Shown piece by piece: positions 1 through 64,000 of a stretch of DNA of 64,000 nt. Under the pieces are notes generated by a model that made no database searches, was not told the DNA's origin, and was given only the letters and a program-made list of their open reading frames with translations. Numbering within the stretch: position 1 is the first letter of the stretch; every line of letters begins with the position of its first letter. Both the position numbers and the translations under genes were made by a program. Source of the DNA: Deltaproteobacteria bacterium (GTDB lineage: Bacteria > Myxococcota_A > UBA796 > SXON01); NCBI GenBank assembly GCA_947484175.1, contig CANKOI010000006.1, positions 6,641-70,640 on the forward strand, in the 5' to 3' direction.

Positions 1-4
1 GACC

Positions 5-24
5 CTGAATGAACGTTCATTCAG
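5..24. repeat. perfect 20-bp palindrome CTGAATGAAC|GTTCATTCAG, candidate operator
   Basis: Read directly; the sequence is its own reverse complement. It is AT-rich in a GC-rich context and lies 43 nt beyond the stop of the minus-strand gene ending at 67. The window edge hides its left neighbour. Confidence 0.5.
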
Positions 25-66
25 TATCCCCGCGGGGCCGATGCGCAAGGGGGGAGGGAGCCGTTC

Positions 67-618
67 CTACCGCAGTTCGGCGTCCATCTCGCCGACGTAG
101 TCGGCGTACCCGTCGAACTCCGCGAAGAGCTCAACGAAGGCTACTCCGTCGGTGATCTGGCCCTCGCCCTCAATGTCCGCTGACTCGCGCCGTGAACCCA
201 CAGTCCAAATCAAGGTCACCACGCCCTCGGCATCCACCTCGCCCAGCACGTCGCCTTCCTGGTTCGAGTCGCCGCCACCCCCATCGAACTCGCAGGATGC
301 ATACCCCTCGAGAAGGCCGTCGTCGTCGACAGTGAACTCCACGTCGCCCCTGCAATCCACGCTCCGATCGTCGCCACTGAGCGTGCCCCTGTTCTGCCCC
401 TGGTAGTCGCCCGCGTAGTCGCCCGGCGTCGGATCCTCGATCTCCTCTTCGGTGTCGCCGCCTGTCTCAGCGCCCGTCTCGCCGCCGATGTCGGTGTCGC
501 CGTCGCCGTTGCCGTTGCTGCCGGTGTCCGCCGGGTCGCCCTCCTCCTCCCCGCCGATCACGGTGGTGCTGGGGGAGCAGGCAAACGACAATACGAGGAG
601 CAGCAGTGAAGACGTCAT
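67..618 (-). CDS. acidic secreted lipoprotein, unknown function
   Basis: ORF 67..672. The internal ATG at 618 gives the signal peptide MTSSLLLLVLSFAC (lipobox), followed by a Gly/Asp/Glu/Thr-rich linker. No family recognised. Confidence 0.5.
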   Translation of the reverse strand: MTSSLLLLVLSFACSPSTTVIGGEEEGDPADTGSNGNGDGDTDIGGETGAETGGDTEEEIEDPTPGDYAGDYQGQNRGTLSGDDRSVDCRGDVEFTVDDDGLLEGYASCEFDGGGGDSNQEGDVLGEVDAEGVVTLIWTVGSRRESADIEGEGQITDGVAFVELFAEFDGYADYVGEMDAELR

Positions 619-706
619 TGGGGATACTAGTTCGCGGCGACCATGCCATACGTGGGTGCCACCCGCGGTCACGAGCGTGAAAATTTCGCTTCGGCAGGCC
701 GACCCG

Positions 707-1522
707 CTACTCCTCGCTCACCACGCTCACGTCGCCGTCTTCGTTGATCGACATGGGAACGAGCCCGAAGGGCGTGGTGACGTCGCTGGTGGCCTTCAGA
801 TCGACGGTGAGCGGCTCTCCGCTGGCCAGGGCGACGAGGGCTGTGGCGGCATCGACGTAGTCCACCGAGAACGGCACCGTAAGCTTCTTGGTGGTGGCGC
901 CCTCGACCGAACCGAACTCTTCTTGCGAGCCGACGCCCACCTCGGTGCCGGCGAACTTCACCTTAAAATCGAGATTGGCGAAGTCGAGCGTGGTGCCGTG
1001 GTCGTTGTCGACGTCCACATCCAGCACGAAGCCGGCGCGGGTGTCGGTGATCTCGCCCACCCGTAGCTCGCCTAGGTCGATCTTCGGCACGCGGAGCGCC
1101 GGGAAGTCGCCTGACTCGTCGAAGCTAACATCGACCGGGCCAATGTCGGTGTCCCAGCCGAAGCCGCCGACGAACCGGAACGGCAGGTTGTCGTCGCCCC
1201 GATCGGCGGTGACAAGGTCGTAGATGCCTGTGAAGCTGAGACTGACGGGCAGCACCATTTCGCTGGTGGACTCTTCGCGGAGCAACACGCCATCGGGGCT
1301 GTCGCCGCTCAGGATCTCGATCTCGGCGAGGTCGAGCCCGTAGTCGAAACGTTCGAGTGGGAGGTCGACGGGGTTGGGGTTGTGCACGTCGAATACGAAG
1401 TCGACCGAGAGGTTCTCGAAGTCGATGTCGGTGAGCGCGAGCCGGTTGAACTTCACCGTGGGCACAAAGCTGGACAGCGCGCTGCCGCCACCCCCACAGC
1501 CTACGAGCAGAAAGATAATCAT
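707..1522 (-). CDS. LEA type 2 (LEA_2/WHy-like) lipoprotein
   Basis: MIIFLLVGC lipobox. Two tandem segments of the type FDVHNPNPVDLPLERFDYGL and VLDVDVDNDHGTTLDFANLDFKV. Its ATG overlaps the upstream stop (ATGA at 1519-1522). Confidence 0.6.
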   Translation of the reverse strand: MIIFLLVGCGGGGSALSSFVPTVKFNRLALTDIDFENLSVDFVFDVHNPNPVDLPLERFDYGLDLAEIEILSGDSPDGVLLREESTSEMVLPVSLSFTGIYDLVTADRGDDNLPFRFVGGFGWDTDIGPVDVSFDESGDFPALRVPKIDLGELRVGEITDTRAGFVLDVDVDNDHGTTLDFANLDFKVKFAGTEVGVGSQEEFGSVEGATTKKLTVPFSVDYVDAATALVALASGEPLTVDLKATSDVTTPFGLVPMSINEDGDVSVVSEE

Positions 1523-2643
1523 CGGAAGAACCCCTCGAGCGATGGTACGCGTGGCGGCTGGCCGGATTCGGCGCCCGCCCCTGAATCTTCGGGCACGAGC
1601 GACAGAGCCACGCTCCCCGCCCGGAGGCCGTCGGCCCAGCTCACCAGCGCTTCTGGCGTGAGCTCCTGAAGGGCTGCGAGCAAGGCGGAGGCGGGCACGT
1701 AGTGGCCGCCGCGTAAGGAGCCGAGCAGGAGGCTCGCGGCCTCACGCTCCGCGGCCTCAGCGCCGACCTGAGCCACGACATCGGCGCGCGCCCAGGCGAA
1801 GCCGGCGCGGAGCGCGTCGGCGTCGGGGAGCGCGCTCAGCACCCCCACGGGGTCCACGCGCGGGGGGGGCGCAGGGTCGCCGACGATGCGGGCGGCGACC
1901 GACAGGAGCGCTTCTTCCCGAGCGCCCCAGCTGGCCGGTGTAGCGAGCACCCAGGCCGCGCAGCCCGCGGAGACCGGCGCAGAGACCTTGACCCCGGCCG
2001 CACGCGGCGCGAGCGCCACCGCGGGGGTGACGCTCCGCGAGAGCATCGGCGGCAGCACCAAGGAGAGCGCCACCGTGTCGGCCTCCGGCGCTGCGACGAG
2101 CACGGCAGCGTCACGCACGTAGCGCAGCTGGCGAAAGGCTTGGAGCTCCCCCGCCCGCAAGGTGGGGAGCACGCTGGTGCGGCCCTCCGGCCGGTGCCCG
2201 TAGGGGTGTCCCGCCACCCCCCACGCGAGGGCCGCGTGGCGCGCCTGGGCCGCGCAGCCCTCCGCGGGCCCGGCGGCGGCCACCCCGAGCCGCACTGTCT
2301 GCTCGTCGACACTCTCCACAAACGCTGCAGCGAGCGCCGCGGCCCGACCCTCCGGGATGCGGAACCGGACGAGCTCAGGGCCCACCTCCACCTCCACCCC
2401 CGCCTTCGCAGCCAGCCCGTGGGCCAGCACAAACGAGAGCCCTTCCCGACCCGGCGGATCGTAAGCGCTCCCCGCACGAACCAGCAGGAGCGCCCCCCCC
2501 CGCCGCCCAGCCGCATCGGCCACGAGGCGCAAGGGCGACGACGCGACGACGAGCACCGGCGGCCGTGCAGGAGGCCGGGCGGGCGCACACCCGAGGGCTC
2601 CCGCGATGAGCACGGCAGGCAGCCGTCGAAGGAGGAATCGCAC
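1519..2643 (-). CDS. lipoprotein with weak resemblance to a non-catalytic peptidase M16 domain
   Basis: This is the 3' part of the 985-aa track ORF. The GTG at 2643 gives an ideal lipoprotein signal, M-RFLLRRLPAVLIAGALGC; an alternative ATG is at 2691. LRAGELQAFRQLRYVRDAAVLVAAPEAD resembles the M16 C-terminal domain. No HxxEH motif seen. Confidence 0.45.
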   Translation of the reverse strand: MRFLLRRLPAVLIAGALGCAPARPPARPPVLVVASSPLRLVADAAGRRGGALLLVRAGSAYDPPGREGLSFVLAHGLAAKAGVEVEVGPELVRFRIPEGRAAALAAAFVESVDEQTVRLGVAAAGPAEGCAAQARHAALAWGVAGHPYGHRPEGRTSVLPTLRAGELQAFRQLRYVRDAAVLVAAPEADTVALSLVLPPMLSRSVTPAVALAPRAAGVKVSAPVSAGCAAWVLATPASWGAREEALLSVAARIVGDPAPPPRVDPVGVLSALPDADALRAGFAWARADVVAQVGAEAAEREAASLLLGSLRGGHYVPASALLAALQELTPEALVSWADGLRAGSVALSLVPEDSGAGAESGQPPRVPSLEGFFR

Positions 2644-2703
2644 GGCGCTGCCTATCTGGCCCTCGGGCAACTGTGCTACCGTTCCGCCCATCGGAGGTTG
2701 TTC

Positions 2704-3069
2704 GTGAACGGACTTGTCAACGCCAGCGCCCCTTCCCGCGACCTCCTCCGTCTCCTCCGAGCCCCGCCCGAAACGAGGGAGCGGCTCCCGGAGTCGGTTT
2801 GTTGGCGGGCGTATTTGGAGCTGCGGCGTCGGGGGGAGCCCCAGGCCAGCGGGCACTTCGTGGCGGGCCTGCGCTCGTTGCATCGTCGCAGAGGGATCGG
2901 AGCGGGCACACTGGCGGTCACCGACCCCGATGTGGACGATCACAAGCTCGCTCACGACCCCTATGTCGGCGAGTTGTGGCGCTCGTACAAACGGGCTCTG
3001 TGCGCCAACCGCACCGGGCCGGCCGGCCAACTGCTGCGCGAATTCGAACAGCAGCTTCAGACGCGCTGA
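2704..3069 (+). CDS. hypothetical protein (about 121 aa)
   Basis: A GTG at 2704 lies in frame with track ORF 2140..3069. Downstream of the antisense overlap, the third positions stay G/C-rich and the sequence looks protein-like (DPDVDDHKLAHDPYVGELWRSYKRAL...). No family recognised. Confidence 0.35.
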   Translation: MNGLVNASAPSRDLLRLLRAPPETRERLPESVCWRAYLELRRRGEPQASGHFVAGLRSLHRRRGIGAGTLAVTDPDVDDHKLAHDPYVGELWRSYKRALCANRTGPAGQLLREFEQQLQTR

Positions 3070-3141
3070 GGCCGTCCGCGGGGTGCGGGCACGCGGTCTT
3101 GCCCCCCGTTTCGTGATAGCGAGCGCTGCCCTCGGGGAGAC

Positions 3142-4203
3142 GTGATGTTCTTGGACTGGTCCGACATTCAGCGGCGTGCGGAGGCCGGCGAAGGCGTATC
3201 GGAAGGCGAGGCCCTCACCATCGCCTCGCTCACCGACCCGAGCGAACTGTCGCGGCTCTTCGCCGCGGCCGGAGCCGTGCGTGTGGAGCACAAGGGCAAC
3301 TTCGTGAACACGTGTGGCATCAGCAACGCGAAGTCTGGCCGCTGCGCCGAGGCATGCAGCTTCTGCAGCCAGAGCGCCCACTTCAACACCGACGCCCCGA
3401 AGTACCAGCTCAAGAGCGCAGATGTGATGGTGGCTGAGGCGAAGGAGGCCGTGGCCAACGGGGTGCGGGAGTTCTCGCTCGTGGCCAGCGGGCGGGCGAT
3501 GACCAACGCCGCGGAGCTCGCCGTAGTGAAGGAGGCCGTGGGGCGCATCCGCGAGGAGACGGGCATGCAGACCTGCGCCAGCCTGGGGCTGATGGGGCAC
3601 GACGCACTCGCGGAACTGCAGCAGGCCGGGCTCCAGGCGGTGCACCACAACCTCGAAACGGCACGTTCCTTCCACGCGAACATCGTGCAGACCCACACCT
3701 ACGACGAAGAGGTCGAAACCGTCCGCGCCGCCCGGGCGCTGGGCATGTACACCTGCTCGGGCGGCATCTTCGGCATGGGCGAGAGCTGGGCGCAACGGGT
3801 GGAGCTGGCGCTCGAACTGCGAAACCTCGATGTGGACAGCGTGCCGCTGAACTTCCTCAATCCCCGCCCCGGCACCCCGCTCGCCGAGCAGGCCGATCTG
3901 AGCGCCACTGACTGCCTCAAGATCATCGCGCTGTTCCGCCTCGTGCTGCCCACCAAGGACTTGATCGTGTGCGGCGGGCGAGCCGTGAACCTCGGAGCGA
4001 GGCAAGACGAGATCTTCCGGGTGGGCGCAAACGGCGTGATGCTCGGCAACTACCTCACCACGGCGGGGCGCCCGGCGGAACTCGACCTCGACTTGCTGCA
4101 AGCTGAGGGGCTGGTGATTCGGCCGCCGCCGCACAAGCCCCACCCGCAGAGCCTGCGCGCGGCCGTTCGGGTAGACGGAACCGACGCCAACGGCGTGGCC
4201 TGA
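3142..4203 (+). CDS. bioB: biotin synthase
   Basis: Radical SAM cluster CAEACSFCSQS followed by YTCSGGIFGMGES; about 350 aa and adjacent to bioF. An ATG at 3145 with GGGGAGA upstream is an alternative start. Confidence 0.9.
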   Translation: MMFLDWSDIQRRAEAGEGVSEGEALTIASLTDPSELSRLFAAAGAVRVEHKGNFVNTCGISNAKSGRCAEACSFCSQSAHFNTDAPKYQLKSADVMVAEAKEAVANGVREFSLVASGRAMTNAAELAVVKEAVGRIREETGMQTCASLGLMGHDALAELQQAGLQAVHHNLETARSFHANIVQTHTYDEEVETVRAARALGMYTCSGGIFGMGESWAQRVELALELRNLDVDSVPLNFLNPRPGTPLAEQADLSATDCLKIIALFRLVLPTKDLIVCGGRAVNLGARQDEIFRVGANGVMLGNYLTTAGRPAELDLDLLQAEGLVIRPPPHKPHPQSLRAAVRVDGTDANGVA

Positions 4204-4214
4204 CGGCCCTCGGC

Positions 4215-5297
4215 GTGGCCGACCGCTACGGCCCGCTGCTGGCACGGGTGGCGGCCCTCGAAGCCGCGGGCCTCCGGCGTGAGCTCTTGGCGTTGGAGCC
4301 GACCGGTCCGACGACCGCCCGTGCAGCCGGGCAGGAGCTGACCGTCTTCTGCAGCAACGACTACCTCGGATTGGCGCAGCACCCCGAGCTGCGAGAGGCG
4401 TTTCGCGGCGGAGGAGCCGGCTCGGCACGCCTGGTGAGCGGAAACCGGCCGGCACACGCGGCCCTCGAAGCCGCACTGAGCGAACGATTCGGCCGCCCCG
4501 CCACCCTCTTCAGCTCCGGCTACGCGGCCAATCTAGGCCTGTTGACAACGGTGCTCCAGCGAGGCGACCGCGTGGTGAGCGATGCGCTCAATCACGCCTC
4601 GATCATTGACGGTCTCCGGCTCACCGCCGCCGAGCGAACGATCGTCCCACACGGGAGCCCAGCCCAGCTTTCGGGCGCCCGGCTCGCGGTGACGGAGTCG
4701 CTGTTCTCGATGGACGGCGACGTGGCGGCCTTGGAAAGCTGGACTGGCGAACATTGGCTCGCGGTCGACGAAGCGCACGCCGTCGGCGCCCTCGGCCCCG
4801 ACGGCCGCGGGGTGGCGGCCCAGCAGGGCGTGGAGCCAGACTTCTTGGTGGGGACGCTCGGCAAGGCGTTCGGCGCTGCGGGGGCGTTCGTGGTGGGGCC
4901 CGAGGTGCTGCGACCGCTGCTGGTGAGCACCGCCCGCGCCTTCGTGTACACCACGGGTCTGCCGGAGGGCGTAGCCGCAGCGGCCCTCGCGGGGCTGCGC
5001 CATGCCACGCGAGAGCGGCGCGAGCGGCTCGCCGCGAATGCGGCGAGGTTGCGAAGCGGGCTCCGGCAAATCGGCGCCAACGTACTCGGCAGCGCGCACA
5101 TCCTGCCCGTGCTCACCGGCGAACGAACGATGGCGGTGGCCGCCAGGCTACGGACGGCGGGCATCTTCGCTCCCGGAATCCGCTCGCCAACGGTGCCGAG
5201 GGGTCTTGAGCGGGTGCGGCTCACGGCCAGCAGCGAGCACACCGAAGCGCAGATCGACCGCTGCGTGGAAGCGATGGACGCCGCGCTGCGCGGCTGA
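4215..5297 (+). CDS. bioF: 8-amino-7-oxononanoate synthase
   Basis: Contains FCSNDYLGL, SGYAANLGLL, DEAHAVGALGPDGRG and the PLP-lysine motif GTLGKAFG. Confidence 0.85.
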   Translation: MADRYGPLLARVAALEAAGLRRELLALEPTGPTTARAAGQELTVFCSNDYLGLAQHPELREAFRGGGAGSARLVSGNRPAHAALEAALSERFGRPATLFSSGYAANLGLLTTVLQRGDRVVSDALNHASIIDGLRLTAAERTIVPHGSPAQLSGARLAVTESLFSMDGDVAALESWTGEHWLAVDEAHAVGALGPDGRGVAAQQGVEPDFLVGTLGKAFGAAGAFVVGPEVLRPLLVSTARAFVYTTGLPEGVAAAALAGLRHATRERRERLAANAARLRSGLRQIGANVLGSAHILPVLTGERTMAVAARLRTAGIFAPGIRSPTVPRGLERVRLTASSEHTEAQIDRCVEAMDAALRG

Positions 5298-5351
5298 ACG
5301 GGTGGCGCGGCTGAACCTAGGGCGGGGCGTGCGTGGCGCGCCGCGGCCACG

Positions 5352-7217
5352 TCAGTCCCGCCGCACCGCGATCGCCCGTGCCCGCTTGCACGCTGCGGCG
5401 ACATCCGCACCGGCGACTTCCTCGCCGGCGTACCGGGTCCGGTAGAGCAACTGCGCGAGCTCCTCGAGCGGCGAGCCGGCCGCCCCGGCCTCCTGGATGA
5501 GCCACCGCCCTGCCTCCAGAGGGGGCAGCTCTGCCGGGATGTCCCATCCACGCGCCACCGACCGCGCACGGGCCGAGCGGAACTTCGTCAGGATCGGATC
5601 GGAGTGATCCTCGCGCCTGGGCGGACGTGCGAGCCACCACAACGTGACCCGAAGGAACGAGCCGCTCAGCACGAGGAGCGCCAACAGCGCACCCACGCCC
5701 GCGGCGCCCCTGCGCGTGTGATCGCGCACCGGGTCGCCGGGGATCGGCGCCACGAACGCGCTCCCGAGGCGTGCGGCCGCTTCGAACTGCGTGCGGAGGT
5801 CGTAGTCCAGCACCAATGAGAGCCACGCCTCATTGGCGGCCTCGCCGGCCAGCTGCAGCCAGGAAACGCTGGGGAGTTCGAGGGCTCCCGTGGGCGTCGC
5901 ATCGACGACCACCCAGCCGCCGCGCACCGCCACCTCGACCCATGCGTGGGCGTGCCCGCGCCGCACCGCTAGGTAGTCCGCGGCGCCGTTGTACTCGTCT
6001 GAGTAGAACCCGGTGGCAAGGCGCACCGGCACCCCGCGCGCCCGGAGCAACACGGCGAGGGCGCTGGCGTAGTACTCGCAGTGGCCGGCCTTCGCATCGA
6101 GGAGGAACCAGGCCAAGGGGTCGCCCACCGGTGCGTCGGGCTCGAGCGTGTAGGTGAACCCCTCGCGTAGCGCTGCGGTGGCCGCGGCGATGATCGATGC
6201 CGCGTCGGTGCGGCCGGGGGCGAGACTCGCGGCGAGGGCCTGCACGCCTGGGTGCAACACAGGCAGCTGCACCAACTCCGGGGTGGCCGGCCCGACCTCG
6301 TCGAGCGCTCGACTCCGCGAATAGGTCTCGTACGCGAGCCGCTGGCCCGCTTGGGTGTGTACGAGCTCACCCTGGCCCCCCTGAAGCATCGGGCCGAGGT
6401 CACTCGTGGCGTAGAGGAGATCCGGCGGCCCATACACCACGGTGCCCAGCAGCGGCTCCAACATCACCTCGGCGCGCGTGTCCCACGCGCCCACCGAGGG
6501 CACACGAACTCGCCCGCTCACCGACCAGCGGGTGCCGTCGAAGTGGTCCATCGAGCGACCGCGGAGGTACTGGGGACCATGCACGCGGGTGCCGTCCCGT
6601 GCGTACGTGCGCACACGCATCACGAGCACGCCGCGGTCGCCGTCGTCGGACTCGTCGCCCAGCGCCACGTCGTCGGCGAAATCTGTGTCTTGGCCAACCT
6701 CACCCGACGAGGCGAGAAGGCCGCCTTGGAGCCGCGGCACCAGCACGAAGAAGGCCAGAGAGAGCGTGAGGGTGCCCGCCGAGGTGCCCAGCGCCAACCG
6801 CCGGTCGTGCACGCCGTTGGCATGGAGGAGCGCAACCGGGGCCGCCGCGGCAAAGAGAAGTAGAGCGGGAGCGAGCGCCAGCGAAAGTGCGCCCACCGTG
6901 CCGACCAGCGCCATGAGCGTGCCCAGCAGGAGGAGCACACGCTCGTCGGCGCGCCCCTCTGCGACCACGGCCCGGTGGGCGGCCAGCCAGCCGAGGAGCA
7001 GGGCGAAGGCGGGCACCACGTCCACGAAGTACAGCAAGGCGCCCGAGCCCGCGAGCACCGCGAGGTGCGCCCCCGTCCAGTCCTGAACGAGGCGAAGGCG
7101 CGAGCCTCCCACGAAGCCGACCACCGTGAGCGCGGCCGCGATCGAGCCCGCCCATCCCGAAGCGGCGAGGCACACGGCACCCGCCACGGTCGCGGCAGCG
7201 AGCGGGGCGCGCGTCAA
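5352..7217 (-). CDS. transglutaminase-domain membrane protein (TgpA-like)
   Basis: Multi-TM N-terminus, then the core GHCEYYASALAVLLRARGVPVRLATGF...HAWVEV. Its start overlaps the DUF58 stop. Confidence 0.8.
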   Translation of the reverse strand: MTRAPLAAATVAGAVCLAASGWAGSIAAALTVVGFVGGSRLRLVQDWTGAHLAVLAGSGALLYFVDVVPAFALLLGWLAAHRAVVAEGRADERVLLLLGTLMALVGTVGALSLALAPALLLFAAAAPVALLHANGVHDRRLALGTSAGTLTLSLAFFVLVPRLQGGLLASSGEVGQDTDFADDVALGDESDDGDRGVLVMRVRTYARDGTRVHGPQYLRGRSMDHFDGTRWSVSGRVRVPSVGAWDTRAEVMLEPLLGTVVYGPPDLLYATSDLGPMLQGGQGELVHTQAGQRLAYETYSRSRALDEVGPATPELVQLPVLHPGVQALAASLAPGRTDAASIIAAATAALREGFTYTLEPDAPVGDPLAWFLLDAKAGHCEYYASALAVLLRARGVPVRLATGFYSDEYNGAADYLAVRRGHAHAWVEVAVRGGWVVVDATPTGALELPSVSWLQLAGEAANEAWLSLVLDYDLRTQFEAAARLGSAFVAPIPGDPVRDHTRRGAAGVGALLALLVLSGSFLRVTLWWLARPPRREDHSDPILTKFRSARARSVARGWDIPAELPPLEAGRWLIQEAGAAGSPLEELAQLLYRTRYAGEEVAGADVAAACKRARAIAVRRD

Positions 7218-8137
7218 CGGTGCTCCAAAAGCGCCATCGCGGTGAGCAGCCGCCGGCGCCAGACGGCGCCGGTGCGGGGCGGCAAGCTCTGTCCGTCCAC
7301 CTCGATCCCCACGGCGTTTCCTTGTGCGAGCTGCTCCTCCGCGCGTCCCGCCACCCGCTCGATCGCCGCCTCGCGCGCCTCACCGCGCAGCGCGGGATCG
7401 AGGCGCAGCATCAACTCCTCTACGCCTTGCGCCGAACGGTTGACCACCATCGGCTCGCCGACACGCGCGGTCGTGGGCCAGTGGACCCGCCGCAAAGGGT
7501 CGCCCGGTCGCCACGGGCGCAGGCCCGCGAAGTCGCCCGTCGCGCTGGGGCGCCCCCGCGCGGCGGCGTCCTCCCCGTCGCCCTGAGGGGCAGGTGGCAC
7601 CGGCCGCACCGACGCTGCGGGGTAGACGAGCACTTCGTCGGTCAGCGCCACGTCCCGCCACCGCCGGACCATCCCGAACGGGAAGTCGGACTGGATCCGA
7701 ACGAACGACAGGGTGGCCGCGCCGCGCGCCGCCGCCAAGAATTCCGCCGGCGCCTCGCAGGCTTCACCGGGCGGGCAGCGCTCCACCCGGGCCCGCGCCG
7801 CCACGTCCCCCCGTTCGATGAGCTCCACCTGCCAGGCCGCGCCGCGGCCGCGGCCGTTCCGTAGAATCAACCCGCCGGACGCCGGTATTCCCGCCCGCAG
7901 CTCCGCTGGCAGCCGTCGCTCTACCGAGAGAGACCGGAGGTTCCACTCCGCGAGCACGTTGGCCACCACCAGCGCGGCCAGAAGCACGCCCAGCACCAGG
8001 TACACGAGGTTGTTGCCAGTGTTGACCGCGCCGAACAGCACGCCGCCCACCAACGCGAGGTACACGGCGCCCGCGCGGGTGGGGGCCACCCGGTTCACCT
8101 CACCGAAGCCCCAACGCGAAGGTGCAGTGGTGGCCAT
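7214..8137 (-). CDS. DUF58 family protein
   Basis: The ATG at 8137 is preceded by GAGGGCGAGG. Two N-terminal TM helices (VNTGNNLVYLVLGVLL) and DFAGLRPWRPGDPLRRVHW. The upstream part of the 410-aa track ORF is Arg-rich noise. Confidence 0.8.
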   Translation of the reverse strand: MATTAPSRWGFGEVNRVAPTRAGAVYLALVGGVLFGAVNTGNNLVYLVLGVLLAALVVANVLAEWNLRSLSVERRLPAELRAGIPASGGLILRNGRGRGAAWQVELIERGDVAARARVERCPPGEACEAPAEFLAAARGAATLSFVRIQSDFPFGMVRRWRDVALTDEVLVYPAASVRPVPPAPQGDGEDAAARGRPSATGDFAGLRPWRPGDPLRRVHWPTTARVGEPMVVNRSAQGVEELMLRLDPALRGEAREAAIERVAGRAEEQLAQGNAVGIEVDGQSLPPRTGAVWRRRLLTAMALLEHR

Positions 8138-8148
8138 CCTCGCCCTCG

Positions 8149-9063
8149 TCAGGCCACCGGGCGCTGGCCCGACAGCAGCGCACGGATGGCGGCCGCGGCG
8201 GCATCGACGCCGGTATCGGCCCGCACCACGACACGGTGGGCGAGCACGGGCACCGCGAGGGCGCGCACGTCGTCGGGGGTGGCGTAGTCGCGGCCGTCCA
8301 ACAACGATCGCGCCCGCACCGCGCGGAGGAGGGCCTCGGCGCCGCGGGTGGAGACCCCCCGGGCGAGGGCGGGTGCCATGCGGGTGGCGGCCACGAGATC
8401 GAGTACGGCATCCTCCACGTCGGGATGCACCTTCACCGCGGCACACGCGGCGCGGAGCATGAGCACGCCGGCGGGATCGAGCACCGCGCCCTCAGCCGCT
8501 CCGGCGGTCGCAGCACCCTGGAGCACCGCTCGTTCGGCGGCGCGGTCGGGGTAGCCCATCGCCGTACGGATGAGGAACCGGTCGAGCTGGCTTTCGGGAA
8601 GCGGCCAGGTGCCGTGGTACTCGTGAGGGTTCTGAGTGGCGATCACCAAGAAGGGGTCGGGCAGGCGATGGGTGGTGCCGTCCACGCTGACGGTGGCTTC
8701 GTTCATGGCCTCGAGCAAGGCGGACTGCGTGCGGGGTGTGGTGCGGTTGATCTCGTCGGCCAGCACGACGTTGGCGAAGAGCGGGCCGGGCCGGAACTGC
8801 ATCGTTCCCGCCTCGAGCATCGTGAAGCCGAGAATGTCGGCCGGCAGCAGATCGCTGGTGAACTGCACGCGCCGGAAGCTCCCGCCGATGGCCCGGGCGA
8901 GCGCAGTTCCGAGGGTGGTCTTGCCCACGCCCGGAACGTCTTCGAGCAACAGGTGGCCACCGGCGAGCACACAAACCAGCGCGAGCTCGATGACGTCAGC
9001 CTTTCCGTGCACCTGGCGCGACACGCGCCCCCGGAGCGCGGCCACGGCCTCGGCCGGAATCAT
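8149..9063 (-). CDS. MoxR-like AAA+ ATPase
   Basis: Contains LLLEDVPGVGKTTL, VVLADEINRTTPRTQSALLEAM and ATQNPHEYHGTWPLPESQLDRF. The ATG at 9063 overlaps the upstream stop (ATGA). Confidence 0.9.
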   Translation of the reverse strand: MIPAEAVAALRGRVSRQVHGKADVIELALVCVLAGGHLLLEDVPGVGKTTLGTALARAIGGSFRRVQFTSDLLPADILGFTMLEAGTMQFRPGPLFANVVLADEINRTTPRTQSALLEAMNEATVSVDGTTHRLPDPFLVIATQNPHEYHGTWPLPESQLDRFLIRTAMGYPDRAAERAVLQGAATAGAAEGAVLDPAGVLMLRAACAAVKVHPDVEDAVLDLVAATRMAPALARGVSTRGAEALLRAVRARSLLDGRDYATPDDVRALAVPVLAHRVVVRADTGVDAAAAAIRALLSGQRPVA

Positions 9064-9518
9064 TCCGTGATGCCAACGTACGACCCGTGGGTCTGCAGCT
9101 CGTAGGTGGTGCCCACGGGGATGGCTTCGTCTTCGCTCGCCACGATCTCGAAGTACTCGGTGCCGGACCAGTAGTCGTCGCCATCCACACACGGGTCGCC
9201 CTCGGCGGCCTCGATGTCGGCCTGCCCGAACAGCTGCCACTTCACGCTGCCCCCCTCCGTGTCCTGCCCGACAACGACGGATTGGTACACGACCTCGCAG
9301 ACCGACACCGTCCCGCGAGCGAACGCATCCTCGCCGATGAAGATTTCGCCCGAGCTAGCATCGAAGCTCAGGTAGTAGTCGAAGGTCTCGCTGTAGGTAC
9401 CCTCCCCCTCGAGCGCCGAAGCGGTCACCCGAAAGTGGGAGGATTCGGGGGGGATCTTCGAGGTCTCGCACGCGGCGAGGAGGAAGAACGACAGCACGCG
9501 CGGCTCCAACAGCCCCAC
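9060..9518 (-). CDS. small lipoprotein, first gene of the MoxR operon
   Basis: LSFFLLAAC lipobox, GTG start, and a stop overlapping the MoxR ATG. No family recognised. Confidence 0.55.
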   Translation of the reverse strand: MGLLEPRVLSFFLLAACETSKIPPESSHFRVTASALEGEGTYSETFDYYLSFDASSGEIFIGEDAFARGTVSVCEVVYQSVVVGQDTEGGSVKWQLFGQADIEAAEGDPCVDGDDYWSGTEYFEIVASEDEAIPVGTTYELQTHGSYVGITE

Positions 9519-9546
9519 AGGGTATCACCGAAGCGCAAAGCGCGCG

Positions 9547-9575
9547 TTGACGCGGGGGGGGTCCGGACCTACATT
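9547..9575 (+). promoter_or_regulatory. sigma-70-type promoter TTGACG-N17-TACATT
   Basis: Read directly. It sits 18 nt upstream of the GTG at 9593, in the divergent intergenic region. Confidence 0.45.
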
Positions 9576-9592
9576 GCCGCGCGTTTTTAGCT

Positions 9593-12130
9593 GTGCTCCC
9601 ATTGAGCGCTCCGGAGTTTCCCTTGGCCGATCTCGTCTACGTTGCCCGCCCCGCCGAACTTGCCGCGCTCCAAGCGCACTTCGACTCCGCGAAGGGGGGC
9701 AAGTCGCGCCACGTGGTGCTGGAAGGGCCGCTCGGGTCGGGCAAGCGGGTGCTGGTAAGTGAGATGCTGCGGCTCCTCCCCAAGGACGACGACGTGCTCA
9801 CGATCCGCGTGGGCTTCACCGAAGACATGGACGGCGACGCGGCGATGAAGGCGCTCTACGCCGGCCTGTGCGGCGCACTCTATCGGGACACCGTGCTGCG
9901 CGGAAAGCTGGAGCTTGCGCTCCTCGGCCAGCTCCCGCTGTACGGAAAGCGCCAGCAGAGCTGGTTCCAGGTGTTCATCGACGGCGTAAAGAAGAACGTG
10001 CCGGAGCCCGGCGCCGACAAGATGCAGCTCGCCGTGCCGAGCGACAATCCGCTGGCAGCGTTCGTGGAGATCATCGCGGCCGTCGCCCGCAAGATCCCCA
10101 CCATCCTCGATCTCCAAAACGTCCACGTCGTACAGTCGCTCGCCCTGTTCACGCCCATCGACGCCCTGTGTGAGCTTCGGAAGGAGGGCAAACTCCTGCT
10201 CATCCTCGGGACAGAGTCGGTGGACGATGCGGCGCGCGCGTGGATGCCAGCGCCCTGGCTGGAACTGCTGGAGCGGCGGAAGGGGCAGCTGGAACGCTTC
10301 GTGATGGAGCCGTGGACAGGCGAAGACGTCGCCGCCTACACCGCCAGCCGCGACATCGCGCTCGCCGCCCCCGCGCGGGTGGCAGAGCTCGTACAGGGGC
10401 GGCCGGGTTTCATCGGCGAACTGATCGACCACCTGCAGGCCACCGGCCAGCTGGGGGCGGCCCTCGACGGCGAGCTGATCTCGCTCCTGCCTACCACGCT
10501 GGATGCCGCCGAATTGACCGCCGCACCGGCCACGCCCCCCAAGGAAGGCCGGAAGTACGCCGGCCCCGAAGACGCCGACCGCATCTTCCACCTCGCCGCG
10601 CTCCTCGGTGTGCAGTTCCCCAGCGGCCTCGTGGCCGACATGGCGGGCTTTGACCGCGACAGCGTGGACGACATCATGGACGCCGCGGGCGACCTGGTGA
10701 AGGAAGACCAGTTCCACAAGGGCTTCGACACCTGGCTCTACCAGTTCCACAAGCCGCTGTTCCGGGAAGCGGTGCTCCTCGCCCACCAGACCGATGCCGA
10801 CAAAGAGGTGGCGCGCCGCGTGGGCCTGTTCATGGAGCGCGTTTTGGCCCCCCGGGGCTACTTGTTCGTGGTGAAGACGGCGCGGCTGTACGCCGAGTAC
10901 GGCGTGGGGCAGCGGGCCAACCAGCTCCGCAGTTTGGCGCTCGGTCAAGAGAACCCCGCCGTATGGGGCATGGTGCACGACCTGTTGAAGCACTTCACGG
11001 AGGTCAACTGGAGCGACCCGCTGCGGCGCACCGTTTACCTGAACCTCGGCGAGCGAATGGTTAGCGGCGGTGCGGTCGAGGGCGCCGAGGCACTGATCAA
11101 CGAAGCGTTGGAGTGGGCCAGCGGCAAGGAAGACCGCACCCTGCAAGCTTGGTTGCTGTTCGCGGGCAGCCGCCTCGACTTCCGCCGCGGCGACATGTAC
11201 CGCAGCCGTGATCGCGCGAAGGACGCCGCCAAGCTCTACGCCGCGGCCGACGAGAAGATGAAGCTCGCCGAGCTCGAGAACCACCTCGCCAGCATCGAGC
11301 TGCAGGAGGGCAACGCCAACGCCTCGCTCGACCACATCCGCAAGGCGCTGGAGCACGCGAACGAGCCGCCGATTCAGGCCACCGCGGAGTTCATCCGCGG
11401 GATGATCGCGCGTCGAAACAACCGCACCCAAGAGGCCGCCGAACACTTCAAGAAGGCGAATGAAACGGCAGGCCAGCTGAACATGGCCCCGCTTGCGCTG
11501 GAGGCGGGCTTCCACTACGGCGAGGCCTTGTTGCTGTCGAAGCAGGCGTCGAACGCGGCGGACGTGCTGGCTCGGGTGGCGCAGCTCGCCAACCAGCTTC
11601 AGAACCCCGTGCGGGAACGGTCCGCGGCCGCGCTGCTGGCGCAGGCTCAGGGGCAGCTCCGCAACTTCGAAGCCGCGCTGCAGTTCGCCAACCGCACCCT
11701 CCAGCTCACGCAGTCCCTGAAGTTCGACAAGTTCCTCCCCGTCGACATCTACAACGTCGGCTACTACAACCTCGCCTTGGGTCGAAACACGGAGGCCGCT
11801 TCGCTGTTCGGCAAGGCGCGGGAGCGCGCCGGCGGCATGGATCCGCGGTTCTTGAAGGACCTCACGTTCAACTCGGGGATCGCCTTCGCCAAGATCGGCG
11901 AGAAGGCGAGCGCGGAGAATGCATTCGGGGAGGCGCTCGGCCACGCCAAGGCCAGCAAGGACCTGAAACGTTTCGTGGAGGCGAGCGAGAGCCTCGCCGG
12001 CCTCGTAGCCGCGCGCGACAAGCCTGCGGCCACGCGGCTCCTCAACGACGCGCTCGCCGCAGCCGACCAAGGCGGGCTGAAGGAAGAGCGGAAGGGGCTC
12101 CGTCGGAAGCTGGAAGAACTCGGCTCCTGA
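9593..12130 (+). CDS. STAND/AAA_16-like P-loop ATPase with C-terminal TPR repeats
   Basis: Walker A motif LEGPLGSGKRVL near the N-terminus, followed by about 400 aa of TPR-like helical repeats. No effector or DNA-binding domain seen. Confidence 0.65.
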   Translation: MLPLSAPEFPLADLVYVARPAELAALQAHFDSAKGGKSRHVVLEGPLGSGKRVLVSEMLRLLPKDDDVLTIRVGFTEDMDGDAAMKALYAGLCGALYRDTVLRGKLELALLGQLPLYGKRQQSWFQVFIDGVKKNVPEPGADKMQLAVPSDNPLAAFVEIIAAVARKIPTILDLQNVHVVQSLALFTPIDALCELRKEGKLLLILGTESVDDAARAWMPAPWLELLERRKGQLERFVMEPWTGEDVAAYTASRDIALAAPARVAELVQGRPGFIGELIDHLQATGQLGAALDGELISLLPTTLDAAELTAAPATPPKEGRKYAGPEDADRIFHLAALLGVQFPSGLVADMAGFDRDSVDDIMDAAGDLVKEDQFHKGFDTWLYQFHKPLFREAVLLAHQTDADKEVARRVGLFMERVLAPRGYLFVVKTARLYAEYGVGQRANQLRSLALGQENPAVWGMVHDLLKHFTEVNWSDPLRRTVYLNLGERMVSGGAVEGAEALINEALEWASGKEDRTLQAWLLFAGSRLDFRRGDMYRSRDRAKDAAKLYAAADEKMKLAELENHLASIELQEGNANASLDHIRKALEHANEPPIQATAEFIRGMIARRNNRTQEAAEHFKKANETAGQLNMAPLALEAGFHYGEALLLSKQASNAADVLARVAQLANQLQNPVRERSAAALLAQAQGQLRNFEAALQFANRTLQLTQSLKFDKFLPVDIYNVGYYNLALGRNTEAASLFGKARERAGGMDPRFLKDLTFNSGIAFAKIGEKASAENAFGEALGHAKASKDLKRFVEASESLAGLVAARDKPAATRLLNDALAAADQGGLKEERKGLRRKLEELGS

Positions 12131-13053
12131 TGGCGTGGACCGAGGCGGACATCCCCGATCAGTCGGGGCGTGTTGCGATCGTCACCGGCGGCAACGGCGG
12201 GCTCGGTTTGGAGAGCTCGCGGATGCTGGCCGCGGCGGGAGCCGAGGTGGTGATCGCGGCCCGCAACGAAACAAAGGCCGCCGAAGCCGTCGCCGCGATT
12301 CGGGAAAGCGTTCCCGAAGCGAGGCTGAGCGTGCAGCCGCTCGACCTCTCGAGCCTCGTGAGCGTGCGGGCGTTCGTGCAGCGTTGGCTTGCCGAGCGGG
12401 GCGCCCTCGACATCCTCGTGAACAACGCCGGCGTGATGGCGATTCCGCGCTCGCTCTCCGCCGACGGCTTCGAGATGCAGTTGGCCACCAACCACCTCGG
12501 CCACTTCGCGCTCACACTGGGGCTGATGCCAGCCTTGCAACGCGCCGCCACCGCGCGGGTGGTGACCGTTTCCAGCACCGTACACTTCGGTGGCCGCATC
12601 CACTTCGACGACCTCGATGGGGAGCGGGGCTACTCTCCGTGGCCCTGGTACTTTCAGAGCAAGCTCGCGAACCTCCTGTTCGTGGCGGAGCTGGACCGGC
12701 GCCTGCGCTCCGCCCGCAGCTCGGTAGCGGCGCTCGCGGCCCACCCCGGCTACTCCGCCACCGACCTGCAGTTCGTGGCCGGGCGGGCGCGCGGGGCAGC
12801 GGCCGAGCAGACCCTCATGAGCTTCGCCAACGCTGCGTTCGCCCAGTCGGCAGCGGCCGGGGCGCTCCCGAGTGTGCAGGCGGCGACGGATCCAGCGGCC
12901 CTCAGCGGTGAGTACTGGGGATCTCGTTGGCTGGGCTGGTTCGGCGCGCCCGCCCGGGTGGGTCGCTCTGGAGCGGCCCGCGACGAGCAAGTGGCTGCGC
13001 GGCTTTGGGAGGTGTCGGAGGCGCGGACGGGGTTGTCGCTGGCGCTTTCCTAA
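12130..13053 (+). CDS. SDR family oxidoreductase
   Basis: Contains VTGGNGGLGLE, NNAGVM and YFQSKLAN. Its ATG overlaps the upstream stop (TGATG). Confidence 0.85.
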   Translation: MAWTEADIPDQSGRVAIVTGGNGGLGLESSRMLAAAGAEVVIAARNETKAAEAVAAIRESVPEARLSVQPLDLSSLVSVRAFVQRWLAERGALDILVNNAGVMAIPRSLSADGFEMQLATNHLGHFALTLGLMPALQRAATARVVTVSSTVHFGGRIHFDDLDGERGYSPWPWYFQSKLANLLFVAELDRRLRSARSSVAALAAHPGYSATDLQFVAGRARGAAAEQTLMSFANAAFAQSAAAGALPSVQAATDPAALSGEYWGSRWLGWFGAPARVGRSGAARDEQVAARLWEVSEARTGLSLALS

Positions 13054-13823
13054 ACGGCGAAAACGCGCCCCGCGTGCCGCTGCCGGAACCCGGACTCCGG
13101 GCCCGGGCGCAGGAGCACCGGCAGGCCAAGCAGCCACCGCCACGAAACGCTGGGGTGAAACATCGGCGCCGCCGGAGTGAAGCGGCGGGTGAGGCGCCAC
13201 CCGGCGGCGGCGAAGGTGTCGTCTACGAAGCGTTCGCTGTACAGGCGGTCGGGCGCTTCGTGCTCGAACTGCGAGATGGCGAAGGCGCCCCGGCCGGGCA
13301 GCACCCAGGTGACCACCAAGGCGGCGTCGGGAGCCGCCACTTCGCGGAGCGCTTGCGCAAAACGGGAGAGGTTCAGGCACCAGGGCAGTGAATACCGCAC
13401 CAGCAGCAGATTCCATGTTCCGGGCGCCCGCTCTGCGAGCTCCCCGCCCTGGAAGTCAAAGGGGCTGGCCGCCACGCCGAGCCCGTCAGCGTGGGCGCGG
13501 GCGTGGGGGCTGAATTCAAGCAGGAGGGTGCCCGTCACGTCGGGGGCGGCGGCGAGGTCGGCCGCCACCCATCCCGGACCGCCGCCGACATCCAGCACGC
13601 GGCCGGACGGACGGATGCCCGCGTCGGCGAGCCAGCCACGCACGAGCGCCACCTCGCGCACCCCCGAGTCCGGATCGGAGTTGCGGAAGTAAGCGATCTC
13701 GCGCTCGGGCTCCGATCTGCGAGGCTCTCGACTGGCACTTCCGCAGGCCGAACACACCCACCAGCGGTGCCGCCACACGCCCAGGGCCTGCACACTACCG
13801 CCGCACGCGGGACAACCCTCCAT
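13050..13823 (-). CDS. class I SAM-dependent methyltransferase with N-terminal Cys4 zinc ribbon
   Basis: CPACGG...CSACGS, followed by motif I VLDVGGGPGW. Confidence 0.7.
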   Translation of the reverse strand: MEGCPACGGSVQALGVWRHRWWVCSACGSASREPRRSEPEREIAYFRNSDPDSGVREVALVRGWLADAGIRPSGRVLDVGGGPGWVAADLAAAPDVTGTLLLEFSPHARAHADGLGVAASPFDFQGGELAERAPGTWNLLLVRYSLPWCLNLSRFAQALREVAAPDAALVVTWVLPGRGAFAISQFEHEAPDRLYSERFVDDTFAAAGWRLTRRFTPAAPMFHPSVSWRWLLGLPVLLRPGPESGFRQRHAGRVFAV

Positions 13824-13852
13824 CCACCCGAGCTAACGGATAGCCCTCCGGC

Positions 13853-14650
13853 GTGCGGGTCCTCGTTCACGCAGACGACCTCGGCCTGTCCCCGGCCGTG
13901 AACGAAGCGATCGGCCGGAGCTGCCGCGCCGGGTGGGTGCAAAGTGTGAGCGCCTTGGCCACCGGCCCCGCCTTCGCCCACGCCGCGGCCGGGTCGCTTC
14001 CTGCAGACGCCGACGTGGGCGTGCATCTCGATCTCACCGAGTTTGCCTCGCTCACCGGGGTAGCTGCGCTCGAAGATCTGCGCGGCCTCGCCGCGAAGGG
14101 GGGGGCCCCGCTGTTGACTGCGCTCGACCGGCTGGGCTCCAAATCGCCAAGCGTGGTGGAGTCCGAATGGGCCGCCCAGATTGAAGCGGTGCGTGCCTGG
14201 TGGACGGTGTCGCATCTGGACAGCCACCAGCACATCCACTGGCGGCCGGCGCTGTGGCCCCCGCTTCGGAACGTGATGCGGCGCATGGGCGTGCGCGCCG
14301 TGCGGGGCGTGGCGCCGTGGCGGCCGGAGGCCGACGCCGCGGCGCGGGCGCTACAACGGGGCCGCGCGGCCCGATTCCGCGCGGCGTTCCGCGACTGGGT
14401 GACGACCGACGCGGTCGCCAATCCGGCCGCCTTCCGCTGGCTCCTCGCCAACCCGCGCCGGCAGCCCCCCGTGGTGGAGCTCATCGTGCACCCCGGCAAC
14501 CCTGCCCACCCCCACTACGAGGCCGACATGCACTGGCTCGTAGAGGCATGTGGTGTTCTGCAAGCGCGGCACCGCCCGGTGTCGTGGCGCGAGCTCGTGG
14601 GAGACTCCAAGGACAGGATGCACAAAACAAACGGGCACCCGTCGCCTTGA
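13853..14650 (+). CDS. YdjC/ChbG/HpnK-family carbohydrate deacetylase
   Basis: Contains MRVLVHADDLGLSPAVNEAI and HLDSHQHIH. Confidence 0.75.
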   Translation: MRVLVHADDLGLSPAVNEAIGRSCRAGWVQSVSALATGPAFAHAAAGSLPADADVGVHLDLTEFASLTGVAALEDLRGLAAKGGAPLLTALDRLGSKSPSVVESEWAAQIEAVRAWWTVSHLDSHQHIHWRPALWPPLRNVMRRMGVRAVRGVAPWRPEADAAARALQRGRAARFRAAFRDWVTTDAVANPAAFRWLLANPRRQPPVVELIVHPGNPAHPHYEADMHWLVEACGVLQARHRPVSWRELVGDSKDRMHKTNGHPSP

Positions 14651-14696
14651 ATTCCGCGCACTGGCGAGGTAGGCGCCGGCCATTCCCGAGTTCGCC

Positions 14697-14906
14697 ATGG
14701 CCAAGTCGTCCGACGCTCCGAAAAAGTCTCGCGCTGCCCCCAAAAAAGCGCCGAAGGCTGTAGCCCCTCCCGAAGCCGCCGCTCCCGCCCCCTCGGCGCC
14801 GCCCACCCCCGAGGCGATCCGTCGCCGGGCCTACGAGCTGTGGCTTGAGAACGGCGGGAGCGCCACCGAGAACTGGCTCGAGGCCGAGCGGCAGCTGCGC
14901 AGCTGA
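14697..14906 (+). CDS. DUF2934 domain protein
   Basis: Lys/Pro/Ala-rich N-terminus, then IRRRAYELWLENGGSATENWLEAERQL. Confidence 0.7.
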   Translation: MAKSSDAPKKSRAAPKKAPKAVAPPEAAAPAPSAPPTPEAIRRRAYELWLENGGSATENWLEAERQLRS

Positions 14907-14912
14907 GCCCCC

Positions 14913-16418
14913 GTGCGGTCCTTCGCCTCCACCCTCGTGACGATCCTCCTCACGATCGCCGCTTGGGAGTTGCTCCGGTGGGCCGCGTGGCGAACGCTGC
15001 GAGAGCGCTGGCAGCGCAGCATCGGCGACTGGATGCGCAAGCACGACGTGCGCCTCGAGCAGTTCCGCTTCGTCGACCGGTTGTGGGTGAGGCAGACCCT
15101 CCTGCAGGACCCGGCGCTGGACGGAGCCGCAGCGGAGAGCGCCGCCGCCTCCGGGGAGACCATCGGAGTGGTGCGGGCGCGAATGGAGCAATGGCTCGAC
15201 GAGATCGTGCCGGTGTTCAACGTTTTCAGCTACTACAAAGTGGGCGGGGCCGTGGCGACTGCAGCCGTACGCCTCTGCTACGAGCTCGTGTTCGACCACC
15301 GTGGGCTTGAGCGCGCGCGGAAGGCCGTCCCGACCGGCGCGGTGACCGTGTATGTGGCTAACCACCGCAGCAACGCAGACTACATCGTACTCTCCGTGGG
15401 GGCGATGCGACAGGTGGCGCTGAGCTACGCCGTGGGCGAGTGGGCGCGCGTGTGGCCGCTGGACTCGCTATTTCGGAGCTTCGGGAGCTACCTGATCCGA
15501 CGAGGCGAGCGCGACCCGCTCTACCACCGCGTGCTCAGTCGCTACCTGCAGCTGGTGGCCGGCCGAGGGCTCACAACCGCCTTCTTCCTCGAAGGAGCGC
15601 TCTCGCGCGACGGCGCCTTCCGGGTGCCCAAGATCGGCCTCCTCGACTACCTCGTAGGCATCCTCCACGACGATCCGGGCCGCGAGATCGTGTTCATCCC
15701 CGTCGGCCTGAACTTTGACCGCGTGCTGGAGGACCGCAGCCTCACCGCCGAGGCGCCCGACGCTCCGCCGCCCCGCCGCCGCGAAAAGCTACTGTCGTTG
15801 TGGCGCATCCTGCGGTCGCTGCCGCGCATGCTGCTCGGCTTGTTCGGACCGCGCTGGCTCGCCGCACACCGCCGCTTCGGCTACGCCGCCGTCTCCTTCG
15901 GTAAAACCCTGCCCATCCGGACACTCCTGCCGGATGCCGACGCCGTGGCCCGCCTCCCGCGCAAAGAACGCCACACGCGGATCGCGTACCTCGCGGACCA
16001 GTTGATGGCCGAAGTGGCGCGCGTTGTTCCGGCCACGCCGGTTCCGCTCGTTTGCCGCGCGCTCTCTGCCGGCGAACGTGAACACTCAGCGCTGCTTCGC
16101 TGGGTGCGCGAGGACATCGCGGCGAGGCGCGCAGAGGGCGGCCCCGTGGCACAAGGCCGCGCCTTCGCCGCCATCCACGCCAGCCGCGCAGACGACGAAG
16201 GTGACGACCGGGACGCCGAGCGGATCAGCCGCGAAATCCTCGACGCCGAAGAGGCCGAGCGCACCGTCGACCTCGGCCTCGAGCTCCTCCGGAAACGCGG
16301 CGTGGTTCGCAGACGCGGGAGCCGTTTTGAGGTTGACGAAGCGTCTGCCGCCCTGGTGACCTACTACGCCCTCTCCCTCGAAGCCCCTCGACACTTTGCG
16401 GCTACACGGGGCCCGTGA
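14913..16418 (+). CDS. PlsB-like glycerol-3-phosphate/lysophospholipid acyltransferase
   Basis: H(X4)D motif NHRSNAD, then FFLEGALSRDG and IPVGLNFDRV. Confidence 0.7.
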   Translation: MRSFASTLVTILLTIAAWELLRWAAWRTLRERWQRSIGDWMRKHDVRLEQFRFVDRLWVRQTLLQDPALDGAAAESAAASGETIGVVRARMEQWLDEIVPVFNVFSYYKVGGAVATAAVRLCYELVFDHRGLERARKAVPTGAVTVYVANHRSNADYIVLSVGAMRQVALSYAVGEWARVWPLDSLFRSFGSYLIRRGERDPLYHRVLSRYLQLVAGRGLTTAFFLEGALSRDGAFRVPKIGLLDYLVGILHDDPGREIVFIPVGLNFDRVLEDRSLTAEAPDAPPPRRREKLLSLWRILRSLPRMLLGLFGPRWLAAHRRFGYAAVSFGKTLPIRTLLPDADAVARLPRKERHTRIAYLADQLMAEVARVVPATPVPLVCRALSAGEREHSALLRWVREDIAARRAEGGPVAQGRAFAAIHASRADDEGDDRDAERISREILDAEEAERTVDLGLELLRKRGVVRRRGSRFEVDEASAALVTYYALSLEAPRHFAATRGP

Positions 16419-16426
16419 GGCCGAGA

Positions 16427-16503
16427 TGGCGCCCCCGGCGCGGTTCGAACGCGCGACCCCCAGTTTAGGAAACTGGTGCTCTATCCAGCTGAGCTACGGG
16501 AGC
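16427..16503 (-). tRNA. tRNA-Arg (anticodon CCU), CCA encoded
   Basis: The reverse complement is GCTCCCGTAGCTCAGCTGGATAGAGCACCAGTTTCCTAAACTGGGGGTCGCGCGTTCGAACCGCGCCGGGGGCGCCA. It has a 7-bp acceptor stem, a TTCGAAC T-loop and the anticodon loop TTCCTAA. Confidence 0.9.
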
Positions 16504-16513
16504 GGTGACCGGC

Positions 16514-17023
16514 TCAGGCCGGCGTAACGGAGATGATTACGGTGGTTTTCCCGGTGGCGGCAGTGCAGGCAATTGCCATGCGCTCCCCCGAGCCCGTGAG
16601 CGTGGTGGCCCAGGTGCCCATCGCTTCGGTGTCGAACTCGATAGCGTAGCCGGCTGCCGTGGCCCAGGCTTTGACCGCTGTGCACGAGTCCTGAGGCGTG
16701 CTCTTCGACTGCATCGTGATGGAGTCGCTTCCGCCGCCCTCGGTGCACACCTGCACGGTGGTGCCGGGGGCCGCAGTCAGCGTCCTGAACTTTCCGCAGG
16801 CGCCGACGAGCGGGCCGGACCCGACCGCCAGAGCGGCAGGTGTACCCGGGCTGTCCGAGACCTCTACAGGCTCCGAGGGCGCCCCGAGCTCCGTGAGCGT
16901 CGAAGTCAGGTCCTCCCCGCAGCAGCAGCAGGCACCCGCAGCGAACGCCATCGCGGACACGGGGAGAAGCAGCTTCACGGGAGGCCTTGGAACCGCCGGA
17001 GCGTACCGCGCGACCGTCGGCAT
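16514..17023 (-). CDS. Cys-rich lipoprotein, unknown function
   Basis: KLLLPVSAMAFAAGAC lipobox. The start is uncertain (ATG 17023 or GTG 16978). Confidence 0.45.
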   Translation of the reverse strand: MPTVARYAPAVPRPPVKLLLPVSAMAFAAGACCCCGEDLTSTLTELGAPSEPVEVSDSPGTPAALAVGSGPLVGACGKFRTLTAAPGTTVQVCTEGGGSDSITMQSKSTPQDSCTAVKAWATAAGYAIEFDTEAMGTWATTLTGSGERMAIACTAATGKTTVIISVTPA

Positions 17024-17073
17024 GGCCAGCCGGCCGAGGCCTAGCCCCCGCTGTTTCACGTTATTATCGCCGC

Positions 17074-18390
17074 ATGTTGCTCCTGCTCCTCGCCTGTGAC
17101 GGCGCCCCTGAAGACAGCACCGCGCCGCCACGCGCCGTCCCGTGGTCCCGCGCCCGGGCACGCGTGGATGAGGCCACTTCCGACGGGCGACAGCTCCGCC
17201 GGGCGATCGTCCACTTGCACTCGCCCCTGTCGCACGATGCCTGCGACGACCACGAAACGCCCGCGGAGCCGTGCTTGGCCGACTTGCGCGCCGGCCTCTG
17301 CGACGCCGCCGTAGACTTCGCGTTCTTCACCGACCACCCCGACAGCGCCGCGGCAACCCCCTTCGCCGACCTCTTCTGGCCGCAGGAGGGCGACGAGTCG
17401 GTGGATGGTATCGCCAGCCGGCTGCACTGCGACGACGGCAGCTCCACCCTGTGGATCGCGGGAATCGAAGACGAACTGATGCCCGTGGCGCTCGACCAGC
17501 ACGTAGCGAGCGACGAGGGCGAAAATGACCGCCTCTACAACGGCTCCGATCAGGAGGCGGTCGCCGCACAGGTGGCCGCTGGCGCCGTGGTGTTGCAGGC
17601 CCACACGGAGGGGCAGGAGCTCACCACCCTGCTGGAGCGCCAAGAGTGGGGTCAGTCCGGCGTGGAGATGTTCAACCTGCACGCGATGGTCGACCCGCGG
17701 AAGCGGGAAGAGGACCTCGGCTTGGAGCCGCTCGACTACCTGACCGATGCCGGCCCCTTCATCAGTGCCACTTCCGGCGCCGAGCCCGACCTCGTCTTCC
17801 TGGCGTTTTATCAGGAGCAGACCGTCTCGCTTGAGCGATGGGATGCGCTCAATCGGGTGGCCCCCTCGCTCGGAACGGCGGGAACCGACGCTCATCAGAA
17901 CGCCCTCCCGATGCTCATGCGCGATGGCGAACGCGTGGACTCCTACCGTCGCATGATGACCTGGTTCGGAAACTACCTTGCGGTGGAGTCGAACACCCCT
18001 GCCGCCGCAGAGGCCGCCCTGCGCGAACGCAAGGGATTTGTCGCCTTCGACATCCTGGGCACCCCCAGCGGATTTTACGTCGCCTACGGTCAGAATGCCT
18101 GGTCGGCAGACAACGCCGCCGTCGGCGACGTCTTGAGCGTGGCCTGCCCCACCCTCGCCGAGCTCTCCCCCACCGACACCGCCGAGCCCGTCGTGACCGT
18201 TTCGGTGCTCCGCGACGGCGTGCCTTGGCAAACCGGCTGCGGAACCTTCAAGGTGGACGAACCCGGCGTGTACCGCGTACGCGTGGACATCGTGCCCCAC
18301 CACCTGACCACGTTCCTCAGCGATCAGGCGTCCACGCTCGTTCGGCCCCACCCTTGGCTGTATTCGCAGGCCTTCCGGATCGGACTGTAG
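17074..18390 (+). CDS. lipoprotein with PHP-like metal-phosphoesterase motifs
   Basis: The ATG at 17074 gives MLLLLLAC. VHLHSPLSHDAC and GTDAHQN resemble PHP-domain metal ligands. This is a weak call. Confidence 0.4.
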   Translation: MLLLLLACDGAPEDSTAPPRAVPWSRARARVDEATSDGRQLRRAIVHLHSPLSHDACDDHETPAEPCLADLRAGLCDAAVDFAFFTDHPDSAAATPFADLFWPQEGDESVDGIASRLHCDDGSSTLWIAGIEDELMPVALDQHVASDEGENDRLYNGSDQEAVAAQVAAGAVVLQAHTEGQELTTLLERQEWGQSGVEMFNLHAMVDPRKREEDLGLEPLDYLTDAGPFISATSGAEPDLVFLAFYQEQTVSLERWDALNRVAPSLGTAGTDAHQNALPMLMRDGERVDSYRRMMTWFGNYLAVESNTPAAAEAALRERKGFVAFDILGTPSGFYVAYGQNAWSADNAAVGDVLSVACPTLAELSPTDTAEPVVTVSVLRDGVPWQTGCGTFKVDEPGVYRVRVDIVPHHLTTFLSDQASTLVRPHPWLYSQAFRIGL

Positions 18391-18442
18391 ATTGACGCCA
18401 CCCTCCCCCTCGACTACCCTGCGCCATCTCGCGGAGTCCTGC

Positions 18443-19597
18443 ATGCGCGCACCCCTCCTCACTCTCGGCGCCGTGCTCGCCGTGGTCGCACTCGAAGGCT
18501 GCGAAGGCTGCAACGACCACACCATCGCGCCGCTCGGCGACGAAGAGGACCTGTTCACCAACGACATCGGCGCCTGGCTGTCGATGGCCGTCACTCCCGA
18601 GGGGAAGCCCGCGATCGCCTACTACGACCGCACCATGGGCGCGCTTGGCTACGCAGTAGGCACCGTCGACAAGAACGGAAAGGTGAAGTGGGAGCGGGAG
18701 CAGGTGGACTCCTACCCCGACGAGAACGGCCTGAACCCCGGAGACGCGGGGCGCTACGCAAGCATGAAGATCACCAGCTCCGGCCAGGTGTGGATCGCCT
18801 ACCAGGACGTGAGCAACGGCACCCTGAAGTACGCCCACAAAGGCGACGGCGTGTGGGACATCGGCGTGGCCGACATCGGCGGCGGCGCCAAGACCGACGC
18901 CGGCTACTGGGCGAGCCTCGCGCTCGACTCCAGCGAGAACCCCGTCGTGGCCCACTTCGACAACGGCAAGGGCAACCTCCGGGTCACCCGGTGGAACGGC
19001 TCAACGTTCGCCGGAGTGGTGGCTGCGGAAGGCGAAGCCCACACCCCCGACACGGGTGGCGAGGCGATCGCTGCCAGCGTGGGCGAGTACGCGAACTTGG
19101 TGATCGCCAGCGACGGCACGGAATACATCGCCTACTACGACCGTGCCGCCACGGCGTTGATGCTGGCGAGCGGCAAGGGCGGCACCTACGACACCGAAGT
19201 GGTGGATGACTCTGGAGACGTGGGCCAGTGGCCCTCCACCGTGCTCGACGGCTCGGAGCTGTGGATCGCCTACCAGGACGTCGGCAACCAAGACCTGCGT
19301 GTCGCCAGCGGGAAGTCAGGAAGCTGGACAACCGAGGTGGTAGACGCCGGCGACCACATCGGAGCCGACGCGGCCTTCTTCTTGGACGACGGCAAGCCCG
19401 GCATCGTGTACTTCGACGGCTTCCAGAACGACATGAAGCTCGCTCGGAACACGGGCGACGCGTGGACGGCAGAAAAGGTAGCCGGCGACGAGGGAGCGTT
19501 AGGGTTTCACAACGAAACGGTGAAGATCGGAGCGGCCCGCTACGTCGCCTGCTACGATTTCACCGCCCGGTCCGTGTTCTTCGCCACGCTGCCCTGA
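18443..19597 (+). CDS. repeat (probable beta-propeller) lipoprotein
   Basis: The ATG at 18443 follows GGAG, and VVALEGC is the lipobox. There are six repeats of the type (I/W)IAY(Y/Q)D....(L/M)..A. Confidence 0.55.
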   Translation: MRAPLLTLGAVLAVVALEGCEGCNDHTIAPLGDEEDLFTNDIGAWLSMAVTPEGKPAIAYYDRTMGALGYAVGTVDKNGKVKWEREQVDSYPDENGLNPGDAGRYASMKITSSGQVWIAYQDVSNGTLKYAHKGDGVWDIGVADIGGGAKTDAGYWASLALDSSENPVVAHFDNGKGNLRVTRWNGSTFAGVVAAEGEAHTPDTGGEAIAASVGEYANLVIASDGTEYIAYYDRAATALMLASGKGGTYDTEVVDDSGDVGQWPSTVLDGSELWIAYQDVGNQDLRVASGKSGSWTTEVVDAGDHIGADAAFFLDDGKPGIVYFDGFQNDMKLARNTGDAWTAEKVAGDEGALGFHNETVKIGAARYVACYDFTARSVFFATLP

Positions 19598-19602
19598 GCC
19601 TC

Positions 19603-20679
19603 ATGTTTTCCTTGGTGTGTCTGCTTCTGGCGTCGTGGGCGGCTGCGGCCGACGTGACGGTGCACATGCTCGATGTGGGGCAGGGCGACTCCATTCTCCT
19701 GCGAACCCCCGCGGGCAAGACCGTGCTCATCGACGCAGGCGACCGCGGCGCAGGCATGCTGGAGAAGCTGCGCGCCCACGGCGTCGACCACCTCGATTTG
19801 GTGGTGGCCACCCACCCGCACGCCGACCACATCGGCGAGATGCAGAAGGTGATCGAGGCGCTGCCGCCGCGGGTGTACGTAGACAGCGGGCAGACCCACC
19901 CCACCAAGGTGTACGCGTCGCTGCTTAGCGCTCTGGAGGGCAACCCCGCCATCCAGTACCGCACCGCCACTCCGGGGATGGTGTTCAACCTCGACGACGG
20001 CGCCAAGCTCGAGCTGCTCTGGCCGAATCCCAAGGGGTTGCTGACCGGAACGCGCTCCGACCTCAACAGCAACAGCGTCGTGACCCGACTTACTCACGGC
20101 GACGACTGCTTCCTGTTTACGGGCGACGCAGAGGAACCCACGGAGGCGGCACTGCTTGAGGCAGGCGTAGGCCAGTGCGACGTGTTGAAGGTGGCCCACC
20201 ACGGGAGCCGTCATTCGAGTGGGGTCGCGTTTCTGGCGGCGGTGAAGCCGTCGGTGGCGCTGGTGTCGGCGGGCGCCGGGAACCGGTACAGTCACCCCGG
20301 CGTCGAAACCCTCGCGAGGCTCGACGCCGTGGGTGCCACCGTCTACCGCACCGATCAAGACGGAGAGGTCACGGTCGTCTCCAGCGGAAAGGGGCTCCGA
20401 GTGCTCACGGAGCGAGCGCGGCCAGCGCCCCAGACCGAGGTCCCGAATGCACAGGCCGCTGTAGCGGTGGCCACCGCCGGAGAGGCCCACGCCCCCGAGG
20501 GCTCGGCCGAGCCCGAAGCGGCCGCCTGCGCATTTCCCGGCAGCAGCCGTAGCGAAGTCTTCCACGGAGCCGGGTGCCGAACGGCGGCGAAGATCAGCGA
20601 GGCCAACCAGATGTGCTACGAGAGCCGTGAGGCCGCGCTGAAGGCCGGCAAGCGGTCGGCGGGTTGCTGCCACCCCTGA
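19603..20679 (+). CDS. secreted ComEC/Rec2-related MBL-fold hydrolase with C-terminal Cys motif
   Basis: Signal peptide, then HMLDVGQGDSILL, ATHPHADHIGEM and VAHHGS. The C-terminus is FHGAGCR...MCYESREAALKAGKRSAGCC. It has no membrane channel domain. Confidence 0.75.
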   Translation: MFSLVCLLLASWAAAADVTVHMLDVGQGDSILLRTPAGKTVLIDAGDRGAGMLEKLRAHGVDHLDLVVATHPHADHIGEMQKVIEALPPRVYVDSGQTHPTKVYASLLSALEGNPAIQYRTATPGMVFNLDDGAKLELLWPNPKGLLTGTRSDLNSNSVVTRLTHGDDCFLFTGDAEEPTEAALLEAGVGQCDVLKVAHHGSRHSSGVAFLAAVKPSVALVSAGAGNRYSHPGVETLARLDAVGATVYRTDQDGEVTVVSSGKGLRVLTERARPAPQTEVPNAQAAVAVATAGEAHAPEGSAEPEAAACAFPGSSRSEVFHGAGCRTAAKISEANQMCYESREAALKAGKRSAGCCHP

Positions 20680-20686
20680 GGAGCCG

Positions 20687-20911
20687 ATGATTGTTGTCGA
20701 CCGAATCGAAGCGGACCGCGCCATCCTCACGATGGGTGGTGAGCGTGTGGAAGTTCCGGTCGCATTCCTGCCCGCAGGCGCCGCTGAGGGTACGGTTTTG
20801 CGGCTGACTGTCGACCAAGCCGCTGGCGCACAACTTCGTGCCGAACTGGAGGACCGACTCGCGCGCCTCCAGGACCGGAACCAGACTTCCTCCAACGAAT
20901 TCGACCTCTAG
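20687..20911 (+). CDS. DUF3006 domain protein
   Basis: MIVVDRIEADRAILTMGGERVEVPVAFLPAGAAEGTVL. This family commonly follows ComEC-type MBL genes. Confidence 0.6.
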   Translation: MIVVDRIEADRAILTMGGERVEVPVAFLPAGAAEGTVLRLTVDQAAGAQLRAELEDRLARLQDRNQTSSNEFDL

Positions 20912-20925
20912 ACACGGGAGTGGCG

Positions 20926-21446
20926 ATGTCCCTGTGGTTCCTTCTCCTCGCGTTGGCCTTCGCGGCCGTTGACGTGAACGTGGCCGATCAGGCCGCCCTC
21001 GAGTCGCTCCCCGGCATCGGGCCCAGCAAGGCTCAGGCGATCCTGGCGTGGCGGGAGCAGAACGGACCGTTCAAGTCGCTGGATGACCTCGATCAGGTAG
21101 ACGGTATCGGCCCCAGCACCCTAGCAAACCTTCGCGATCAGGTCAGTTTCGGAGCGGGTGCCGCCGGCACCCCGGCTCAGGTGGCGGCGACTCCAGCGGC
21201 CAAGTCCACAACTGCGGCGAAGGCGCCCCCAACGAGTCCGGCAGCCGACGCGGGCTGCCCGGTGAACGTCAATACGGCCGACGCGGGCGCCCTCACCGCG
21301 CTGCCCGGCATCGGCGACGGCAAGGCCGCGGCCATCGTGCAACACCGCACGGACCACGGCAATTTCGCCTCCTGCGATGCCCTCGACGACGTGACCGGCA
21401 TCGGCCCTGCCACCCTCAGCGCGCTGCGGGCCTGCTGCGTGGTGAA

Positions 21447-21450
<4 letters not shown>
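20926..21450 (+). CDS. ComEA-like protein with two helix-hairpin-helix DNA-binding modules
   Basis: The two modules are VNVADQAALESLPGIGPSKAQAIL...DGIGPSTL and VNTADAGALTALPGIGDGKAAAIV...TGIGPATL. It has a signal peptide, and GGGAG lies 5 nt before the ATG at 20926. Confidence 0.8.
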
Positions 21451-22665
<1,215 letters not shown>

Positions 22666-22691
<26 letters not shown>

Positions 22692-23565
22692 TCGCAGCGA
22701 GGCCCAGCGCTGCCGCTCCGGCGCCGCCGCCACCCGACTCGCAGCTGCAGCCGGGGCTCGCGTTTACCGACTCGCCGTCGGCACAGACGCTGTCGTTGCC
22801 GCTGCAGTCCTGATCCACGGCATCGCCGCACTCGTCGGTGGCGTGGGGGCCGATCGCTGCATCGGAGTCGGCACAGTCCGAACCGCCGACCTCGGCCGCT
22901 GCGGCGCCGTCGCCGTCGAGGTCGACAAGATCGCTGCCGTCGCAGTCCTGGTCTACCCCGTCGTAGGCCACCTCCCCCGCCCCAGGGAGCACCATCGGGT
23001 CCTCGTCGTCGCAGTCCTCGCCCCCCAAGGCCAACGCCACGACGCCGTCACCGTCGGAGTCCGCCGGCTCGGAGTCGACCTCCATGGCGTAGTAGTAGTC
23101 CTCGGCGCGGTCGGTGGGGAAGCTCTCCAAAAAGCTGTCCGCCTGCACCTCCAACGTGCCCGCCACGGCCCCGAACCAAGGGTCTTCGCTGCCGCGCTCC
23201 GAGTAGGCGTAGCCCCAGTCTCCCTCGAGGTAGGCGCCGATCGCATAGTTCCCTCCGGCCTCGATGAGCCAAGACACCGCACCGCTGTCGGCGAAGCCCT
23301 CCCCCTCCTCGGGCAAGCCGCTGCCATCGGCACTGCCCACCAGCTCGTACACCTCGCCGCGCTCGCGGTACAAGGCCAGCATCACGACCCCGGTGTCGTC
23401 CGGGTCGCGCGCTGCCTCGACGTAGAACCGCAGGCCGGTGACCACCGCTGTTTCTTTTGCTTCGACGAGGATCACCTTGATCATGTCGCCGCTGTCGTTG
23501 TTCGATTCGTACCCGCCGAGTTCGTCCGTGAGCGCTACGGCCTGAGCAACAAGGAGAAGGAGCAT
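22666..23565 (-). CDS. secreted protein with Cys/Asp-rich putative metal-binding motifs and a MYXO-CTERM-like tail
   Basis: Contains GGEDCDDEDP...YDGVDQDCDGSD and ends GCSCESGGGGAGAAALGLAAISARRRRQ. Confidence 0.7.
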
Positions 23566-23581
23566 CCGCCCAGTTTATTCG

Positions 23582-24934
23582 TTACTCCTCCTCTCGCCAC
23601 TCCGCTTCTCGTCGGTAGATGCTTCGAGCACTGATGCCCAAGAGGCTGGCCGCGAGGTTGCGATCGCCCGCGCAGTGGCGGAGGGTCGCTTCGATCATGC
23701 GACGCTCCATGCCCGGCAGAGAGCTTCCTACCGCGAACGTGATCCACCCGGCCTCGGCGGCTCCGGCCACCCCACGCAGCGCCGCGGGGATGTCGTTCAC
23801 CGTGATGCTGTCGCCACGCGCCAGCACCACCGCTCGCTCGATCGTGTTCTCAAGTTCGCGAACATTTCCGGGCCACGCATGCCGCTCCAACGCAGCGAGC
23901 GCGTCGGGGTCGATGCCCGTGATCGTGCGGTGGTGCCGCGCGGTATGGACGGCGAGGAAGTGGCGGCTCAACAGGGCCACGTCTTCGCGCCGTTCGCGGA
24001 GGGCCGGCACGGTGAGCGGAATCACGTTGAGCCGGTAGTACAGGTCCTCGCGGAGCCGCCCCTCGGCCACCGCTGCGGCGGGGTCGCGGTTGGTGGCGGC
24101 GACGAGGCGCACGTCCGCGCGGAGCGTGCGGGTGCCGCCCAAGCGTTCGTACTCGCCATCCTGCAGCACCCGCAGCAGCTTCACCTGGAGCAGCGCCGGC
24201 ATCTCAGTGATCTCATCCAGAAACAGGGTGCCGCCCGCCGCAAGGTCGAACCGCCCCTCTTTGCGCCCCTGCGCACCGGTGAACGCGCCCGGCTCGTAGC
24301 CAAAGAGCTCGCTCTCGAGGAGGGCTTCAGGGATCGCCCCACAGTTCACGGTGACGAGGCGGCGTTCACGCCGCGGGCTCATCTCGTGAATCCACCTCGC
24401 CAGCAGTCCTTTTCCGGTGCCGCTCTCGCCCGTGATCAGTACGTTCGCGAGCGACGGCGCCACCTGTCTCGCCTCTTCGAGGAGCGAGCGCATCGCCGCC
24501 GACTGGCCCACCACCTCGCTGCGCGCCACTTGCGCGATCTGCGCCCGCAGCCGGAAGTTTTCCCGCACGAGCTCGTACTTTTCGATGGCCTTGCTCACGC
24601 CGTGTACGACGGCATCCTTCCGAAGCGGCTTGGTGACGAAGTCATACGCCCCTTCCTTCATCGCCTCCACCGCCGTTTCCACCGACCCGTAGGCGGTGAC
24701 CACGATCACCTGCGTTTCGGGCGAGACCTGTTTCGCCGCCCGGAGCAGCTCCAAACCCCCGAGGCCTGGCATCTTCAGGTCGGTGAGCACCACGGCCACC
24801 GCCCCGTCTCGAAGATGCTCCAAGGCCGCGCGGCCGTCGTGCGCCGTGCGCACGGTGTAGCCCTCTCGAACAAAGATCCGCTCGAGCGCGAGCCGATTGG
24901 CCTCTTCGTCATCCACCACCAAAATTGTCGCCAT
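23582..24934 (-). CDS. sigma-54-dependent response regulator (NtrC family)
   Basis: REC domain ([11 protein letters not shown]...TDLKMPG), AAA+ motifs GESGTGKG and [15 protein letters not shown], and a C-terminal Fis-type HTH. The track ORF starts at GTG 24949. Confidence 0.9.
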
Positions 24935-24970
24935 CCGACAAGTTGGCACGGAACTGCCAGTCTGGCAAGC

Positions 24971-26638
24971 TCACGCAGGGGTCGGCGCGACTCCGCTGAG
25001 CAAGGGCAGCCGGATGACGAAGGCGGCGCCGCCGCCCTCGGCGGTCGTCAGGGCGATGCTGCCGCCCTGATCTTCGATCTCCTCCCGGGTAACGGCGAGC
25101 CCGAGTCCGGTGCCGCGAGCCTTCGTGGAGAAGAACGGATCGAACACTCTGGCGGCGGTGGCGGCATCGAGGCCCGGGCCGTCGTCGGTCACCACCACGA
25201 GGAGGGACGACAACTCCCGCGCCACCTGCACGCGGATGTGCTGGGCGCCTGCCTCCGCGGCATTCCGGACGAGATTGAGCAGCGCGCGCCGCAGCACGTT
25301 CCCGTCCACCTCCACACTGCCCAGTTCCTCCGCGCTGACCGCCACCTCGACCCCGAGCCGCCGCAGCCGCTCCTGCTCCAGTGCCACGACGCTCCGGGCC
25401 AGCGCACCAGCGTCTTCGGGGGCCAACTCCGGAGCGCGGCGACGGGCCAAGTCGAGATACCGCTCGGTCACCGCTTCGAGACGGCGAATCTCTGTCACGA
25501 CGGTGGCGAGCAGCGCCTGCTGCTCAGGCGCGCGCAATTCGTCGGCCAGCAGCTCCGCGTGGAGCGAGATGGCGTTGAGCGGGTTGCGCACCTCGTGGGT
25601 GACCTGGGCGAGGAGTTGGCCCACCAGCGCGAGTCGTTCGCTCCGAACGAGTCGTTCGCGGTCCCGCAGGCGCTCGGTGAGGTCTTCTCCCACCAGAATC
25701 CGCCCCGCCGAACCGAACGGTGCGACCACGACTTCGAGGGTGCGCTCGCCGCCCACTTGCTCGTGGCGCCCCTCCTCAAGCTGCCTCAGCCCGACAGGCA
25801 GCTCGTCGCCCTCCGCGAGCCCCCAAAGAGCGCCTGCTGCCGGGTTCGCCACACGCACCCGCCCGGCCTCGACCACCAGCACCGCCACGAGCAGGCTGTC
25901 GAGCACTCGCCTGAGCTGGAGAGACACGGCCTGCAGGTTTCGGTCCCGCTCATCCACGGCATGCACCATGGCCTCGAACGCCTGGCCGAGGGCGGCGATC
26001 TCGTCGTCTCCGCCGACATCCACGGGGCCCGGCCGCTCCCCCGCCTCCAGCCGCCGTACCTGCGCGGTAAGCGTGCGCACGGGGCGGAGCGCTGTGCCAG
26101 CCAGCCAGAGCAGGAGTACCCCTAAGGGCACACTGAGGCCAGCCAGGACCAGTGACACCCGGACCGCCTCGGCCTGCGAGCGCGCCGTGCGCTGACTGAG
26201 TGCGCTCACGCGAGCCTCGCTCAGCGCGCCCAGCTGGAGCACCTCGTCACGGAGCGCGCGGCGGTCGCCCTCGCCCTCGCCAAGCCCAGCCGCTGCCGCC
26301 GCTTCCACGTCGTCGAGCTGCACCAGGGCGGCCCGAAGGTGGGCCTGTTCCTCGGCGCCTTCCGCCAAGGACTGCCCGCGCATGACGGCCGCCCGCGCAT
26401 CCCTGAGCAACGTGTTGACATCGCGCCGTGACTCCCGCGGGCGGTCGAGCTGCCCTTCGATGCGGGCCGTGAGCCGCGCCAGGGGGAGCCACGCCTCGTT
26501 CACGGTGGCCACGCTGGCACCGATGCGCCGAAACTGAGAGATCTCGAACGCGAGGGCGCCCAGTTGGCAAAGCGTGGCGAGGAGCACGGCTCCGAGCACT
26601 CTCCCCCGCAACGTGCGTGTCCACGCGAAGCCCGTCAT
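24971..26638 (-). CDS. sensor histidine kinase (2 TM, HAMP, HisKA, HATPase)
   Basis: H-box THEVRNPLNAI, N-box LVRNAAEAG, plus DDGPGL and GTGLGLAV. The start is uncertain (ATG 26638, 26698 or 26725). Confidence 0.85.
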   Translation of the reverse strand: MTGFAWTRTLRGRVLGAVLLATLCQLGALAFEISQFRRIGASVATVNEAWLPLARLTARIEGQLDRPRESRRDVNTLLRDARAAVMRGQSLAEGAEEQAHLRAALVQLDDVEAAAAAGLGEGEGDRRALRDEVLQLGALSEARVSALSQRTARSQAEAVRVSLVLAGLSVPLGVLLLWLAGTALRPVRTLTAQVRRLEAGERPGPVDVGGDDEIAALGQAFEAMVHAVDERDRNLQAVSLQLRRVLDSLLVAVLVVEAGRVRVANPAAGALWGLAEGDELPVGLRQLEEGRHEQVGGERTLEVVVAPFGSAGRILVGEDLTERLRDRERLVRSERLALVGQLLAQVTHEVRNPLNAISLHAELLADELRAPEQQALLATVVTEIRRLEAVTERYLDLARRRAPELAPEDAGALARSVVALEQERLRRLGVEVAVSAEELGSVEVDGNVLRRALLNLVRNAAEAGAQHIRVQVARELSSLLVVVTDDGPGLDAATAARVFDPFFSTKARGTGLGLAVTREEIEDQGGSIALTTAEGGGAAFVIRLPLLSGVAPTPA

Positions 26639-26760
26639 GCCCGCCCCATAGCGGCTCGTCGCCGCTTCCGGTTGGTCATAGTTGGTCGCGGCGTTCATCG
26701 GGCGCCGTTGCTGCCCGGCGGCCATGGGTTAGCGGGGCCCGGCCTACCCGTGGAGTCTGG

Positions 26761-27852
26761 ATGTCTGTGTCTTTCCGTTCCGTCGTGCTCTCGCTCTCGA
26801 TGTCGGTTCTCTCAACCGCGGCCGTCGTGGCCTGCGACGGCGGCGAAGCCGGTGTCACGCCTGCCGATGGCGAAGCGGCGGCCGCCGCCGATGTAGGCGA
26901 GGTGCTGGCTAGCGTGAACGGGGTGCAGGTGGGCAGCAAGGAATTCCTCACCGCGGCGGAACGGAAGGCGCCCGCGAATGGCGAATCCCTCTCCCCCGAA
27001 GAGAAGAAGGAAGTCCTCGACTCCCTCGTGGAAGAAAAGCTCCTGTACGCGCAGGCCCTGAAGAAGGGCCTCGATCAGGACCCCAAGGTGCAGAAGGTAA
27101 TGGTCAACACCCTCCTGCGCGAAGAGGTGTACAGCACCGTGAAGAACAGCGACTTCACCGATGAAATGCTGCAGAAGTACTACGACGACCACAAGAGCGA
27201 GTTCATCGTTCCCGAGAAGGTGCAGATCCGTCGCATCCTCGTGAAGGTGAGCGAGGCCCGTACCGACGAGGCCGCCAAGGCCGAGGCGGAGCGGCTGCGC
27301 AAAGAAGTGTCAGGCAAGCCTGACAGCTTCAAGGACGTGGCGGCGAAGTTCTCCGAAGACATGTACAAGCGCCGCGGCGGCGACGTCGGCTTTGTGAGCA
27401 AGGAAGGCAAGCCCGGCCTCGATCAGGAGATCGTGGACAAGGCCTTTGCCCTTGAGACGGGCGCCGTTTCCGAGGCGTTCAAGACGGGCGACGGCTACAA
27501 CATCATCCAGGTGGCCACGCGGCGCGAGCAGGTGGAGCGGACGTTCCAGCAGATGAAAGGCTCCGTGCTCCGCAAGGTGAAGAACGACCGGATGAAGGAG
27601 CTCTACGACGGCTACATCACCTCGATCAAGACGGGCGCCACCATCACGGTGGAAGACGCCAAGCTCGCCGAGATCGAGGTCAAGAGTGCCCGACGCGGGG
27701 CAGCCCTGCCCAGCATGCCGCTTCTCGGCGGCGGCGACGAACACGAAGAAGGCGGTGAAGAAGCCGGTGAGTTGCCCGGCGCCCCCGGAGCACCCGGCGC
27801 CGGAATGCGTCCCGGCAACGGCCTCTCCGCCCCGAAGCCGGCCGGCGAGTAG
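26761..27852 (+). CDS. PpiC/parvulin-type peptidyl-prolyl isomerase lipoprotein
   Basis: The ATG at 26761 follows GGAG, and AAVVAC is the lipobox. The parvulin domain reads IRRILVKV...GGDVGFVSKEG...GDGYNIIQV. Confidence 0.8.
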   Translation: MSVSFRSVVLSLSMSVLSTAAVVACDGGEAGVTPADGEAAAAADVGEVLASVNGVQVGSKEFLTAAERKAPANGESLSPEEKKEVLDSLVEEKLLYAQALKKGLDQDPKVQKVMVNTLLREEVYSTVKNSDFTDEMLQKYYDDHKSEFIVPEKVQIRRILVKVSEARTDEAAKAEAERLRKEVSGKPDSFKDVAAKFSEDMYKRRGGDVGFVSKEGKPGLDQEIVDKAFALETGAVSEAFKTGDGYNIIQVATRREQVERTFQQMKGSVLRKVKNDRMKELYDGYITSIKTGATITVEDAKLAEIEVKSARRGAALPSMPLLGGGDEHEEGGEEAGELPGAPGAPGAGMRPGNGLSAPKPAGE

Positions 27853-27860
27853 GCTCCGCG

Positions 27861-28862
27861 TTGCGCGGCGCCGTCCCCTACGGAGTTGCCTGCGGCCTCG
27901 CGCTCGGCGTGCTCCTTTCCCCCCCGGCCCAGGCCGGCGAGCTGGGGCGCATCACCGACCGAGTGGCGGCCGTCGTAAACGACGACGTGATCACCGTTTC
28001 CGAAGTCTACGACCTAGGCGCCGACTTCATTGAAGATGCAGTGAGCGAGGCCGGAGAGGGCCGCAGGCACGAAGCAGAACACGCCGTGCTCCAGCGCCTC
28101 ATCGAACGGCGGCTCGTGGAACAGCAGATTCAGACGCTGAAGTTGGATGTCACGGAGCAGGAGCTCGACCGAGCGATCGACGACGTGGCCAGGCGCAACG
28201 GCATGGACCGCGATCAGGTGCGCGCCGCCGTGGAACAGCAGGGAATGGACTGGGACACGTTCCGGGCCGAGCAGCGCGAGCAGCTGCGCGAGATGAAGTT
28301 CCAGCGGTCCGTCCTTCAACCGCGAATCACGATCACCGAAGACGAACTGCGCGACGCATTCTTGCGCTCCGGTGGATCATTGGGCGGGGAGTCGGCGAGC
28401 GTGCAGGGTCTGCTGCTCTCGATTCCGCGGGGAGCGGAGCCCGCCGCCGTGGCAGCGGTGCGAATCCGGGCCCATGAGGCCGAGCTGAGGCTCGTCGCGG
28501 GCGAGCCTTTCGCGGCCGTCGCGGAAGCCTACGACGAGGGCACCACGCGCGCCTCGGCCGGCGAGATGGGCGACTTCGAGCGGGGTCAGCTGGTGCCGGA
28601 GCTCGACGGTCCGGTGTTCAGCGCAGAGGTGGGCAAGCCCTTCATCGTGGAGCTGCCCACCGCCATCCTGGTGATGCGGGTCAAGGAGAAGAAGCGTGTA
28701 GACACCGGCCTGGAAGGGGCGCGAGCGAAGCTGACGGACACCATCTTTGCTGGTCGAATGGAGCAGGAGCAGGTGCGCTGGGCCGAGCAGGCGCGACGCG
28801 CCGCCATCGTGCGGGTGCTCTTGCCAGGCGGCGACGGTCGCGCCCCCCGCACCGAACCCTAA
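27861..28862 (+). CDS. surA: SurA-like periplasmic chaperone/PPIase
   Basis: Signal peptide, SurA N-terminal signature AAVVNDDVITVSEV, and a parvulin domain. It lies directly upstream of pdxA, as in enterobacteria. TTG start. Confidence 0.7.
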   Translation: MRGAVPYGVACGLALGVLLSPPAQAGELGRITDRVAAVVNDDVITVSEVYDLGADFIEDAVSEAGEGRRHEAEHAVLQRLIERRLVEQQIQTLKLDVTEQELDRAIDDVARRNGMDRDQVRAAVEQQGMDWDTFRAEQREQLREMKFQRSVLQPRITITEDELRDAFLRSGGSLGGESASVQGLLLSIPRGAEPAAVAAVRIRAHEAELRLVAGEPFAAVAEAYDEGTTRASAGEMGDFERGQLVPELDGPVFSAEVGKPFIVELPTAILVMRVKEKKRVDTGLEGARAKLTDTIFAGRMEQEQVRWAEQARRAAIVRVLLPGGDGRAPRTEP

Positions 28863-28870
28863 AGGGCCGG

Positions 28871-29764
28871 ATGCGGCCCCTTGTGGTCACCCCCGGCTGC
28901 CCTCGGGGCATCGGCGCCGAAGTCACCGCAGGTGCCATGAGCCGCCTCGACATCGGTGACGTGCTGGTCGTGGGAGACGTGGCGGCCCTGCGCGCCGCCG
29001 GCCTGGCGGAGCGACCCGGACTGCAGCTCCTCTCGCCCCCGTCCAGCTCGGAGCCCGTGGAGATCGCCGCGATCCGCTGGGCGACGGAGGCCTGCCTAAC
29101 GGGCGAGGCCCGGGCGTTGTGTACCGGGCCGATCCACAAGGCCCGCGCCGCCGCCGGTGGCTTCGCGTTCAGCGGCCACACCGACTTCCTCGCCCACCTG
29201 TGCGGCACCCCCTCCCCGGTGATGGCCTTCGTCGGTGGCGAGGTGCGCGTGGCCTTGGTGACCGTGCACCTGCCCCTCCGCGATGTTCCGGCGCGGATCA
29301 CCGAAGCGGCGGTCCTGCACACGCTCCGCGTGGTGGACCACGCCCTGCGCACGCAACTCCACCTGGCCGCGCCGCGCCTCGCGGTGTGCGGGCTCAATCC
29401 TCATGCCGGAGAGGGCGGCCTGCTGGGCGACGAGGAGCTCCGAGCGATCACCCCCGCCATCCTTCGAGCCCAGGCGGAGGGGATCGGCGCCTACGGCCCC
29501 GTATCGGCGGAAGAGGCGTTCATGCACCCCGAGGCGGCCGACCTCATCGTCGCCATGTACCACGACCAGGGCCTCGCTCCGCTCAAGCGAGTCGACTTCG
29601 GCCGCACCGTGAACTGGACGATGGGTCTGCCCATCGTGCGTACGAGCGTCGATCACGGCACGGCCGATGCCCTCGTGGGAACGGGACGGGCGCGATGCGA
29701 CAGCATGGAAGCCGCCCTACGACTGGCCGACCGCCTCTCCCGCCCGACCCTCAGTCCGCCGTAG
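28871..29764 (+). CDS. pdxA: 4-hydroxythreonine-4-phosphate dehydrogenase
   Basis: Contains GPIHK, GHTDFLAHL, CGLNPHAGEGG, MYHDQGLAPLK and RTSVDHGTA. Confidence 0.85.
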   Translation: MRPLVVTPGCPRGIGAEVTAGAMSRLDIGDVLVVGDVAALRAAGLAERPGLQLLSPPSSSEPVEIAAIRWATEACLTGEARALCTGPIHKARAAAGGFAFSGHTDFLAHLCGTPSPVMAFVGGEVRVALVTVHLPLRDVPARITEAAVLHTLRVVDHALRTQLHLAAPRLAVCGLNPHAGEGGLLGDEELRAITPAILRAQAEGIGAYGPVSAEEAFMHPEAADLIVAMYHDQGLAPLKRVDFGRTVNWTMGLPIVRTSVDHGTADALVGTGRARCDSMEAALRLADRLSRPTLSPP

Positions 29765-30269
29765 GCTTGACTTCGGCCTCGTCGGCACAGGACGGGAAGC
29801 CCCAAAGCGGCCAGACGCTGGCGTCGCCGCCGTACACTCGGCAGTCGGCGACGGTATCGCCATCCCGGGCGTAGACCACCAGCAGGCCCTGCAGGGCGGG
29901 GGTTCCGCAGTTGAAGCTCGTTCGTGAACCGGCCGCCACGTCGCGGAAGTCGCTGGTGATGGCGAGGGTGAAGCGCAGGTGGTCGAAGGACCCGTCGAGG
30001 GCGGCCTCCGCACTCGTGAAGGGGTGGGCCTCCACATACACGCCGTCCACGCTCATCCACAGCTCGCCGCCGCCGGTCCACGCGTCGGTGTGGAGGTCGA
30101 AGGCCCAGGCCGGCACGGAGGCATCGCAGACGACGGAGACCTCCGTAAACGCGGGTAGGACGGATGCGGGCGAAGCCACGCCGCTGTCTGCGAGGGGGGC
30201 GGGGCAGCCGAGAAGGAGGAAGAACACGGCCCCCCCGTAGCGCGGCGCGAGGCGCCCCGGCGCGCGCAA
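29751..30269 (-). CDS. lipoprotein, unknown function
   Basis: AVFFLLLGC lipobox. The TTG at 30269 gives M-RAPGRLAPRYGG; the track ORF extends to 30356. It overlaps the pdxA 3' end by 14 nt (convergent). Confidence 0.45.
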   Translation of the reverse strand: MRAPGRLAPRYGGAVFFLLLGCPAPLADSGVASPASVLPAFTEVSVVCDASVPAWAFDLHTDAWTGGGELWMSVDGVYVEAHPFTSAEAALDGSFDHLRFTLAITSDFRDVAAGSRTSFNCGTPALQGLLVVYARDGDTVADCRVYGGDASVWPLWGFPSCADEAEVKPTAD

Positions 30270-30382
30270 GGCTATCCCCCGACCGGGCGGACGGGCGCGG
30301 CGCGCCGGCCACCCAAAAAATGGAAGCGGCGTGGAGGAGACCCCCACGCCGCCCACGCTACCCGCTCACGCGGGAGAGCTGA

Positions 30383-30871
30383 CTACTGGCAAGCGTAGTA
30401 GTCGGTGAGGTCGTTCTGCTCCCAGCAGTCGCCCGTGGCCGCGTCGCCCAGCATGGTGGCGAGACTGCCGCCGTTGGCGATCGTCACGGTGATCAGCGTG
30501 GTGGAGTTCGCGACCACGTCTGCGATAGCGTGCACAGTCGTGAGCGTGATGCCGGTAGCGGAAACGTCATCGTGGCAGATGTCAGTGCTGCCAGAGTTCG
30601 GGCCGGGGCCAGCGACACAATCCTCGCCGTACCAGCCGCCGCCGCTCTCTTCGGCCAAGCCGAAGGAGTAGATGCCGGTGCCGTTGTTGATGGCGAGCGT
30701 GACGCCCGTGGTGACCCAAGTGGTGGTGAAGCTGACGTCGGTGTCAGCATCGGTGTCGGCGTCGGCGTCGGCGTCGGCCTCGCCGCTGTCGCAGATGCCC
30801 GAATCGCACTTTCCTTCGTCGCCAGGGCAACCGACGAGCACAAACAGCGCACTAATAAGACTGAGAGCCAT
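30383..30871 (-). CDS. lipoprotein with (Asp-Ala)/(Asp-Thr) linker, unknown function
   Basis: The ATG at 30871 is preceded by GGAGGA. MALSLISALFVLVGC lipobox. Confidence 0.6.
   Translation of the reverse strand: MALSLISALFVLVGCPGDEGKCDSGICDSGEADADADADTDADTDVSFTTTWVTTGVTLAINNGTGIYSFGLAEESGGGWYGEDCVAGPGPNSGSTDICHDDVSATGITLTTVHAIADVVANSTTLITVTIANGGSLATMLGDAATGDCWEQNDLTDYYACQ
30755..30778 (-). repeat. (GCCGAC)4 coding repeat, encodes (Ala-Asp)4
   Basis: Plus strand reads (GTCGGC)4, counted directly. Imperfect copies extend to about 30733. Confidence 0.8.
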
Positions 30872-30928
30872 GTGTATCCTCCATGCCGCGGCATGCGGCA
30901 GCGCCACCATTACACCTCTTTACCGGTA

Positions 30929-32569
30929 TCAGCAAGGAGAATTGCTCTCGACGGCCCGAACGCGAAAAACCTCCGTCTCGATACGGGCCAGCAACGCGTC
31001 GGTGCCTTCGCCGGTGCGTGCGCTCACCGCGATTCCGTCGTGAGCCGTGAGGAGCGAGGCCACCCGCTCCGGATCGGCAATGTCCACCTGATTGAGGACG
31101 AGCAAACGCGGCACGTTGCCCGCGCCCAGCTCCCGCAGCGTGCGCTCCACGGTGTCACGGTGGAACTCGGCTTCGTCGTCGGCGGCATTCAGGACAACGA
31201 GGAGGAGGTCGGCCTCGACGGACTCGTCGAGGGTGCTTCGAAACGCATGGACGAGGTCGCGGGGCAGGCTGCGGATGAACCCGACCGTGTCCGTGAGCAC
31301 GATTTCCCGTTCCTCGGGGAACCGAAGGCGGCGACTCGTGGGGTCGAGAGTGGCGAAGAGTTTGTCCTCCGCGTCGACCGCGGCGTTCGTCATCCGGTTG
31401 AGCAGCGTGCTTTTGCCGGCGTTGGTGTACCCGACGATGGCCACGAGCGGCAGGCCGACACGCTTCCGCCTCTCACGCCGCATCGTGCGCTGCTCGCCGA
31501 TCTCCCGAAGTTGGCGCTCCACACGATGCTCCCGCTCGTCGGCGCGCCGCCGGTTGATCTCCAGCTTCGTTTCGCCAGGGCCCCGCCCCCCGATCCCTCC
31601 GGTGAGCCGTGACATTGCCGTAGGCATCAGCGCGAGCCGCGGACGGCGGTACCGCAGCTGTGCAAGTTCTACCTGAAGTTTGCCCTCCCTCGTGGTGGCG
31701 CGTTGGGCGAAGATGTCGAGGATCAGCTGCGTGCGGTCGAGCACGCGGAGGTCGGTGGCCGTGGCGATGTTTCGAAGCTGCGAAGGCGAAAGCTCCTGGT
31801 CGAAGATCAGGTTCTCCGCGCCAAGATGCATACACCGCACCACGAGCTCCTTGAGCTTGCCCTCCCCTACCAGCAGGCGGCCGTCGAGCTGCCGCCGAAC
31901 CTGTAGCACCCGGTCGGCGACATACAGGCCTGCCGTGTCGGCGAGACGCTCCAGCTCTTCGAGCGACCGACGCGCTGCGTGGGGGCTGCCCGTAGTGATC
32001 GAGACACAGACCGCGGCGTTTACGGGGTCGACCTTGCGGGCCGCTGGCTTGAACTGCGCTTCGAGGCCCCGGATGAAGAGCGCGAAGTCGTCGTCCCAGG
32101 CATGAACGTCGGCCACCGGCTGCACCCGCCACACGTCGCCGCTGCCAGGCGGCAGGAGGTGGGCGACTTCCCCCGCACCCGGTAGACCATCGCCACTGGC
32201 CTGCACCACGAATACGCCGTCGAGCCGCAAGAGAGCGAGGTCGGTGAGGTCGTCCTTGCTGAGTCCTTCCCCGCGGAGATGGGTGTGCAAGAGCCGCACG
32301 CCACGGAATCGGCCGCCGCCTGCGCGTTCACGGCCGAGGTCGGGGATGAAGAGCTGGTGCGCGTCGCCCACGATCACGTGCCCCACCACCCCCACTCGGT
32401 CCACGAGCACGCCTACCTGCCGATTCAGCTCCCGCGAGAGCTCGGTCATTCGGCGAAGCAGCTCGGGCGAGGCCCACCGGTTGGCGGGAATCCGCCGACG
32501 ATAGAGCCCCTGCAGAGCCCGGTTCTCCGATGGCTTCAACCCGCCGGTGTTGCCGAACAGTTCTTCCAA
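30929..32569 (-). CDS. hflX: GTPase HflX
   Basis: G1 motif GYTNAGKSTLLN, then DTVGFIRSLP and LNQVD, with a long HflX-type N-terminal domain. The TTG start abuts the upstream stop. Confidence 0.9.
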   Translation of the reverse strand: MEELFGNTGGLKPSENRALQGLYRRRIPANRWASPELLRRMTELSRELNRQVGVLVDRVGVVGHVIVGDAHQLFIPDLGRERAGGGRFRGVRLLHTHLRGEGLSKDDLTDLALLRLDGVFVVQASGDGLPGAGEVAHLLPPGSGDVWRVQPVADVHAWDDDFALFIRGLEAQFKPAARKVDPVNAAVCVSITTGSPHAARRSLEELERLADTAGLYVADRVLQVRRQLDGRLLVGEGKLKELVVRCMHLGAENLIFDQELSPSQLRNIATATDLRVLDRTQLILDIFAQRATTREGKLQVELAQLRYRRPRLALMPTAMSRLTGGIGGRGPGETKLEINRRRADEREHRVERQLREIGEQRTMRRERRKRVGLPLVAIVGYTNAGKSTLLNRMTNAAVDAEDKLFATLDPTSRRLRFPEEREIVLTDTVGFIRSLPRDLVHAFRSTLDESVEADLLLVVLNAADDEAEFHRDTVERTLRELGAGNVPRLLVLNQVDIADPERVASLLTAHDGIAVSARTGEGTDALLARIETEVFRVRAVESNSPC

Positions 32570-32851
32570 TCAGGCGCCGTTTCGGAAGGCCGCCCAGAGC
32601 CAGCCAAGGATGAGACAAACGCCCCCAAACGGTGTGATCATGCCGAGCCACGGGGCATCGAGAAGCACTAGGCCGTAGAGGCTGCCCGAGAACAACAGGA
32701 CGCCCGCGAGGTGGAGCCCGCGGGTGGGCGGCGGCAGGCCGGGCAGGAGGAGCGCCACTGCATGGACGAGGTGGTAAAGCGCGGCGGTCTTCCACACGTC
32801 GAGCCGGGGGTTCCCGGCGAGCGCGTGCGCGCCGAAGGCGCCGGCGCCCAC
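32570..32851 (-). CDS. DUF423 (YgdD/TMEM256-like) membrane protein, N-terminus unresolved
   Basis: GAGAFGAHAL signature plus three further TM helices. The expected first helix is encoded upstream in frame, but that stretch has no ATG/GTG/TTG (see finding). Confidence 0.65.
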   Translation of the reverse strand: MGAGAFGAHALAGNPRLDVWKTAALYHLVHAVALLLPGLPPPTRGLHLAGVLLFSGSLYGLVLLDAPWLGMITPFGGVCLILGWLWAAFRNGA

Positions 32852-32901
32852 TGCCAGCGCCGCGAGCGCAGCACCGAGGCGCCGCCACGCAAGGGGGGCG
32901 C

Positions 32902-33126
32902 TCAGGACGACCTCAGCGCAGCGAGGGCCTCAACGACATCGTGTACGCTGCCGCATCGGAGCATCGCACCGTCGATCCGGACGAGCAACGAGCGCTCACA
33001 GGCCTCACACTTGTCGAAACACTCCACCAGTGAAAAGTCACCGCCCGCCGACGCGACCAACCCCCCGAGGTCGGGCGCATGTTGGTCGACACCTCGGGCG
33101 CACGCCACGACCGCGCAACGGCTCAT
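32902..33126 (-). CDS. DUF1450/YuzB-like small Cys protein
   Basis: CAVVAC...VECFDKCEACERSLLVRIDG pattern. Its ATG overlaps the HD-gene stop (ATGA). Confidence 0.4.
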   Translation of the reverse strand: MSRCAVVACARGVDQHAPDLGGLVASAGGDFSLVECFDKCEACERSLLVRIDGAMLRCGSVHDVVEALAALRSS

Positions 33127-33707
33127 CCCACGAGCTCCGCCTCACGCCGCAGACCCGCAGCGTCGAGGGCGATGCGACGGGCCAGAGGGTGCGACCAGTT
33201 GGCCGCCAACGCCAGAGCCACCTCGTCGTAGTACCAGAGGGTGCCATCCCGGCCGCCGGTGAAGCGGTCGAAAACGGCGGAGCCTACCTCGCCCAGATCG
33301 CGACGGATCGCCGCGCAGTTATGCACCTTATCGGCGGCTGAAATGAGCTTGAGCTCCGCAGGCGCGTTTCGAAGGTGCGAAAGGTACCGCTCCTTCCGCT
33401 GCCGCCACGGTGGCTTCGGGTGGCCCACGGAGTCCGAAAGGCCACCGACGAGGCCCGCCACACGCGCACCGAACCGTTCTTCCAGTACGGCCACCTTGGC
33501 GCCCGGAATGTCCTCGAGCCAATCGTGGAGCACCGCGGCGATGAGCTGGTCTTCGTCGCCTCCGTACTCGCCGACGAGGCTCATCACCGCGAAGAGGTGA
33601 GTGAGGTAGGGAGTGGTCGAGCCCTTCCGCCGGATGCAGCGAAAGTCCTGAATCGCCATGGCTACGGCAGCGTCGAGTCGTTCGCTGTAGCAAGGCGCGG
33701 TCGGCAC
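33123..33707 (-). CDS. HD-domain phosphohydrolase (SpoT/RelA hydrolase-like)
   Basis: RRKGSTTPYLTHLFAV...AAVLHDWLED. I prefer the GTG at 33707, because the track start at TTG 33773 would overlap the divergent gene. Confidence 0.65.
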   Translation of the reverse strand: MPTAPCYSERLDAAVAMAIQDFRCIRRKGSTTPYLTHLFAVMSLVGEYGGDEDQLIAAVLHDWLEDIPGAKVAVLEERFGARVAGLVGGLSDSVGHPKPPWRQRKERYLSHLRNAPAELKLISAADKVHNCAAIRRDLGEVGSAVFDRFTGGRDGTLWYYDEVALALAANWSHPLARRIALDAAGLRREAELVG

Positions 33708-33758
33708 TCGCCACGCTATCCCGCTTGCCGATCCACACGCCCGAACATACACGATGGC

Positions 33759-34703
33759 ATGGCAATGCTCCAAGAGTGGAACGTACGGATGGGGGACTCC
33801 GAGGCCGTGGTCTCGGCGGACAACTGGCTGGCAGCTCTGGCGCTCGCCCTCCCGCTACTGGGCCTCGATTTGGGAGCGATGGGGAGGCTGGTCTGCGCCA
33901 CCGACAGCGATGGCAGCGCCACCGCGCGCGACCCACGCTCGGGCGCCGAGCTACACATTTCTCCAGTCGGCCGGGGGCAGCCGCCGGCGTTTGCGATGCC
34001 CGAGTCCAGCTTCGCCTCCATCAACGCGCCCCAGCTCCGCACGCGCGCGCCGGAGGAGCCGCCGCGCCCGGCTGCACCCGCGCCTACGCCCCCACCCGCG
34101 CCTACGCCCCCACCTGCGCCCACCCCCGCGCCCAGCCGCGCAGTGGAGCCACCACCACCCGCGCCCGAGGTGCAGCCTCTCCCGGAAGTCCCGCCTGAGC
34201 CGCAGCAGGCGCTCGGGGATCGCCTTGAGGACCTGTTCATGCGCCTCGGCGACATCAACGACGCCTCCAACGTGAGCGAGGCGTGTGCCACCGCCTTGTC
34301 GATCGCCTCCGAACTTGTGCCTTGCGATGCGGGCGCAGTACTCCTCCGCACCCAGGCGGGCGACGCGCTGCGTTTCATGGCCTCCCACGGTCCCGCCGGA
34401 AAGGCCGTGCTCGACACGACGATCCCCCTCGACCGAGGAATTGCTGGCTTCGTCTCACAGCTCGGCTTGAGCATCACCATCCGGGACGCGCGGACGGATC
34501 AGCGGCACTATGGCCGGGTGGACAAAAGCACCGGCTACACCACCCGCTCGATCCTCGCGGCGGCCGTGCGTACCGACAGCGGGGGCTGCTACGGGGTGCT
34601 CGAACTGATCAACCCGCCCGCGCGCTTCACCGCCGACGACCTCGAGATCGTCTCCCGGGTGGCCGTGACACTCGCCAACTACCTCCAGGGCATGCACGCC
34701 TAG
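33759..34703 (+). CDS. GAF-domain protein with Pro-rich linker
   Basis: C-terminal GAF-like domain (VLLRTQAGDALRFMASHG...GIAGFV...SILAAAV...GVLELIN). The ATG at 33759 is the first possible start beyond the divergent HD gene. Confidence 0.6.
   Translation: MAMLQEWNVRMGDSEAVVSADNWLAALALALPLLGLDLGAMGRLVCATDSDGSATARDPRSGAELHISPVGRGQPPAFAMPESSFASINAPQLRTRAPEEPPRPAAPAPTPPPAPTPPPAPTPAPSRAVEPPPPAPEVQPLPEVPPEPQQALGDRLEDLFMRLGDINDASNVSEACATALSIASELVPCDAGAVLLRTQAGDALRFMASHGPAGKAVLDTTIPLDRGIAGFVSQLGLSITIRDARTDQRHYGRVDKSTGYTTRSILAAAVRTDSGGCYGVLELINPPARFTADDLEIVSRVAVTLANYLQGMHA
34076..34111 (+). repeat. 2 x 18-bp perfect tandem repeat (ACCCGCGCCTACGCCCCC) in the Pro-rich linker
   Basis: Counted directly. 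It encodes PAPTPP repeats, with a degenerate third copy. Confidence 0.8.
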
Positions 34704-35023
34704 ACGGGCATGTTCCAGATGGACTGGTAGGCCTCGACGAACTTGTCGCGAACGCTGCCCATCGCGCGCAGCGTGATGTTTGCCTCTTCCAGCGCAACCA
34801 TCATGCCCGCGTAGTCTTGGTCCTGCCCTGACATCACTTCGTACACCTTCTGGTCCGACGCGGCCTGGTACTGCTCGGTGCGGTCGACCGCGCTGGCCAT
34901 CGCCTTGCCGAAATCCACCCCACCGGCCGACTCCGCCTGAGCGGCACCGCTGCCCGGGCGGGTGACATTCGGTGATTCCAAACCGGTGAGCAGCCCCGGG
35001 TTCGCTCCAATTGCCGTAACCAT
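34700..35023 (-). CDS. fliE: flagellar hook-basal body complex protein FliE
   Basis: 107 aa with the C-terminal LRAMGSVRDKFVEAYQSIWNMPV signature. It follows flgB-flgC. Confidence 0.85.
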   Translation of the reverse strand: MVTAIGANPGLLTGLESPNVTRPGSGAAQAESAGGVDFGKAMASAVDRTEQYQAASDQKVYEVMSGQDQDYAGMMVALEEANITLRAMGSVRDKFVEAYQSIWNMPV

Positions 35024-35026
35024 TTG

Positions 35027-35452
35027 TTACCTCCCGATCCCGATCGCAGCCATCGCCATGTCGCGCGTGGCCTCGATCACGTTGGCATTGGCCTCGTAGG
35101 CGCGCTGGGCCGTCATCAGGTCGACCATCTCCCCCATCACGTTGATGTCGGGAAGCAGCACAAATCCGCGCGCGTCGGCGTCGGGATGAGTGGGATCGTA
35201 ATGCTGGATGGGTGGCCGGTCGTCGCGGTTGATTCCGCTCACCACCACGCGCTGAGTGGCCGCCTCCAGAGAGTTGCCGAAGGGGTCGAGCGCTTCGGAC
35301 TCGAACACGGGCACCTGCCGCCGATAGGGGCCGCCCTCCGGCGTGCGGGTCGTGCGCGCATTCGCCATATTGGAGGCGATCGTGGTGAGCCTTGCCCGCT
35401 CCGCCGCCAGCCCGCTGGAGGCCACGGCAAAGGCATCGAAGAAGTCGGCCAT
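35027..35452 (-). CDS. flgC: flagellar basal-body rod protein FlgC
   Basis: Contains SGLAAERARLTTIASNMANARTTRT and MGEMVDLMTAQRAYEANANVI. Confidence 0.95.
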   Translation of the reverse strand: MADFFDAFAVASSGLAAERARLTTIASNMANARTTRTPEGGPYRRQVPVFESEALDPFGNSLEAATQRVVVSGINRDDRPPIQHYDPTHPDADARGFVLLPDINVMGEMVDLMTAQRAYEANANVIEATRDMAMAAIGIGR

Positions 35453-35847
35453 CAGCTCCTCCCATCACTGGCGGCGAACTTGAGCATCGCGAGCCGCCTG
35501 GAGGCGCCTCCGACCGCCGCCTGGTAGAAGAGCTTGTTCTCCTCCACCCGCGCCGCTTCCCGCTCGAGGTCCACCGAATTTCCGTCGAGTGACCACGCCG
35601 GTGCTTCGAGCTCCGTGAGTCGCTCCTCGAGGAGCGAGTTCAGGTCTACCGACTCGCCGGCCACGGCCTTTGCCATCGCCTCGCCGAGCAGCTCCGAGAA
35701 GGGCAACTCCTTCGCGAGGTAGCCAGGAGTGTTCACATTCGCCAAGTTGCCGTTGGTGAGCAACTGGCGCGCTTGGGTGATCTCCATCGCGTGGCTCAGA
35801 CCACTCTGGAGACCATCGAAGAGCTGCAGTCCGGTCGTAGAGACCAT
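35452..35847 (-). CDS. flgB: flagellar basal-body rod protein FlgB
   Basis: Contains LLTNGNLANVNTPGY and LDGNSVDLEREAARVEENKLFYQAA. TGATG junction with flgC. Confidence 0.9.
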   Translation of the reverse strand: MVSTTGLQLFDGLQSGLSHAMEITQARQLLTNGNLANVNTPGYLAKELPFSELLGEAMAKAVAGESVDLNSLLEERLTELEAPAWSLDGNSVDLEREAARVEENKLFYQAAVGGASRRLAMLKFAASDGRS

Positions 35848-35868
35848 GGGGCTTTCCCTCCGCCCTCC

Positions 35869-35895
35869 CCATCGGTCAGCAGGGGAAAATGTTTA
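35869..35895 (-). promoter_or_regulatory. sigma-28-type promoter TAAA-N15-ACCGATGG upstream of flgB
   Basis: The minus strand reads GGTGCTAAACATTTTCCCCTGCTGACCGATGGGGAGGGCGGAGGGAAAGCCCCATG. Confidence 0.55.
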
Positions 35896-35913
35896 GCACC
35901 AACAAGAAACTCT

Positions 35914-38064
35914 TCAGGGCGTCCGGCGCTGCTTGAGTTCGGCCCCGAGCACTCGCTGCGCCTCTTCTTCGCGGGCCAACGCACCCCATATGCTAGGGTC
36001 TGCCCCCGTTGCCTGCGCGAAAAGCGGGTTCACCGTTCGGCCGGCGTCACTCTCGAGCCTTGACGCCCTGGAGCCGGCCCAAGCGCGCACGTCGCCGTCG
36101 GAGGCGAGTCCCGCGACGGCCACCGCCGCATCGGCGGCCGCCGCCGTACGACCGGTAGCGAGGAGGCAGCGCAGCAGCGTTTCCTGAACGACAATGCCGT
36201 CGCTTCCGGCTGGAGGCGACTCCGCGGCGACCTCCAGTTCGGGCAGCGCCTCCTCGCACCGACCCTCCCGCGCGTCCAAGATGGCCAGACGGAGCCGGGC
36301 CTGCACGGCGAAGCCGGGCGAACGCTCGAGGGACTTGAAGCGGGCACGAGCCCGCTCGAGGTCGCCGCGACCTTCGGCGGCAAGCGCCTCCAGCCACGCC
36401 AGGTGGCCGTCCAACTCAGGGGCGTTGTGCCGCCGAAGCCAGTCGACGGCGTCCAGAGCATCCCTGTACCCACGAGTTCGTACGTACAGCCCGGCCATCG
36501 CCATCACGGTCGGTCGGCTGTCGATCCCTCGGCGCCGTTCGAGCTCCGCCGCGAACCGCCACGTGGCCTGTGCCTGCTCCGACAGGCCGGCTTCCGCGTA
36601 CGCGCGCGCAATTGGATGGAGCGGCGACGAATCGGCGAGGTGGAGAACGAGCGTCTCCGAACCGACGGCCCGGTGGAGCGCCAGGGCGTCCATGCGGCGC
36701 CCCTCCGTGAGCAGGCGTTCGCTGCGGCGCGTCCACGCCGCCGTGAGGGACGCGCCGACAGGACCCGCAGCGAGCCGGGGAGCCCGGAACACCAACGAGG
36801 CCCAGGCCTCCACAGCCTCTCTCTCCAACCCCAGCACGGCGCTCACCTGCGCCAACAGGTTCAGGCTCTCCTCTCCAGCATCGCCCGGGAGCTTGGAAGC
36901 ACGCTGAAGATCGGGAACGAGGCTCCCCCAGCGAGAGGTCGGCAGCGCCAAGACCGCGAGGTGGCGCGTGCGGGTGCGGAGCAGCGGGCCGAAGGCCGCG
37001 GGGAGATCGTGCTCGCTCACCTCTGCGTAGCCCCTGCGGGCGGCATCGATATCGCCAGCACGAAGCTGGCTGTCGGCCAACAGCAGGCGGCCGACGGCGT
37101 CATCGGGTGACGCCGATTGCGTAGGCGGGAGGGCAAGAAGGGCCACCGCCTCGCTCTCGCAGCCGGCCCGGCTGAGCGCGACCCCGACCAAGCGCCTGTG
37201 CTCTCCCGAAAGGTCCGTGGAGGCGACGGCGCGTGCCATGCCGCGCAGGTCTTTCCCTTCGCTCTGCATCTCAGCCCACAGCATCGCAACCAGCACCATC
37301 TCCGGCGCGCCCCCGGCCGCCTCGGCGTCGCGGGCACTGCGCCGGGCGCCCTCCCAGTCCTTCACGTTCATGCGAGCCCGAGCCGCCTGGAACCGCGCCG
37401 CCACGGCGTGCGCCCCCCCGACCGCGCCGGAGCGGTCGAAGTAGTAGGCCGCCTCGCGCTCGTGACCGAGCGCCCGCAAGAGGGCGGCAAGGCGGTACAT
37501 GAGCCGTTCGTGTTCGCCCGCGGTTTTGGCCTGCGCGAGCAGCCGGCGAGTGTCCCAAACCTCGGTCCACTGGACCACCGAAGGCTCGCCGGCAGACCAC
37601 TCCGGCAACGCCGGAGGCTCCGCCATCGCGTCGAGGCTCCAGCGGCTATCGGCGCCCGAGAGCGGCGCGGGGTTCGGGGGTGAAGAAACACAGACGCTGC
37701 CGTCGAATTTCCCTATTAGGGCCTCCGCGCCCGAGCGCGCCCCAGCGACTAGAGCGAGCGGGGCGACGCGTGGCACCACCACTAGAGCCGCCCCGCCTTC
37801 GGTGGCCCGCACCACCACTGCGGTTCCCGGATCGGTCAGCGTGAGCGCGAGTACCTGCCCTCCCCCCCTCTGCCAGACTTGCACGCGTGCAATCCCGGTG
37901 CCCACGGTCCAACCGACCTGAGGCCCGAGGTCGATCTGGTTCTCGTGCACGAGTACGTCAACGTGGCCCGGGTTGGCAGAGGTGAGCACCTCCACCCTGC
38001 CTCCGGGGGAGAGTTGCAGCTCCAAAGGGAGCGCGAGAGCGATGCTGACAAAAAGCAGGGTCAT
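35914..38064 (-). CDS. secreted 716-aa protein: AMIN-like beta N-domain plus long TPR-like helical repeat region
   Basis: Signal-like MTLLFVSIALALP. The N-domain reads VEVLTSANPGHVDVLVHENQIDLG...VLALTLTDPGTAVVVRATEGGAALVVV, and the remainder is Ala/Leu/Arg-rich helical repeats. Its ATG overlaps the OMP stop (TGATG). Confidence 0.6.
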   Translation of the reverse strand: MTLLFVSIALALPLELQLSPGGRVEVLTSANPGHVDVLVHENQIDLGPQVGWTVGTGIARVQVWQRGGGQVLALTLTDPGTAVVVRATEGGAALVVVPRVAPLALVAGARSGAEALIGKFDGSVCVSSPPNPAPLSGADSRWSLDAMAEPPALPEWSAGEPSVVQWTEVWDTRRLLAQAKTAGEHERLMYRLAALLRALGHEREAAYYFDRSGAVGGAHAVAARFQAARARMNVKDWEGARRSARDAEAAGGAPEMVLVAMLWAEMQSEGKDLRGMARAVASTDLSGEHRRLVGVALSRAGCESEAVALLALPPTQSASPDDAVGRLLLADSQLRAGDIDAARRGYAEVSEHDLPAAFGPLLRTRTRHLAVLALPTSRWGSLVPDLQRASKLPGDAGEESLNLLAQVSAVLGLEREAVEAWASLVFRAPRLAAGPVGASLTAAWTRRSERLLTEGRRMDALALHRAVGSETLVLHLADSSPLHPIARAYAEAGLSEQAQATWRFAAELERRRGIDSRPTVMAMAGLYVRTRGYRDALDAVDWLRRHNAPELDGHLAWLEALAAEGRGDLERARARFKSLERSPGFAVQARLRLAILDAREGRCEEALPELEVAAESPPAGSDGIVVQETLLRCLLATGRTAAAADAAVAVAGLASDGDVRAWAGSRASRLESDAGRTVNPLFAQATGADPSIWGALAREEEAQRVLGAELKQRRTP

Positions 38065-38714
38065 CAGAACCGCACCAGCGCCCCACCCGCCACCCGCAAG
38101 GCCGACCAGTCGAACCCGCAGGGCTCTCCGTTACACACGGTGCCCGACACGCTGTCGGCCACGTCGCTCGCTCGGCCCCCGAACGACGCAAAAAGGTCGA
38201 GTCCCTGCGGCCCCTGCGCGCCGGGCGACAACGAGGGACGCAGGTAGGGCGTGTGCCATCGCACCGAAGCTTCCACCAGCGCACCCCAGCGAACGCCCCA
38301 GTCGAGCCTGCCGGGCACCGCCACCTCCGAGCCAGCCTCCTGCCAAACGACCGCGCTCGGCCCCACTCCGCCCAAGAGTGACACCGCCCCCCAATCAAGG
38401 CGACCCGACACCAGCAAGCTCGTAGGCGCGTACCAGATCCACGAGCGAGTGTCGTCGGAGCGAGCGCCCTCCAGCCGTCGGTAGCCGAGCTCCAGCGTGG
38501 TCTCGATCGGCAGCCGCCAGCTCAGCGTGGCGATCCCCTCCAAGGCCAAGCTTCCGCCCAGCTTGGGGTAAGCGGCGACCAGCCCTCCCTGCGTAATGGC
38601 CTCTCCAGAGGCGGAAGCGCCCAGCGCAAAGCCCCCTAAGAGCAGGGATGGATCGAACGGCGCGGGCGCAGCACCCGCCAACGAAACGACCATGGCGATC
38701 GGGAAGGACACCAC
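38064..38714 (-). CDS. predicted outer-membrane beta-barrel protein
   Basis: Alternating amphipathic strands (LALEGIATLSWRL, SWIWYAPTSLLVSGRLDW, WGALVEASVRWH) and a C-terminal GGALVRF ending in Phe. The signal peptide is weak and uncharged. Confidence 0.5.
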   Translation of the reverse strand: MVSFPIAMVVSLAGAAPAPFDPSLLLGGFALGASASGEAITQGGLVAAYPKLGGSLALEGIATLSWRLPIETTLELGYRRLEGARSDDTRSWIWYAPTSLLVSGRLDWGAVSLLGGVGPSAVVWQEAGSEVAVPGRLDWGVRWGALVEASVRWHTPYLRPSLSPGAQGPQGLDLFASFGGRASDVADSVSGTVCNGEPCGFDWSALRVAGGALVRF

Positions 38715-38720
38715 GACTCC

Positions 38721-39029
38721 TCAGGCACGGCGCCGCAAGCGGACGCCAGGGTCGGCATGGAGGCAGGCTTGCCCCCTCACCGCCCTGCGCCGGCCGGGGA
38801 TCGCGGCGATTTCTCCGTTCGCTCGCACGCGGGCGAGCCCGATCCCATCGGTGAGCCGGAGGACGACCGCCTGGCCACGCTCCACGTCGGCCGGCGCCGC
38901 GCCCTCCAAGAGGCGGACCAGCTCTTCGATTTGAAGATCGAGCTCCGAAGCACGAACGGGCGCTCCCCGTAGCCAGCCGGCCCGGACGGTCTCCAAATGC
39001 AGCAGGAGTCGATCGAGAGCGGGCGTCAC
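38721..39029 (-). CDS. 102-aa hypothetical protein coupled to fliS
   Basis: Its GTG start overlaps the fliS stop (GTGA at 39026-39029). Third positions are G/C-rich and the N-terminal half is helical. No family recognised; its position matches that of fliT in other taxa. Confidence 0.5.
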   Translation of the reverse strand: MTPALDRLLLHLETVRAGWLRGAPVRASELDLQIEELVRLLEGAAPADVERGQAVVLRLTDGIGLARVRANGEIAAIPGRRRAVRGQACLHADPGVRLRRRA

Positions 39030-39424
39030 CCTGTCCCCTCAACGTCGTCATTGGCGTGTTCGGCAGCGTGCCGGAAGGCCTCGAGGAGGTTCTGGCTCAC
39101 CCTGAGGAGACCGTTCACCCCCTCCACGTCATGGTCACGGCTCAGGTCCCCCAGCCGCCTCACCACCCAGCGGTAGGTCAACGAGAGGTTTTGCACCAGC
39201 TCAGGAGCCACTTCCGGGTCGAGGGCGCCGTGCAGCTCGAGGTAGATGGTGCGCACGGTGGCGAAGTCTTCGGCCACCCGAATGCGGTGGCCCCGCTCGC
39301 CACTCTGCATGGCCGCGCGAGCGCTCTCAAGCCTCGTGATCACCATCTCAAAAAGCATCACCACCACCTGTTCATTGGGGGCGGAGAACAAACGATTCTC
39401 ACGGTAGCTGTCGAGTCCACGCAT
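39026..39424 (-). CDS. fliS: flagellin-specific chaperone FliS
   Basis: 132 aa with a four-helix pattern: VVVMLFEMVITRLESARAAM...VRTIYLELHGALD...YRWVVRRL. It lies directly after fliD. Confidence 0.85.
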   Translation of the reverse strand: MRGLDSYRENRLFSAPNEQVVVMLFEMVITRLESARAAMQSGERGHRIRVAEDFATVRTIYLELHGALDPEVAPELVQNLSLTYRWVVRRLGDLSRDHDVEGVNGLLRVSQNLLEAFRHAAEHANDDVEGTG

Positions 39425-39432
39425 GATTACCC

Positions 39433-40830
39433 CTATGAGTCGCTGGAGGTGGATGTGCTGGGAAGCAGGGCTTCAAGCTGAGCTTGAGAGGCTTGGAGCT
39501 TGCCGAGCGCAATCTCCATCGCGATGAACTGCCTCCGAAGGCGGGCCTCGTAGGCGTCCATCCGTGCGTCGAATGCATCGATGTCGTCGTTGAGGAGCTC
39601 GATCTCGTCGTCGAGCGCCCCCATGCGGTTGGTGAGCATGCCACCGGTCTGCACGATCGCGCCGCTGGCGTCGACCGAGACCTCATCCTCGCTTGCGTAG
39701 AAGTCGATGAGCGCCTTCATGTCGTCGCCGAACGCCGCTGCATCCGTGGCGAACAGCGCCGCCACGTCGTCGCTGGCCTCGTCGAAGGCCTTCTCCATGG
39801 TGTCGTCGTCCACCTCAAGCGTACCGTCCTGCGCCGTCTTGATGCCGATCTCGGAGAGCGAATTGTACAGCGTGCCGCTGCTGTAGGCGGTTCCCACCAC
39901 AGTCTGCATGGCCTGCATAAGCGCCACCACCGTCCCCTCGCCCACGAACTCACCCTTGATCCCGGCATCGGCGTCGTAGGCCCGATGGGTGTTGATGAAG
40001 GTGCGGACGGTGTTGAAAGCCTCCACGAAGGTCTTGACGTTCGCCATGGCCGTGTCGACGTCGCCTGCTACCGTCACCGTCAACGCGGAGCTGGTGACGT
40101 CCTCCAGGGTGAACGTCACGCCGTGCACAACGCCGCCAACCTCGTTGTCGGCACTGGTGACGGCCACTCCGTTGACGGTGAGCTCAGCGTCCAGCGCGGT
40201 ACTCGTGGCCGTGAACGTCGGCACCGTGCCGGCGCCCGTGAGCCCGGAGGTGTCGAGCGAAAGAGAGTTCGTCGCACCCGTATCTTCACCGGCAATGACC
40301 AGCCGGTAGGGGGTTGCGGCATCCCCGGTGTCCATGATGTACGCGGTGACACCGTCAACGCTCTCGTTGATGAGGTCGGCCAAATCGGACAGCGAAGAGT
40401 TGGTGCTGTCGATTGTGAGTGTCGTCGTGACACCCGCGTAGGTGACGCCCAAGGTTCCCTCGGCGATCGTGCCCGTGGCAGTATCGCTAGCGAACCCGTC
40501 TGACACGCTGGTGGCGGACGCCGCGAGCTGCGAAACAGTGATGGAGTATCGGCCGGCCACCGCATCGCCGTCTACTTCGACGGTAACGCTGCCTTCGTCG
40601 GAGCTGCTCCCCGTGGAGGCGCGCAGCTCCGCGGAGGTATCGAGAGCCTCCAGTGCCGTGAGCATGTCGCTCATATGCGTGCGCAACGTTTCATACGCAT
40701 CGCGCCGCTCTTCCACATCCGCGACCTTGGCCTCCATGACGGCCTGAGGCGCTCTGGCGGCCGCGACCAAGCTGGTCACCATGCTGTCAGTATCGATGCC
40801 GCTGACGATGCCGCCTATGCTGATTGCCAT
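39433..40830 (-). CDS. fliD: flagellar filament cap protein FliD
   Basis: N-terminus MAISIGGIVSGIDTDSMVTSLVAAARAP; C-terminus RMDAYEARLRRQFIAMEIALGKLQASQ. Confidence 0.9.
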   Translation of the reverse strand: MAISIGGIVSGIDTDSMVTSLVAAARAPQAVMEAKVADVEERRDAYETLRTHMSDMLTALEALDTSAELRASTGSSSDEGSVTVEVDGDAVAGRYSITVSQLAASATSVSDGFASDTATGTIAEGTLGVTYAGVTTTLTIDSTNSSLSDLADLINESVDGVTAYIMDTGDAATPYRLVIAGEDTGATNSLSLDTSGLTGAGTVPTFTATSTALDAELTVNGVAVTSADNEVGGVVHGVTFTLEDVTSSALTVTVAGDVDTAMANVKTFVEAFNTVRTFINTHRAYDADAGIKGEFVGEGTVVALMQAMQTVVGTAYSSGTLYNSLSEIGIKTAQDGTLEVDDDTMEKAFDEASDDVAALFATDAAAFGDDMKALIDFYASEDEVSVDASGAIVQTGGMLTNRMGALDDEIELLNDDIDAFDARMDAYEARLRRQFIAMEIALGKLQASQAQLEALLPSTSTSSDS

Positions 40831-40857
40831 GCACGCCTCCCGAATGCGCGTGATCTC

Positions 40858-40884
40858 ACATCGGCCGCCCGGCGCCCGACTTTA
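40858..40884 (-). promoter_or_regulatory. sigma-28-type promoter TAAA-N15-GCCGATGT upstream of fliD
   Basis: The minus strand reads TCTAAAGTCGGGCGCCGGGCGGCCGATGTGAG...GGGAGGCGTGCATG. This is the best match to the TAAA-N15-GCCGATAA consensus in the window. Confidence 0.7.
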
Positions 40885-40908
40885 GACGAATCCTTCACAC
40901 GCGACCTT

Positions 40909-40948
40909 GAAAAATGGCGAGGACCGGGCACTACCGCCCCGGTCCTCG
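40909..40948 (-). terminator. intrinsic terminator after flagellin 1
   Basis: The 11-bp stem is CGAGGACCGGG/CCCGGTCCTCG with a 9-nt loop, followed by CCATTTTTC. Confidence 0.7.
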
Positions 40949-40958
40949 GCCCAAGGGC

Positions 40959-41792
40959 TCAGCTCTGCAGGAGCTGCACGACCGACTGGCCGAGATTCTT
41001 CGCCTGTGCGAGCACCGCCACTCCGGCCTGTTGCATGATTTGATACTTGGCGAGGTCCGCCGTTTCCTCCCCGAAGTCAGCATCCCGGATCTGGCTCTCA
41101 GCGGCCTTGGTGTTCTCTGCGAACACCTCAATGTTGTTCAGCGCGCTGCCCAACCGGTTCTCTGCGGCACCCAACTTTGAGCGATAGGAATTGACGGTGT
41201 CGAGCGCGGCATCCACGAAGGCGAGCGCCGCGGTCGCGCCGGCCGCCGTGCTGAGGTCAATGGTAACCGAATCGACAGCAAGCGTAGTGGAGCGAAGGTC
41301 ACCGAGATCGATGCCGACCTGATCGTTCACCGTGGCACCAATACCCACCTGCACGTTCATCAAGGTGTCCGAGCCGTCCGACAATTTCATGCCATTAAAC
41401 TCAGTGACATTTGCGATGCGGTCCACTTCGGCGGAAATCGCGAGGAACTCGTCCTGGATGTACGCACGTTCGGCGGTGCCGAGCGTCTCCGAAGCGCTTT
41501 GAACCGCCAGCTCTCGGATTCGGCCGATGATGGAGGCGACCTCCGTACTCGCGCTCTCCGCGACCGTCACGACACTGATGCCGTCTCCGATGTTGCGCTG
41601 CGCAACTCGTGAGGAGTCGTAGGAAACCTTCAGACTCTCTGCCACACCGAGGCCCGCCGCGTCGTCTGCGGCGCGCACGATGCGGAGTCCCGAAGAAATC
41701 CGCTGAAAGGACTTGGAAAGACTCCGGCCCGTTTGGCCGAGTTTGGTGATCGCCGAATTGGCGGCCGTGTTGGTGTTGACCCTGATTGCCAT
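40959..41792 (-). CDS. fliC: flagellin (277 aa, D0/D1 only)
   Basis: Starts MAIRVNTNTAANSA...ISSGLRIVRAADDAAGL and ends QIMQQAGVAVLAQAKNLGQSVVQLLQS. Confidence 0.95.
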   Translation of the reverse strand: MAIRVNTNTAANSAITKLGQTGRSLSKSFQRISSGLRIVRAADDAAGLGVAESLKVSYDSSRVAQRNIGDGISVVTVAESASTEVASIIGRIRELAVQSASETLGTAERAYIQDEFLAISAEVDRIANVTEFNGMKLSDGSDTLMNVQVGIGATVNDQVGIDLGDLRSTTLAVDSVTIDLSTAAGATAALAFVDAALDTVNSYRSKLGAAENRLGSALNNIEVFAENTKAAESQIRDADFGEETADLAKYQIMQQAGVAVLAQAKNLGQSVVQLLQS

Positions 41793-41826
41793 TCCTTACT
41801 CCTTCCGGGTGTTGCCCGACGGACAC

Positions 41827-41853
41827 GGTTCGGTAAGGAGTGGTGCGGCTTGA
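41827..41853 (-). promoter_or_regulatory. weaker sigma-28-type promoter TCAA-N15-ACCGAACC upstream of flagellin 1
   Basis: The minus strand reads GGCTCAAGCCGCACCACTCCTTACCGAACCGTG...GGAAGGAGTAAGGAATG. Confidence 0.4.
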
Positions 41854-41873
41854 GCCAACTGTGGCGGCTACGC

Positions 41874-41919
41874 AAAAAAAAGCGCAACACGGCACCCGGC
41901 CGTGAGGCCGGATGCCGTG
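41874..41919 (-). terminator. intrinsic terminator between the two flagellin genes
   Basis: The 14-bp stem CACGGCAUCCGGCC/GGCCGGGUGCCGUG has one G-U pair that forms only in the minus-strand RNA. The loop is UCAC, followed by UUGCGCUUUUUUUU. Confidence 0.85.
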
Positions 41920-41930
41920 CGCCCGGTCGA

Positions 41931-42761
41931 CTACTGCAGAAGTTGCAGTGCGCCCTGGTTCATGCTCTTCGCCTGCGCGAGAATCGCGGTACCAGCCTGC
42001 TGCAGGATCTGGTTTTTGCTCATCTCGGCGGTTTCGTAGCCGAAGTCGGCATCCCGAATGGCGCTTTCCGCCGCGAGGGTGTTCTCCGTGAAGCTCTCAA
42101 GGTTGTTGAGCGCTCCCAAGAGGCGGTTCTCCGCCGCACCGTAGTCCGAACGGTACGCACTGACGAGGTCAATGGCGATATCGATCAGGCCAATCGCGGT
42201 ACTCGCGAATGCAGCGGTGCTCAAGTCGACCGCGCCGGTGTCGACGCCCAAAGCCACCGACCCGAGGTCACCGAGGCTGATGGCCACCTGATCGTTGGCG
42301 GTGGCGTGAATGCCCACCTGTACACTGATCGAGGTGATCGTACCTTCGGTAAGCAACAATCCGTTGAATTCGGTCACTTCCGCGATGCGGTCGATTTCTC
42401 CGGAGAGCGCCACGAACTCGTCCTGTACGTAGGCGCGTTCGGCGGTGCCGAGCGTTTCCGAGGCGCTCTGCACAGCGAGTTCACGCATACGGCCAAGCAT
42501 GCTCGCGACTTCCGCCGAGGCGCCTTCTGCCACGGTGACCATCGAAATGCCGTCGCCGACATTCCTCTGAGCAACCTTGGCGGAGGCAGCAGCCACCCGG
42601 AGGTTCTCCGCGACGCCCAAGCCGGCGGCGTCATCGGCCGCCTTCGAGATGCGGAGTCCGCTGGAGATTCTTGCGAAGGAGCCGGAAAGCGCGCGAGCCG
42701 ACTTGTTAAGTTCGGACATCGCTCGATTTGCGGCTGTATTGGTGTTAACGGTCAGGGCCAT
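41931..42761 (-). CDS. fliC: flagellin (276 aa, D0/D1 only)
   Basis: Starts MALTVNTNTAANRA...ISSGLRISKAADDAAGL and ends QILQQAGTAILAQAKSMNQGALQLLQ. Confidence 0.95.
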   Translation of the reverse strand: MALTVNTNTAANRAMSELNKSARALSGSFARISSGLRISKAADDAAGLGVAENLRVAAASAKVAQRNVGDGISMVTVAEGASAEVASMLGRMRELAVQSASETLGTAERAYVQDEFVALSGEIDRIAEVTEFNGLLLTEGTITSISVQVGIHATANDQVAISLGDLGSVALGVDTGAVDLSTAAFASTAIGLIDIAIDLVSAYRSDYGAAENRLLGALNNLESFTENTLAAESAIRDADFGYETAEMSKNQILQQAGTAILAQAKSMNQGALQLLQ

Positions 42762-42817
42762 GGTGTGTTTCTTCCTTTTGTGCGTAATGGGCGAGCGAAA
42801 TTGCTCACCCGGAAGGA

Positions 42818-42845
42818 CGATCGGCGCCCCCCCTCGACGACATTA
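42818..42845 (-). promoter_or_regulatory. sigma-28-type promoter TAAT-N16-GCCGATCG upstream of flagellin 2
   Basis: The minus strand reads GCCTAATGTCGTCGAGGGGGGGCGCCGATCGTCC, inside the only AT-rich patch of this intergenic region. Confidence 0.5.
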
Positions 42846-42926
42846 GGCTTTTTTTACCACCGGCCAAAAAATCGTAAAGCCCCTGCGGCCGGCCTGTGGG
42901 CCAGCGGCGACCAGGCGCTCGTTGTT

Positions 42927-43799
42927 TCAGATCAGATCAAACAGGCTTTCCCCTTTCCCCGATGCCGCCACCTGAAGGGCGCTCGAGTAGGCGTTCCGAA
43001 GCTCCGACAGCTTCATGTAGGTGGCAGCCGGGTCGGCCTGCACCATCTCATCCATCCGTGTGCCCAGCTCGCTGCGGAGCGAAGCGGCGAGCGCGGTCGC
43101 GTCGTCCGCGACGTTGGCGGAAGCGCCTACCTCCGCGCGCGAGAACATCACCTGCCCGAGCGAGGTGTCGATGTCCGCGAGGGAGGCCTCAATGGCAGCC
43201 GTGTTGTCGGCGTTCAGCGCGGTTGCGAGCCCATCGAGCACCGCCAAAACGTCCGCGCCCCCTTGGAATACCGACGAGCCATCGAGGGAGCTCGTCACCC
43301 AGGTGTTGGCGCCCACGCGCGTGCGAGGCTCGTCGGTGCTCCCCATGTAGGTGCCCGCGGCGTCGAAGGGCTCGGTGTCCCACGCATTGCCGGAGAAGAG
43401 GTAGCGCCCGGCGAGGTTGCTGTTGGCGGACTGAAGCACCGTGGCCCGCAGCGCCTCCACCTCCAACGCAACATACGTGCGCTGTTCGGCGCTCATGAGG
43501 TCGCCCGAGGACTGCACCACTAGCTCCCGCGCGCGAGAGAGAGCATCGTGAACGTGGCCGAGCTCGCTGTCCATCTGATTGAGCCGAGCCAGCGACTGGC
43601 CACCGTTCTGCTCGTAGACGTCTTGATCCATCGTGGCGGCGTGCAGGCGGTCGATCTGCGAGAGCAGCGCAGGAGCGTCGGAAGGTCGGTTCACGGCGAG
43701 ACCGGTGATGGCCTGCTCCTCGACCTGACGCGTGCGCGTAGCATTCGCCGCGAGGTTTTGACGAACCAACTGCCACAGGCCTGCTTGAGTGACACGCAT
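42927..43799 (-). CDS. flgL: flagellar hook-filament junction protein FlgL
   Basis: Contains MRVTQAGL...GLAVNRPSDAP and a flagellin-like N-terminus. It follows flgK. Confidence 0.85.
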   Translation of the reverse strand: MRVTQAGLWQLVRQNLAANATRTRQVEEQAITGLAVNRPSDAPALLSQIDRLHAATMDQDVYEQNGGQSLARLNQMDSELGHVHDALSRARELVVQSSGDLMSAEQRTYVALEVEALRATVLQSANSNLAGRYLFSGNAWDTEPFDAAGTYMGSTDEPRTRVGANTWVTSSLDGSSVFQGGADVLAVLDGLATALNADNTAAIEASLADIDTSLGQVMFSRAEVGASANVADDATALAASLRSELGTRMDEMVQADPAATYMKLSELRNAYSSALQVAASGKGESLFDLI

Positions 43800-43801
43800 G
43801 C

Positions 43802-45187
43802 TCAGCCTCCCACCTGGAGAAGGGTACGAAGCAGCTCGTCGGCCGCGCTGAGCACCTTGGCCGAGGCCCGGTAGGCCGCCTGGTACTCAAGGAGATGCGT
43901 GGCCTCCTCGTCGGTGTTGACGCCAGAAATTCCCTCGCGGAGGATCTGGAGGTCGGAGAGCAGCGCCGACTGCGCGGTGCTGTCGCTGCCGGCCGCCGCC
44001 ACGGCGGTGCCGACGTCGCTGACGATCGCACTCGCCGCCGCGCGAGCCGTGCCCACCGGGAAGAGGGTGGTGTCATCCTCGAGCGCGAGGAGGGCTTCGA
44101 GGTTGCCGCTATCGCCCGGGAGCGCGGTGGCTGCCGAGGCGAAGGCGAGAAGGGATGAGTCGGCAGCAATGGTGGCGTTCACGGCCAAGCCCAGCGCCGA
44201 GCCCGGGGCGGTGCCGCCCACATCGAACAACGGGAGCCCCGCCACGCCAGCGCTGTCGAAGCCCGCTGCGTGCTGGGTGTTGAAGGCGTTGGCCACCGTG
44301 AAGGCGAAGGTGTCGAGATCGGTGGCCCAGCCGTCGATCCGCGCCCGCGCCGCCACCAGACCGCCCACGGAGCCGCCTACCTCTGAGGTGATGTCGAACG
44401 TGCCATCGTCCATGCTCACCTGCACCGCGGGGTCGCCCGCGGCGTCGGTGCCGAGCGAGAGCGGCCGGAAATCCCCGCGCCCCACCACGCCATGACCCGC
44501 CACGAACACCACAGCCTGCCCGTTCGCCTTCAGCTGAACTGTGGCTCCCACTTGTTCGGCGAGCTGAGTGAGGAGGTAGTCGCGACGGTCGAGCAGGTCG
44601 CCTGGACCCTCCTCGGCCCCCAAGTTGCCGATCGCGGCGTTGAGCTGCGCGACCTCCGCGAGCGTAGCGTTGACGGTGTCGAGCTCGGCCGCCAGCTCGT
44701 CCTCGGCGCCGGTCAGCCCGTCGGCGAGCCCCCCTGCGATGCGCGAAACGGTGCTGGCGAAGGTGGTCATCGCATACACGGCGGCGCCGCGCTGCGCGGG
44801 GTCGCTGGGGTCGACGGTCGCACTAGCCAACGCGTCGAACACCAAGTCCAGAGACTCCCCGAGCCCGGTGGTGTTCGTGGCGTCGAACAGACCCTCGACA
44901 CCGCTGAGCTGCCTCGAAAGGGTACTCGCCTCACTGGAGGTGCCCGCGGCCTCTACGAGCCGAACGCCGAGCAAGCGGTCGATGGCTCGTGTCACGCCGG
45001 CCGCTTTGGCGCCCTGCCCAACGAACAGCGCGCCCTGCTGCACCGGCGGCAACTGTTCCACCCGCAACGTGCGGCGGCTGTACCCTGGCGTCTGCGCCCC
45101 GGTGACGTTCTGAGCCGTGACGTCGATGCCTGCCGAAGCGACGGCCAAGCCGCGCGCCCCGACGCTCAACGTACCGAAGAGGCTCAA
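43802..45187 (-). CDS. flgK: flagellar hook-associated protein FlgK
   Basis: Starts MSLFGTLSVGARGLAVASAGIDVTAQNVTGAQTPGYSRR; the C-terminus reads LLEYQAAYRASAKVLSAADELL. Confidence 0.9.
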   Translation of the reverse strand: MSLFGTLSVGARGLAVASAGIDVTAQNVTGAQTPGYSRRTLRVEQLPPVQQGALFVGQGAKAAGVTRAIDRLLGVRLVEAAGTSSEASTLSRQLSGVEGLFDATNTTGLGESLDLVFDALASATVDPSDPAQRGAAVYAMTTFASTVSRIAGGLADGLTGAEDELAAELDTVNATLAEVAQLNAAIGNLGAEEGPGDLLDRRDYLLTQLAEQVGATVQLKANGQAVVFVAGHGVVGRGDFRPLSLGTDAAGDPAVQVSMDDGTFDITSEVGGSVGGLVAARARIDGWATDLDTFAFTVANAFNTQHAAGFDSAGVAGLPLFDVGGTAPGSALGLAVNATIAADSSLLAFASAATALPGDSGNLEALLALEDDTTLFPVGTARAAASAIVSDVGTAVAAAGSDSTAQSALLSDLQILREGISGVNTDEEATHLLEYQAAYRASAKVLSAADELLRTLLQVGG

Positions 45188-45516
45188 GAGGCTCTCCGCA
45201 GCACCGCGTGGCGGCTGTAGGTCGAAGGCCCTTGGTCGGGCGCCAACGAGGCGATCGCCTCCAACACACTGTCCCCGCAGGCGCGAATGCGAACGTCGAA
45301 GGACCGAATCATCGCGGCTACCCGCGCGATCTCCTCGCGACGCCCAGACTCCAGCTTCAAGAGCACTTCAACGTCGAGCGCCTCCTGAAGGCTACGCCGC
45401 GTTTCCGTGGCGGCCACGAGTGAAGCCGCGTTGGCGGTGCGGGCTGCCTGGAGCTGATGCTCCACTGCCGCGAGCAACCGCCTTAGGGCGAGCTCGGCGT
45501 CGTCCGCCGTGTCCAT
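45184..45516 (-). CDS. flgN: FlgN-like export chaperone
   Basis: 110 aa, helical, positioned between flgM and flgK. Its stop overlaps the flgK ATG. The call rests mainly on position and size. Confidence 0.55.
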   Translation of the reverse strand: MDTADDAELALRRLLAAVEHQLQAARTANAASLVAATETRRSLQEALDVEVLLKLESGRREEIARVAAMIRSFDVRIRACGDSVLEAIASLAPDQGPSTYSRHAVLRRAS

Positions 45517-45517
45517 C

Positions 45518-45823
45518 TCAGAGGTCGGCCATGAGCGCGCCTACGGCGGCGTTCATGTCGGTTTCGTTGCCGAGCGTGCCGGCAGCGATGTCTGCACGGG
45601 CGGCGGCGACGCGGTCGGCCCGCACCTCGCCGAAGGGGTGGTTGCGGGTAGACTCTTGCAGACGAGAGAGAAAGCCACTCTTCTCCACGCTTGCCGCCGG
45701 CGTCGCCGAGGGCGTGGCCGAGGGGGTGTTGGTGGAGCCGCCGATTTCGGCCGGAGCTGCACTACGGATACGACCGTAAGTGATGGGGCTCGGCGTTGCG
45801 ACTGAGGGTGCAGAAACTTTCAC
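45518..45823 (-). CDS. flgM: anti-sigma-28 factor FlgM
   Basis: The C-terminus VRADRVAAARADIAAGTLGNETDMNAAVGALMADL follows a disordered Ser/Thr/Pro-rich N-terminal region. I prefer the GTG at 45823, which is preceded by GAAGGAGG. The track start at 45856 lies inside the predicted promoter. Confidence 0.75.
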   Translation of the reverse strand: MKVSAPSVATPSPITYGRIRSAAPAEIGGSTNTPSATPSATPAASVEKSGFLSRLQESTRNHPFGEVRADRVAAARADIAAGTLGNETDMNAAVGALMADL

Positions 45824-45841
45824 GGATGCCTCCTTCGTTCC

Positions 45842-45868
45842 GATTCGGACAGCCACTCCCGAACTTTA
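45842..45868 (-). promoter_or_regulatory. sigma-28-type promoter TAAA-N15-TCCGAATC upstream of flgM
   Basis: The minus strand reads GGCCTAAAGTTCGGGAGTGGCTGTCCGAATCGGAACGAAGGAGGCATCCGTG. Confidence 0.55.
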
Positions 45869-45883
45869 GGCCCTTTCGCAGAT

Positions 45884-46660
45884 TCAACGATCTTTTTCGC
45901 CAATCGGTCGGAGCCCGCCCCAACTAGCGGGGTCCAACGCCGCTCCATTACGACGCACTTCAAAGTGAAGATGGGGCCCGGTGCTTCGGCCCGTGCTGCC
46001 CACCGTGGCGATCGTCTGGCCCGCCTCGACCACGTCGCCGGCCCGGACCCCGAGGTCTCGGCAATGGGCGTACCGTGTCTCGGCGCCGTCGGGATGGGTG
46101 ACGATCACCACGTTCCCGTAGCTGCCTCGGGCGCCCGAAAATCGCACCACGCCCGCGGCCGCGGCCCGGATGGGCGTGCCGGCAGGAGCGCCGTAGTCCA
46201 CCCCCCGATGAGCCTTCGCTTCGCCGGTGAACGGGTCCTTCCGGGCCCCGAACGCACTGGTCACCCGCACGGCCTCTCCCACGGCCTCTCCCACCGCATG
46301 GCCCGCGGCCGATCCCGCCGCCCTAGCCTTCGCCACGGGGGCCGACGCCGAAGCCTGGGCCGTCTCGCCCCCAGCCGCGAGCCGGCGAGCCTGCAGCGAC
46401 CCGATGAGCTGCGCCTGCAAACCGAATCCACCGGTCTCCGCCACGCGCTCGCCCACTTCCTGGTCGAAGAGCTCGGCGAAGGTGCCCATCGCCCCCTCCG
46501 ACCACGGCCCCTCCTTCACCGTTTCGCGCATCTGCTTCGAGAGCAGCGCCACCATCCATGCTTCAAACTTCCTCGCAGCCGCCTCGTCGGCATCGGCCAC
46601 GTTCCCGTCAGGACCCGTGAGCGCCGCCAGCGAAGAAAGGGAGGAGACGGGGTTCACCAC
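45884..46660 (-). CDS. flgJ: FlgJ-like protein: rod-binding domain fused to an M23 peptidase domain
   Basis: The N-terminal FEAWMVALLSKQMRET...FAELFDQEVGERVAETGGFGLQ is rod-binding-like. The C-terminal HRGVDYGAPAGTPIRAAAAGVV...STGPHLHFEV is an M23 domain. Confidence 0.8.
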   Translation of the reverse strand: MVNPVSSLSSLAALTGPDGNVADADEAAARKFEAWMVALLSKQMRETVKEGPWSEGAMGTFAELFDQEVGERVAETGGFGLQAQLIGSLQARRLAAGGETAQASASAPVAKARAAGSAAGHAVGEAVGEAVRVTSAFGARKDPFTGEAKAHRGVDYGAPAGTPIRAAAAGVVRFSGARGSYGNVVIVTHPDGAETRYAHCRDLGVRAGDVVEAGQTIATVGSTGRSTGPHLHFEVRRNGAALDPASWGGLRPIGEKDR

Positions 46661-46664
46661 GCCG

Positions 46665-46691
46665 CCTTCGGTCAGGCACCGGAAAACTTTA
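46665..46691 (-). promoter_or_regulatory. sigma-28-type promoter TAAAGTTT-N11-ACCGAAGG upstream of flgJ
   Basis: The minus strand reads GCGCCTAAAGTTTTCCGGTGCCTGACCGAAGGCGGCGTG. The -35 box matches the 8-nt enteric consensus, and the -10 box ends 4 nt before the annotated GTG. Confidence 0.5.
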
Positions 46692-46702
46692 GGCGCAGAG
46701 GC

Positions 46703-48307
46703 TCAGAAGCTCTGGGCGGCGCTCGGAGCGGCCGCGCCAGCGTCGGCCCCGGTCATGCCGGTGAGGCGAGCCCGATAGGTTCCAAGGGCCTTGGCGCGCT
46801 CCACAGCCGGCGAGCGAAGCGCCTGCCGCAGCTGGTGGATGGCCGCCTTCGCCACCTTTCCCGCCGGCGCCATGTAGTCGCTCGTCATCACGTCCACGAC
46901 CCGACGGTCGATCAACACCTTCAACAGAGAGTGCGGGAATCGGCCGCTTCGCGCGAGGAATAGGAGGGTGTTGGTGTAGCTGTCGTGCCGCTCGAAGAAC
47001 ATGCGGTCGTAGATTTCGGCCTTCTCGTCGTTCACCAGACCGTCGCGGCTGGCGAGCGTATGCAGCGAGGTACCCGGGTAGTAGATGACCGAGAACACCT
47101 GCAGCCGGTACGGCTTAGGCAGTTCGCTCACGAGCCGCAGGGTGTCGAGCTTGTCCTCGATCGTTTCGTAGGCGAGATCGTAGATGAGGTCGTACTGCGG
47201 AGGCGCGGTGCGGTCGGTGTAGCGGGTGATGACCTCCGCGCTCTTAAGAATCTTGTCGTTGCCCATCGTGGAGCGCTTGAACATCTTCTGGATGCGCTTG
47301 CTGCCGTGCTCAACGCCCATCTGGATGCAGTGGAGGCCCGCGTCTACGAGTGCGCTGTACTTCTCGTCGGTGATCGTGCCCGGGCTACCGAGGAGGTAGA
47401 AGGGATCGCCGATCTTCGCCTTGTACTGGGCGGCGAAGTCGAGGAGGTCGGGCAGGGGGCGCCCGAAGAAGCTGTCGTCGGAGAACCAGATGAAGTTGAT
47501 GAAGGGGTACTCGCGCTTGATCGTTTCCAGCTCGCCGATGACGTGCGGAGTGCTGCGGTAACGAACGTAGCGCTGGCGCTTGTAGAGGTCGCGGTAGAAG
47601 CTGTTGCCGCAGTAGGTACAGGCGTGAGGGCAGCCGCGGCCCGTCATCGTCTGGTACCCGGTCTTGCCAAACATGCGGCTGACGGTGCCGTTGTGCAGGT
47701 AGCGACGAAGCAGGTCCTTGGTGACGGGCATCAACTGCCCTTCGAAGAGGATGTGGTGATCCTCCCGTGAGAAGTCGGGAGCCGGGTAACGGTCGAGCTC
47801 CTGCTCGAGGCTGCCCGGCTGGTTCCGCACGACCTCCGAACCCTTACGCCACACCAAGCTCTTGATGCCGTGCAGGTTCTGACTGTCCCCATTGGCGAGC
47901 TTCGTACATAGGTCGAGCATGAGGTCTTCCGCATCGCCGATCGCCACGTAGTCGGCCCACCGCGCACACTCGTCGGGGCGGACGGAGGGGTGGAAGCCGC
48001 CCCACACGACCGGAATACCGAGGCGCTCCTTCACGGCGCGAGTGATCTGCTTGCTGGAGTCGAAGTAGTGGGTCATCAGCGTGACCCCCACGAGGTCGCT
48101 GCCGGCACAGAGCGCGAGCATCTGGTCGATGACCTCGGGGGAGTACCGGTCTTCGCTCATGCGCACATGCACGCTCTCGCCATCGCCCGCGAAGTCGGGC
48201 ATGCAGATCACCTGAGTCTGGATGCCGTTGGCCCGAAGGTGCGCGCTGATGCTGCGCAGACCGTAGTTCGTGATGTCCGGGTAGGGGCTGATGAGCGAAA
48301 CCTTCAC
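46703..48307 (-). CDS. B12-binding-domain (class B) radical SAM protein
   Basis: N-terminal Rossmann-like MKVSLISPYPD...ICMPDF...GVTLMTH, then GRGCPHACTYCGN (CxxxCxxC). GTG start preceded by AGAGG. Confidence 0.8.
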   Translation of the reverse strand: MKVSLISPYPDITNYGLRSISAHLRANGIQTQVICMPDFAGDGESVHVRMSEDRYSPEVIDQMLALCAGSDLVGVTLMTHYFDSSKQITRAVKERLGIPVVWGGFHPSVRPDECARWADYVAIGDAEDLMLDLCTKLANGDSQNLHGIKSLVWRKGSEVVRNQPGSLEQELDRYPAPDFSREDHHILFEGQLMPVTKDLLRRYLHNGTVSRMFGKTGYQTMTGRGCPHACTYCGNSFYRDLYKRQRYVRYRSTPHVIGELETIKREYPFINFIWFSDDSFFGRPLPDLLDFAAQYKAKIGDPFYLLGSPGTITDEKYSALVDAGLHCIQMGVEHGSKRIQKMFKRSTMGNDKILKSAEVITRYTDRTAPPQYDLIYDLAYETIEDKLDTLRLVSELPKPYRLQVFSVIYYPGTSLHTLASRDGLVNDEKAEIYDRMFFERHDSYTNTLLFLARSGRFPHSLLKVLIDRRVVDVMTSDYMAPAGKVAKAAIHQLRQALRSPAVERAKALGTYRARLTGMTGADAGAAAPSAAQSF

Positions 48308-48407
48308 GGGCTACCTCTGCGGCATACTCTATAGACGGCAGCCCGCCGCTCGTCTACCGCCCCCTTGCAGCGAGTGGGCCGATGGTGACGTAGAACACGG
48401 CTTGGAC

Positions 48408-48938
48408 TCAGTTCCCCCACCCCGGCTTCTCCACAATCTCACTCACGATGTCGGCGTCGAGCAGCACCTCACGGGTGAAGCGCTCGACGGCCTTGTACTC
48501 CGTCTTGCTGCCCGGGATGAAGACCAGCACGCTCCCGTCTTCGTGCTTCTCGAACTTGTAGATGAGCATCTCCGAGCGCGGCGCCGGCCGGCCGACGAGC
48601 TTTTTCTTGTCGAAGGGGGCGCCCCAGGCCATGAGCACCATGTCTTTGACCCACCCCTCTTGCACGGCCCCGTCGACGATGAGCTGGCGCACGTTCGCAG
48701 GGTACTGGTAGAAGACGTCGTAGAGGTTGATCGGGGGCACTCGCTCGAGCTTGATGGACTTGAGGTAGGCGGAGCGCTCCTCCTCCGTCTTCAAGAGCAG
48801 GAACGCCTTCTCCACCTCTTCGCCCATGAACGGCTTCAGGGCGTAGTAGTGACTGAATTCGTCGTCGCCCAGAAACTTGATCCGGCTCTTCCATGAACAG
48901 CCGGCGAGGACGAGGGCGCACACAAGCAGGAGACGCAT
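48408..48938 (-). CDS. lipoprotein, unknown function
   Basis: The ATG at 48938 follows GGAG. MRLLLVCALVLAGC lipobox. The composition is Lys/Glu/Tyr/Phe-rich, unlike its neighbours. Confidence 0.6.
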   Translation of the reverse strand: MRLLLVCALVLAGCSWKSRIKFLGDDEFSHYYALKPFMGEEVEKAFLLLKTEEERSAYLKSIKLERVPPINLYDVFYQYPANVRQLIVDGAVQEGWVKDMVLMAWGAPFDKKKLVGRPAPRSEMLIYKFEKHEDGSVLVFIPGSKTEYKAVERFTREVLLDADIVSEIVEKPGWGN

Positions 48939-49013
48939 GGACACTCCGAGAACGAGCCGCTGCTAACCGGACTTCGCGAGACCGACACGGCCGCCGCCCA
49001 ACCCACCGCCCGA

Positions 49014-49625
49014 TCAGGCCTTCCGATTGCGGTACAGCTCCGCGTCGACCACCTCGCGCATCTTGGCTTCGTCGAGCTTCCCAGCTAGAAAACTGTTCAC
49101 GAGGCGGGCGGCGGCCGCGGGGTCTTTGACCGCGGTGTCGTACCTCACCTCAAGCATCTCAAAGTTGGCTCGCTTGCGAGCGAGGATGCGCACGCTGGCG
49201 AGGTGGTTCATGTACGCGTCGACCATCATGCGGTCGTCGCTTTGGTCGACCTCGCCGCGGTGGGCCAACATCTTGTTTTGTGATGCGATCACCTCGCCGA
49301 GGTCGCGCCGCATGAAGATGATCCGGTAGCGGTTGTCGTCCGGAAGGTCCTTCAAGAGCCAAGAGATCACCTTCAAGGCTTTGCCGCGCCCCTCGCGGAC
49401 GTAGCTCTTGTCGGTCTCCTTCTCGAGGTCCTTCACGCGCTCATACTCGTAGTACCCCTTCGGGTTGTCCACGTCGGCCGTGCGCACCGAGTCGGTGAGG
49501 ATGGGGAGCCCGCCCGCTTCGAGCATCTTCATCATCATCGAGGTGCCCGAGCGAGGCAGCCCCGACACGATCACCAGCGGTTCGCCGAGGTCGGTGCCAA
49601 ACAGGCGAGAGAAAAAACCAGCCAT
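49014..49625 (-). CDS. small cytoplasmic sulfotransferase-family protein
   Basis: 5'-PSB-like loop VSGLPRSGTSMMMKML and a later RRDLGEVIAS segment; about 200 aa. Confidence 0.7.
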   Translation of the reverse strand: MAGFFSRLFGTDLGEPLVIVSGLPRSGTSMMMKMLEAGGLPILTDSVRTADVDNPKGYYEYERVKDLEKETDKSYVREGRGKALKVISWLLKDLPDDNRYRIIFMRRDLGEVIASQNKMLAHRGEVDQSDDRMMVDAYMNHLASVRILARKRANFEMLEVRYDTAVKDPAAAARLVNSFLAGKLDEAKMREVVDAELYRNRKA

Positions 49626-49637
49626 GGTGGACTCCGA

Positions 49638-50462
49638 TCAGAGAGTGACGCCGAAGATGTCTTTGAGGAGGAAGCCGACGAGCAGGGACACGGCGAAGAA
49701 CCAGAGCAGGATGCCGCCCTCCCCGCTCGGGAGCCAGCCGAGCGGCTGATCGCGGCGCTCCATGATCCGTACGCTCCATACGGGCGACTCGGCCGCCGGC
49801 ACCGGCTCTGCTGGGTACAACAGCGCCTCCAGCCCCTTCGTTCGTAGCATCGAGACCTTTCGGGGCTCTCCACCCGCCGACAGCCGTTTCTCCTCCGTCC
49901 ACGCCCCCGCACGCACCCGCAGCACATGGTCGCCGGCCTCCGTGGCTCGCAGGCGCCAAGCCACCACGTTCCCGGAAGTACGCACCGGGGGTGCATCAAG
50001 CTGTACTCCCGCCGGCAACTCCAACGACACGTCGGCCGGTTTGACTCCGGCTACGGCTCGATCAAGCTCCACCACGAGGGTGACGGGGCTGTTGAGCGGC
50101 AGGGGGGCGTACGCATAATGCGACACCAACTGCACGAGGATCGCCGTCATCGGCACGATCATCACGAACATCGGGACGATGTTGTAGGCGAGGTACTGCA
50201 CGTTGTAGCCAAGCGCGCGGACCGTTGCGGGGAGCACCACCCGCAGCTGGTCGCGGAAGAGCACGATCTCGAGGAGGTGCACCTGGATGAGGTTCTTGGC
50301 GCGCAAGATGCCCGCCTGGTTGCTCACGGCCTTGATCACCAGCAGGGCCATGACCCCGCCCACCAGCGGCCAGAGCAGCAGGTCGAACCACGGCCGACCG
50401 TACCCGAAGCGCGCGAGCAGCAGGTCGAACAGCGTGGTGAAAATGGAGTTGAAGAGGGCCAT
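49638..50462 (-). CDS. multi-pass membrane protein with central beta-rich soluble domain, unknown function
   Basis: Hydrophobic helices at both ends (WPLVGGVMALLVI, IVPMFVMIVPMTAILV, ILLWFFAVSLLVGFLL). The middle part reads PVTLVVELDRAVAGV...LRVRAG. Confidence 0.55.
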   Translation of the reverse strand: MALFNSIFTTLFDLLLARFGYGRPWFDLLLWPLVGGVMALLVIKAVSNQAGILRAKNLIQVHLLEIVLFRDQLRVVLPATVRALGYNVQYLAYNIVPMFVMIVPMTAILVQLVSHYAYAPLPLNSPVTLVVELDRAVAGVKPADVSLELPAGVQLDAPPVRTSGNVVAWRLRATEAGDHVLRVRAGAWTEEKRLSAGGEPRKVSMLRTKGLEALLYPAEPVPAAESPVWSVRIMERRDQPLGWLPSGEGGILLWFFAVSLLVGFLLKDIFGVTL

Positions 50463-50471
50463 CGGCGAGCG

Positions 50472-50675
50472 CTAGGAGATGTAGCCGAGCCCCTTGAGCT
50501 TCGCGCGAATGTCGGCGTCGTTGCCGCTGTCCTCGAAGTGGAGCATCTCCTTCTCGAGGATGTGCTGCACGAACTCCTCAGCGGTGGCGTAGCCGGCCAC
50601 ATCGGCCACCTTCGCCACGCGCGCGTACAGGTCTTTGTCGATCTTCACGCCGACCGTCTTGCCGAATCCAAACAT
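50472..50675 (-). CDS. 67-aa protein, RHH-like N-terminus and LKGLGYIS tail
   Basis: GVKIDKDLYARVAKVADVAGYATAEEFVQHILEKE fits a strand-helix-helix pattern. Gaps to the neighbouring genes are 9 and 13 nt. Confidence 0.5.
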   Translation of the reverse strand: MFGFGKTVGVKIDKDLYARVAKVADVAGYATAEEFVQHILEKEMLHFEDSGNDADIRAKLKGLGYIS

Positions 50676-50688
50676 GAGAACTCCCGAA

Positions 50689-52725
50689 TCATGGGGTGAG
50701 GAAGGGGGCGCCCAGCATGCCGGGCAGCGGATCCACGCCGTACCACGCGAGGATGGTAGACGTCACGTCGGTGAGGTCGTGAGCCTCGCCCTGGATCGCA
50801 TGGCTCGACAGCAGCACGCCGGGAACCACTTCGGGGGCCATGAGGTGATTCCCGGACCAGCGTGAGGTGTTGTCAGCGAGCTGCGCCTCAAGGATCTCGC
50901 CGAGCGTGCTCTCATCGGAGTGACCGTACCCGCGGTCGTAGCCGATGATGAGGTCGGGCGCCTCTGCTACGCGGTCCCCGCGGTAGATGTCGCGCCCACG
51001 GTCCACGCGCAGCACCACGCGGCGGGCTTCGTCACCGTCTGTAAGGGCGAGCAGGCGGGTGCGGAGGTCCTGCGCCACGGCGTCGGCCTCTCCTGCGGAG
51101 ACGATCCCCTGCGCTTCGCGGCCCTGCAGGTTGAGGTAGACCGAGTTGAAGCCCAGCGCGTAGGCCTTGGTGCGGCTCCAGTCCACGTCGCCCAACGCGA
51201 TCTGGCCCGTTCGCTTGCCGCCTTTCAGCATGAGAAAGCCGTTGTCGCGAAGCCAAGCGTTGAGGTGGACGACGCGCGTGAACGGCTGGAAGCCATGATC
51301 GCTCATGGTCAAGAGCAAGGTGTCAGGAGGAAGGCGCTCCATCACTCGACCGAGGAGGCCGTCGACATGCCGGTAATAGCCCTCGATGTCGAGCCGGTGT
51401 GCGGCGGCGGAAACGGGCTCGAACGCCGGGTGGGCGGGCGCATCACCGTGTTTCGGATCGCCGTGGCGCCAGAGCATGTGGCACTGAAGGTCGATGTCGG
51501 AGAGATAGACGAACGTGGCGTCTCCGCGCTGAAATCGCGCGAGGGCAAGGCTGAGCATCGCCGAACCGTCTTCTTGGATGAGCGCCACCTGCCTTACGTA
51601 GTCATCGTCGTCGAAGGTGCCATCTTTCAGCGCGTTGGTCTCCTCCGGCATACCCTGGGTGTAGTACTGACCGCCCAGGAGCTCGGCGAGGTCGGTGGCG
51701 AAGGCGGGCGGCGTGGAGATCGGCTGGGGGGGGGTGTCGGCGGAAAGGTTGACGGGAGAGGCGTAGAGTTTGAAGGCCGGCCGCAGCTCTTTGGCGTAGA
51801 AACGAACGCTGCCGGCCAGCGGCATCACGCCACCCGGCAGCGCGTCGAAGCTCACGGGCACCCACGGCGACCATTCGCCCTCTTTCAGCACCACTCGCTC
51901 CTCGCCGAGCTCGATGAGCGCCACCTCCTCCGCGGGATCGATCGACACGGTGATCGCTGCTGAGAGGTAGTCGCTCTCGCCGGGGAGCTTGCCGGGTTCG
52001 AGGTGAAAGAGGTCCGGCGGGCCCTTGAGGCTGGCCTTCACCGTGTCGGGAATGCCGTCCAGATCGAAGTCTTCGACCGCCACCAGCTGTACGTCGCCCT
52101 TGAGGTCGTGCCCCTGGGGCGGCACGGGAGCGCTGTCGGTGATCCACGTGTACTCGCCGTAGCCCCCGCGCATGTCCACGGTGCCCATGCCCGACAGCGT
52201 CTTCGCCTCGGAGGCGGGCACCGGGTAGTTGCCGGGGATCCGGTACACCTCGACGTCGACCCCCGCAGCGTAGACCGCATCCCACCATGCAGTGCCGCTG
52301 CGGTTGTTGAGCACCTCGTCGCCCGGGAGGACGGGCAGGTGGTAGCCGCCCACCTTAACGAAGGTGCCGGGATCGCCCGGCGGCGGGGTGGCCGACGAAG
52401 TGGGCATGTAGGTGGCCGGGTCGCGATGCACAAAGTCGTAGATGCCGTGCCCGCCAGGGTCGAGCCCGGTGACAAAGTTGGACCACGCTACGGGGCTCTG
52501 CGGCGGGTTCGAGGTACCCAACTCCTGGAAACCACCCTGCTCGGCGAGCTTCTTGAAGTTGGGCGCCTTGCCCTCCGCGATGAGCCGACGAAGGATCGCG
52601 GGGTCCATGCCGTCGATGCCGAGCACAAAGAGGCCGGGGCGGTCGGGCGACGTTCGCGACGGCGACGCGCAGCCCGAAAAGGACAGCGCGACCGCCGCCA
52701 CGAGCACCGCGCCCTGCCTACTCAC
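50689..52725 (-). CDS. alkaline-phosphatase-superfamily (NPP/type I phosphodiesterase-like) lipoprotein
   Basis: AVALSFSGC lipobox. Metal and nucleophile motifs are GIDGMDP, NPPQSPVAWSNFVTGLDPGGHGIYDF, MSDHGF and WSGNH. Confidence 0.75.
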   Translation of the reverse strand: MSRQGAVLVAAVALSFSGCASPSRTSPDRPGLFVLGIDGMDPAILRRLIAEGKAPNFKKLAEQGGFQELGTSNPPQSPVAWSNFVTGLDPGGHGIYDFVHRDPATYMPTSSATPPPGDPGTFVKVGGYHLPVLPGDEVLNNRSGTAWWDAVYAAGVDVEVYRIPGNYPVPASEAKTLSGMGTVDMRGGYGEYTWITDSAPVPPQGHDLKGDVQLVAVEDFDLDGIPDTVKASLKGPPDLFHLEPGKLPGESDYLSAAITVSIDPAEEVALIELGEERVVLKEGEWSPWVPVSFDALPGGVMPLAGSVRFYAKELRPAFKLYASPVNLSADTPPQPISTPPAFATDLAELLGGQYYTQGMPEETNALKDGTFDDDDYVRQVALIQEDGSAMLSLALARFQRGDATFVYLSDIDLQCHMLWRHGDPKHGDAPAHPAFEPVSAAAHRLDIEGYYRHVDGLLGRVMERLPPDTLLLTMSDHGFQPFTRVVHLNAWLRDNGFLMLKGGKRTGQIALGDVDWSRTKAYALGFNSVYLNLQGREAQGIVSAGEADAVAQDLRTRLLALTDGDEARRVVLRVDRGRDIYRGDRVAEAPDLIIGYDRGYGHSDESTLGEILEAQLADNTSRWSGNHLMAPEVVPGVLLSSHAIQGEAHDLTDVTSTILAWYGVDPLPGMLGAPFLTP

Positions 52726-54946
52726 CCGCCACTTCCGGGAAGATGCGAGCGCCGGGCGCAGAGCCCGATTGGGGCAGGAGGCGCGGGTCTACCGGCCCCC
52801 GCACGGTACCGCTCTCCCCCTTCGGCGCGAAGAGCATGCGCCCTTGCATGTGTTTCGGAGGCGTCTGGCCGAACATCGACAGGATGCTGAACGGGACGTC
52901 CGCGATGTGGGGGTTCTCCACGGTGAGCGGGCGGTTGCAGAACAGCACGCCCGGGACGATGGCGGGATCCACGCAGTGGTCGCCCGACCAAGACTTCGAG
53001 TTGTCCTCGAACACCGTTTCGGAGACCGAACCGGTTGCGCACGCCCAGCTGTTCCGGAATCCACCTTCGTAGCCCACGAGAATATCGGGGGAATCGAGCC
53101 GATACGGACCGTCGAACACCTCGAAAGCGGCGACGGCACGCCGCACCGCGCCGAGATTCGACTGCGGATCGACCAGCGCCTCGAGCTTGCCACAAAGCTC
53201 CTTGACGAGCGCACGATACTCCTCCCCCTCGGCCACGATGCCCGACTTCTCGCGCCCCTTCCGGTTGATGAACATGCCCGTCAGGCCGAGCGCGAACGCC
53301 CGGGTGCGGCTCCAGTCCACATGTTCGAACCAGTCGCCGGAGAGCTCCGTGCCGTCGTGCAGCGTGAGGTAGCCCTCGTTTCGCAGCCACGTGTTGAGGT
53401 TCACGCCTCGCCGGAAGTTCGTGAACCCGTGGTCGCTCATCACCATCACCAAGGTGTCGGGGCCGACCTCCTCGAGCACCCGACCGATCACCTTGTCCAT
53501 GTGGGAGTACACCCGGGCAATGGCGTCGGCGTAGGCCGTGCCTTCCTTGCCCACGTTCGCGGGATGCGTGGGGTCGAGGTACCGGTAGAACATGTGTTGA
53601 ACGCGGTCCGTGGTGTCGAAAACCGTGGTGACGAGGCCCTCGCGGGTGTGCTCGAGCGCGTCGAACAGCATCTTCTCCCGCTCCTCGCAGTACAACATCG
53701 CCTGATCGAAGAAGGCCCCCTCGTCGATGACGCGCTCGTTCAGGGCCCAGGTGTCTTCGGCCAGCCCGAGCGTGGCGAAGGGTCCGAAACGTTTGGCCAG
53801 GTAGACGGCGTAGACCTCGGGGTGGCTGATCGGCATCGCCGGGCTCTCCGGGTCGATGTGGATGGGCGTCATGTACAGGCTCACTTCCGGCTGGACGGAC
53901 AGCAGGTAGAACCGCACGATCCCCGCCACCTTCACGCCCGGAGCGGCCTTGAAGCTCAGGTTCACCCAGTCGGAGTAGGTGCGGAGCGCGAGGGTCACGG
54001 CGGCGGCGCCGTCAATCTCCACCTGCACGGAGTCGTCCCCGACGGTGAGGGTGAACGGCAACGTCATCCGGGCGCCACCCTTGACCATGCCGTTGTCGGG
54101 GCCCACGATCCGACTCCGAATGACCTTGCCCTTCCGGCGCAGCACCGTCTGCTCACCCCCGGTGAACAGGGCCTGGCCGTCGTTGTTGGCGGTGGAGAAG
54201 AAGCTGAAGGTGCCCTGGCTGCCGCGCAGATCGGGTACACACATCCCGGAGAGGAGCAGACCGCGGAAGGGCACCGGCGGGAACGTGATCGGCACACGCT
54301 GGATGATCGCGGGGATGTGACGGTCGCCCAGAGTCTTCCAAAAGGTCTGGCTTTTCTGGAGCAACTTGATCTTCGGCTTCGCCAGCGGAATGACGTACTT
54401 GCCGATGTTCAGCACCCGTTCCGCATTCTTGATGTCGGTGCTGGAGAGCATCGGAGCGTAGGTGCAGGGGTCGCGGGTGATGAAGTCGTAGATGCCGTGG
54501 CGAGAAGGATCGACACCCGTGCTGAACGTGCTCCAGGCGACCGGCGACATCGAGGGATTCGTGGTGTCGAGCGGCCGAAAAACACCCTGATCCGCAAGCT
54601 TCTGAAGGTGGGGGAGCCGCCCCTCCCGCAAGAACCGCGTGGTGATCCCCGGATCCATCCCGTCGAGGCCGATCACCACCACCCGGCGCACCTGTGCGTG
54701 TTTGTAAGGGTTGCCCACCCGCACGAGGCGAATCAGGAACGTGAACGGCCACAACAGAATCGTGCCGATGGCCAGCGCGAACGCCGCGAGCATCACCGCC
54801 AGTGAGCCCGCGAACGCGAACCCGGCGCCCGGACCTACGTAGGCCTGCGCCGCCGACGGGAGGAGCAGGAGCCCCAACGCGAACCAGCGGGAAGAGAGCA
54901 GCAGGGAACGGGGTTGCATGCGGGCCGCGTGTATAGTCACCGCCAT
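52718..54946 (-). CDS. membrane-anchored alkaline-phosphatase-superfamily paralog
   Basis: N-terminal TM region, then GLDGMDP, NPSMSPVAWSTFSTGVDPSRHGIYDF, MSDHGF and WSGDH. Its stop overlaps the downstream paralog by 8 nt. Confidence 0.75.
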   Translation of the reverse strand: MAVTIHAARMQPRSLLLSSRWFALGLLLLPSAAQAYVGPGAGFAFAGSLAVMLAAFALAIGTILLWPFTFLIRLVRVGNPYKHAQVRRVVVIGLDGMDPGITTRFLREGRLPHLQKLADQGVFRPLDTTNPSMSPVAWSTFSTGVDPSRHGIYDFITRDPCTYAPMLSSTDIKNAERVLNIGKYVIPLAKPKIKLLQKSQTFWKTLGDRHIPAIIQRVPITFPPVPFRGLLLSGMCVPDLRGSQGTFSFFSTANNDGQALFTGGEQTVLRRKGKVIRSRIVGPDNGMVKGGARMTLPFTLTVGDDSVQVEIDGAAAVTLALRTYSDWVNLSFKAAPGVKVAGIVRFYLLSVQPEVSLYMTPIHIDPESPAMPISHPEVYAVYLAKRFGPFATLGLAEDTWALNERVIDEGAFFDQAMLYCEEREKMLFDALEHTREGLVTTVFDTTDRVQHMFYRYLDPTHPANVGKEGTAYADAIARVYSHMDKVIGRVLEEVGPDTLVMVMSDHGFTNFRRGVNLNTWLRNEGYLTLHDGTELSGDWFEHVDWSRTRAFALGLTGMFINRKGREKSGIVAEGEEYRALVKELCGKLEALVDPQSNLGAVRRAVAAFEVFDGPYRLDSPDILVGYEGGFRNSWACATGSVSETVFEDNSKSWSGDHCVDPAIVPGVLFCNRPLTVENPHIADVPFSILSMFGQTPPKHMQGRMLFAPKGESGTVRGPVDPRLLPQSGSAPGARIFPEVAGE

Positions 54947-54998
54947 CGCGGTGGGCTACTTGCCGCGCGCCACGATTCGTCCGCGTTCCGAGGTGCCC

Positions 54999-55475
54999 AT
55001 GTTCTCGCTGTTCTTCACCCTCACTCTCGCGCTCACCGCGTGCTCAGGCGGCCCGGACGCCGCGAGCCTTCTGGCATCGGTCGAGGCCAAGGCCGCCGCG
55101 AAGGACTTCATCGGTGCCGTGACCGAAGCAGACCAGGCCTTGAAGTTGCAGGTGGTGTCGGGCGACGCAGCGACGGCATGGCGTTTTGAGTCGGCACGGC
55201 TCAGCGCGCTCGCCATGGGAGGCAAGGGCGCCGAGGTCAAGGAGAGCCTGGAGCGGCTGGCCACGACCTACAACGCCCAGGTCACGTGCCCGCTCTACCT
55301 CGCGCTCGCAGACAAGGTTCGCGCCGCGGGCGACGGCCCCGGGTACACCGATTTGCTCGATGCTGGCGTGAAGAAGTGCCCGGATGAGGCGGCCTTCGCC
55401 AGCAAGATCGAGGAGCTCAAGGGTTCGGCCGATCCCGCCGAGATCGAGCGGTTGAAGGCCCTCGGCTACCTCTAG
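54999..55475 (+). CDS. helical lipoprotein ending in LKALGYL
   Basis: The ATG at 54999 follows GAGG. MFSLFFTLTLALTAC lipobox. It is divergent from the AlkP pair. Confidence 0.6.
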   Translation: MFSLFFTLTLALTACSGGPDAASLLASVEAKAAAKDFIGAVTEADQALKLQVVSGDAATAWRFESARLSALAMGGKGAEVKESLERLATTYNAQVTCPLYLALADKVRAAGDGPGYTDLLDAGVKKCPDEAAFASKIEELKGSADPAEIERLKALGYL

Positions 55476-55484
55476 CCGCCCTCG

Positions 55485-56429
55485 TTGCGCCTCCCTCCCG
55501 TCCCCGTCACCGTCCTCACCGGCTTCCTCGGCGCGGGGAAGACGACGCTCCTCAATCGACTGCTCGCCGATCCGACGGCACCGCCGACGGCCGTCATCGT
55601 GAACGAATTCGGGGCACTGGGCATCGACGGCCGACTGGTGGTCGGCGCAAGTGAACGGGTGGTGGAGCTGCGAAACGGCTGCATCTGCTGCGAGATCCGC
55701 GAAGATCTGCGCACGACCGCGCTGGAGCTGTTGGCGCGGCGGGAACGGTTCTTCCGACCCGCGCGGTTCACCCACCTCCTCGTCGAGAGCTCCGGCCTCG
55801 CCACGCCCGGCCCGCTCGTTCAGACCTTCCTCCTCGACCCCGAGCTCGCGGCACAGACCCGTGTCGATGGGATCGTGACCCTTGCGCACGCCGAGCATGT
55901 TGAGCGGCAGCTGCGGGAGCATCCGGAGGTGGCCGCCCAACTCGCGTGCGCGGACCTTGTGCTGCTCAACCACGCGGACCGCGCCGATGACCTCGACGCC
56001 ACCGAGGCCGCCGTGCGCAGGGTAGCGCCGCTCGCACCGGTGCTCCGATGCGTTCGCGCTGACCTGCCGCTGGCCCAGCTCCGCGACCTCGGCGGGCATG
56101 ACGCGAGCCGCTGGAGCATTCCGCTCCTCGACGAACATTCCGCTGGGATCGTCACGCGCAGCTTCCGCACGGGGGCGCCCGTGGACCTCGCCCGCATCAA
56201 GCTCTTCCTGCAGTTTGTCGCTTCGCGCCGCGGCCCGGGGCTCCTGCGGGTGAAGGGCATCTTTCACTGCCGCGGAATCCCTACAGCGGTGGTGGCGCAG
56301 GGGGTGCACCAGTGGCTGGAGCTCGGTCCGATCGAGGCGCTTGCACCGGAGGAGAGCGCGCTGGTCTTCATTGGCCGCGATCTGGACGCGGCCGAGTTGC
56401 AACGCGGATGGGAAGCCGCCACACGCTGA
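55485..56429 (+). CDS. COG0523/CobW-family G3E GTPase (metallochaperone)
   Basis: Contains GFLGAGKTTLLN and the CICCEIREDL (CxCC) motif. TTG start. Confidence 0.85.
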   Translation: MRLPPVPVTVLTGFLGAGKTTLLNRLLADPTAPPTAVIVNEFGALGIDGRLVVGASERVVELRNGCICCEIREDLRTTALELLARRERFFRPARFTHLLVESSGLATPGPLVQTFLLDPELAAQTRVDGIVTLAHAEHVERQLREHPEVAAQLACADLVLLNHADRADDLDATEAAVRRVAPLAPVLRCVRADLPLAQLRDLGGHDASRWSIPLLDEHSAGIVTRSFRTGAPVDLARIKLFLQFVASRRGPGLLRVKGIFHCRGIPTAVVAQGVHQWLELGPIEALAPEESALVFIGRDLDAAELQRGWEAATR

Positions 56430-56480
56430 CGGCGCCCGATCGGTGCGAGGGGGTTAGGCGGCGCGCCCCGGAGCGACCCG

Positions 56481-57968
56481 ATGAACGCATGGCAGAACCT
56501 CACCGAACGGGTGCGTGAGCTCGACTCGCTGGCCGGCGCCGCCGCCATCCTCGAATGGGACCAGCAGACCTACATGCCGGCCAAGGCCGCCGAGTCCAGA
56601 GGGGAACAGACCGCCCTCCTCCAAAAGATCTACCACGAACGGTTCGCGGCTCCGGAGTTCGGCGCGTGGCTGGGCGAGCTCGAAGGCGGAGAGTTGGACG
56701 CCACCCAGAAGGCGGCCGTTCGCCTGCATCGGCGGCGATACGACCGCGCAGTCAAGCTCCCGAGCGCGCTGGTCTCGGCGCTGTCGGTAGCGCGCACCGA
56801 GGGCTTTCACGCGTGGGTGTCGGCCAAGGAGGCAGACGATTACTCGCTCTTCGCGCCGAAACTGCAGCGCCTGCTCGATCTCACGCGCGAACAGGCTGCA
56901 GCGCTCGGCGAAGGCGCGGCCCACCCCTACGACGCCCTGCTCGAAGACTACGATCCCGGAAGCACGGTGGCCGACCTTCGGCCGATGTTCGATCGGCTGG
57001 GCGTGGAGATCGGCACGTTCCTCACCGCCGTGGACGGGCGCGCCCACCCCCCGCCCTTCACCGAGCGTCTCGACGAGGACGGTCAGAAACGCCTCTCGGC
57101 TCGGGTGCTCCGCGACCTCGGTTTCGACATGGAGGGCGGCCGGCTCGACAAAGCCGCCCACCCCTTCTCCACCGGGCTCGGCGTCGGCGACGTGCGGCTG
57201 ACCACCCGCTACTTCGAAGACAACGTTCTGAGCGGCCTCGGCAGCACGATTCACGAATGTGGGCACGGCATGTACGAGCAGGGTCTGCCCGCTGCGCTGG
57301 CGGGAACGGGGCTCAATCAGGCGGCGGGGATGGGCCTGCACGAGAGCCAGAGCCGCTTCTGGGAGAACTTCGTGGGCCGTTCCCTCCCCTACTTCCGCTA
57401 CCTCGCGCCCCGCATGGGCGCGATCTGGCCCGACCGCAGCTTCTCGCCCGAGAAGATGTACGCCGCCGCCAACCGGGTGCAGCGCAGCTTGATCCGCGTG
57501 GAGGCCGACGAGGCCACCTACAACCTCCACATCATCGTACGTTTCGGACTGGAGTTGGCGATCCTCGAGGGGCAGTTGCAGGCGGCCGACCTGCCCGGCG
57601 CTTGGGACGAGGCGTATGGCCGCATCGTGGGCATCACCGCGCCGAGCGCCCGCACCGGCGTGCTCCAAGACGTGCACTGGTCGAGCGGCCTGTTCGGCTA
57701 CTTCCCCAGCTACACGATCGGCAACCTGTACGCCGCGAGCTTTTCGCAGAAGATGCTGGTCGACATTCCCGGCTTCTGGTCGTTGGTGGAATCCGGCGAC
57801 TTCGCCCCCATCCTCGCATGGTTGCGCCGCCACGTGCACCAGAAGGGCAGCACGGCCACCGCGGTGGACATCTTCCGCGAGGTCGCGGGCGATCGAGACC
57901 CCGTAGCCGATCTCATGGACCACCTGTGGTCACGGCATGGCGCGCTCTATGGCGTTTCACGAAGCTGA
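56481..57968 (+). CDS. M32 carboxypeptidase (Taq-type)
   Basis: Contains IHECGHGMYEQG (HExxH), HESQSRFWEN and IRVEADEATYNLHI. Confidence 0.9.
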   Translation: MNAWQNLTERVRELDSLAGAAAILEWDQQTYMPAKAAESRGEQTALLQKIYHERFAAPEFGAWLGELEGGELDATQKAAVRLHRRRYDRAVKLPSALVSALSVARTEGFHAWVSAKEADDYSLFAPKLQRLLDLTREQAAALGEGAAHPYDALLEDYDPGSTVADLRPMFDRLGVEIGTFLTAVDGRAHPPPFTERLDEDGQKRLSARVLRDLGFDMEGGRLDKAAHPFSTGLGVGDVRLTTRYFEDNVLSGLGSTIHECGHGMYEQGLPAALAGTGLNQAAGMGLHESQSRFWENFVGRSLPYFRYLAPRMGAIWPDRSFSPEKMYAAANRVQRSLIRVEADEATYNLHIIVRFGLELAILEGQLQAADLPGAWDEAYGRIVGITAPSARTGVLQDVHWSSGLFGYFPSYTIGNLYAASFSQKMLVDIPGFWSLVESGDFAPILAWLRRHVHQKGSTATAVDIFREVAGDRDPVADLMDHLWSRHGALYGVSRS

Positions 57969-57976
57969 CCGCTACC

Positions 57977-59167
57977 ATGGGCATCATGCCCGCTGGAGTG
58001 CTGATGCTGCTCGCCTTCACAGCCGCCCTCGCCGCCGAGCCCTTCAACGACGAGGGGGTGGTGCTTCAACCTGGAGCGGAGAGCGTCTTCGCCGCCGGAG
58101 TAGGGGCGCCCACGGTGGAGTGGGACGGTACGCAGTTCCTGATGTACTTCGAGTCCCCTGCTCCCGAGCCGCAGATCCCCGAGGGCTGCGGTGGCGCCTA
58201 TCAGATTGGCCGGGCCACCTCGCCGGATGGCTTGGTCTGGACCCCCGAGACCCTGCCCAGTTTCAGTTTCGGCGGGGCCGAGGGGACCACCCGGTACTGC
58301 TCGGTGGCGCAGCCCGCGGTGCTGTTCGACGGCACGCTGTGGAACCTGTTCTGGAGTTCTTCTCGGGAGCCCGCCGCAGGTTCAACTGCCAACCAACCGA
58401 CCGGGATCGGATGGGCCACAAGCAGCGATGGGCTCACCTGGAATGTGCAGGCCGAAACTCTCGTTCCGTTCACCGGAACCGCCATGGGCCTCGCCAGCGC
58501 CGCGGCGGTGAACGGGCTCGTCTACCTCATCTGGTCGGAGTACCCGAACCTGTTCGTGATTACACGGCCCGCCAAGGGCGGGGCATGGTCCCCGCCGATG
58601 TTGGCGATCGACCACGAGCTGCTCGGCGACTGGGGTTCGGAGTGGGCGCTCGGGCCCTCCATCGTTTGCGCCGCAGAGAGCGCCGCGCCGCTGAGGATGC
58701 TGTTCGGTGCCGATCAGGCGGAGACGTTCTCGCGTAGCCTCGCTTGGGCCACCACCACCGACGGTTCCACGTGGACCGTCGACGAGGCGGGCCCGCTCAC
58801 CGGCGGCACCCTCGAGTACGGGGCCCTCAACCACTGGGAGGCACTCAGCTACGACGGCGGCGGAACACGGCTGTGGTACAGCCGTTCAGACACCGAGACC
58901 GGGACGAAGTTCATCGGCTCCGCCTGGTCGGGTGCCGCAGGTGGCGAACCGCAGCCCCGGCTGTGCCCCAACCCCTACGCCCCGGCCGACACTGGCCTCC
59001 CCGACGACTCCGGTGCCGCCGACACGGCCGACACCCAAGGCGGCACCGACACCAACACCCCCGGCCTCCAGCCCGACGGCTGCGGGTGCAACGGAGCTGC
59101 TGAGAGAGGCGCCAGCGTGGTGGGCGTGGCGGCTCTCGCGCTGGCCGCCATGCGCAGGCGCCGCTGA
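57977..59167 (+). CDS. secreted BNR/Asp-box beta-propeller protein with MYXO-CTERM-like tail
   Basis: Signal peptide, Asp-boxes SPDGLVW, SSDGLTW and TTDGSTW, and the ending GCGCNGAAERGASVVGVAALALAAMRRRR. It is the 3' part of the 870-aa track ORF. Confidence 0.7.
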   Translation: MGIMPAGVLMLLAFTAALAAEPFNDEGVVLQPGAESVFAAGVGAPTVEWDGTQFLMYFESPAPEPQIPEGCGGAYQIGRATSPDGLVWTPETLPSFSFGGAEGTTRYCSVAQPAVLFDGTLWNLFWSSSREPAAGSTANQPTGIGWATSSDGLTWNVQAETLVPFTGTAMGLASAAAVNGLVYLIWSEYPNLFVITRPAKGGAWSPPMLAIDHELLGDWGSEWALGPSIVCAAESAAPLRMLFGADQAETFSRSLAWATTTDGSTWTVDEAGPLTGGTLEYGALNHWEALSYDGGGTRLWYSRSDTETGTKFIGSAWSGAAGGEPQPRLCPNPYAPADTGLPDDSGAADTADTQGGTDTNTPGLQPDGCGCNGAAERGASVVGVAALALAAMRRRR

Positions 59168-59254
59168 ACGCACGGCGGCTGCGCGGGTAGGAGAGGAGAT
59201 TACGGGCCGCTCCGGTCCGTTTCGGATACGCAACAGGCCGGTCGGAGATTGAAG

Positions 59255-59515
59255 ATGGGACTCGGCGGCTGGGAATGGGGGGTCATCCTCCTAATTGTGT
59301 TGATCTTCTTCGGCGCGGGGAAACTCCCCGACGTGTTCCGGCAGGCCGGTAAGGGCATCAAGGCCTTCAAGGATGCCTCGGAAGGCAAAGGCGAGGGAGA
59401 GGACGGGGAGGGCGACGCCCCCCCGAAAAAGAAGCCGCGGGAGCTCGCCGCGGGCGACGACCTCGACGACGAACCTGCGCGCGACAAGGCTTCCTCCTCC
59501 AAAAAGGAGAGCTGA
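59255..59515 (+). CDS. tatA: twin-arginine translocase subunit TatA/E
   Basis: MGLGGWEWGVILLIVLIFFGAGKLPDVFRQAGKGIKAFK. GGAG lies 7 nt upstream of the ATG at 59255. Confidence 0.9.
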   Translation: MGLGGWEWGVILLIVLIFFGAGKLPDVFRQAGKGIKAFKDASEGKGEGEDGEGDAPPKKKPRELAAGDDLDDEPARDKASSSKKES

Positions 59516-59521
59516 GGCGCC

Positions 59522-60304
59522 TCAGCCACCCCCGAGCAGCAGCCTGGCCTCTGCCCGAAGTTCGCACGAAACGGCCCCACTGTCGCGCATCGCGCGCAGG
59601 TCCTGCCGCAGAAGCGTTCGCACGAGCTGTCGCGCGAGCGTGGTCGGGGAGCACGGGTTGAAGGCGAGGGCCTTCCTCACGCGGTAGCTCCGCGACCACC
59701 GGGCGCTCTCCGCAACGGCTTGGAGAACCTCCGGCGCCGTGGGGCGGAGGGCGGCGATCTTCACGGCGTCACGCTCCACGAGGCACGGATTGTCGAGTAG
59801 AGCGCGAATCACCTGGGGGTCGCGGTCGTGCAACAGCCGGTCGATCACCACCCGCTCGCGGGCCCGGGCGGCCTGTTTGCGTGTGCCCGCGGGCAGGTCG
59901 AGGTGGGGGTTGTTCGCCGGTTCGTCGACCTTCTTCGGCGGGCGCGTGCCCAAGAGCCGATCGGCCACAGCGTTGAACTCACCGGCGCGAGCGGCCGTGT
60001 AGAGCTCGGTTCGACGCGCGTACGGGAGATCGTGCACCACGTTGGGATCCAGAGCCAGTTCCGTCAACATCCAGCGCGCATCCCCTTCCCCGTTGCGGGC
60101 GCGAACGTCCACGCGATCAAGAACGGCAATCAGCGAGGCATCGTCGAAGCCTTCGAGGCCCTCCCGCAGCACGGTGTGCCGCAGGCGCGTGTCGCTCACC
60201 GACCGAAATAGGCGCAACCAAGGGTCGAGGAGGAAGTCGACCTGTTCCGGCTGGGCGCGGTACCGCTCGAGCTGGCCGAGCACCCATGGGTGCGCACTGG
60301 ACAT
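59522..60304 (-). CDS. hypothetical helical-repeat protein
   Basis: Good coding composition and repeated motifs of the LLDNPCLVERDAV / LAFNPCSPTTLA type. No family recognised. Confidence 0.5.
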   Translation of the reverse strand: MSSAHPWVLGQLERYRAQPEQVDFLLDPWLRLFRSVSDTRLRHTVLREGLEGFDDASLIAVLDRVDVRARNGEGDARWMLTELALDPNVVHDLPYARRTELYTAARAGEFNAVADRLLGTRPPKKVDEPANNPHLDLPAGTRKQAARARERVVIDRLLHDRDPQVIRALLDNPCLVERDAVKIAALRPTAPEVLQAVAESARWSRSYRVRKALAFNPCSPTTLARQLVRTLLRQDLRAMRDSGAVSCELRAEARLLLGGG

Positions 60305-60344
60305 GGCCCAATCCTACCACTCGCGGCCGCGATATTAGCGTGCG

Positions 60345-60695
60345 ATGTGGCTCGTCCTGCTCACTCTCGCCTGCGCCCCCGAGAATCCCACTGCGGCAAG
60401 CGACTGCTCGTGGGTTCTGAGCAGCGGGGAGAAGAAGAACTGCATGGTGGCCGTGGCGCTGGCCACCTTCCGTACCGACGCCGCGGCCGGGGTGGCGTTC
60501 ACCGAGTCACAGGTCGCTGACGAAGTGCAGCGGGATTTCATCTTTCTGCAGGCGGTCAACGAGATTCCTTCGGCCGACCCGCGCCTCTGCGAGAAGATCG
60601 TGTCGGACACGTTCCGAGCGGCGTGTGAGGTCGCCGCCCGGCGGCCGCACCTCAAGTCGCCCGGGATTCGGAGAGTCCCCCCCGCCTTACCCTGA
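60345..60695 (+). CDS. small lipoprotein, unknown function
   Basis: MWLVLLTLAC lipobox. Confidence 0.5.
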   Translation: MWLVLLTLACAPENPTAASDCSWVLSSGEKKNCMVAVALATFRTDAAAGVAFTESQVADEVQRDFIFLQAVNEIPSADPRLCEKIVSDTFRAACEVAARRPHLKSPGIRRVPPALP

Positions 60696-60823
60696 CCGCA
60701 AGAGAATGGAGGAGACGCTTAAGTGCCGGTTGAAGCGGGGTCGGGGGGGACCAAGTCCGAAACTCAACTCAAGCATAGGCGCTCTGGGCAGAACCCGCAA
60801 GGATTACTTCCCAACGGCTGCGC

Positions 60824-61987
60824 TCACTCGGCCGCCGTCAGCTCGCTCACCCCCCACCCGGCCGGCGTTCGCAGGGGCGACTCGGCATCCTCCGGCAAGA
60901 GCCATCCTTCTGGAGAATCGAGGACGAGCGGGGCGTTCACGGAATTCTCGTCGGCGAGTCCGCTCCACGTGCTGCCGGGATTGAGCCGAACCCAGGCCGC
61001 TCCCGCTTGCAGCAGTGCTTGGCCGAATCCAAAGAGGTGGGGATGGTCTTCGAGCTCCGGGACCGCATGGTCGCTTTCGCTGCCGAGCAGCATGAACCGA
61101 AGGGCGGGGAAGCGCGCCACGACGGCAGATGCAACCCGCGCGGCATCCCGTTCACCCCAGAAGAGCTCCGATTCCTCGGGCGTGGACCAGTCCGGAGCCG
61201 TGGCCCCTGCGAGCTCCGCAGCGGTGAGCAGGGTGGACGACAGCGCGCGCAGCCCGGTGGTCTCATCTACCGTCCCGGAGAACGCTACGTCACCGAAGCA
61301 CCCGCCATCTCCACCTAGATCGAAACATCGTTCGTCTTCCTCGGCGCCGAAACCAAGGTCGGGAAGGTCACATCGGATGGCCGAACCGCTGTCCAAGCGG
61401 CAGGCGCCCGGGGCGTACAAGGAGTCGTCCCCCATGAACTCGTGGTTCACGAACTGGGCGCCGGCGGGGGTCTCCCACGTGAGCACGCCATCGAGCTCGG
61501 GCACGTCGAGGGCGGAGTCGGCGAGCGTGGCAAGGGCAAGGTTTCCGCCGTTGCTCATCCCGAACAGCACCACCCGATCGGGGTCGGCCTCCGGCGCGCG
61601 GTCCACGATCGAGCAGCCCCCGGCGTCTCGCTCGCGGCCGGTCGCGTAGCGGAGCGCGGTAGCGACGGCCGCGCGACCTTGGGCCCCGCGCCGGTCGTCC
61701 TCCCCATCCCCCCATCCCTCATCGGCCAATGCAGGCCGCACAACCACCGTGCCGTCCGGCACTACCCCCGAACTCTCACTCACAGCCGAGGGCGCCCACC
61801 CCCCAAAAATCTGCACCACCACCGGCAGGGATGCCACCGCGACTTCCGGCCTGACCATGCGAGCGCCGAGCCGCTGCCCCTGGTCCTCCAACTCGATGCC
61901 CACGCCATCGGTGCCTGAGACCGACACCGTCGCGATCATGCAGGGGTGGGCCTCCTCGCAGGCGAGGAAGGACAGCAGCAGGGTCAC
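60824..61987 (-). CDS. alpha/beta-hydrolase-fold lipoprotein
   Basis: The GTG at 61987 overlaps the upstream stop (GTGA) and gives VTLLLSFLAC. Nucleophile elbow LFGMSNGG. Confidence 0.6.
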   Translation of the reverse strand: MTLLLSFLACEEAHPCMIATVSVSGTDGVGIELEDQGQRLGARMVRPEVAVASLPVVVQIFGGWAPSAVSESSGVVPDGTVVVRPALADEGWGDGEDDRRGAQGRAAVATALRYATGRERDAGGCSIVDRAPEADPDRVVLFGMSNGGNLALATLADSALDVPELDGVLTWETPAGAQFVNHEFMGDDSLYAPGACRLDSGSAIRCDLPDLGFGAEEDERCFDLGGDGGCFGDVAFSGTVDETTGLRALSSTLLTAAELAGATAPDWSTPEESELFWGERDAARVASAVVARFPALRFMLLGSESDHAVPELEDHPHLFGFGQALLQAGAAWVRLNPGSTWSGLADENSVNAPLVLDSPEGWLLPEDAESPLRTPAGWGVSELTAAE

Positions 61988-62613
61988 GCCGACGCGGCCG
62001 ATGGCGGCTCGGGGAGCTCCCCGTTCCAGCCCAAGCAGAACGCTGGCGGCGGAGGCACGCTCAACAGCAGGCGGTCCGTGCCGCCGGGCCACGGCAACCG
62101 CAGCCACCACGCGTGAAGGGCGAGCGGGAAGCCCGCCGGACCGCCATACGCCTCGTCGCCGAGCAGAGGTGCTCCGGAGGCGGCGAGGTGGGCACGCACC
62201 TGATGGGTGCGCCCCGTTTCGGGAAACGCCTCGATCAGCAGCCGCCGACCCTGACGGCCGCGCACCCGCCACCGCGTGAGCGCGGCCTTGCCACTCCCCA
62301 CCTGCACGCGCCCGCGTTTCCACTCCCCTAAGGGCAGCGTACACTCCCCCTCATCCGCCAACTCCCCCTCCCCAACCGCGAGGTAGCCCTTCTCTACGCG
62401 ACGTTCGGCGAACGCGGCGTTCACGCTTCGCTGGCCGGTCGCGCTCTGCGCCATCACGAGCACACCGCTGGTGTCGGCGTCGAGCCGATGGCACACCCAC
62501 AATCCCGTCTCCTGCGCCACCGAAGGACCCCCATCCCGGGGCGGCATGGTGGGAAGGCCAGCCGGCTTGTTGAACACCACCAGATGCCGGTCGCTGTAGA
62601 GCACGGGAAGCAC
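61984..62613 (-). CDS. RluA-family pseudouridine synthase (no S4 domain)
   Basis: Contains VVFNKPAGLPT and HRLDADTSGVLVMA. Confidence 0.8.
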   Translation of the reverse strand: MLPVLYSDRHLVVFNKPAGLPTMPPRDGGPSVAQETGLWVCHRLDADTSGVLVMAQSATGQRSVNAAFAERRVEKGYLAVGEGELADEGECTLPLGEWKRGRVQVGSGKAALTRWRVRGRQGRRLLIEAFPETGRTHQVRAHLAASGAPLLGDEAYGGPAGFPLALHAWWLRLPWPGGTDRLLLSVPPPPAFCLGWNGELPEPPSAASA

Positions 62614-62633
62614 GGCGTTACATACCCTGGCAA

Positions 62634-64000
62634 ATGACCGCCCGGCTCCTCCCCCCCGACCAGCTTACCTGGCGGCTCCCCGACAACTCCCTCGCATTCA
62701 CCACCACGGCGGAGGTGAAGCCGCTGAACACCTTCATCGGGCAGGACCCTGCGCTCGCGGCGATCCGCCGAGCGGTGGCGATCCGCGGTCCGGGCTTCAA
62801 CGTTTTCGTTTCAGGGCCTCGATCCACCGGCCGCCTCGGGAGCATCGGTCGCATCCTCGAGGAGCTCGCACCGCCGCGGCGCGCCGCCCGCGACTTCGTC
62901 TACGTGCGGAACTTCGTGGACGACGCGCGACCCAAACTCCTCGTCTTTCCCCCAGGACGAGGATTGGCGTTCCGCAAGGAGCTGTTGCGGGTCGCCGCGA
63001 TGCTCCTCGAGGAAGTTCCCCGGCTCCTCAATCGTGATGACGTTCGTGTGCGCCGAGAGAGCATCCGGCAAGCCGCCGAGTTGGCCCAACACAAAGCAAT
63101 TGGCGCCATCGAGGACCAGGCTGACGAGTGGGGCTTCATGCTCGCGGCAGTGGACGACGACGAGGGCCCCGGCCGTCCCGGGGTACTCTGGCGCGGCCCC
63201 CTGCCCCCCGACGACAAGGAGTCCGACGCCGACGACGACCACCTGTTGACCCGGGCAGAGCTGCAACTCGGCGTGGAAGCGGGCGACGTTGTGCTTGAGG
63301 ACGGGCTCGCAGCCGTGCTCGCCCGCTGGGACGACCTCGAGAGCCGACTCGCCAAAGGGCTCGACGACGCGCGCTCGCAGCTTCTCTTCGCGATGCGCTC
63401 GGTCACGGAGGCCGAGGCCATTGCCGTGCGGGGAGGCGTGGCGCCGGTGATGCGAGAGCTCTCGCGACGGTGGACTGTTGCGCGCGCGTGGCTGGGGGAA
63501 CTCCTCGATGAGTTGGTGGAGTCTCCAGAGTGGTTCGCCGCTGAGGAGCCCGACCACGAGTCCCTGTTCTCCGCCTTCGGAGCCAACTTGGTGCACCTCG
63601 GGAGGCGCTCTAGGAAGGCCCCGCTCGTGACCGTGCCGAACCCCACCTGGGCGCAACTCCTTGGCGGCCTGGAAGGGGAGCCGGGTTCGGTGGACCACCG
63701 CTCGATCCGCGGTGGCGCGCTTCTCGACGCCGATGGAGGATGGCTGCTGATCAACGCATCCGACCTCTTGCAGGAGCCGGGCGTGTGGAAGGTGCTGAAG
63801 CGGGCGCTCATCGGCCGCGAGCTCGACGTGCAGAACCCGGAGGGTCCCGGCGGGGGCGGCACGGGCCTGCGGCCCGACCCCCTTCCCCTCGACGTGAAAG
63901 TGGTCCTCGCCGGCGAAGCTTCGATCTTCGGGGCCTTGTTCTACGGCGACCCCGACTTCCGGAACCTCTTCAAAATCAAGGCGGAGTTCGAAGAGGACGC
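62634..64000 (+). CDS. Lon-related AAA+ protease (AAA_32/YcbZ-like), 3' end outside the window
   Basis: This open frame from ATG 62634 is absent from the track because it has no stop in the window. It reads MTARLLPPDQLTWRLPDNSLAFTTTAEVKPLNTFIGQDPALAAIRRAV...GFNVFVSGPRSTGR... and later GGALLDADGGWLLINASDLL...LDVKVVLAG...DPDFRNLFKIKAEF. Confidence 0.7.
   Translation, partial: MTARLLPPDQLTWRLPDNSLAFTTTAEVKPLNTFIGQDPALAAIRRAVAIRGPGFNVFVSGPRSTGRLGSIGRILEELAPPRRAARDFVYVRNFVDDARPKLLVFPPGRGLAFRKELLRVAAMLLEEVPRLLNRDDVRVRRESIRQAAELAQHKAIGAIEDQADEWGFMLAAVDDDEGPGRPGVLWRGPLPPDDKESDADDDHLLTRAELQLGVEAGDVVLEDGLAAVLARWDDLESRLAKGLDDARSQLLFAMRSVTEAEAIAVRGGVAPVMRELSRRWTVARAWLGELLDELVESPEWFAAEEPDHESLFSAFGANLVHLGRRSRKAPLVTVPNPTWAQLLGGLEGEPGSVDHRSIRGGALLDADGGWLLINASDLLQEPGVWKVLKRALIGRELDVQNPEGPGGGGTGLRPDPLPLDVKVVLAGEASIFGALFYGDPDFRNLFKIKAEFEED

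Follow-up and report, generated by a model that had tools for sequence, protein, structure and literature searches.

The closest described system is that of Anaeromyxobacter dehalogenans 2CP-C, a cultured myxobacterium with a flagellar cluster of 55.7 kb (Thomas et al. 2008, PMC2330069). Swimming was seen in Anaeromyxobacter strain K, and the authors argued for an ancient rather than a recent origin of the flagellar genes (PMC2330069). "Flagellar assembly" is also listed for Myxococcota metagenome-assembled genomes (MAGs) from Zodletone Spring, with flagella treated in one sentence and no analysis (Murphy et al. 2021, bioRxiv 10.1101/2021.07.06.451402). In a search of 401 species sampled from the phylum, 171 (about 40%) had flagellin genes. 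Because of this share and of the cultured 2008 example, flagellar genes are not rare in Myxococcota. An earlier sequence-only reading of the DNA analysed here had regarded flagella as unexpected in this phylum; in view of the 2008 strain, the Zodletone MAGs and the 171 species, that premise is outdated and the surprise was overstated.

The locus lies in a 64-kb window, the whole stretch of DNA that was analysed, from a short-read MAG of 4.37 Mb in 167 contigs (94.7% complete and 2.0% contaminated by CheckM-type figures). As in strain 2CP-C, the flagellar set is near-complete and includes motAB and fliC, while fliJ and flgN are not recognisable (PMC2330069). The Anaeromyxobacter genes form one cluster, within which chemotaxis genes also lie (two cheA and four mcp), whereas those of the MAG are spread over six contigs and no CheW or MCP domain accompanies them (PMC2330069). 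No flgJ was found in Anaeromyxobacter (PMC2330069), whereas the MAG has a FlgJ-like fusion of a rod-binding and an M23 domain. The Zodletone MAGs come from an anoxic spring and were reported to have chemotaxis genes, whereas the present lineage is from lake water (bioRxiv 10.1101/2021.07.06.451402). The structural parts are the same as those of Escherichia coli and Salmonella, with orthologues for 30 of 34 structural, export, motor and sigma-factor queries, and the sigma-28/FlgM-type promoter logic with a TAAA-N15-GCCGATAA-like motif is also similar. Differences from these enterobacteria are the short flagellins (276–277 aa), a sigma-28-type motif also at the rod operon flgBC-fliE, three extra genes between flgB and fliS, a FlgJ-like protein with an M23 peptidase domain where their FlgJ has a GH73 muramidase, and no CheW or MCP domain.

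Gene content and promoters of the block

A real and intact flagellar gene block on the minus strand was confirmed at positions 34700–46660 of the window. Its features and the associated signals are as follows.

34700..35023, minus: fliE, 107 aa, MS ring-rod adaptor (Pfam PF02049 FliE, E 3.2e-22)
35027..35452, minus: flgC, 141 aa, proximal rod (Pfam Flg_bbr_C, 8e-13, and Flg_bb_rod)
35452..35847, minus: flgB, 131 aa, proximal rod (NCBIfam TIGR01396 FlgB, 61.4 bits, above the cut-off of 59.05)
35872..35895, minus: sigma-28-type motif (TAAA-N15-ACCGA) upstream of flgB (motif scan)
35914..38064, minus: TPR-containing protein, 716 aa, hydrophobic N-terminal segment (weak TPR matches only in Pfam and NCBIfam; GC3 0.81)
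38064..38714, minus: predicted protein, 216 aa (coding supported by GC3 of 0.82)
38721..39029, minus: predicted protein, 102 aa, directly after fliS (GC3 0.78)
39026..39424, minus: fliS, 132 aa, flagellin chaperone (Pfam FliS, 8.6e-16)
39433..40830, minus: fliD, 465 aa, filament cap (Pfam FliD_N, 4.7e-22, and FliD_C, 3.1e-45)
40861..40884, minus: sigma-28-type motif (TAAAGTCG-N11-GCCGATGT) upstream of fliD (motif scan)
40959..41792, minus: flagellin 1, 277 aa, a short type that has only D0/D1 (Pfam Flagellin_N, 1.3e-35; Flagellin_C, 4.3e-24)
41887..41920, minus: predicted intrinsic terminator between the flagellin genes (15-pair stem, then a T run)
41931..42761, minus: flagellin 2, 276 aa (Pfam)
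42927..43799, minus: flgL, 290 aa, hook-filament junction (NCBIfam TIGR02550, 163.3 bits, above the cut-off of 127.2)
43802..45187, minus: flgK, 461 aa, hook-filament junction (Pfam FlgK_D1, 9e-44, and Flg_bbr_C)
45184..45516, minus: gene at the flgN position, 110-aa helical protein, candidate FlgK/FlgL chaperone (position only)
45518..45856, minus: flgM candidate, 112 aa, anti-sigma-28 factor (Pfam FlgM, 1.1e-3; TIGR03824, 2.3e-3; position)
45884..46660, minus: FlgJ-like protein (Pfam Rod-binding, 2e-7, N-terminal; Peptidase_M23, 3.8e-36)
46668..46691, minus: sigma-28-type motif (TAAAGTTT-N11-ACCGA) upstream of the flgJ-like gene (motif scan)

The rod genes flgC and flgB were also matched by their E. 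coli counterparts in tblastn searches (1.3e-24 and 4e-9, respectively), and the flgB stop and the flgC start share 1 nt. Another open reading frame considered as flgB, 35465–35872, is in the wrong frame, with a GC3 of 0.45 against 0.83 for 35452–35847. Flagellins 1 and 2 are 67% identical (BLASTP). The three extra genes (35914–38064, 38064–38714 and 38721–39029) lie inside the block between flgB and fliS. Neither the 216-aa nor the 102-aa product had a family match in the Pfam and NCBIfam profile searches; the latter gene occupies the place of fliT in E. coli, a likeness by position only.

Full-length flagellar genes had been proposed for the whole block, and this was borne out for fliE, flgC, flgB, fliS, fliD, both flagellins, flgL and flgK. 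The flgN assignment stands on position, as searches of Pfam and NCBIfam at a threshold as loose as E ≤ 1 gave nothing for its product, and that of flgM is weak, both matches falling below the curated cut-offs. The proposed flgJ is a fusion in which the partner of the rod-binding domain is an M23 peptidase and not a muramidase; TIGR02541 FlgJ matches the N-terminal part only (4e-9). Plasticity of the FlgJ domains, including variants with a non-muramidase hydrolase domain, was reportedly described by Nambu et al. in Genes Genet Syst in 2006. By its Pfam domain pair, the protein of the MAG resembles such variants in joining an N-terminal rod-binding domain to another peptidoglycan hydrolase.

The sigma-28-type motif TAAA-N15-RCCGA has three matches in the 64-kb window against 0.11 expected, and they sit immediately ahead of flgB, fliD and the flgJ-like gene, one for each of three transcription units.

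Phylum affiliation and contig integrity

Two proteins of the window had been described as ending in MYXO-CTERM sorting signals, and both translations do so.

22666..23565, minus: secreted Cys/Asp-rich protein, 299 aa, MYXO-CTERM-type tail (translation ends SPGCSCESGGGGAGAAALGLAAISARRRRQ*)
57977..59167, plus: protein of 396 aa, MYXO-CTERM-type tail (translation ends DGCGCNGAAERGASVVGVAALALAAMRRRR*)

The first tail reads ...SPGCSCESGGGG...RRRRQ* and was recovered also by a genome-wide regex scan, which gave 27 strict CxC-helix-RR tails in the MAG; the second reads ...DGCGCNG...RRRR* and aligns with the C-terminus of NF045638, a myxosortase-dependent phytase. At least 29 matches to TIGR03901 (MYXO-CTERM) are present in the MAG itself, and four close relatives have 22–45 each. 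A CPBP protease scored 112 bits against NF040914 (myxosortase core domain), above the cut-off of 100.

Of 151 genomes sampled from the same GTDB phylum, 141 (93%) had TIGR03901 matches, often dozens in each, but none of 14 control genomes did. From this wide spread of the signal in the phylum, from at least 27 tails and a myxosortase-family protease in the MAG itself, and from record titles, the genome is assigned to Myxococcota, the origin proposed earlier. It is highly improbable that the genome belongs to another lineage that uses MYXO-CTERM-like signals by chance. Related Cys-containing C-terminal signals do exist in other phyla (JDVT-CTERM and Synerg-CTERM models), and NCBI files "Deltaproteobacteria bacterium" under Myxococcia on nomenclatural grounds only; however, 12 named genomes of other phyla gave 0–4 marginal matches, the best protease matches are to the myxosortase core, MrtP, MrtX and MrtC rather than MrtJ or MrtS, and the phylum sample spans more than 70 families and genomes of up to 11 Mb.

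The flagellar and MYXO-CTERM genes could derive from different organisms joined in a chimeric bin or contig, given that the MAG consists of 167 short-read contigs and that its relatives carry NCBI titles that cannot be trusted, some reading Klebsiella. However, genes of both kinds lie 11 kb apart on one contig. Window positions 22650–42640 have a collinear counterpart on one contig in each of at least five congeneric species, in identical order in these independent assemblies, and the collinear stretch on contig C129 of genome G297 takes in the MYXO-CTERM gene. MYXO-CTERM tails also occur on the flagellar contigs C6, C7 and C72 of the MAG, GC is uniform (0.63–0.72) and contamination is 2%. Because five or more congeneric assemblies keep the neighbours of the block and flagellar contigs carry MYXO-CTERM genes, chimerism is effectively refuted, with a vanishingly small probability left to it.

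Descent of the flagellar genes

The identity of FlhA is 77–91% to the closest relatives, which are lake-water MAGs (Erken, Biwa, Swiss lakes and "M_DeepCast_65m"), 52–59% within the same order, 47–51% within the same class, 43–48% in other classes of the phylum, and 38–44% in other phyla. FlgK shows the same kind of gradient and was found in the same order- and class-level genomes. In the FlhA tree, the MAG sequence falls within a clade of close relatives (support 100) nested in a same-order clade (100), which is sister to a same-class clade (99). At phylum depth, three Myxococcota clades, Verrucomicrobiota and Bdellovibrionota all branch from one polytomy.

Since the FlhA tree and both gradients track taxonomy from family to order to class, the comparison indicates vertical descent of the flagellar genes and not recent transfer; owing to the polytomy, this reaches class level only. 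Horizontal transfer into the lineage from a flagellated phylum appears very unlikely. It would fit the polytomy, the fall of FlhA identity outside the close relatives to about 44%, near Oligoflexales, Verrucomicrobiota and Acidobacteriota, and the lower GC of the flagellin region (0.635). Against it stand the stepwise drop of FlhA and FlgK identity with GTDB kinship, the nested clades with support of 99–100, and the spread of the flagellar genes across six contigs rather than one island; lower GC3, as in the flagellins, is also common in highly expressed genes.

The remaining apparatus and its predicted function

The sequence-only reading had asked for the rest of the apparatus, and the other core genes were all found, with open frames. 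On five other contigs, fliFGHI, fliLMNOPQR, flhAB, flgDE, flgFG, flgAHI, motAB and fliA are intact, with flhA giving 791 bits in an open frame of 714 aa. Among 48 E. coli K-12 proteins used as tblastn queries, E values were 2e-98 for FliI, 1e-57 for FlgI, 6e-57 for FlgG, 2e-50 for FliP, 2e-41 for FlgE, 6e-37 for FlhB and 5e-34 for FliG. The flgN, flgM, flgA, fliE, fliH, fliJ, fliK, fliL, fliM, fliO, fliT and flhE queries gave no tblastn match, and several of those missed were then found by Pfam. Pfam and NCBIfam confirmed FlgD, FliL, FliM, FliO, FliH, FlgH, FlgA, FlgF, FlgI, MotA_N with MotA, MotB_plug with OmpA, FliF and FliA/WhiG, the last two above NCBIfam cut-offs. Matches to FlgM, FliK and the N-terminal part of FliM were weak, FlgN and FliJ were not identified by tblastn or Pfam/NCBIfam, and the E. 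coli regulon queries FlhDC, FliT and FlhE had no match in the MAG. A domain search of the whole MAG found neither CheW nor MCP domains, an unusual situation for a swimming bacterium, so the motor is probably not controlled via a classical chemotaxis array. The factual claims of the earlier interpretation thus hold, with a genome within Myxococcota, no chimerism and no degraded core genes; given its outdated premise of unexpectedness, it is partly supported.

From the known roles of the protein families, the type III export gate (FlhA, FlhB, FliO, FliP, FliQ and FliR, with FliH and FliI), seated in the FliF/FliG/FliM/FliN rings, would export the rod proteins FliE, FlgB, FlgC, FlgF and FlgG. The N-terminal domain of the FlgJ-like protein is probably the rod cap, and its M23 peptidase domain probably opens the peptidoglycan. 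FlgA, FlgI and FlgH would build the P and L rings, and FlgD, FlgE and a FliK-like protein the hook. Junction, cap and filament would be formed by FlgK, FlgL, FliD and the two short flagellins, with FliS as chaperone, and MotA and MotB would power rotation. The TAAA-N15-RCCGA promoters would be read by the FliA/WhiG sigma factor, probably restrained by FlgM. Flagellum assembly and swimming are inferred from these genes.

The genes might be intact yet serve no motility organelle now, as a relic or as an export apparatus with a new use. In non-flagellated Lysobacter, the flagellar type III genes were proposed to be a repurposed export apparatus (PMC7688988). The missing chemotaxis array and the patchy presence of flagellar genes among close relatives would fit such a fate, and the patchiness suggests frequent loss. 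We nevertheless consider it unlikely. Unlike the Lysobacter case, in which reportedly export genes alone are kept, the MAG has genes for filament, cap, junction, hook, L/P rings and stator that are all open and of normal length, with conserved sigma-28-type promoters and terminators. Furthermore, flagellin, FlhA and FlgK are missing together from the same seven same-order genomes, and this all-or-none loss of the tested genes points to selection on the whole machine.

It is very likely that the block encodes some of the rod proteins together with the late parts (hook junction and filament) of an ordinary Gram-negative flagellum in an uncultured freshwater-lake member of Myxococcota, inherited vertically since at least the ancestor of its class. 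The lineage would then have many flagellated counterparts in the phylum, and thus be no anomaly.

The flagellar gene block and its neighborhood

The source genome (G000) is a metagenome-assembled genome (MAG) of 4.37 Mb in 167 contigs, with a GC content of 68.9%, a completeness of 94.7%, and a contamination of 2.0%; the window corresponds to C6:6641–70640 of this MAG. On the minus strand of window positions 34700–46660, Pfam and NCBIfam searches identified fliE, flgC, flgB, fliS, fliD, two flagellin genes, flgL, flgK, and a gene for a FlgJ-like protein. The junction, cap, filament, and chaperone proteins (FlgK, FlgL, FliD, flagellin, and FliS) are all encoded in the window and gave strong Pfam or NCBIfam matches. 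The two flagellins consist of 277 and 276 amino acids, respectively, and share 67% identity.

Features of the flagellar block (window coordinates).
35452–35847, minus strand: flgB, with a TIGR01396 score above the curated cut-off
35914–39029, minus strand: three genes between fliS and flgB, encoding a 102-aa protein (fliT position), a 216-aa protein, and a 716-aa TPR protein
45518–45856, minus strand: flgM candidate, weak, with matches below the curated cut-offs only
45884–46660, minus strand: FlgJ-like protein, a fusion of a rod-binding domain and an M23 metallopeptidase

The sequence-only reading had described this block as intact, and most of its genes stand by family match. The assignment is looser for flgM, whose matches are weak, and for flgN, which was placed by position only: the 110-aa gene at this location matched no Pfam or NCBIfam model even at E ≤ 1. 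FlgJ also needs correction, because enterobacterial FlgJ carries a GH73 muramidase while the protein in the window has an M23 metallopeptidase in that place. A literature search for FlgJ–M23 fusions gave nothing usable. Two open reading frames were rejected as artefacts. One (35465–35872), considered as flgB, overlaps the true gene in the wrong frame and has a GC3 of 0.45 and no family match; the other (38395–39051) is out of frame, rich in Arg and Pro, and has a GC3 of 0.56.

Pfam and NCBIfam searches as permissive as E ≤ 1 gave no match for either the 102-aa or the 216-aa gene of the block. The 716-aa TPR protein has an N-terminal hydrophobic segment. The region containing these three genes aligned at the DNA level in the congeneric assembly G297 and not in several other congeners. 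At 46703–49625 (minus strand), the flgJ-like gene is preceded at a distance of 42 nt by the end of a gene for a 534-aa B12-binding radical SAM enzyme. Further upstream on the same strand are genes for a putative lipoprotein of 178 aa and a sulfotransferase of 203 aa. This set may be a flagellin or envelope modification module.

Flagellar, regulatory, and chemotaxis genes across the genome

The whole MAG was searched by tblastn with 48 flagellar and chemotaxis proteins of E. coli K-12, and the neighboring open reading frames were then scanned with Pfam and NCBIfam.

Flagellar genes on other contigs of G000.
C37: flhA, fliA, flgF, flgG, flgA, flgH
C49: flgD, a "Flagellar_put" gene, flgE, fliL, fliM, fliN, fliO, fliP, fliQ, fliR, flhB
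C36: fliF, fliG, fliH, fliI, a weak FlbB/MgtE_N-like gene, a weak FliK-like gene
C72: flgI
C7: motA and motB of the flagellar type (MotA_N, MotB_plug)

The export gate is represented by FlhA (791 bits, an open frame of 714 aa), by FlhB (6e-37), FliP (2e-50), FliQ (6e-19), and FliR (1.5e-12) in tblastn, and by FliO in Pfam (7.7e-8). The MS ring, C ring, and export ATPase are represented by FliF (TIGR00206, 140 bits, above the cut-off), FliG (2e-62, slightly below the cut-off), FliI (tblastn, 2e-98), FliN (tblastn, 1.6e-14), FliH (Pfam, 1.4e-10), and FliM, in which the match is confined to the C-terminal FliMN_C part. The rod, L/P rings, and hook are accounted for by FliE, FlgB, FlgC, FlgF, FlgG, FlgH, FlgI, FlgA, FlgD, FlgE, and a weakly matching FliK (Flg_hook, 4.9e-3). 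The stator genes on C7 encode MotA_N plus MotA_ExbB and MotB_plug plus OmpA domains. FliJ and FlgN were the only flagellar proteins for which tblastn, Pfam, and NCBIfam recognized no gene in G000; a FliJ candidate on C36 matched neither Pfam nor NCBIfam models when hits up to E ≤ 1 were admitted. All flagellar genes outside the window are open reading frames of normal length. Therefore, the absence or decay of the remaining core genes, which the sequence-only reading had named as a ground for abandoning its finding, does not apply.

Several of these loci have unusual features. FliO (G000:C49:22562–23704, plus strand) is unusually long at 380 aa, with the FliO domain at residues 61–162 followed by a long extension. 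Two extra genes on the minus strand of C36 (13370–13963 and 14420–15442) lie between fliI and the FliK-like gene; one encodes an SPFH/Band-7 protein, and the product of the other (197 aa) weakly matches MgtE_N and FlbB, a collar protein of spirochaetes (NF047368, 1e-8). The flgI gene (region G000:C72:18685–24094) stands apart from the other flagellar genes, flanked by genes for two proteins with MYXO-CTERM tails, the C-terminal sorting signal, and for a multihaem MtrC/MtrF-like cytochrome (475 aa).

The components of a sigma-28 (FliA)/FlgM regulon were found, namely a FliA/WhiG sigma factor, FlgM (a weak match), and TAAA-N15-GCCGATAA-like promoters before late genes. The gene adjoining flhA on C37 scored 191.4 bits against the FliA/WhiG model TIGR02479 (cut-off 189.6). 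The sigma-28 consensus-like motif TAAA-N15-RCCGA occurs three times on both strands of the 64-kb window, against 0.11 expected from shuffles, with each copy placed directly upstream of a flagellar gene (flgB, fliD, or the flgJ-like gene). Both flagellin genes have weaker versions in front of them and are separated by a terminator with a 15-pair stem and a T run. Two more FliA-like sigma factor genes are present at G000:C4:18641–19315 and G000:C1:61708–62358. Their tblastn values with E. coli FliA (1e-42 and 1e-31, respectively) indicate higher similarity than that of the flhA-linked gene (5e-25).

Classical chemotaxis genes presented a different picture. PF01584 (CheW) and PF00015 (MCPsignal) had no matches in G000, a MAG from which, at 94.7% completeness, a contig may be missing. 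MCP matches were found in only two of 11 other congeners searched, and flagellin in all three congeners tested. CheR and CheZ were not detected by tblastn in G000. The set expected for chemotaxis-coupled motility (CheA with a CheW-like domain, CheW, and MCPs) is not present: the sole CheA-like protein is a DAHL-PAS-Hpt-HATPase kinase that does not have a CheW-like domain (G000:C23:3553–5820, minus strand). A stand-alone receiver with 45% identity to E. coli CheY is encoded at G000:C53:5785–6180 (minus strand) and adjoins a gene for an HDOD-domain protein. Since there is no CheW or MCP domain, steering is probably not via a classical chemoreceptor array if the cells swim; the DAHL kinase and the CheY-like receiver could provide an input to the motor that is independent of a receptor array.

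From the established roles of these families, the following assembly and rotation mechanism can be proposed for the observed genes and motifs. The export gate and the FliH/FliI ATPase complex, inside the FliF/FliG/FliM/FliN rings, would secrete the rod proteins. The FlgJ-like protein would cap the growing rod while its M23 domain cuts peptidoglycan cross-links locally. The P and L rings would be formed from FlgA, FlgI, and FlgH, and the hook from FlgD, FlgE, and the FliK-like ruler. The junction, cap, and filament would follow from FlgK, FlgL, FliD, and the two short flagellins chaperoned by FliS, with torque supplied by MotAB. The TAAA-N15-RCCGA promoters would be read by FliA after FlgM export.

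Phylum assignment, integrity of the bin, and descent

As the sequence-only reading had stated, two window proteins (22666–23565, which proved to be on the minus strand, and 57977–59167) end in GC[SG]C, a hydrophobic helix, and RRRR. The use of this MYXO-CTERM signal as a hallmark of Myxococcota also held. TIGR03901 matched 141 of the 151 sampled genomes of the same GTDB phylum (137 above the curated cut-off), many of them with dozens of copies, and none of the 14 control genomes. There are at least 29 matches in G000 and 22–45 in each of four close relatives, compared with 0–4 marginal, partial matches in 12 genomes of other phyla (titled Oligoflexales, Binatia, Verrucomicrobiota, Acidobacteriota, Alphaproteobacteria, Gemmataceae, Bacillota, or Thermoleophilia). 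A regular-expression scan of G000 detected 27 strict CxC-helix-RR tails. A myxosortase-family protease is also present: a CPBP intramembrane protease (C15:35575–36471) scored 112.2 bits against NF040914 Mrt_core (cut-off 100), and its best specific models were MrtP (161 bits, under its cut-off of 250), MrtX, and MrtC. Judged by the MYXO-CTERM matches, the tails, and the myxosortase-core protease, the genome is most probably that of a member of Myxococcota.

The close relatives appear in submitters' titles as "Deltaproteobacteria bacterium" or "uncultured proteobacterium", and the placement of "Deltaproteobacteria bacterium" under Myxococcia by NCBI is nomenclatural only. NCBI record titles are unreliable as taxonomic evidence, as three close relatives are titled Klebsiella. 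These loci in public MAG records (L007, L009, and L010; CAMBIK01, CAMAWH01, and CAYHRZ01) have FlhA 77–81% identical to that of G000, and the organism labels in their titles ("Klebsiella pneumoniae" or "uncultured Klebsiella sp.") are clearly mistaken.

A chimeric bin or contig could also have brought MYXO-CTERM and flagellar genes from different organisms together. One contig holds the flagellar block and both MYXO-CTERM genes of the window. Moreover, at least five congeneric species have a single contig that is collinear with the 20 kb running from the first MYXO-CTERM gene through to the second flagellin gene (22650–42640), and the collinear stretch in G297 takes in the MYXO-CTERM gene.

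Collinear contigs in congeneric assemblies.
G297:C129
G302:C69
G407:C18
G403:C12
G401:C35

MYXO-CTERM tails also occur on the flagellar contigs C7 and C72, where two flank flgI, and contig GC is uniform across G000. Chimerism, raised by the sequence-only reading as a possible source of error, is excluded for practical purposes by this co-location and conserved order.

Horizontal acquisition of the flagellar genes was considered from the sequences of FlhA and FlgK. FlhA identity is 77–91% in the closest relatives (MAGs from the lakes Erken and Biwa and from Swiss lakes, together with one titled "M_DeepCast_65m") and declines to 52–59% in the order, 47–51% in the class, 43–48% in the rest of the phylum, and 38–44% in other phyla. 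In a tree of 65 FlhA rows (IQ-TREE, LG+C20 PMSF), the FlhA of G000 groups with those of its close relatives (SH-aLRT support 100). All same-order sequences together form a wider clade (100) that contains this group and has the same-class sequences as its sister (99). At phylum depth, three well-supported Myxococcota clades form a polytomy with Verrucomicrobiota and a Bdellovibrionota-labelled clade. FlgK, for which a comparison with taxonomy had been called for, shows the same gradient (34–43% in the order, 30–35% in the class, and 26–37% in the phylum) and is present in exactly the genomes that have FlhA (12 of 19 in the order and 5 of 8 in the class), pointing to vertical descent. The two gradients and the FlhA tree make a recent horizontal acquisition appear very unlikely. 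The genome is taken to be a genuine Myxococcota genome with an intact, vertically inherited flagellar system, on a basis of descent that reaches the class level.

Distribution and significance of flagellar genes in Myxococcota

Flagellin_N (PF00669) was found above the Pfam cut-off in 171 of 401 sampled species of the phylum. Many families are represented among the positive species, as are several one-contig genomes; the domain is present in three of three genomes in the window's own genus and six of eight in the family. About 40% of the sampled species, from many families, carry flagellin, FlhA, and FlgK together, and the three follow taxonomy. The same seven genomes of the order lack all three together, and presence varies even within genera (g2, g5, g20, and g22). 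This joint absence and within-genus variation therefore represent repeated loss of the complete flagellar set.

Flagellar genes in the phylum have been reported previously. The cultured myxobacterium Anaeromyxobacter dehalogenans 2CP-C has a flagellar cluster of 55.7 kb (Thomas et al., 2008, PMC2330069), and flagellar assembly is among the listed features of Zodletone Myxococcota MAGs (Murphy et al., 2021, bioRxiv 10.1101/2021.07.06.451402). The sole proposal of a flagellated myxobacterial ancestor that we found dates from 2008 and was based on Anaeromyxobacter alone. Flagella go unmentioned in a 2026 preprint on motility genes surveyed across Myxococcota MAGs and, reference titles aside, in two other recent Myxococcota papers. 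The phenomenon is known, and its extent appears to be under-reported. The observation made from the sequence alone is confirmed with minor corrections and its interpretation is partly supported, but its premise that flagella would be unexpected in Myxococcota, drawn from cultivated myxobacteria as non-flagellated gliders, does not agree with a record going back to 2008 and flagellin in 171 of the sampled species. The system belongs to a kind that is already known and, by our count, common.

It is conceivable, at somewhat less than an even chance in our judgment, that flagella are ancestral and still widespread in Myxococcota, kept by some 40% of species-level genomes and recently lost many times at genus level, also in the well-known gliding and fruiting lineages, and that this freshwater genus is a planktonic swimmer without an MCP/CheW array. 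The window alone carries little weight, since what it shows is a flagellar regulon of the normal kind in a further Myxococcota lineage. A gene set otherwise complete for swimming but lacking CheW and MCP domains offers a small natural case in which to ask how a flagellar motor would be steered without a chemotaxis array. Because the flagellar genes co-occur in about 40% of species, follow taxonomy, and show scattered whole-set losses, the flagella-free textbook picture of myxobacterial movement fits the cultured fruiting clades and not the phylum. Surveys of Myxococcota motility limited to A-motility and S-motility genes will overlook swimming.

Follow-up and report, generated by a model that had tools for sequence, protein, structure and literature searches.

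A conserved three-gene module of the fliD-fliS unit encodes a predicted outer-membrane beta-barrel and a PflA-like repeat protein

Gene organization between fliD and flgB

Within the window, that is, the whole 64 kb stretch of DNA analysed, three genes encoding proteins of 102, 216 and 716 amino acids (hereafter o102, o216 and o716) are located between fliS and the flgB-flgC-fliE genes. Of the flagellar genes, the window contains only a late-gene island. The genes of the region and their boundaries are as follows:

39433..40830, minus strand: fliD, filament cap, first gene of the unit (Pfam FliD_N, 4.7e-22, and FliD_C, 3.1e-45)
39026..39424, minus strand: fliS, flagellin export chaperone (Pfam FliS, 8.6e-16)
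38721..39029, minus strand: o102 (102 aa), GTG start overlapping the fliS stop (GTGA)
38064..38714, minus strand: o216 (216 aa), beginning 6 nt past the o102 stop
35914..38064, minus strand: o716 (716 aa), ATG overlapping the o216 stop (TGATG)
35452..35847, minus strand: flgB (NCBIfam FlgB, 1e-16)
34700..35847, minus strand: flgB-flgC-fliE, downstream unit (Pfam Flg_bbr_C and FliE recorded for orthologues)

Read on the minus strand, the open reading frames and their junctions are those described in the initial annotation, with distances of -4, +6 and -1 nt at fliS/o102, o102/o216 and o216/o716, respectively. Public gene calls start o216 one codon later (38711, 215 aa), which gives a better fit to the GGAG spacing and is the probable start. 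The GC content by codon position is coding-like in o216 and o716 and ambiguous in o102; since orthologues of all three are present in related MAGs at 40–76% identity, all three are genes.

Promoters and terminators

A sigma-28-type site before fliD had been described as the only promoter-like element upstream of the three genes. A search of the whole 64 kb with the pattern TAAA-N14-16-CCGATR agrees with this description, as it gave exactly two matches (0.05 expected), one before fliD and the other before flgB. The regulatory elements are listed below:

40919-40947: terminator hairpin after fliC2, ahead of the fliD motif (folding z -3.9)
40859..40884, minus strand: sigma-28-type motif (TAAA-N16-CCGAT, pattern match), 29 nt upstream of the fliD ATG
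35870..35895, minus strand: sigma-28-type motif before flgB (pattern match), 18 nt past the o716 stop

The fliD-side motif, in the form T[AC]AA-N16-[GC]CGA[TA], is kept at equal distance in eight of 11 related loci, and the flgB-side motif (C)TCAAC-N-GGTGACCGA(A/T) lies 17-23 nt ahead of the ATG of flgB in all flgB-bearing loci except L020 (10 of 11). Because the hairpin after fliC2 is a real terminator, fliD heads its own unit. Between fliD and flgB we found neither a sigma-70-like site nor a convincing terminator: two weak hairpins in the coding sequence are at chance level, and folding of the o716-flgB spacer is not stronger than that of its shuffles (z -0.62). Folding and hairpin scans are thus in line with the original reading that no terminator precedes the flgB promoter. 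With overlapping or abutting frames and no internal promoter or terminator detected, the three genes are built into the fliD-fliS unit, as had been proposed. The assignment of this unit to the late flagellar genes is unsafe, since flgB-flgC-fliE carries the same promoter type.

Conservation of the module

The gene order fliS-small-OMP-TPR-flgB is kept in 14 distinct lineages (the window, L001, L003, L004, L010-L012, L014, L016, L017, L019, L020, L023 and L024), which include MAGs titled Myxococcota. Across these lineages, identity falls to 28% for the OMP and 23% for the TPR protein, and the GC content of the loci ranges from 42 to 70%, with one contig at 42% GC. In all loci read, the distance from the OMP stop to the TPR start is between -4 and +1 nt. 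None of the loci examined in the 14 lineages has the module outside the flagellar cluster. The o102, o216 and o716 genes are a conserved module that is not narrowly lineage-specific; the initial annotation had suggested a lineage-specific equivalent of known motor rings, a view at odds with its presence both in diverged Myxococcota-labelled MAGs and in a 42% GC lineage. The cluster also contains a separate FlgM-like gene.

A profile search of 1.84 billion proteins assigned the OMP family to 47 clusters at 50% identity, with members of about 190-260 aa apart from two long multi-stretch matches. Even the fringe profile matches (E about 3e-4) occupy the same place between fliS and flgB.

Both TPR proteins and barrels of 8 strands are parts of general use in the envelope, and Pfam and NCBIfam detect no flagellum-specific domains in o216 and o716, so that the three genes, or at least o216 and o716, might be read as a general-purpose envelope module that has nothing to do with motility, of a Tol-Pal/CpoB-like or outer-membrane-tethering kind. 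We consider this very unlikely given the identical fliS-flgB position in all 14 lineages despite their divergence in sequence and GC content, the lack of a promoter or terminator of their own, the flagellar context of all OMP-family clusters that could be checked and the absence of Tol, Pal or Lpt neighbours from the loci examined. Nor did any of the three proteins receive an assignment to an unrelated family (Tol-Pal, Lpt or polysaccharide export) in the searches made.

o216, a predicted outer-membrane beta-barrel

The AlphaFold model of o216 is an 8-stranded barrel (pLDDT 79.5, pTM 0.73), whose best Foldseek matches, at E about 1e-6, are the OmpA transmembrane domain, Ail, OmpX, NspA and OmpW. 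The protein is therefore a predicted integral outer-membrane beta-barrel of 8 strands and of the OmpA/OmpX type, consistent with its first description as a beta-barrel OMP ending in Phe. The sequence begins with a short signal peptide that carries no charge and finishes in ...VRF; the last external loop contains a Cys pair, and the periplasmic turn at aa 156-170 is long. The C-terminal residue is F in most of 26 aligned family members and L, Y, P or K in the others. The family conserves the motifs SWxWYAP, GxGPS, GRxDWGxRWG and CGFDWSA, as well as charged residues predicted to lie inside the barrel, the interior of which is closed in the model, as in OmpA/OmpX.

The fold is shared with the OmpA N-terminal domain, OmpX, Ail and OmpW (Foldseek TM 0.6-0.76 on target), as are the C-terminal aromatic residue and the conserved charged residues predicted within the barrel. 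However, identity to these proteins is only 8–15%, there is no match to a Pfam OMP family, and o216 has its own motifs, the long periplasmic turn and exclusively flagellar contexts.

FlgP, FlgO, FlgT and FlgQ form the outer-membrane-associated disks or H-ring of Campylobacter and Vibrio and link the periplasmic scaffolds of the motor to the outer membrane; o216 resembles them as an outer-membrane-associated accessory protein encoded beside flagellar genes. Of these, FlgP and FlgO are lipoproteins whose folds are SHS2-type or mixed alpha/beta, and FlgQ is like two FlgP protomers (PMC12222027, PMC13521929). In contrast, o216 has no lipobox and no Cys near its N-terminus and is predicted to span the membrane as an 8-stranded barrel. 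The missing lipobox Cys and the predicted transmembrane barrel fold set it apart from the FlgP/FlgO/FlgQ/FlgT disk proteins.

o716, a predicted periplasmic protein with PflA-like architecture

The o716 protein starts with a signal peptide some 12 aa long, a short hydrophobic N-terminus of the same uncharged type as in FlgI of relatives. The mature part is divided into four segments:

37771..38025, minus strand: N-terminal beta-sandwich, aa 14-98 (AlphaFold, 7 strands, pLDDT 55-80)
37570..37770, minus strand: linker, aa 99-165 (predicted disordered, pLDDT <50 for aa 102-162)
36100..37569, minus strand: TPR-like alpha-solenoid, aa 166-655, ~15 helix pairs (AlphaFold, pLDDT mostly 80-94)
35914..36099, minus strand: C-terminal helices and stop codon, with the conserved motif IWGxLAREE (aa 691-700)

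The model has about 30 helices in aa 166-655 and no strands past aa 98, and the family alignment reveals no TM helix and no further conserved hydrophobic segment. The linker motifs C-x8-PL-x-G-x-D and LPxWxxxEPxVxW are shared by 11 of the 12 family members aligned, and the IWGxLAREE block, the second most conserved of the protein, is recognisable in the 42% GC homologue (ETIWVELVDEQ). Thus, of the "AMIN-like beta domain plus TPR-like repeats" of the initial annotation, the beta domain and the repeats are retained in the AlphaFold model and the AMIN-like character lacks Pfam support. The Pfam matches are weak ones to TPR_19, TPR_16 and TPR_21.

Weak NCBIfam matches to PrsT (5.9e-5) and PgaA (0.0029), both falling well short of the cut-offs, together with the adjacency of the TPR and barrel genes, would suit a split TPR-porin exporter of polysaccharide (cf. 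PgaA, BcsC, AlgK/AlgE and PelB), for instance for a flagellar sheath or glycan. This possibility appears highly improbable, because o216 has 8 strands and a closed interior versus 16-18 strands in such porins, and no synthase or glycosyltransferase genes occur in any locus examined.

The top Foldseek matches of o716 are all TPR solenoids. Ranked third is 9hmf_K, a chain from the periplasmic scaffold of the C. jejuni motor (E 7e-8, TM 0.29, 799 aligned columns); eukaryotic TPR proteins score alike, and 9hmf_K is the sole bacterial structure among the top 50 matches and has the longest alignment. We take this chain to be most likely PflA, judging by its length of 773, which we assign to residues 16-788 of the 788-residue protein.

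PflA (paralysed flagellum protein A) is a motor spoke protein of Campylobacter and Helicobacter, and its class, to which FlcA/FlcB of Borrelia, MotC/MotK of alpha-proteobacteria and CC_2058 of Caulobacter also belong, forms radial spokes in the motor that are required for stator retention. PflB, in turn, is defined by a TM helix and a mid-protein beta pair. Operationally, a PflA-like protein has at least three consecutive TPRs, and its gene lies inside a flagellar cluster or at most five genes away from one. PflA itself consists of a beta-sandwich, an unstructured linker and 16 TPRs, with the linker-repeat boundary at residue 168 and residues 16-168 needed for PflB binding (PMC12222027). Multi-TPR proteins encoded in flagellar clusters have been taken as PflA homologues in ~52% of flagellated species, without sequence conservation, and such proteins beside flagellar genes are widespread and already catalogued as potential PflA homologues (PMC11870540, PMC13023049). 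The candidates in cultured Myxococcota are shorter, about 430-457 aa (Feng et al.).

The features of this class, namely the beta-sandwich with an unstructured linker, the long TPR superhelix and the location in a flagellar cluster, are all present in o716, whose linker ends near residue 165 and whose superhelix has ~15-16 TPRs. A signal peptide is predicted, and the TM helix and mid-protein beta pair of PflB are absent, as expected of a PflA-like protein. No sequence similarity to PflA was found, and o716 lacks sequence conservation across phyla, as reported for the entire class. On the other hand, o716 differs from PflA in that its gene is placed in the fliD-fliS unit next to an integral outer-membrane barrel gene and not next to flgY or pflB, and it is longer than the candidates of Feng et al. 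No FlgY or PflB-like partner was found within the window and the loci read, and no MgtE_N-like (FlgY/FlbB/MotE-type E-ring) protein was seen in a metagenome scan from FliG, which reached fliH-fliI in L020.

We conclude that o716 is predicted to have PflA architecture, which is compatible with both homology and convergence. At the structural level, this revises the earlier remark that none of the three proteins resembles a named flagellar protein, and the proposal of a PflA-type accessory role for the TPR protein is strengthened by the predicted architecture and the match to the C. jejuni motor scaffold. Since o716 is built like PflA, it is an addition to a known PflA-like kind, and its barrel partner is the new lead.

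o102, a small cytoplasmic protein in the FliT position

FliT is a FliD-specific export chaperone, a helical protein of the cytoplasm with a length of about 100-120 aa that is encoded after fliS in the fliD operon and binds FliD and the export gate/ATPase. The place of o102, right after fliS in the fliD unit, is the FliT position, and its start overlaps the fliS stop wherever the junction was read (from sequence in the window, L003 and L014; other loci follow public gene calls). Because no signal peptide is present in its sequence, o102 is not an envelope protein. Thus, the initial grouping of the three as envelope genes applies to o216 and o716, given the barrel and the periplasmic prediction, and not to the cytoplasmic o102.

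Orthologues of o102 show 40–69% identity, and distant homologues are found in L016, L017, L019, L023 and L024. The composition of the protein favours helix, and its C-terminus carries a conserved basic motif, IPxRRRAxRxxACL, the family form of which is G/P-RRRA-x-R-x-x-A and which is, to our knowledge, not a feature of FliT. No Pfam, NCBIfam or PDB match was obtained for o102, nor was similarity to FliT, FlgN or FliS detected: no Pfam family, FliT (PF05400) included, matches nine o102-family members at E up to 10, and hhalign of o102 against E. coli FliT gave a probability of 0.1. The positional equivalent in L020 has a full-length, sub-threshold Pfam FliT match (E 0.034). The suggestion of a FliT analogue is therefore favoured by position and not by similarity, apart from this single match in a distant equivalent.

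The conserved basic tail and the absence of FliT similarity in the window protein would also suit a regulatory role, such as that of an RNA-binding factor or a second FlgM-like factor, exerted via the Arg-rich tail. This alternative seems less likely, since the canonical fliD-fliS-fliT place and the overlap with the fliS stop are conserved, size (~100 aa) and composition are FliT-like, the L020 equivalent matches Pfam FliT over its full length, if below threshold, and the cluster already has a FlgM-like gene. Most likely, o102 would remain cytoplasmic and serve FliD as an export chaperone or regulator of the FliT type.

Proposed role of the module

The interpretation that we favour, with moderate confidence, is that the three are dedicated flagellar accessory genes travelling with fliD-fliS, with o716 as a scaffold, o216 as its membrane partner and o102 as a FliT-like protein. 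Exported to the periplasm, o716 may form radial TPR spokes or a scaffold round the basal body, by analogy with PflA, FlcA/B, MotC/MotK and CC_2058. Its C-terminal IWGxLAxEE motif may contact an axial partner, e.g., an E-ring/FlgY-type protein, and the N-terminal sandwich and linker would dock a peripheral partner, as in PflA-PflB. Presumably inserted into the outer membrane by BAM, o216 could serve as an anchor or partner of the o716 scaffold, a role that in other lineages is filled by lipoproteins (FlgP, FlgO) or PflB/PflC. Physical contact between o216 and o716 is suggested by the coupling of their genes; within o216, the unusually long periplasmic turn may provide the peptide that docks into a TPR groove. 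Outer-membrane anchoring would need a geometry unlike that of C. jejuni, where PflA spokes sit near the inner membrane.

A different function, in which o216 and o716 are assembly factors and not permanent motor parts, is unlikely in our view. The TPR protein would then be pilotin- or chaperone-like (cf. PilF for the PilQ secretin, and BamD), and the small barrel, expressed with the filament cap, would help the L/P-rings, hook or filament to cross or seal the outer membrane. Co-transcription, as judged from the layout, with the assembly and chaperone genes fliD-fliS is consistent with this, PflA and PflB have been noted to resemble the type IV pilus pilotin PilF (PMC11870540), and for C. jejuni FlgQ a role as an assembly chaperone or as a component of low abundance has been put forward (PMC12222027). 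However, the sandwich, linker and ~500-residue TPR superhelix of o716 fit the spoke protein PflA and not the short lipoprotein pilotins, o716 has no lipobox, and its strongly conserved terminal motifs suggest stable partners.

Under the favoured scaffold interpretation, the module is a concrete conserved candidate set for flagellated Myxococcota-type bacteria, and with it PflA-like proteins are recorded from an uncultured lineage that lives mostly in fresh water. The o716 linker, its IWGxLAxEE motif and the o216 periplasmic turn provide candidate interaction sites that can be mutated. Flagellar motors have diversified mainly in their periplasmic scaffolds, which determine torque and the number of stators; we know of no partners of PflA-type spokes outside Campylobacterota, spirochaetes and alpha-proteobacteria. 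It was recently proposed that PflA-type spokes are ancient and widespread. An integral outer-membrane barrel would be a partner class not previously seen in any motor. More tentatively, o216 might be the first dedicated integral outer-membrane protein component of a flagellar motor, paired 1:1 with a PflA-class spoke, so that the barrel and not lipoprotein disks tethers the stator/E-ring scaffold directly; if true, this would be a distinct, Myxococcota-wide way to anchor the periplasmic motor scaffold.

Organization of the flagellar island

The window has a GC content of approximately 68%, and its minus strand carries a flagellar island of 12 kb. An Rfam search of the window returned one tRNA only, far from the region of interest. 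The island includes the following genes:

45884-46660, minus strand: flgJ (Rod-binding and Peptidase_M23 domains)
45184-45823, minus strand: 101-aa FlgM-like gene (weak FlgM match, E 1e-3) and 110-aa FlgN-like gene
minus strand: flgK, flgL and two flagellin genes, fliC1 and fliC2
39433-40830, minus strand: fliD
39026-39424, minus strand: fliS
38721-39029, minus strand: o102, 102-aa ORF
38064-38714, minus strand: o216, 216-aa ORF
35914-38064, minus strand: o716, 716-aa ORF
35452-35847, minus strand: flgB, followed by flgC and fliE

The three genes between fliS and flgB are tightly packed. The GTG of o102 overlaps the fliS stop (GTGA), the o102 stop is followed after 6 nt (GGAGTC) by the earliest GTG of o216, and the ATG of o716 overlaps the o216 stop (TGATG), all exactly as the initial annotation had read them. 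Public gene calls start o216 at the next GTG, which gives 215 aa and a better GGAG spacing. The codon-position GC pattern is of the coding type in the o216 and o716 ORFs and ambiguous in o102; orthologs were found for all three, which are therefore genes.

At the flanks of the island, the FlgJ protein has its rod-binding domain joined to Peptidase_M23 and not to a muramidase domain, and the gene constantly found upstream of flgJ in this clade is of the B12-binding radical SAM type (46703-48307). On the other side, a GAF-domain gene (33807-34703, plus strand; 33375-34703 as a longer ORF) is convergent with fliE, with the 3' ends overlapping by 4 nt. It is kept at this position in all related loci, and the stretch upstream of its called start in the longer ORF holds a PAPTPPPAPTPPPAPTPAP repeat.

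Transcription signals

The sigma-28-type pattern TAAA-N14-16-CCGATR has two matches in the 64 kb, versus 0.05 expected. These matches and the strong terminators are:

40859-40884, minus strand: sigma-28-type motif, 29 nt before the fliD ATG
35870-35895, minus strand: sigma-28-type motif, 23 nt before the flgB ATG and 18 nt past the o716 stop
40919-40947, minus strand: strong terminator hairpin with U-run after fliC2 (z -3.9)
41887-41920, minus strand: strong terminator hairpin after fliC1

In a relaxed form, the motif is a phylogenetic footprint found at the same distances in related loci, in spacers that are otherwise diverged. The flgB-flgC-fliE version, (C)TCAAC...GGTGACCGA(A/T), lies 17-23 nt before the ATG and belongs to the same class as the fliD motif; it was seen in the window and in the related loci L001, L003, L004, L010-L012, L014, L016 and L017. 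The presence of a sigma-28-type motif upstream of rod and early genes points to a regulon of flagellar genes that is flat, non-hierarchical or dominated by FliA in this lineage. Each of the tandem flagellin genes has its own strong terminator hairpin; fliC1 is preceded by a sigma-28-like TAAT-N16-GCCGAT, and no comparable motif was seen in the short upstream spacer of fliC2.

Since a strong hairpin with a U-run follows fliC2, fliD heads its own unit. Scanning of the fliD-to-flgB interval revealed no sigma-70-like site and only two hairpins, both weak and intra-coding, a number equal to the chance expectation, while the o716-flgB spacer folds no better than its shuffled versions. Because a motif precedes fliD and the scan found no internal promoter or terminator signal, the simplest reading of the sequence is that fliD, fliS, o102, o216 and o716 are co-transcribed, with possible read-through into flgBC-fliE. 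The proposed placement of the trio in the fliD-fliS unit thus holds; its description as late flagellar genes is unsafe, because the rod genes have the same type of promoter.

Conservation and genomic context of the module

Word-indexed searches recovered only a small clade, with 6 clusters for the TPR protein, 19 for the outer-membrane protein (OMP) and 6 for the small protein, from lake metagenomes and from metagenome-assembled genomes titled Myxococcales, Deltaproteobacteria or Proteobacteria bacterium. The gene order fliD-fliS-small-OMP-TPR-flgB-flgC-fliE is retained in every locus of this clade, including L014 and L003, where the small ORF is merely uncalled.

When the OMP alignment was used for an exhaustive profile search, 47 clusters were found among 1.84 billion representatives. 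All are short (mostly 190-260 aa) except two multi-stretch matches of 1012 and 1436 aa. Distant members whose context could be read include P0034 from locus L016 (39% OMP identity), P0079 from L017 (32%), P0061 from L019 (29%), and the fringe matches in L023 and L024 (E about 3e-4); a protein near-identical to one from the L023 contig is labeled 'Myxococcota bacterium' by NCBI. In each of these five loci, fliS and a small ORF lie on one side of the OMP gene and a TPR gene on the other, and flgB follows wherever the contig reaches. Their TPR proteins have 705-740 aa when complete (in L019 the contig ends within the gene, after 457 aa) and are homologous to o716 with 26-34% identity, over the full length when the gene is complete; the small proteins are homologous to the o102 family. 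One further distant match, P0054, is on a contig of 851 bp, whose context is uninformative.

The order fliS-small-barrel-TPR-flgB also occurs in L020, a metagenome contig with 42.5% GC (Ga0206130_10004291, 3274-7453). Against the family HMM, the barrel of this contig reaches 52 bits; its TPR protein has 732 aa and shares 23-25% identity with the family. In age and in breadth, the module therefore goes far beyond the high-GC lake clade. The L020 barrel has a conventional long signal peptide.

In total, the trio adjoins fliD-fliS in 14 distinct lineages, with no counter-example among loci with readable context, and the distance from barrel stop to TPR start is always between -4 and +1 nt in the loci examined. 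A general envelope module that only hitch-hikes with flagellar genes is a very unlikely account of the trio. A literature search on flagellated freshwater Myxococcota found nothing specific.

The TPR-flgB site is an insertion hotspot across related loci. Several species carry an HDOD-domain gene there (Pfam 4e-38), with a 4-nt overlap at the TPR stop; neither this gene nor the RCC1-repeat gene of L016 is present in the window's species. The variants are:

L003 12777-13736 and L014 12702-13658: HDOD gene
L010-L012: gaps of approximately 1 kb at this site
L017 12731-13537: same kind of variation, on the opposite strand
L016 13146-13958: RCC1-repeat gene

In two Myxococcota-type loci, L023 (9493-10023) and L024 (7511-8020), a fourth gene of 169-176 aa is located between the small protein and the barrel, whose start it overlaps by approximately 20 nt. 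Its product has no signal peptide, an Arg-rich C-terminus and no Pfam match.

The predicted outer-membrane barrel o216

The proposed beta-barrel OMP ending in Phe is borne out by the AlphaFold model (19 sequences, pLDDT 79.5, pTM 0.73), which has eight long antiparallel strands, and by the C-terminus ...VRF. The best Foldseek matches are the OmpA transmembrane domain, Ail, OmpX, NspA, OmpW and the OprF N-terminal barrel (E 1e-6 to 1e-4); no Pfam or NCBIfam family matched. The protein has no lipobox, and its signal peptide is short and uncharged, resembling that of FlgI of relatives. In this lineage, the signal peptides of FlgI, the barrel and the TPR protein are all very short, approximately 11-17 aa, with no positive charge in the n-region (window 38064-38030 and 38714-38670; L016 1226-1270; L017 1029-1080).

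The strands conserve Gly, Pro and charged residues (E38, E59, R152, R181), aa 156-170 form an unusually long third periplasmic turn, and most members have a Cys pair in their last external loop. Since the family alignment holds no conserved His, Ser or Asp set, a PagP/PagL-type enzyme was rejected, and o216 looks like a closed structural barrel. The analogy with FlgO, FlgP and FlgQ was also discarded, as those are lipoproteins of other folds. The known motor proteins associated with the outer membrane are of other types than o216: the lipoproteins FlgO and FlgP have mixed alpha/beta folds, the ring protein FlgT is soluble, and FlgQ is similar to two FlgP protomers (PMC13521929, PMC12222027). 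No integral-barrel flagellar component was found in the literature covered, which is absence of evidence.

The TPR protein o716 and its similarity to PflA

The AlphaFold model of o716 (6-sequence alignment, mean pLDDT 75) has the following parts:

N-terminus, approximately 12 residues: hydrophobic
aa 14-98: seven-stranded beta-sandwich
aa 99-165: linker, low confidence, predicted disordered
aa 166-655: TPR-like solenoid of approximately 30 helices, pLDDT mostly 80-94
after the solenoid: C-terminal helices

The family alignment contains no transmembrane segment. Despite its predicted disorder, the linker has the conserved motifs C-x8-PL-x-G-x-D and LPxWxxxEPxVxW, and the C-terminal IWGxLAREE block, the second most conserved stretch, is still recognizable in the 42% GC homolog.

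Eukaryotic TPR scaffolds predominate among Foldseek matches in the PDB. Of the first 50, a single one is bacterial, namely chain K of 9HMF at rank 3, from the Campylobacter jejuni periplasmic motor scaffold (E 7e-8; 799 columns, the longest alignment, although the TM-score is not high). From its length of 773 residues, we take this chain to be PflA residues 16-788, 788 being the presumed full length. Pfam and NCBIfam gave only weak TPR matches, and profile or single-sequence searches of PDB sequences with o102, o716 and the L020 homologs returned nothing informative, and neither PflA nor FliT; no sequence homology between o716 and PflA was thus found. A metagenome scan from FliG detected no MgtE_N protein (FlgY/E-ring type) within reach on the L020 contig.

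In PflA, the Campylobacter motor spoke protein, an unstructured linker joins the N-terminal beta-sandwich to 16 TPR, and residues 16-168 are needed for PflB binding (Drobnič et al., PMC12222027). The domain boundary is the same in both proteins (PflA residue 168; o716 linker to aa 165). Feng et al. (PMC11870540) report a lack of sequence conservation for PflA and PflB, and count as potential PflA homologs the multi-TPR proteins encoded no more than five genes away from a flagellar cluster; o716, a multi-TPR protein in such a position, therefore qualifies. The initial annotation, in which none of the three products resembled a named flagellar protein, was wrong for o716 at the level of structure, and the class itself is not new: such proteins occur in approximately 52% of flagellated species, among them Bdellovibrionota and cultured members of the Myxococcota (PMC11870540; review PMC13023049).

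The small protein o102

Two of the three genes annotated as envelope genes, o216 and o716, are predicted to be so; o102 lacks a signal peptide and is cytoplasmic. Its composition favors helix, and the family conserves a W-x-x-G-x-P-V-R turn as well as the basic motif IPxRRRAxRxxACL at the C-terminus. Pfam, NCBIfam and PDB profiles gave no match, FliT included, and hhalign comparison of the family with E. coli FliT, E. coli FliS and the cluster's FlgN-like 110-aa family detected no relationship. The gene occupies the classical fliT position, overlapping fliS; in L020, the protein encoded at this position matches Pfam FliT at full length but below the threshold (E 0.034). A FliT-like chaperone or regulator is our best guess, with about an even chance of being right. 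For the 110-aa gene that precedes flgK, Pfam gave no match in the window but a weak FliT match in the L001 ortholog; its probable identity is FlgN, in which case o102 would be the sole FliT candidate.

Proposed role of the module

The operon anatomy, the co-inheritance of the trio with fliD-fliS and flgB, and the predicted folds form the observed basis of the following model. The o716 protein would be a periplasmic PflA-class spoke or scaffold with two docking ends, namely the conserved C-terminal motif and the N-terminal sandwich with its linker. The translationally coupled barrel may serve as its outer-membrane partner or anchor, with the long periplasmic turn as a plausible ligand of the TPR groove, and o102 would serve FliD export. 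Assembly-factor (pilotin-like) roles are possible but rather unlikely. A polysaccharide exporter of the TPR-porin type, which would also pair a TPR protein with a barrel, is hardly credible, given that the barrel has eight strands and the loci contain no synthase genes.

The original interpretation was largely right, except that one protein is cytoplasmic, the TPR protein resembles a named one, and the wide distribution of the PflA class was already known. What is new is a conserved, dedicated, predicted integral barrel whose gene is coupled to a PflA-like gene across uncultured Myxococcota-type lineages. Known here from gene sequences of uncultured organisms, the trio is a good, testable lead for work on motor diversity.
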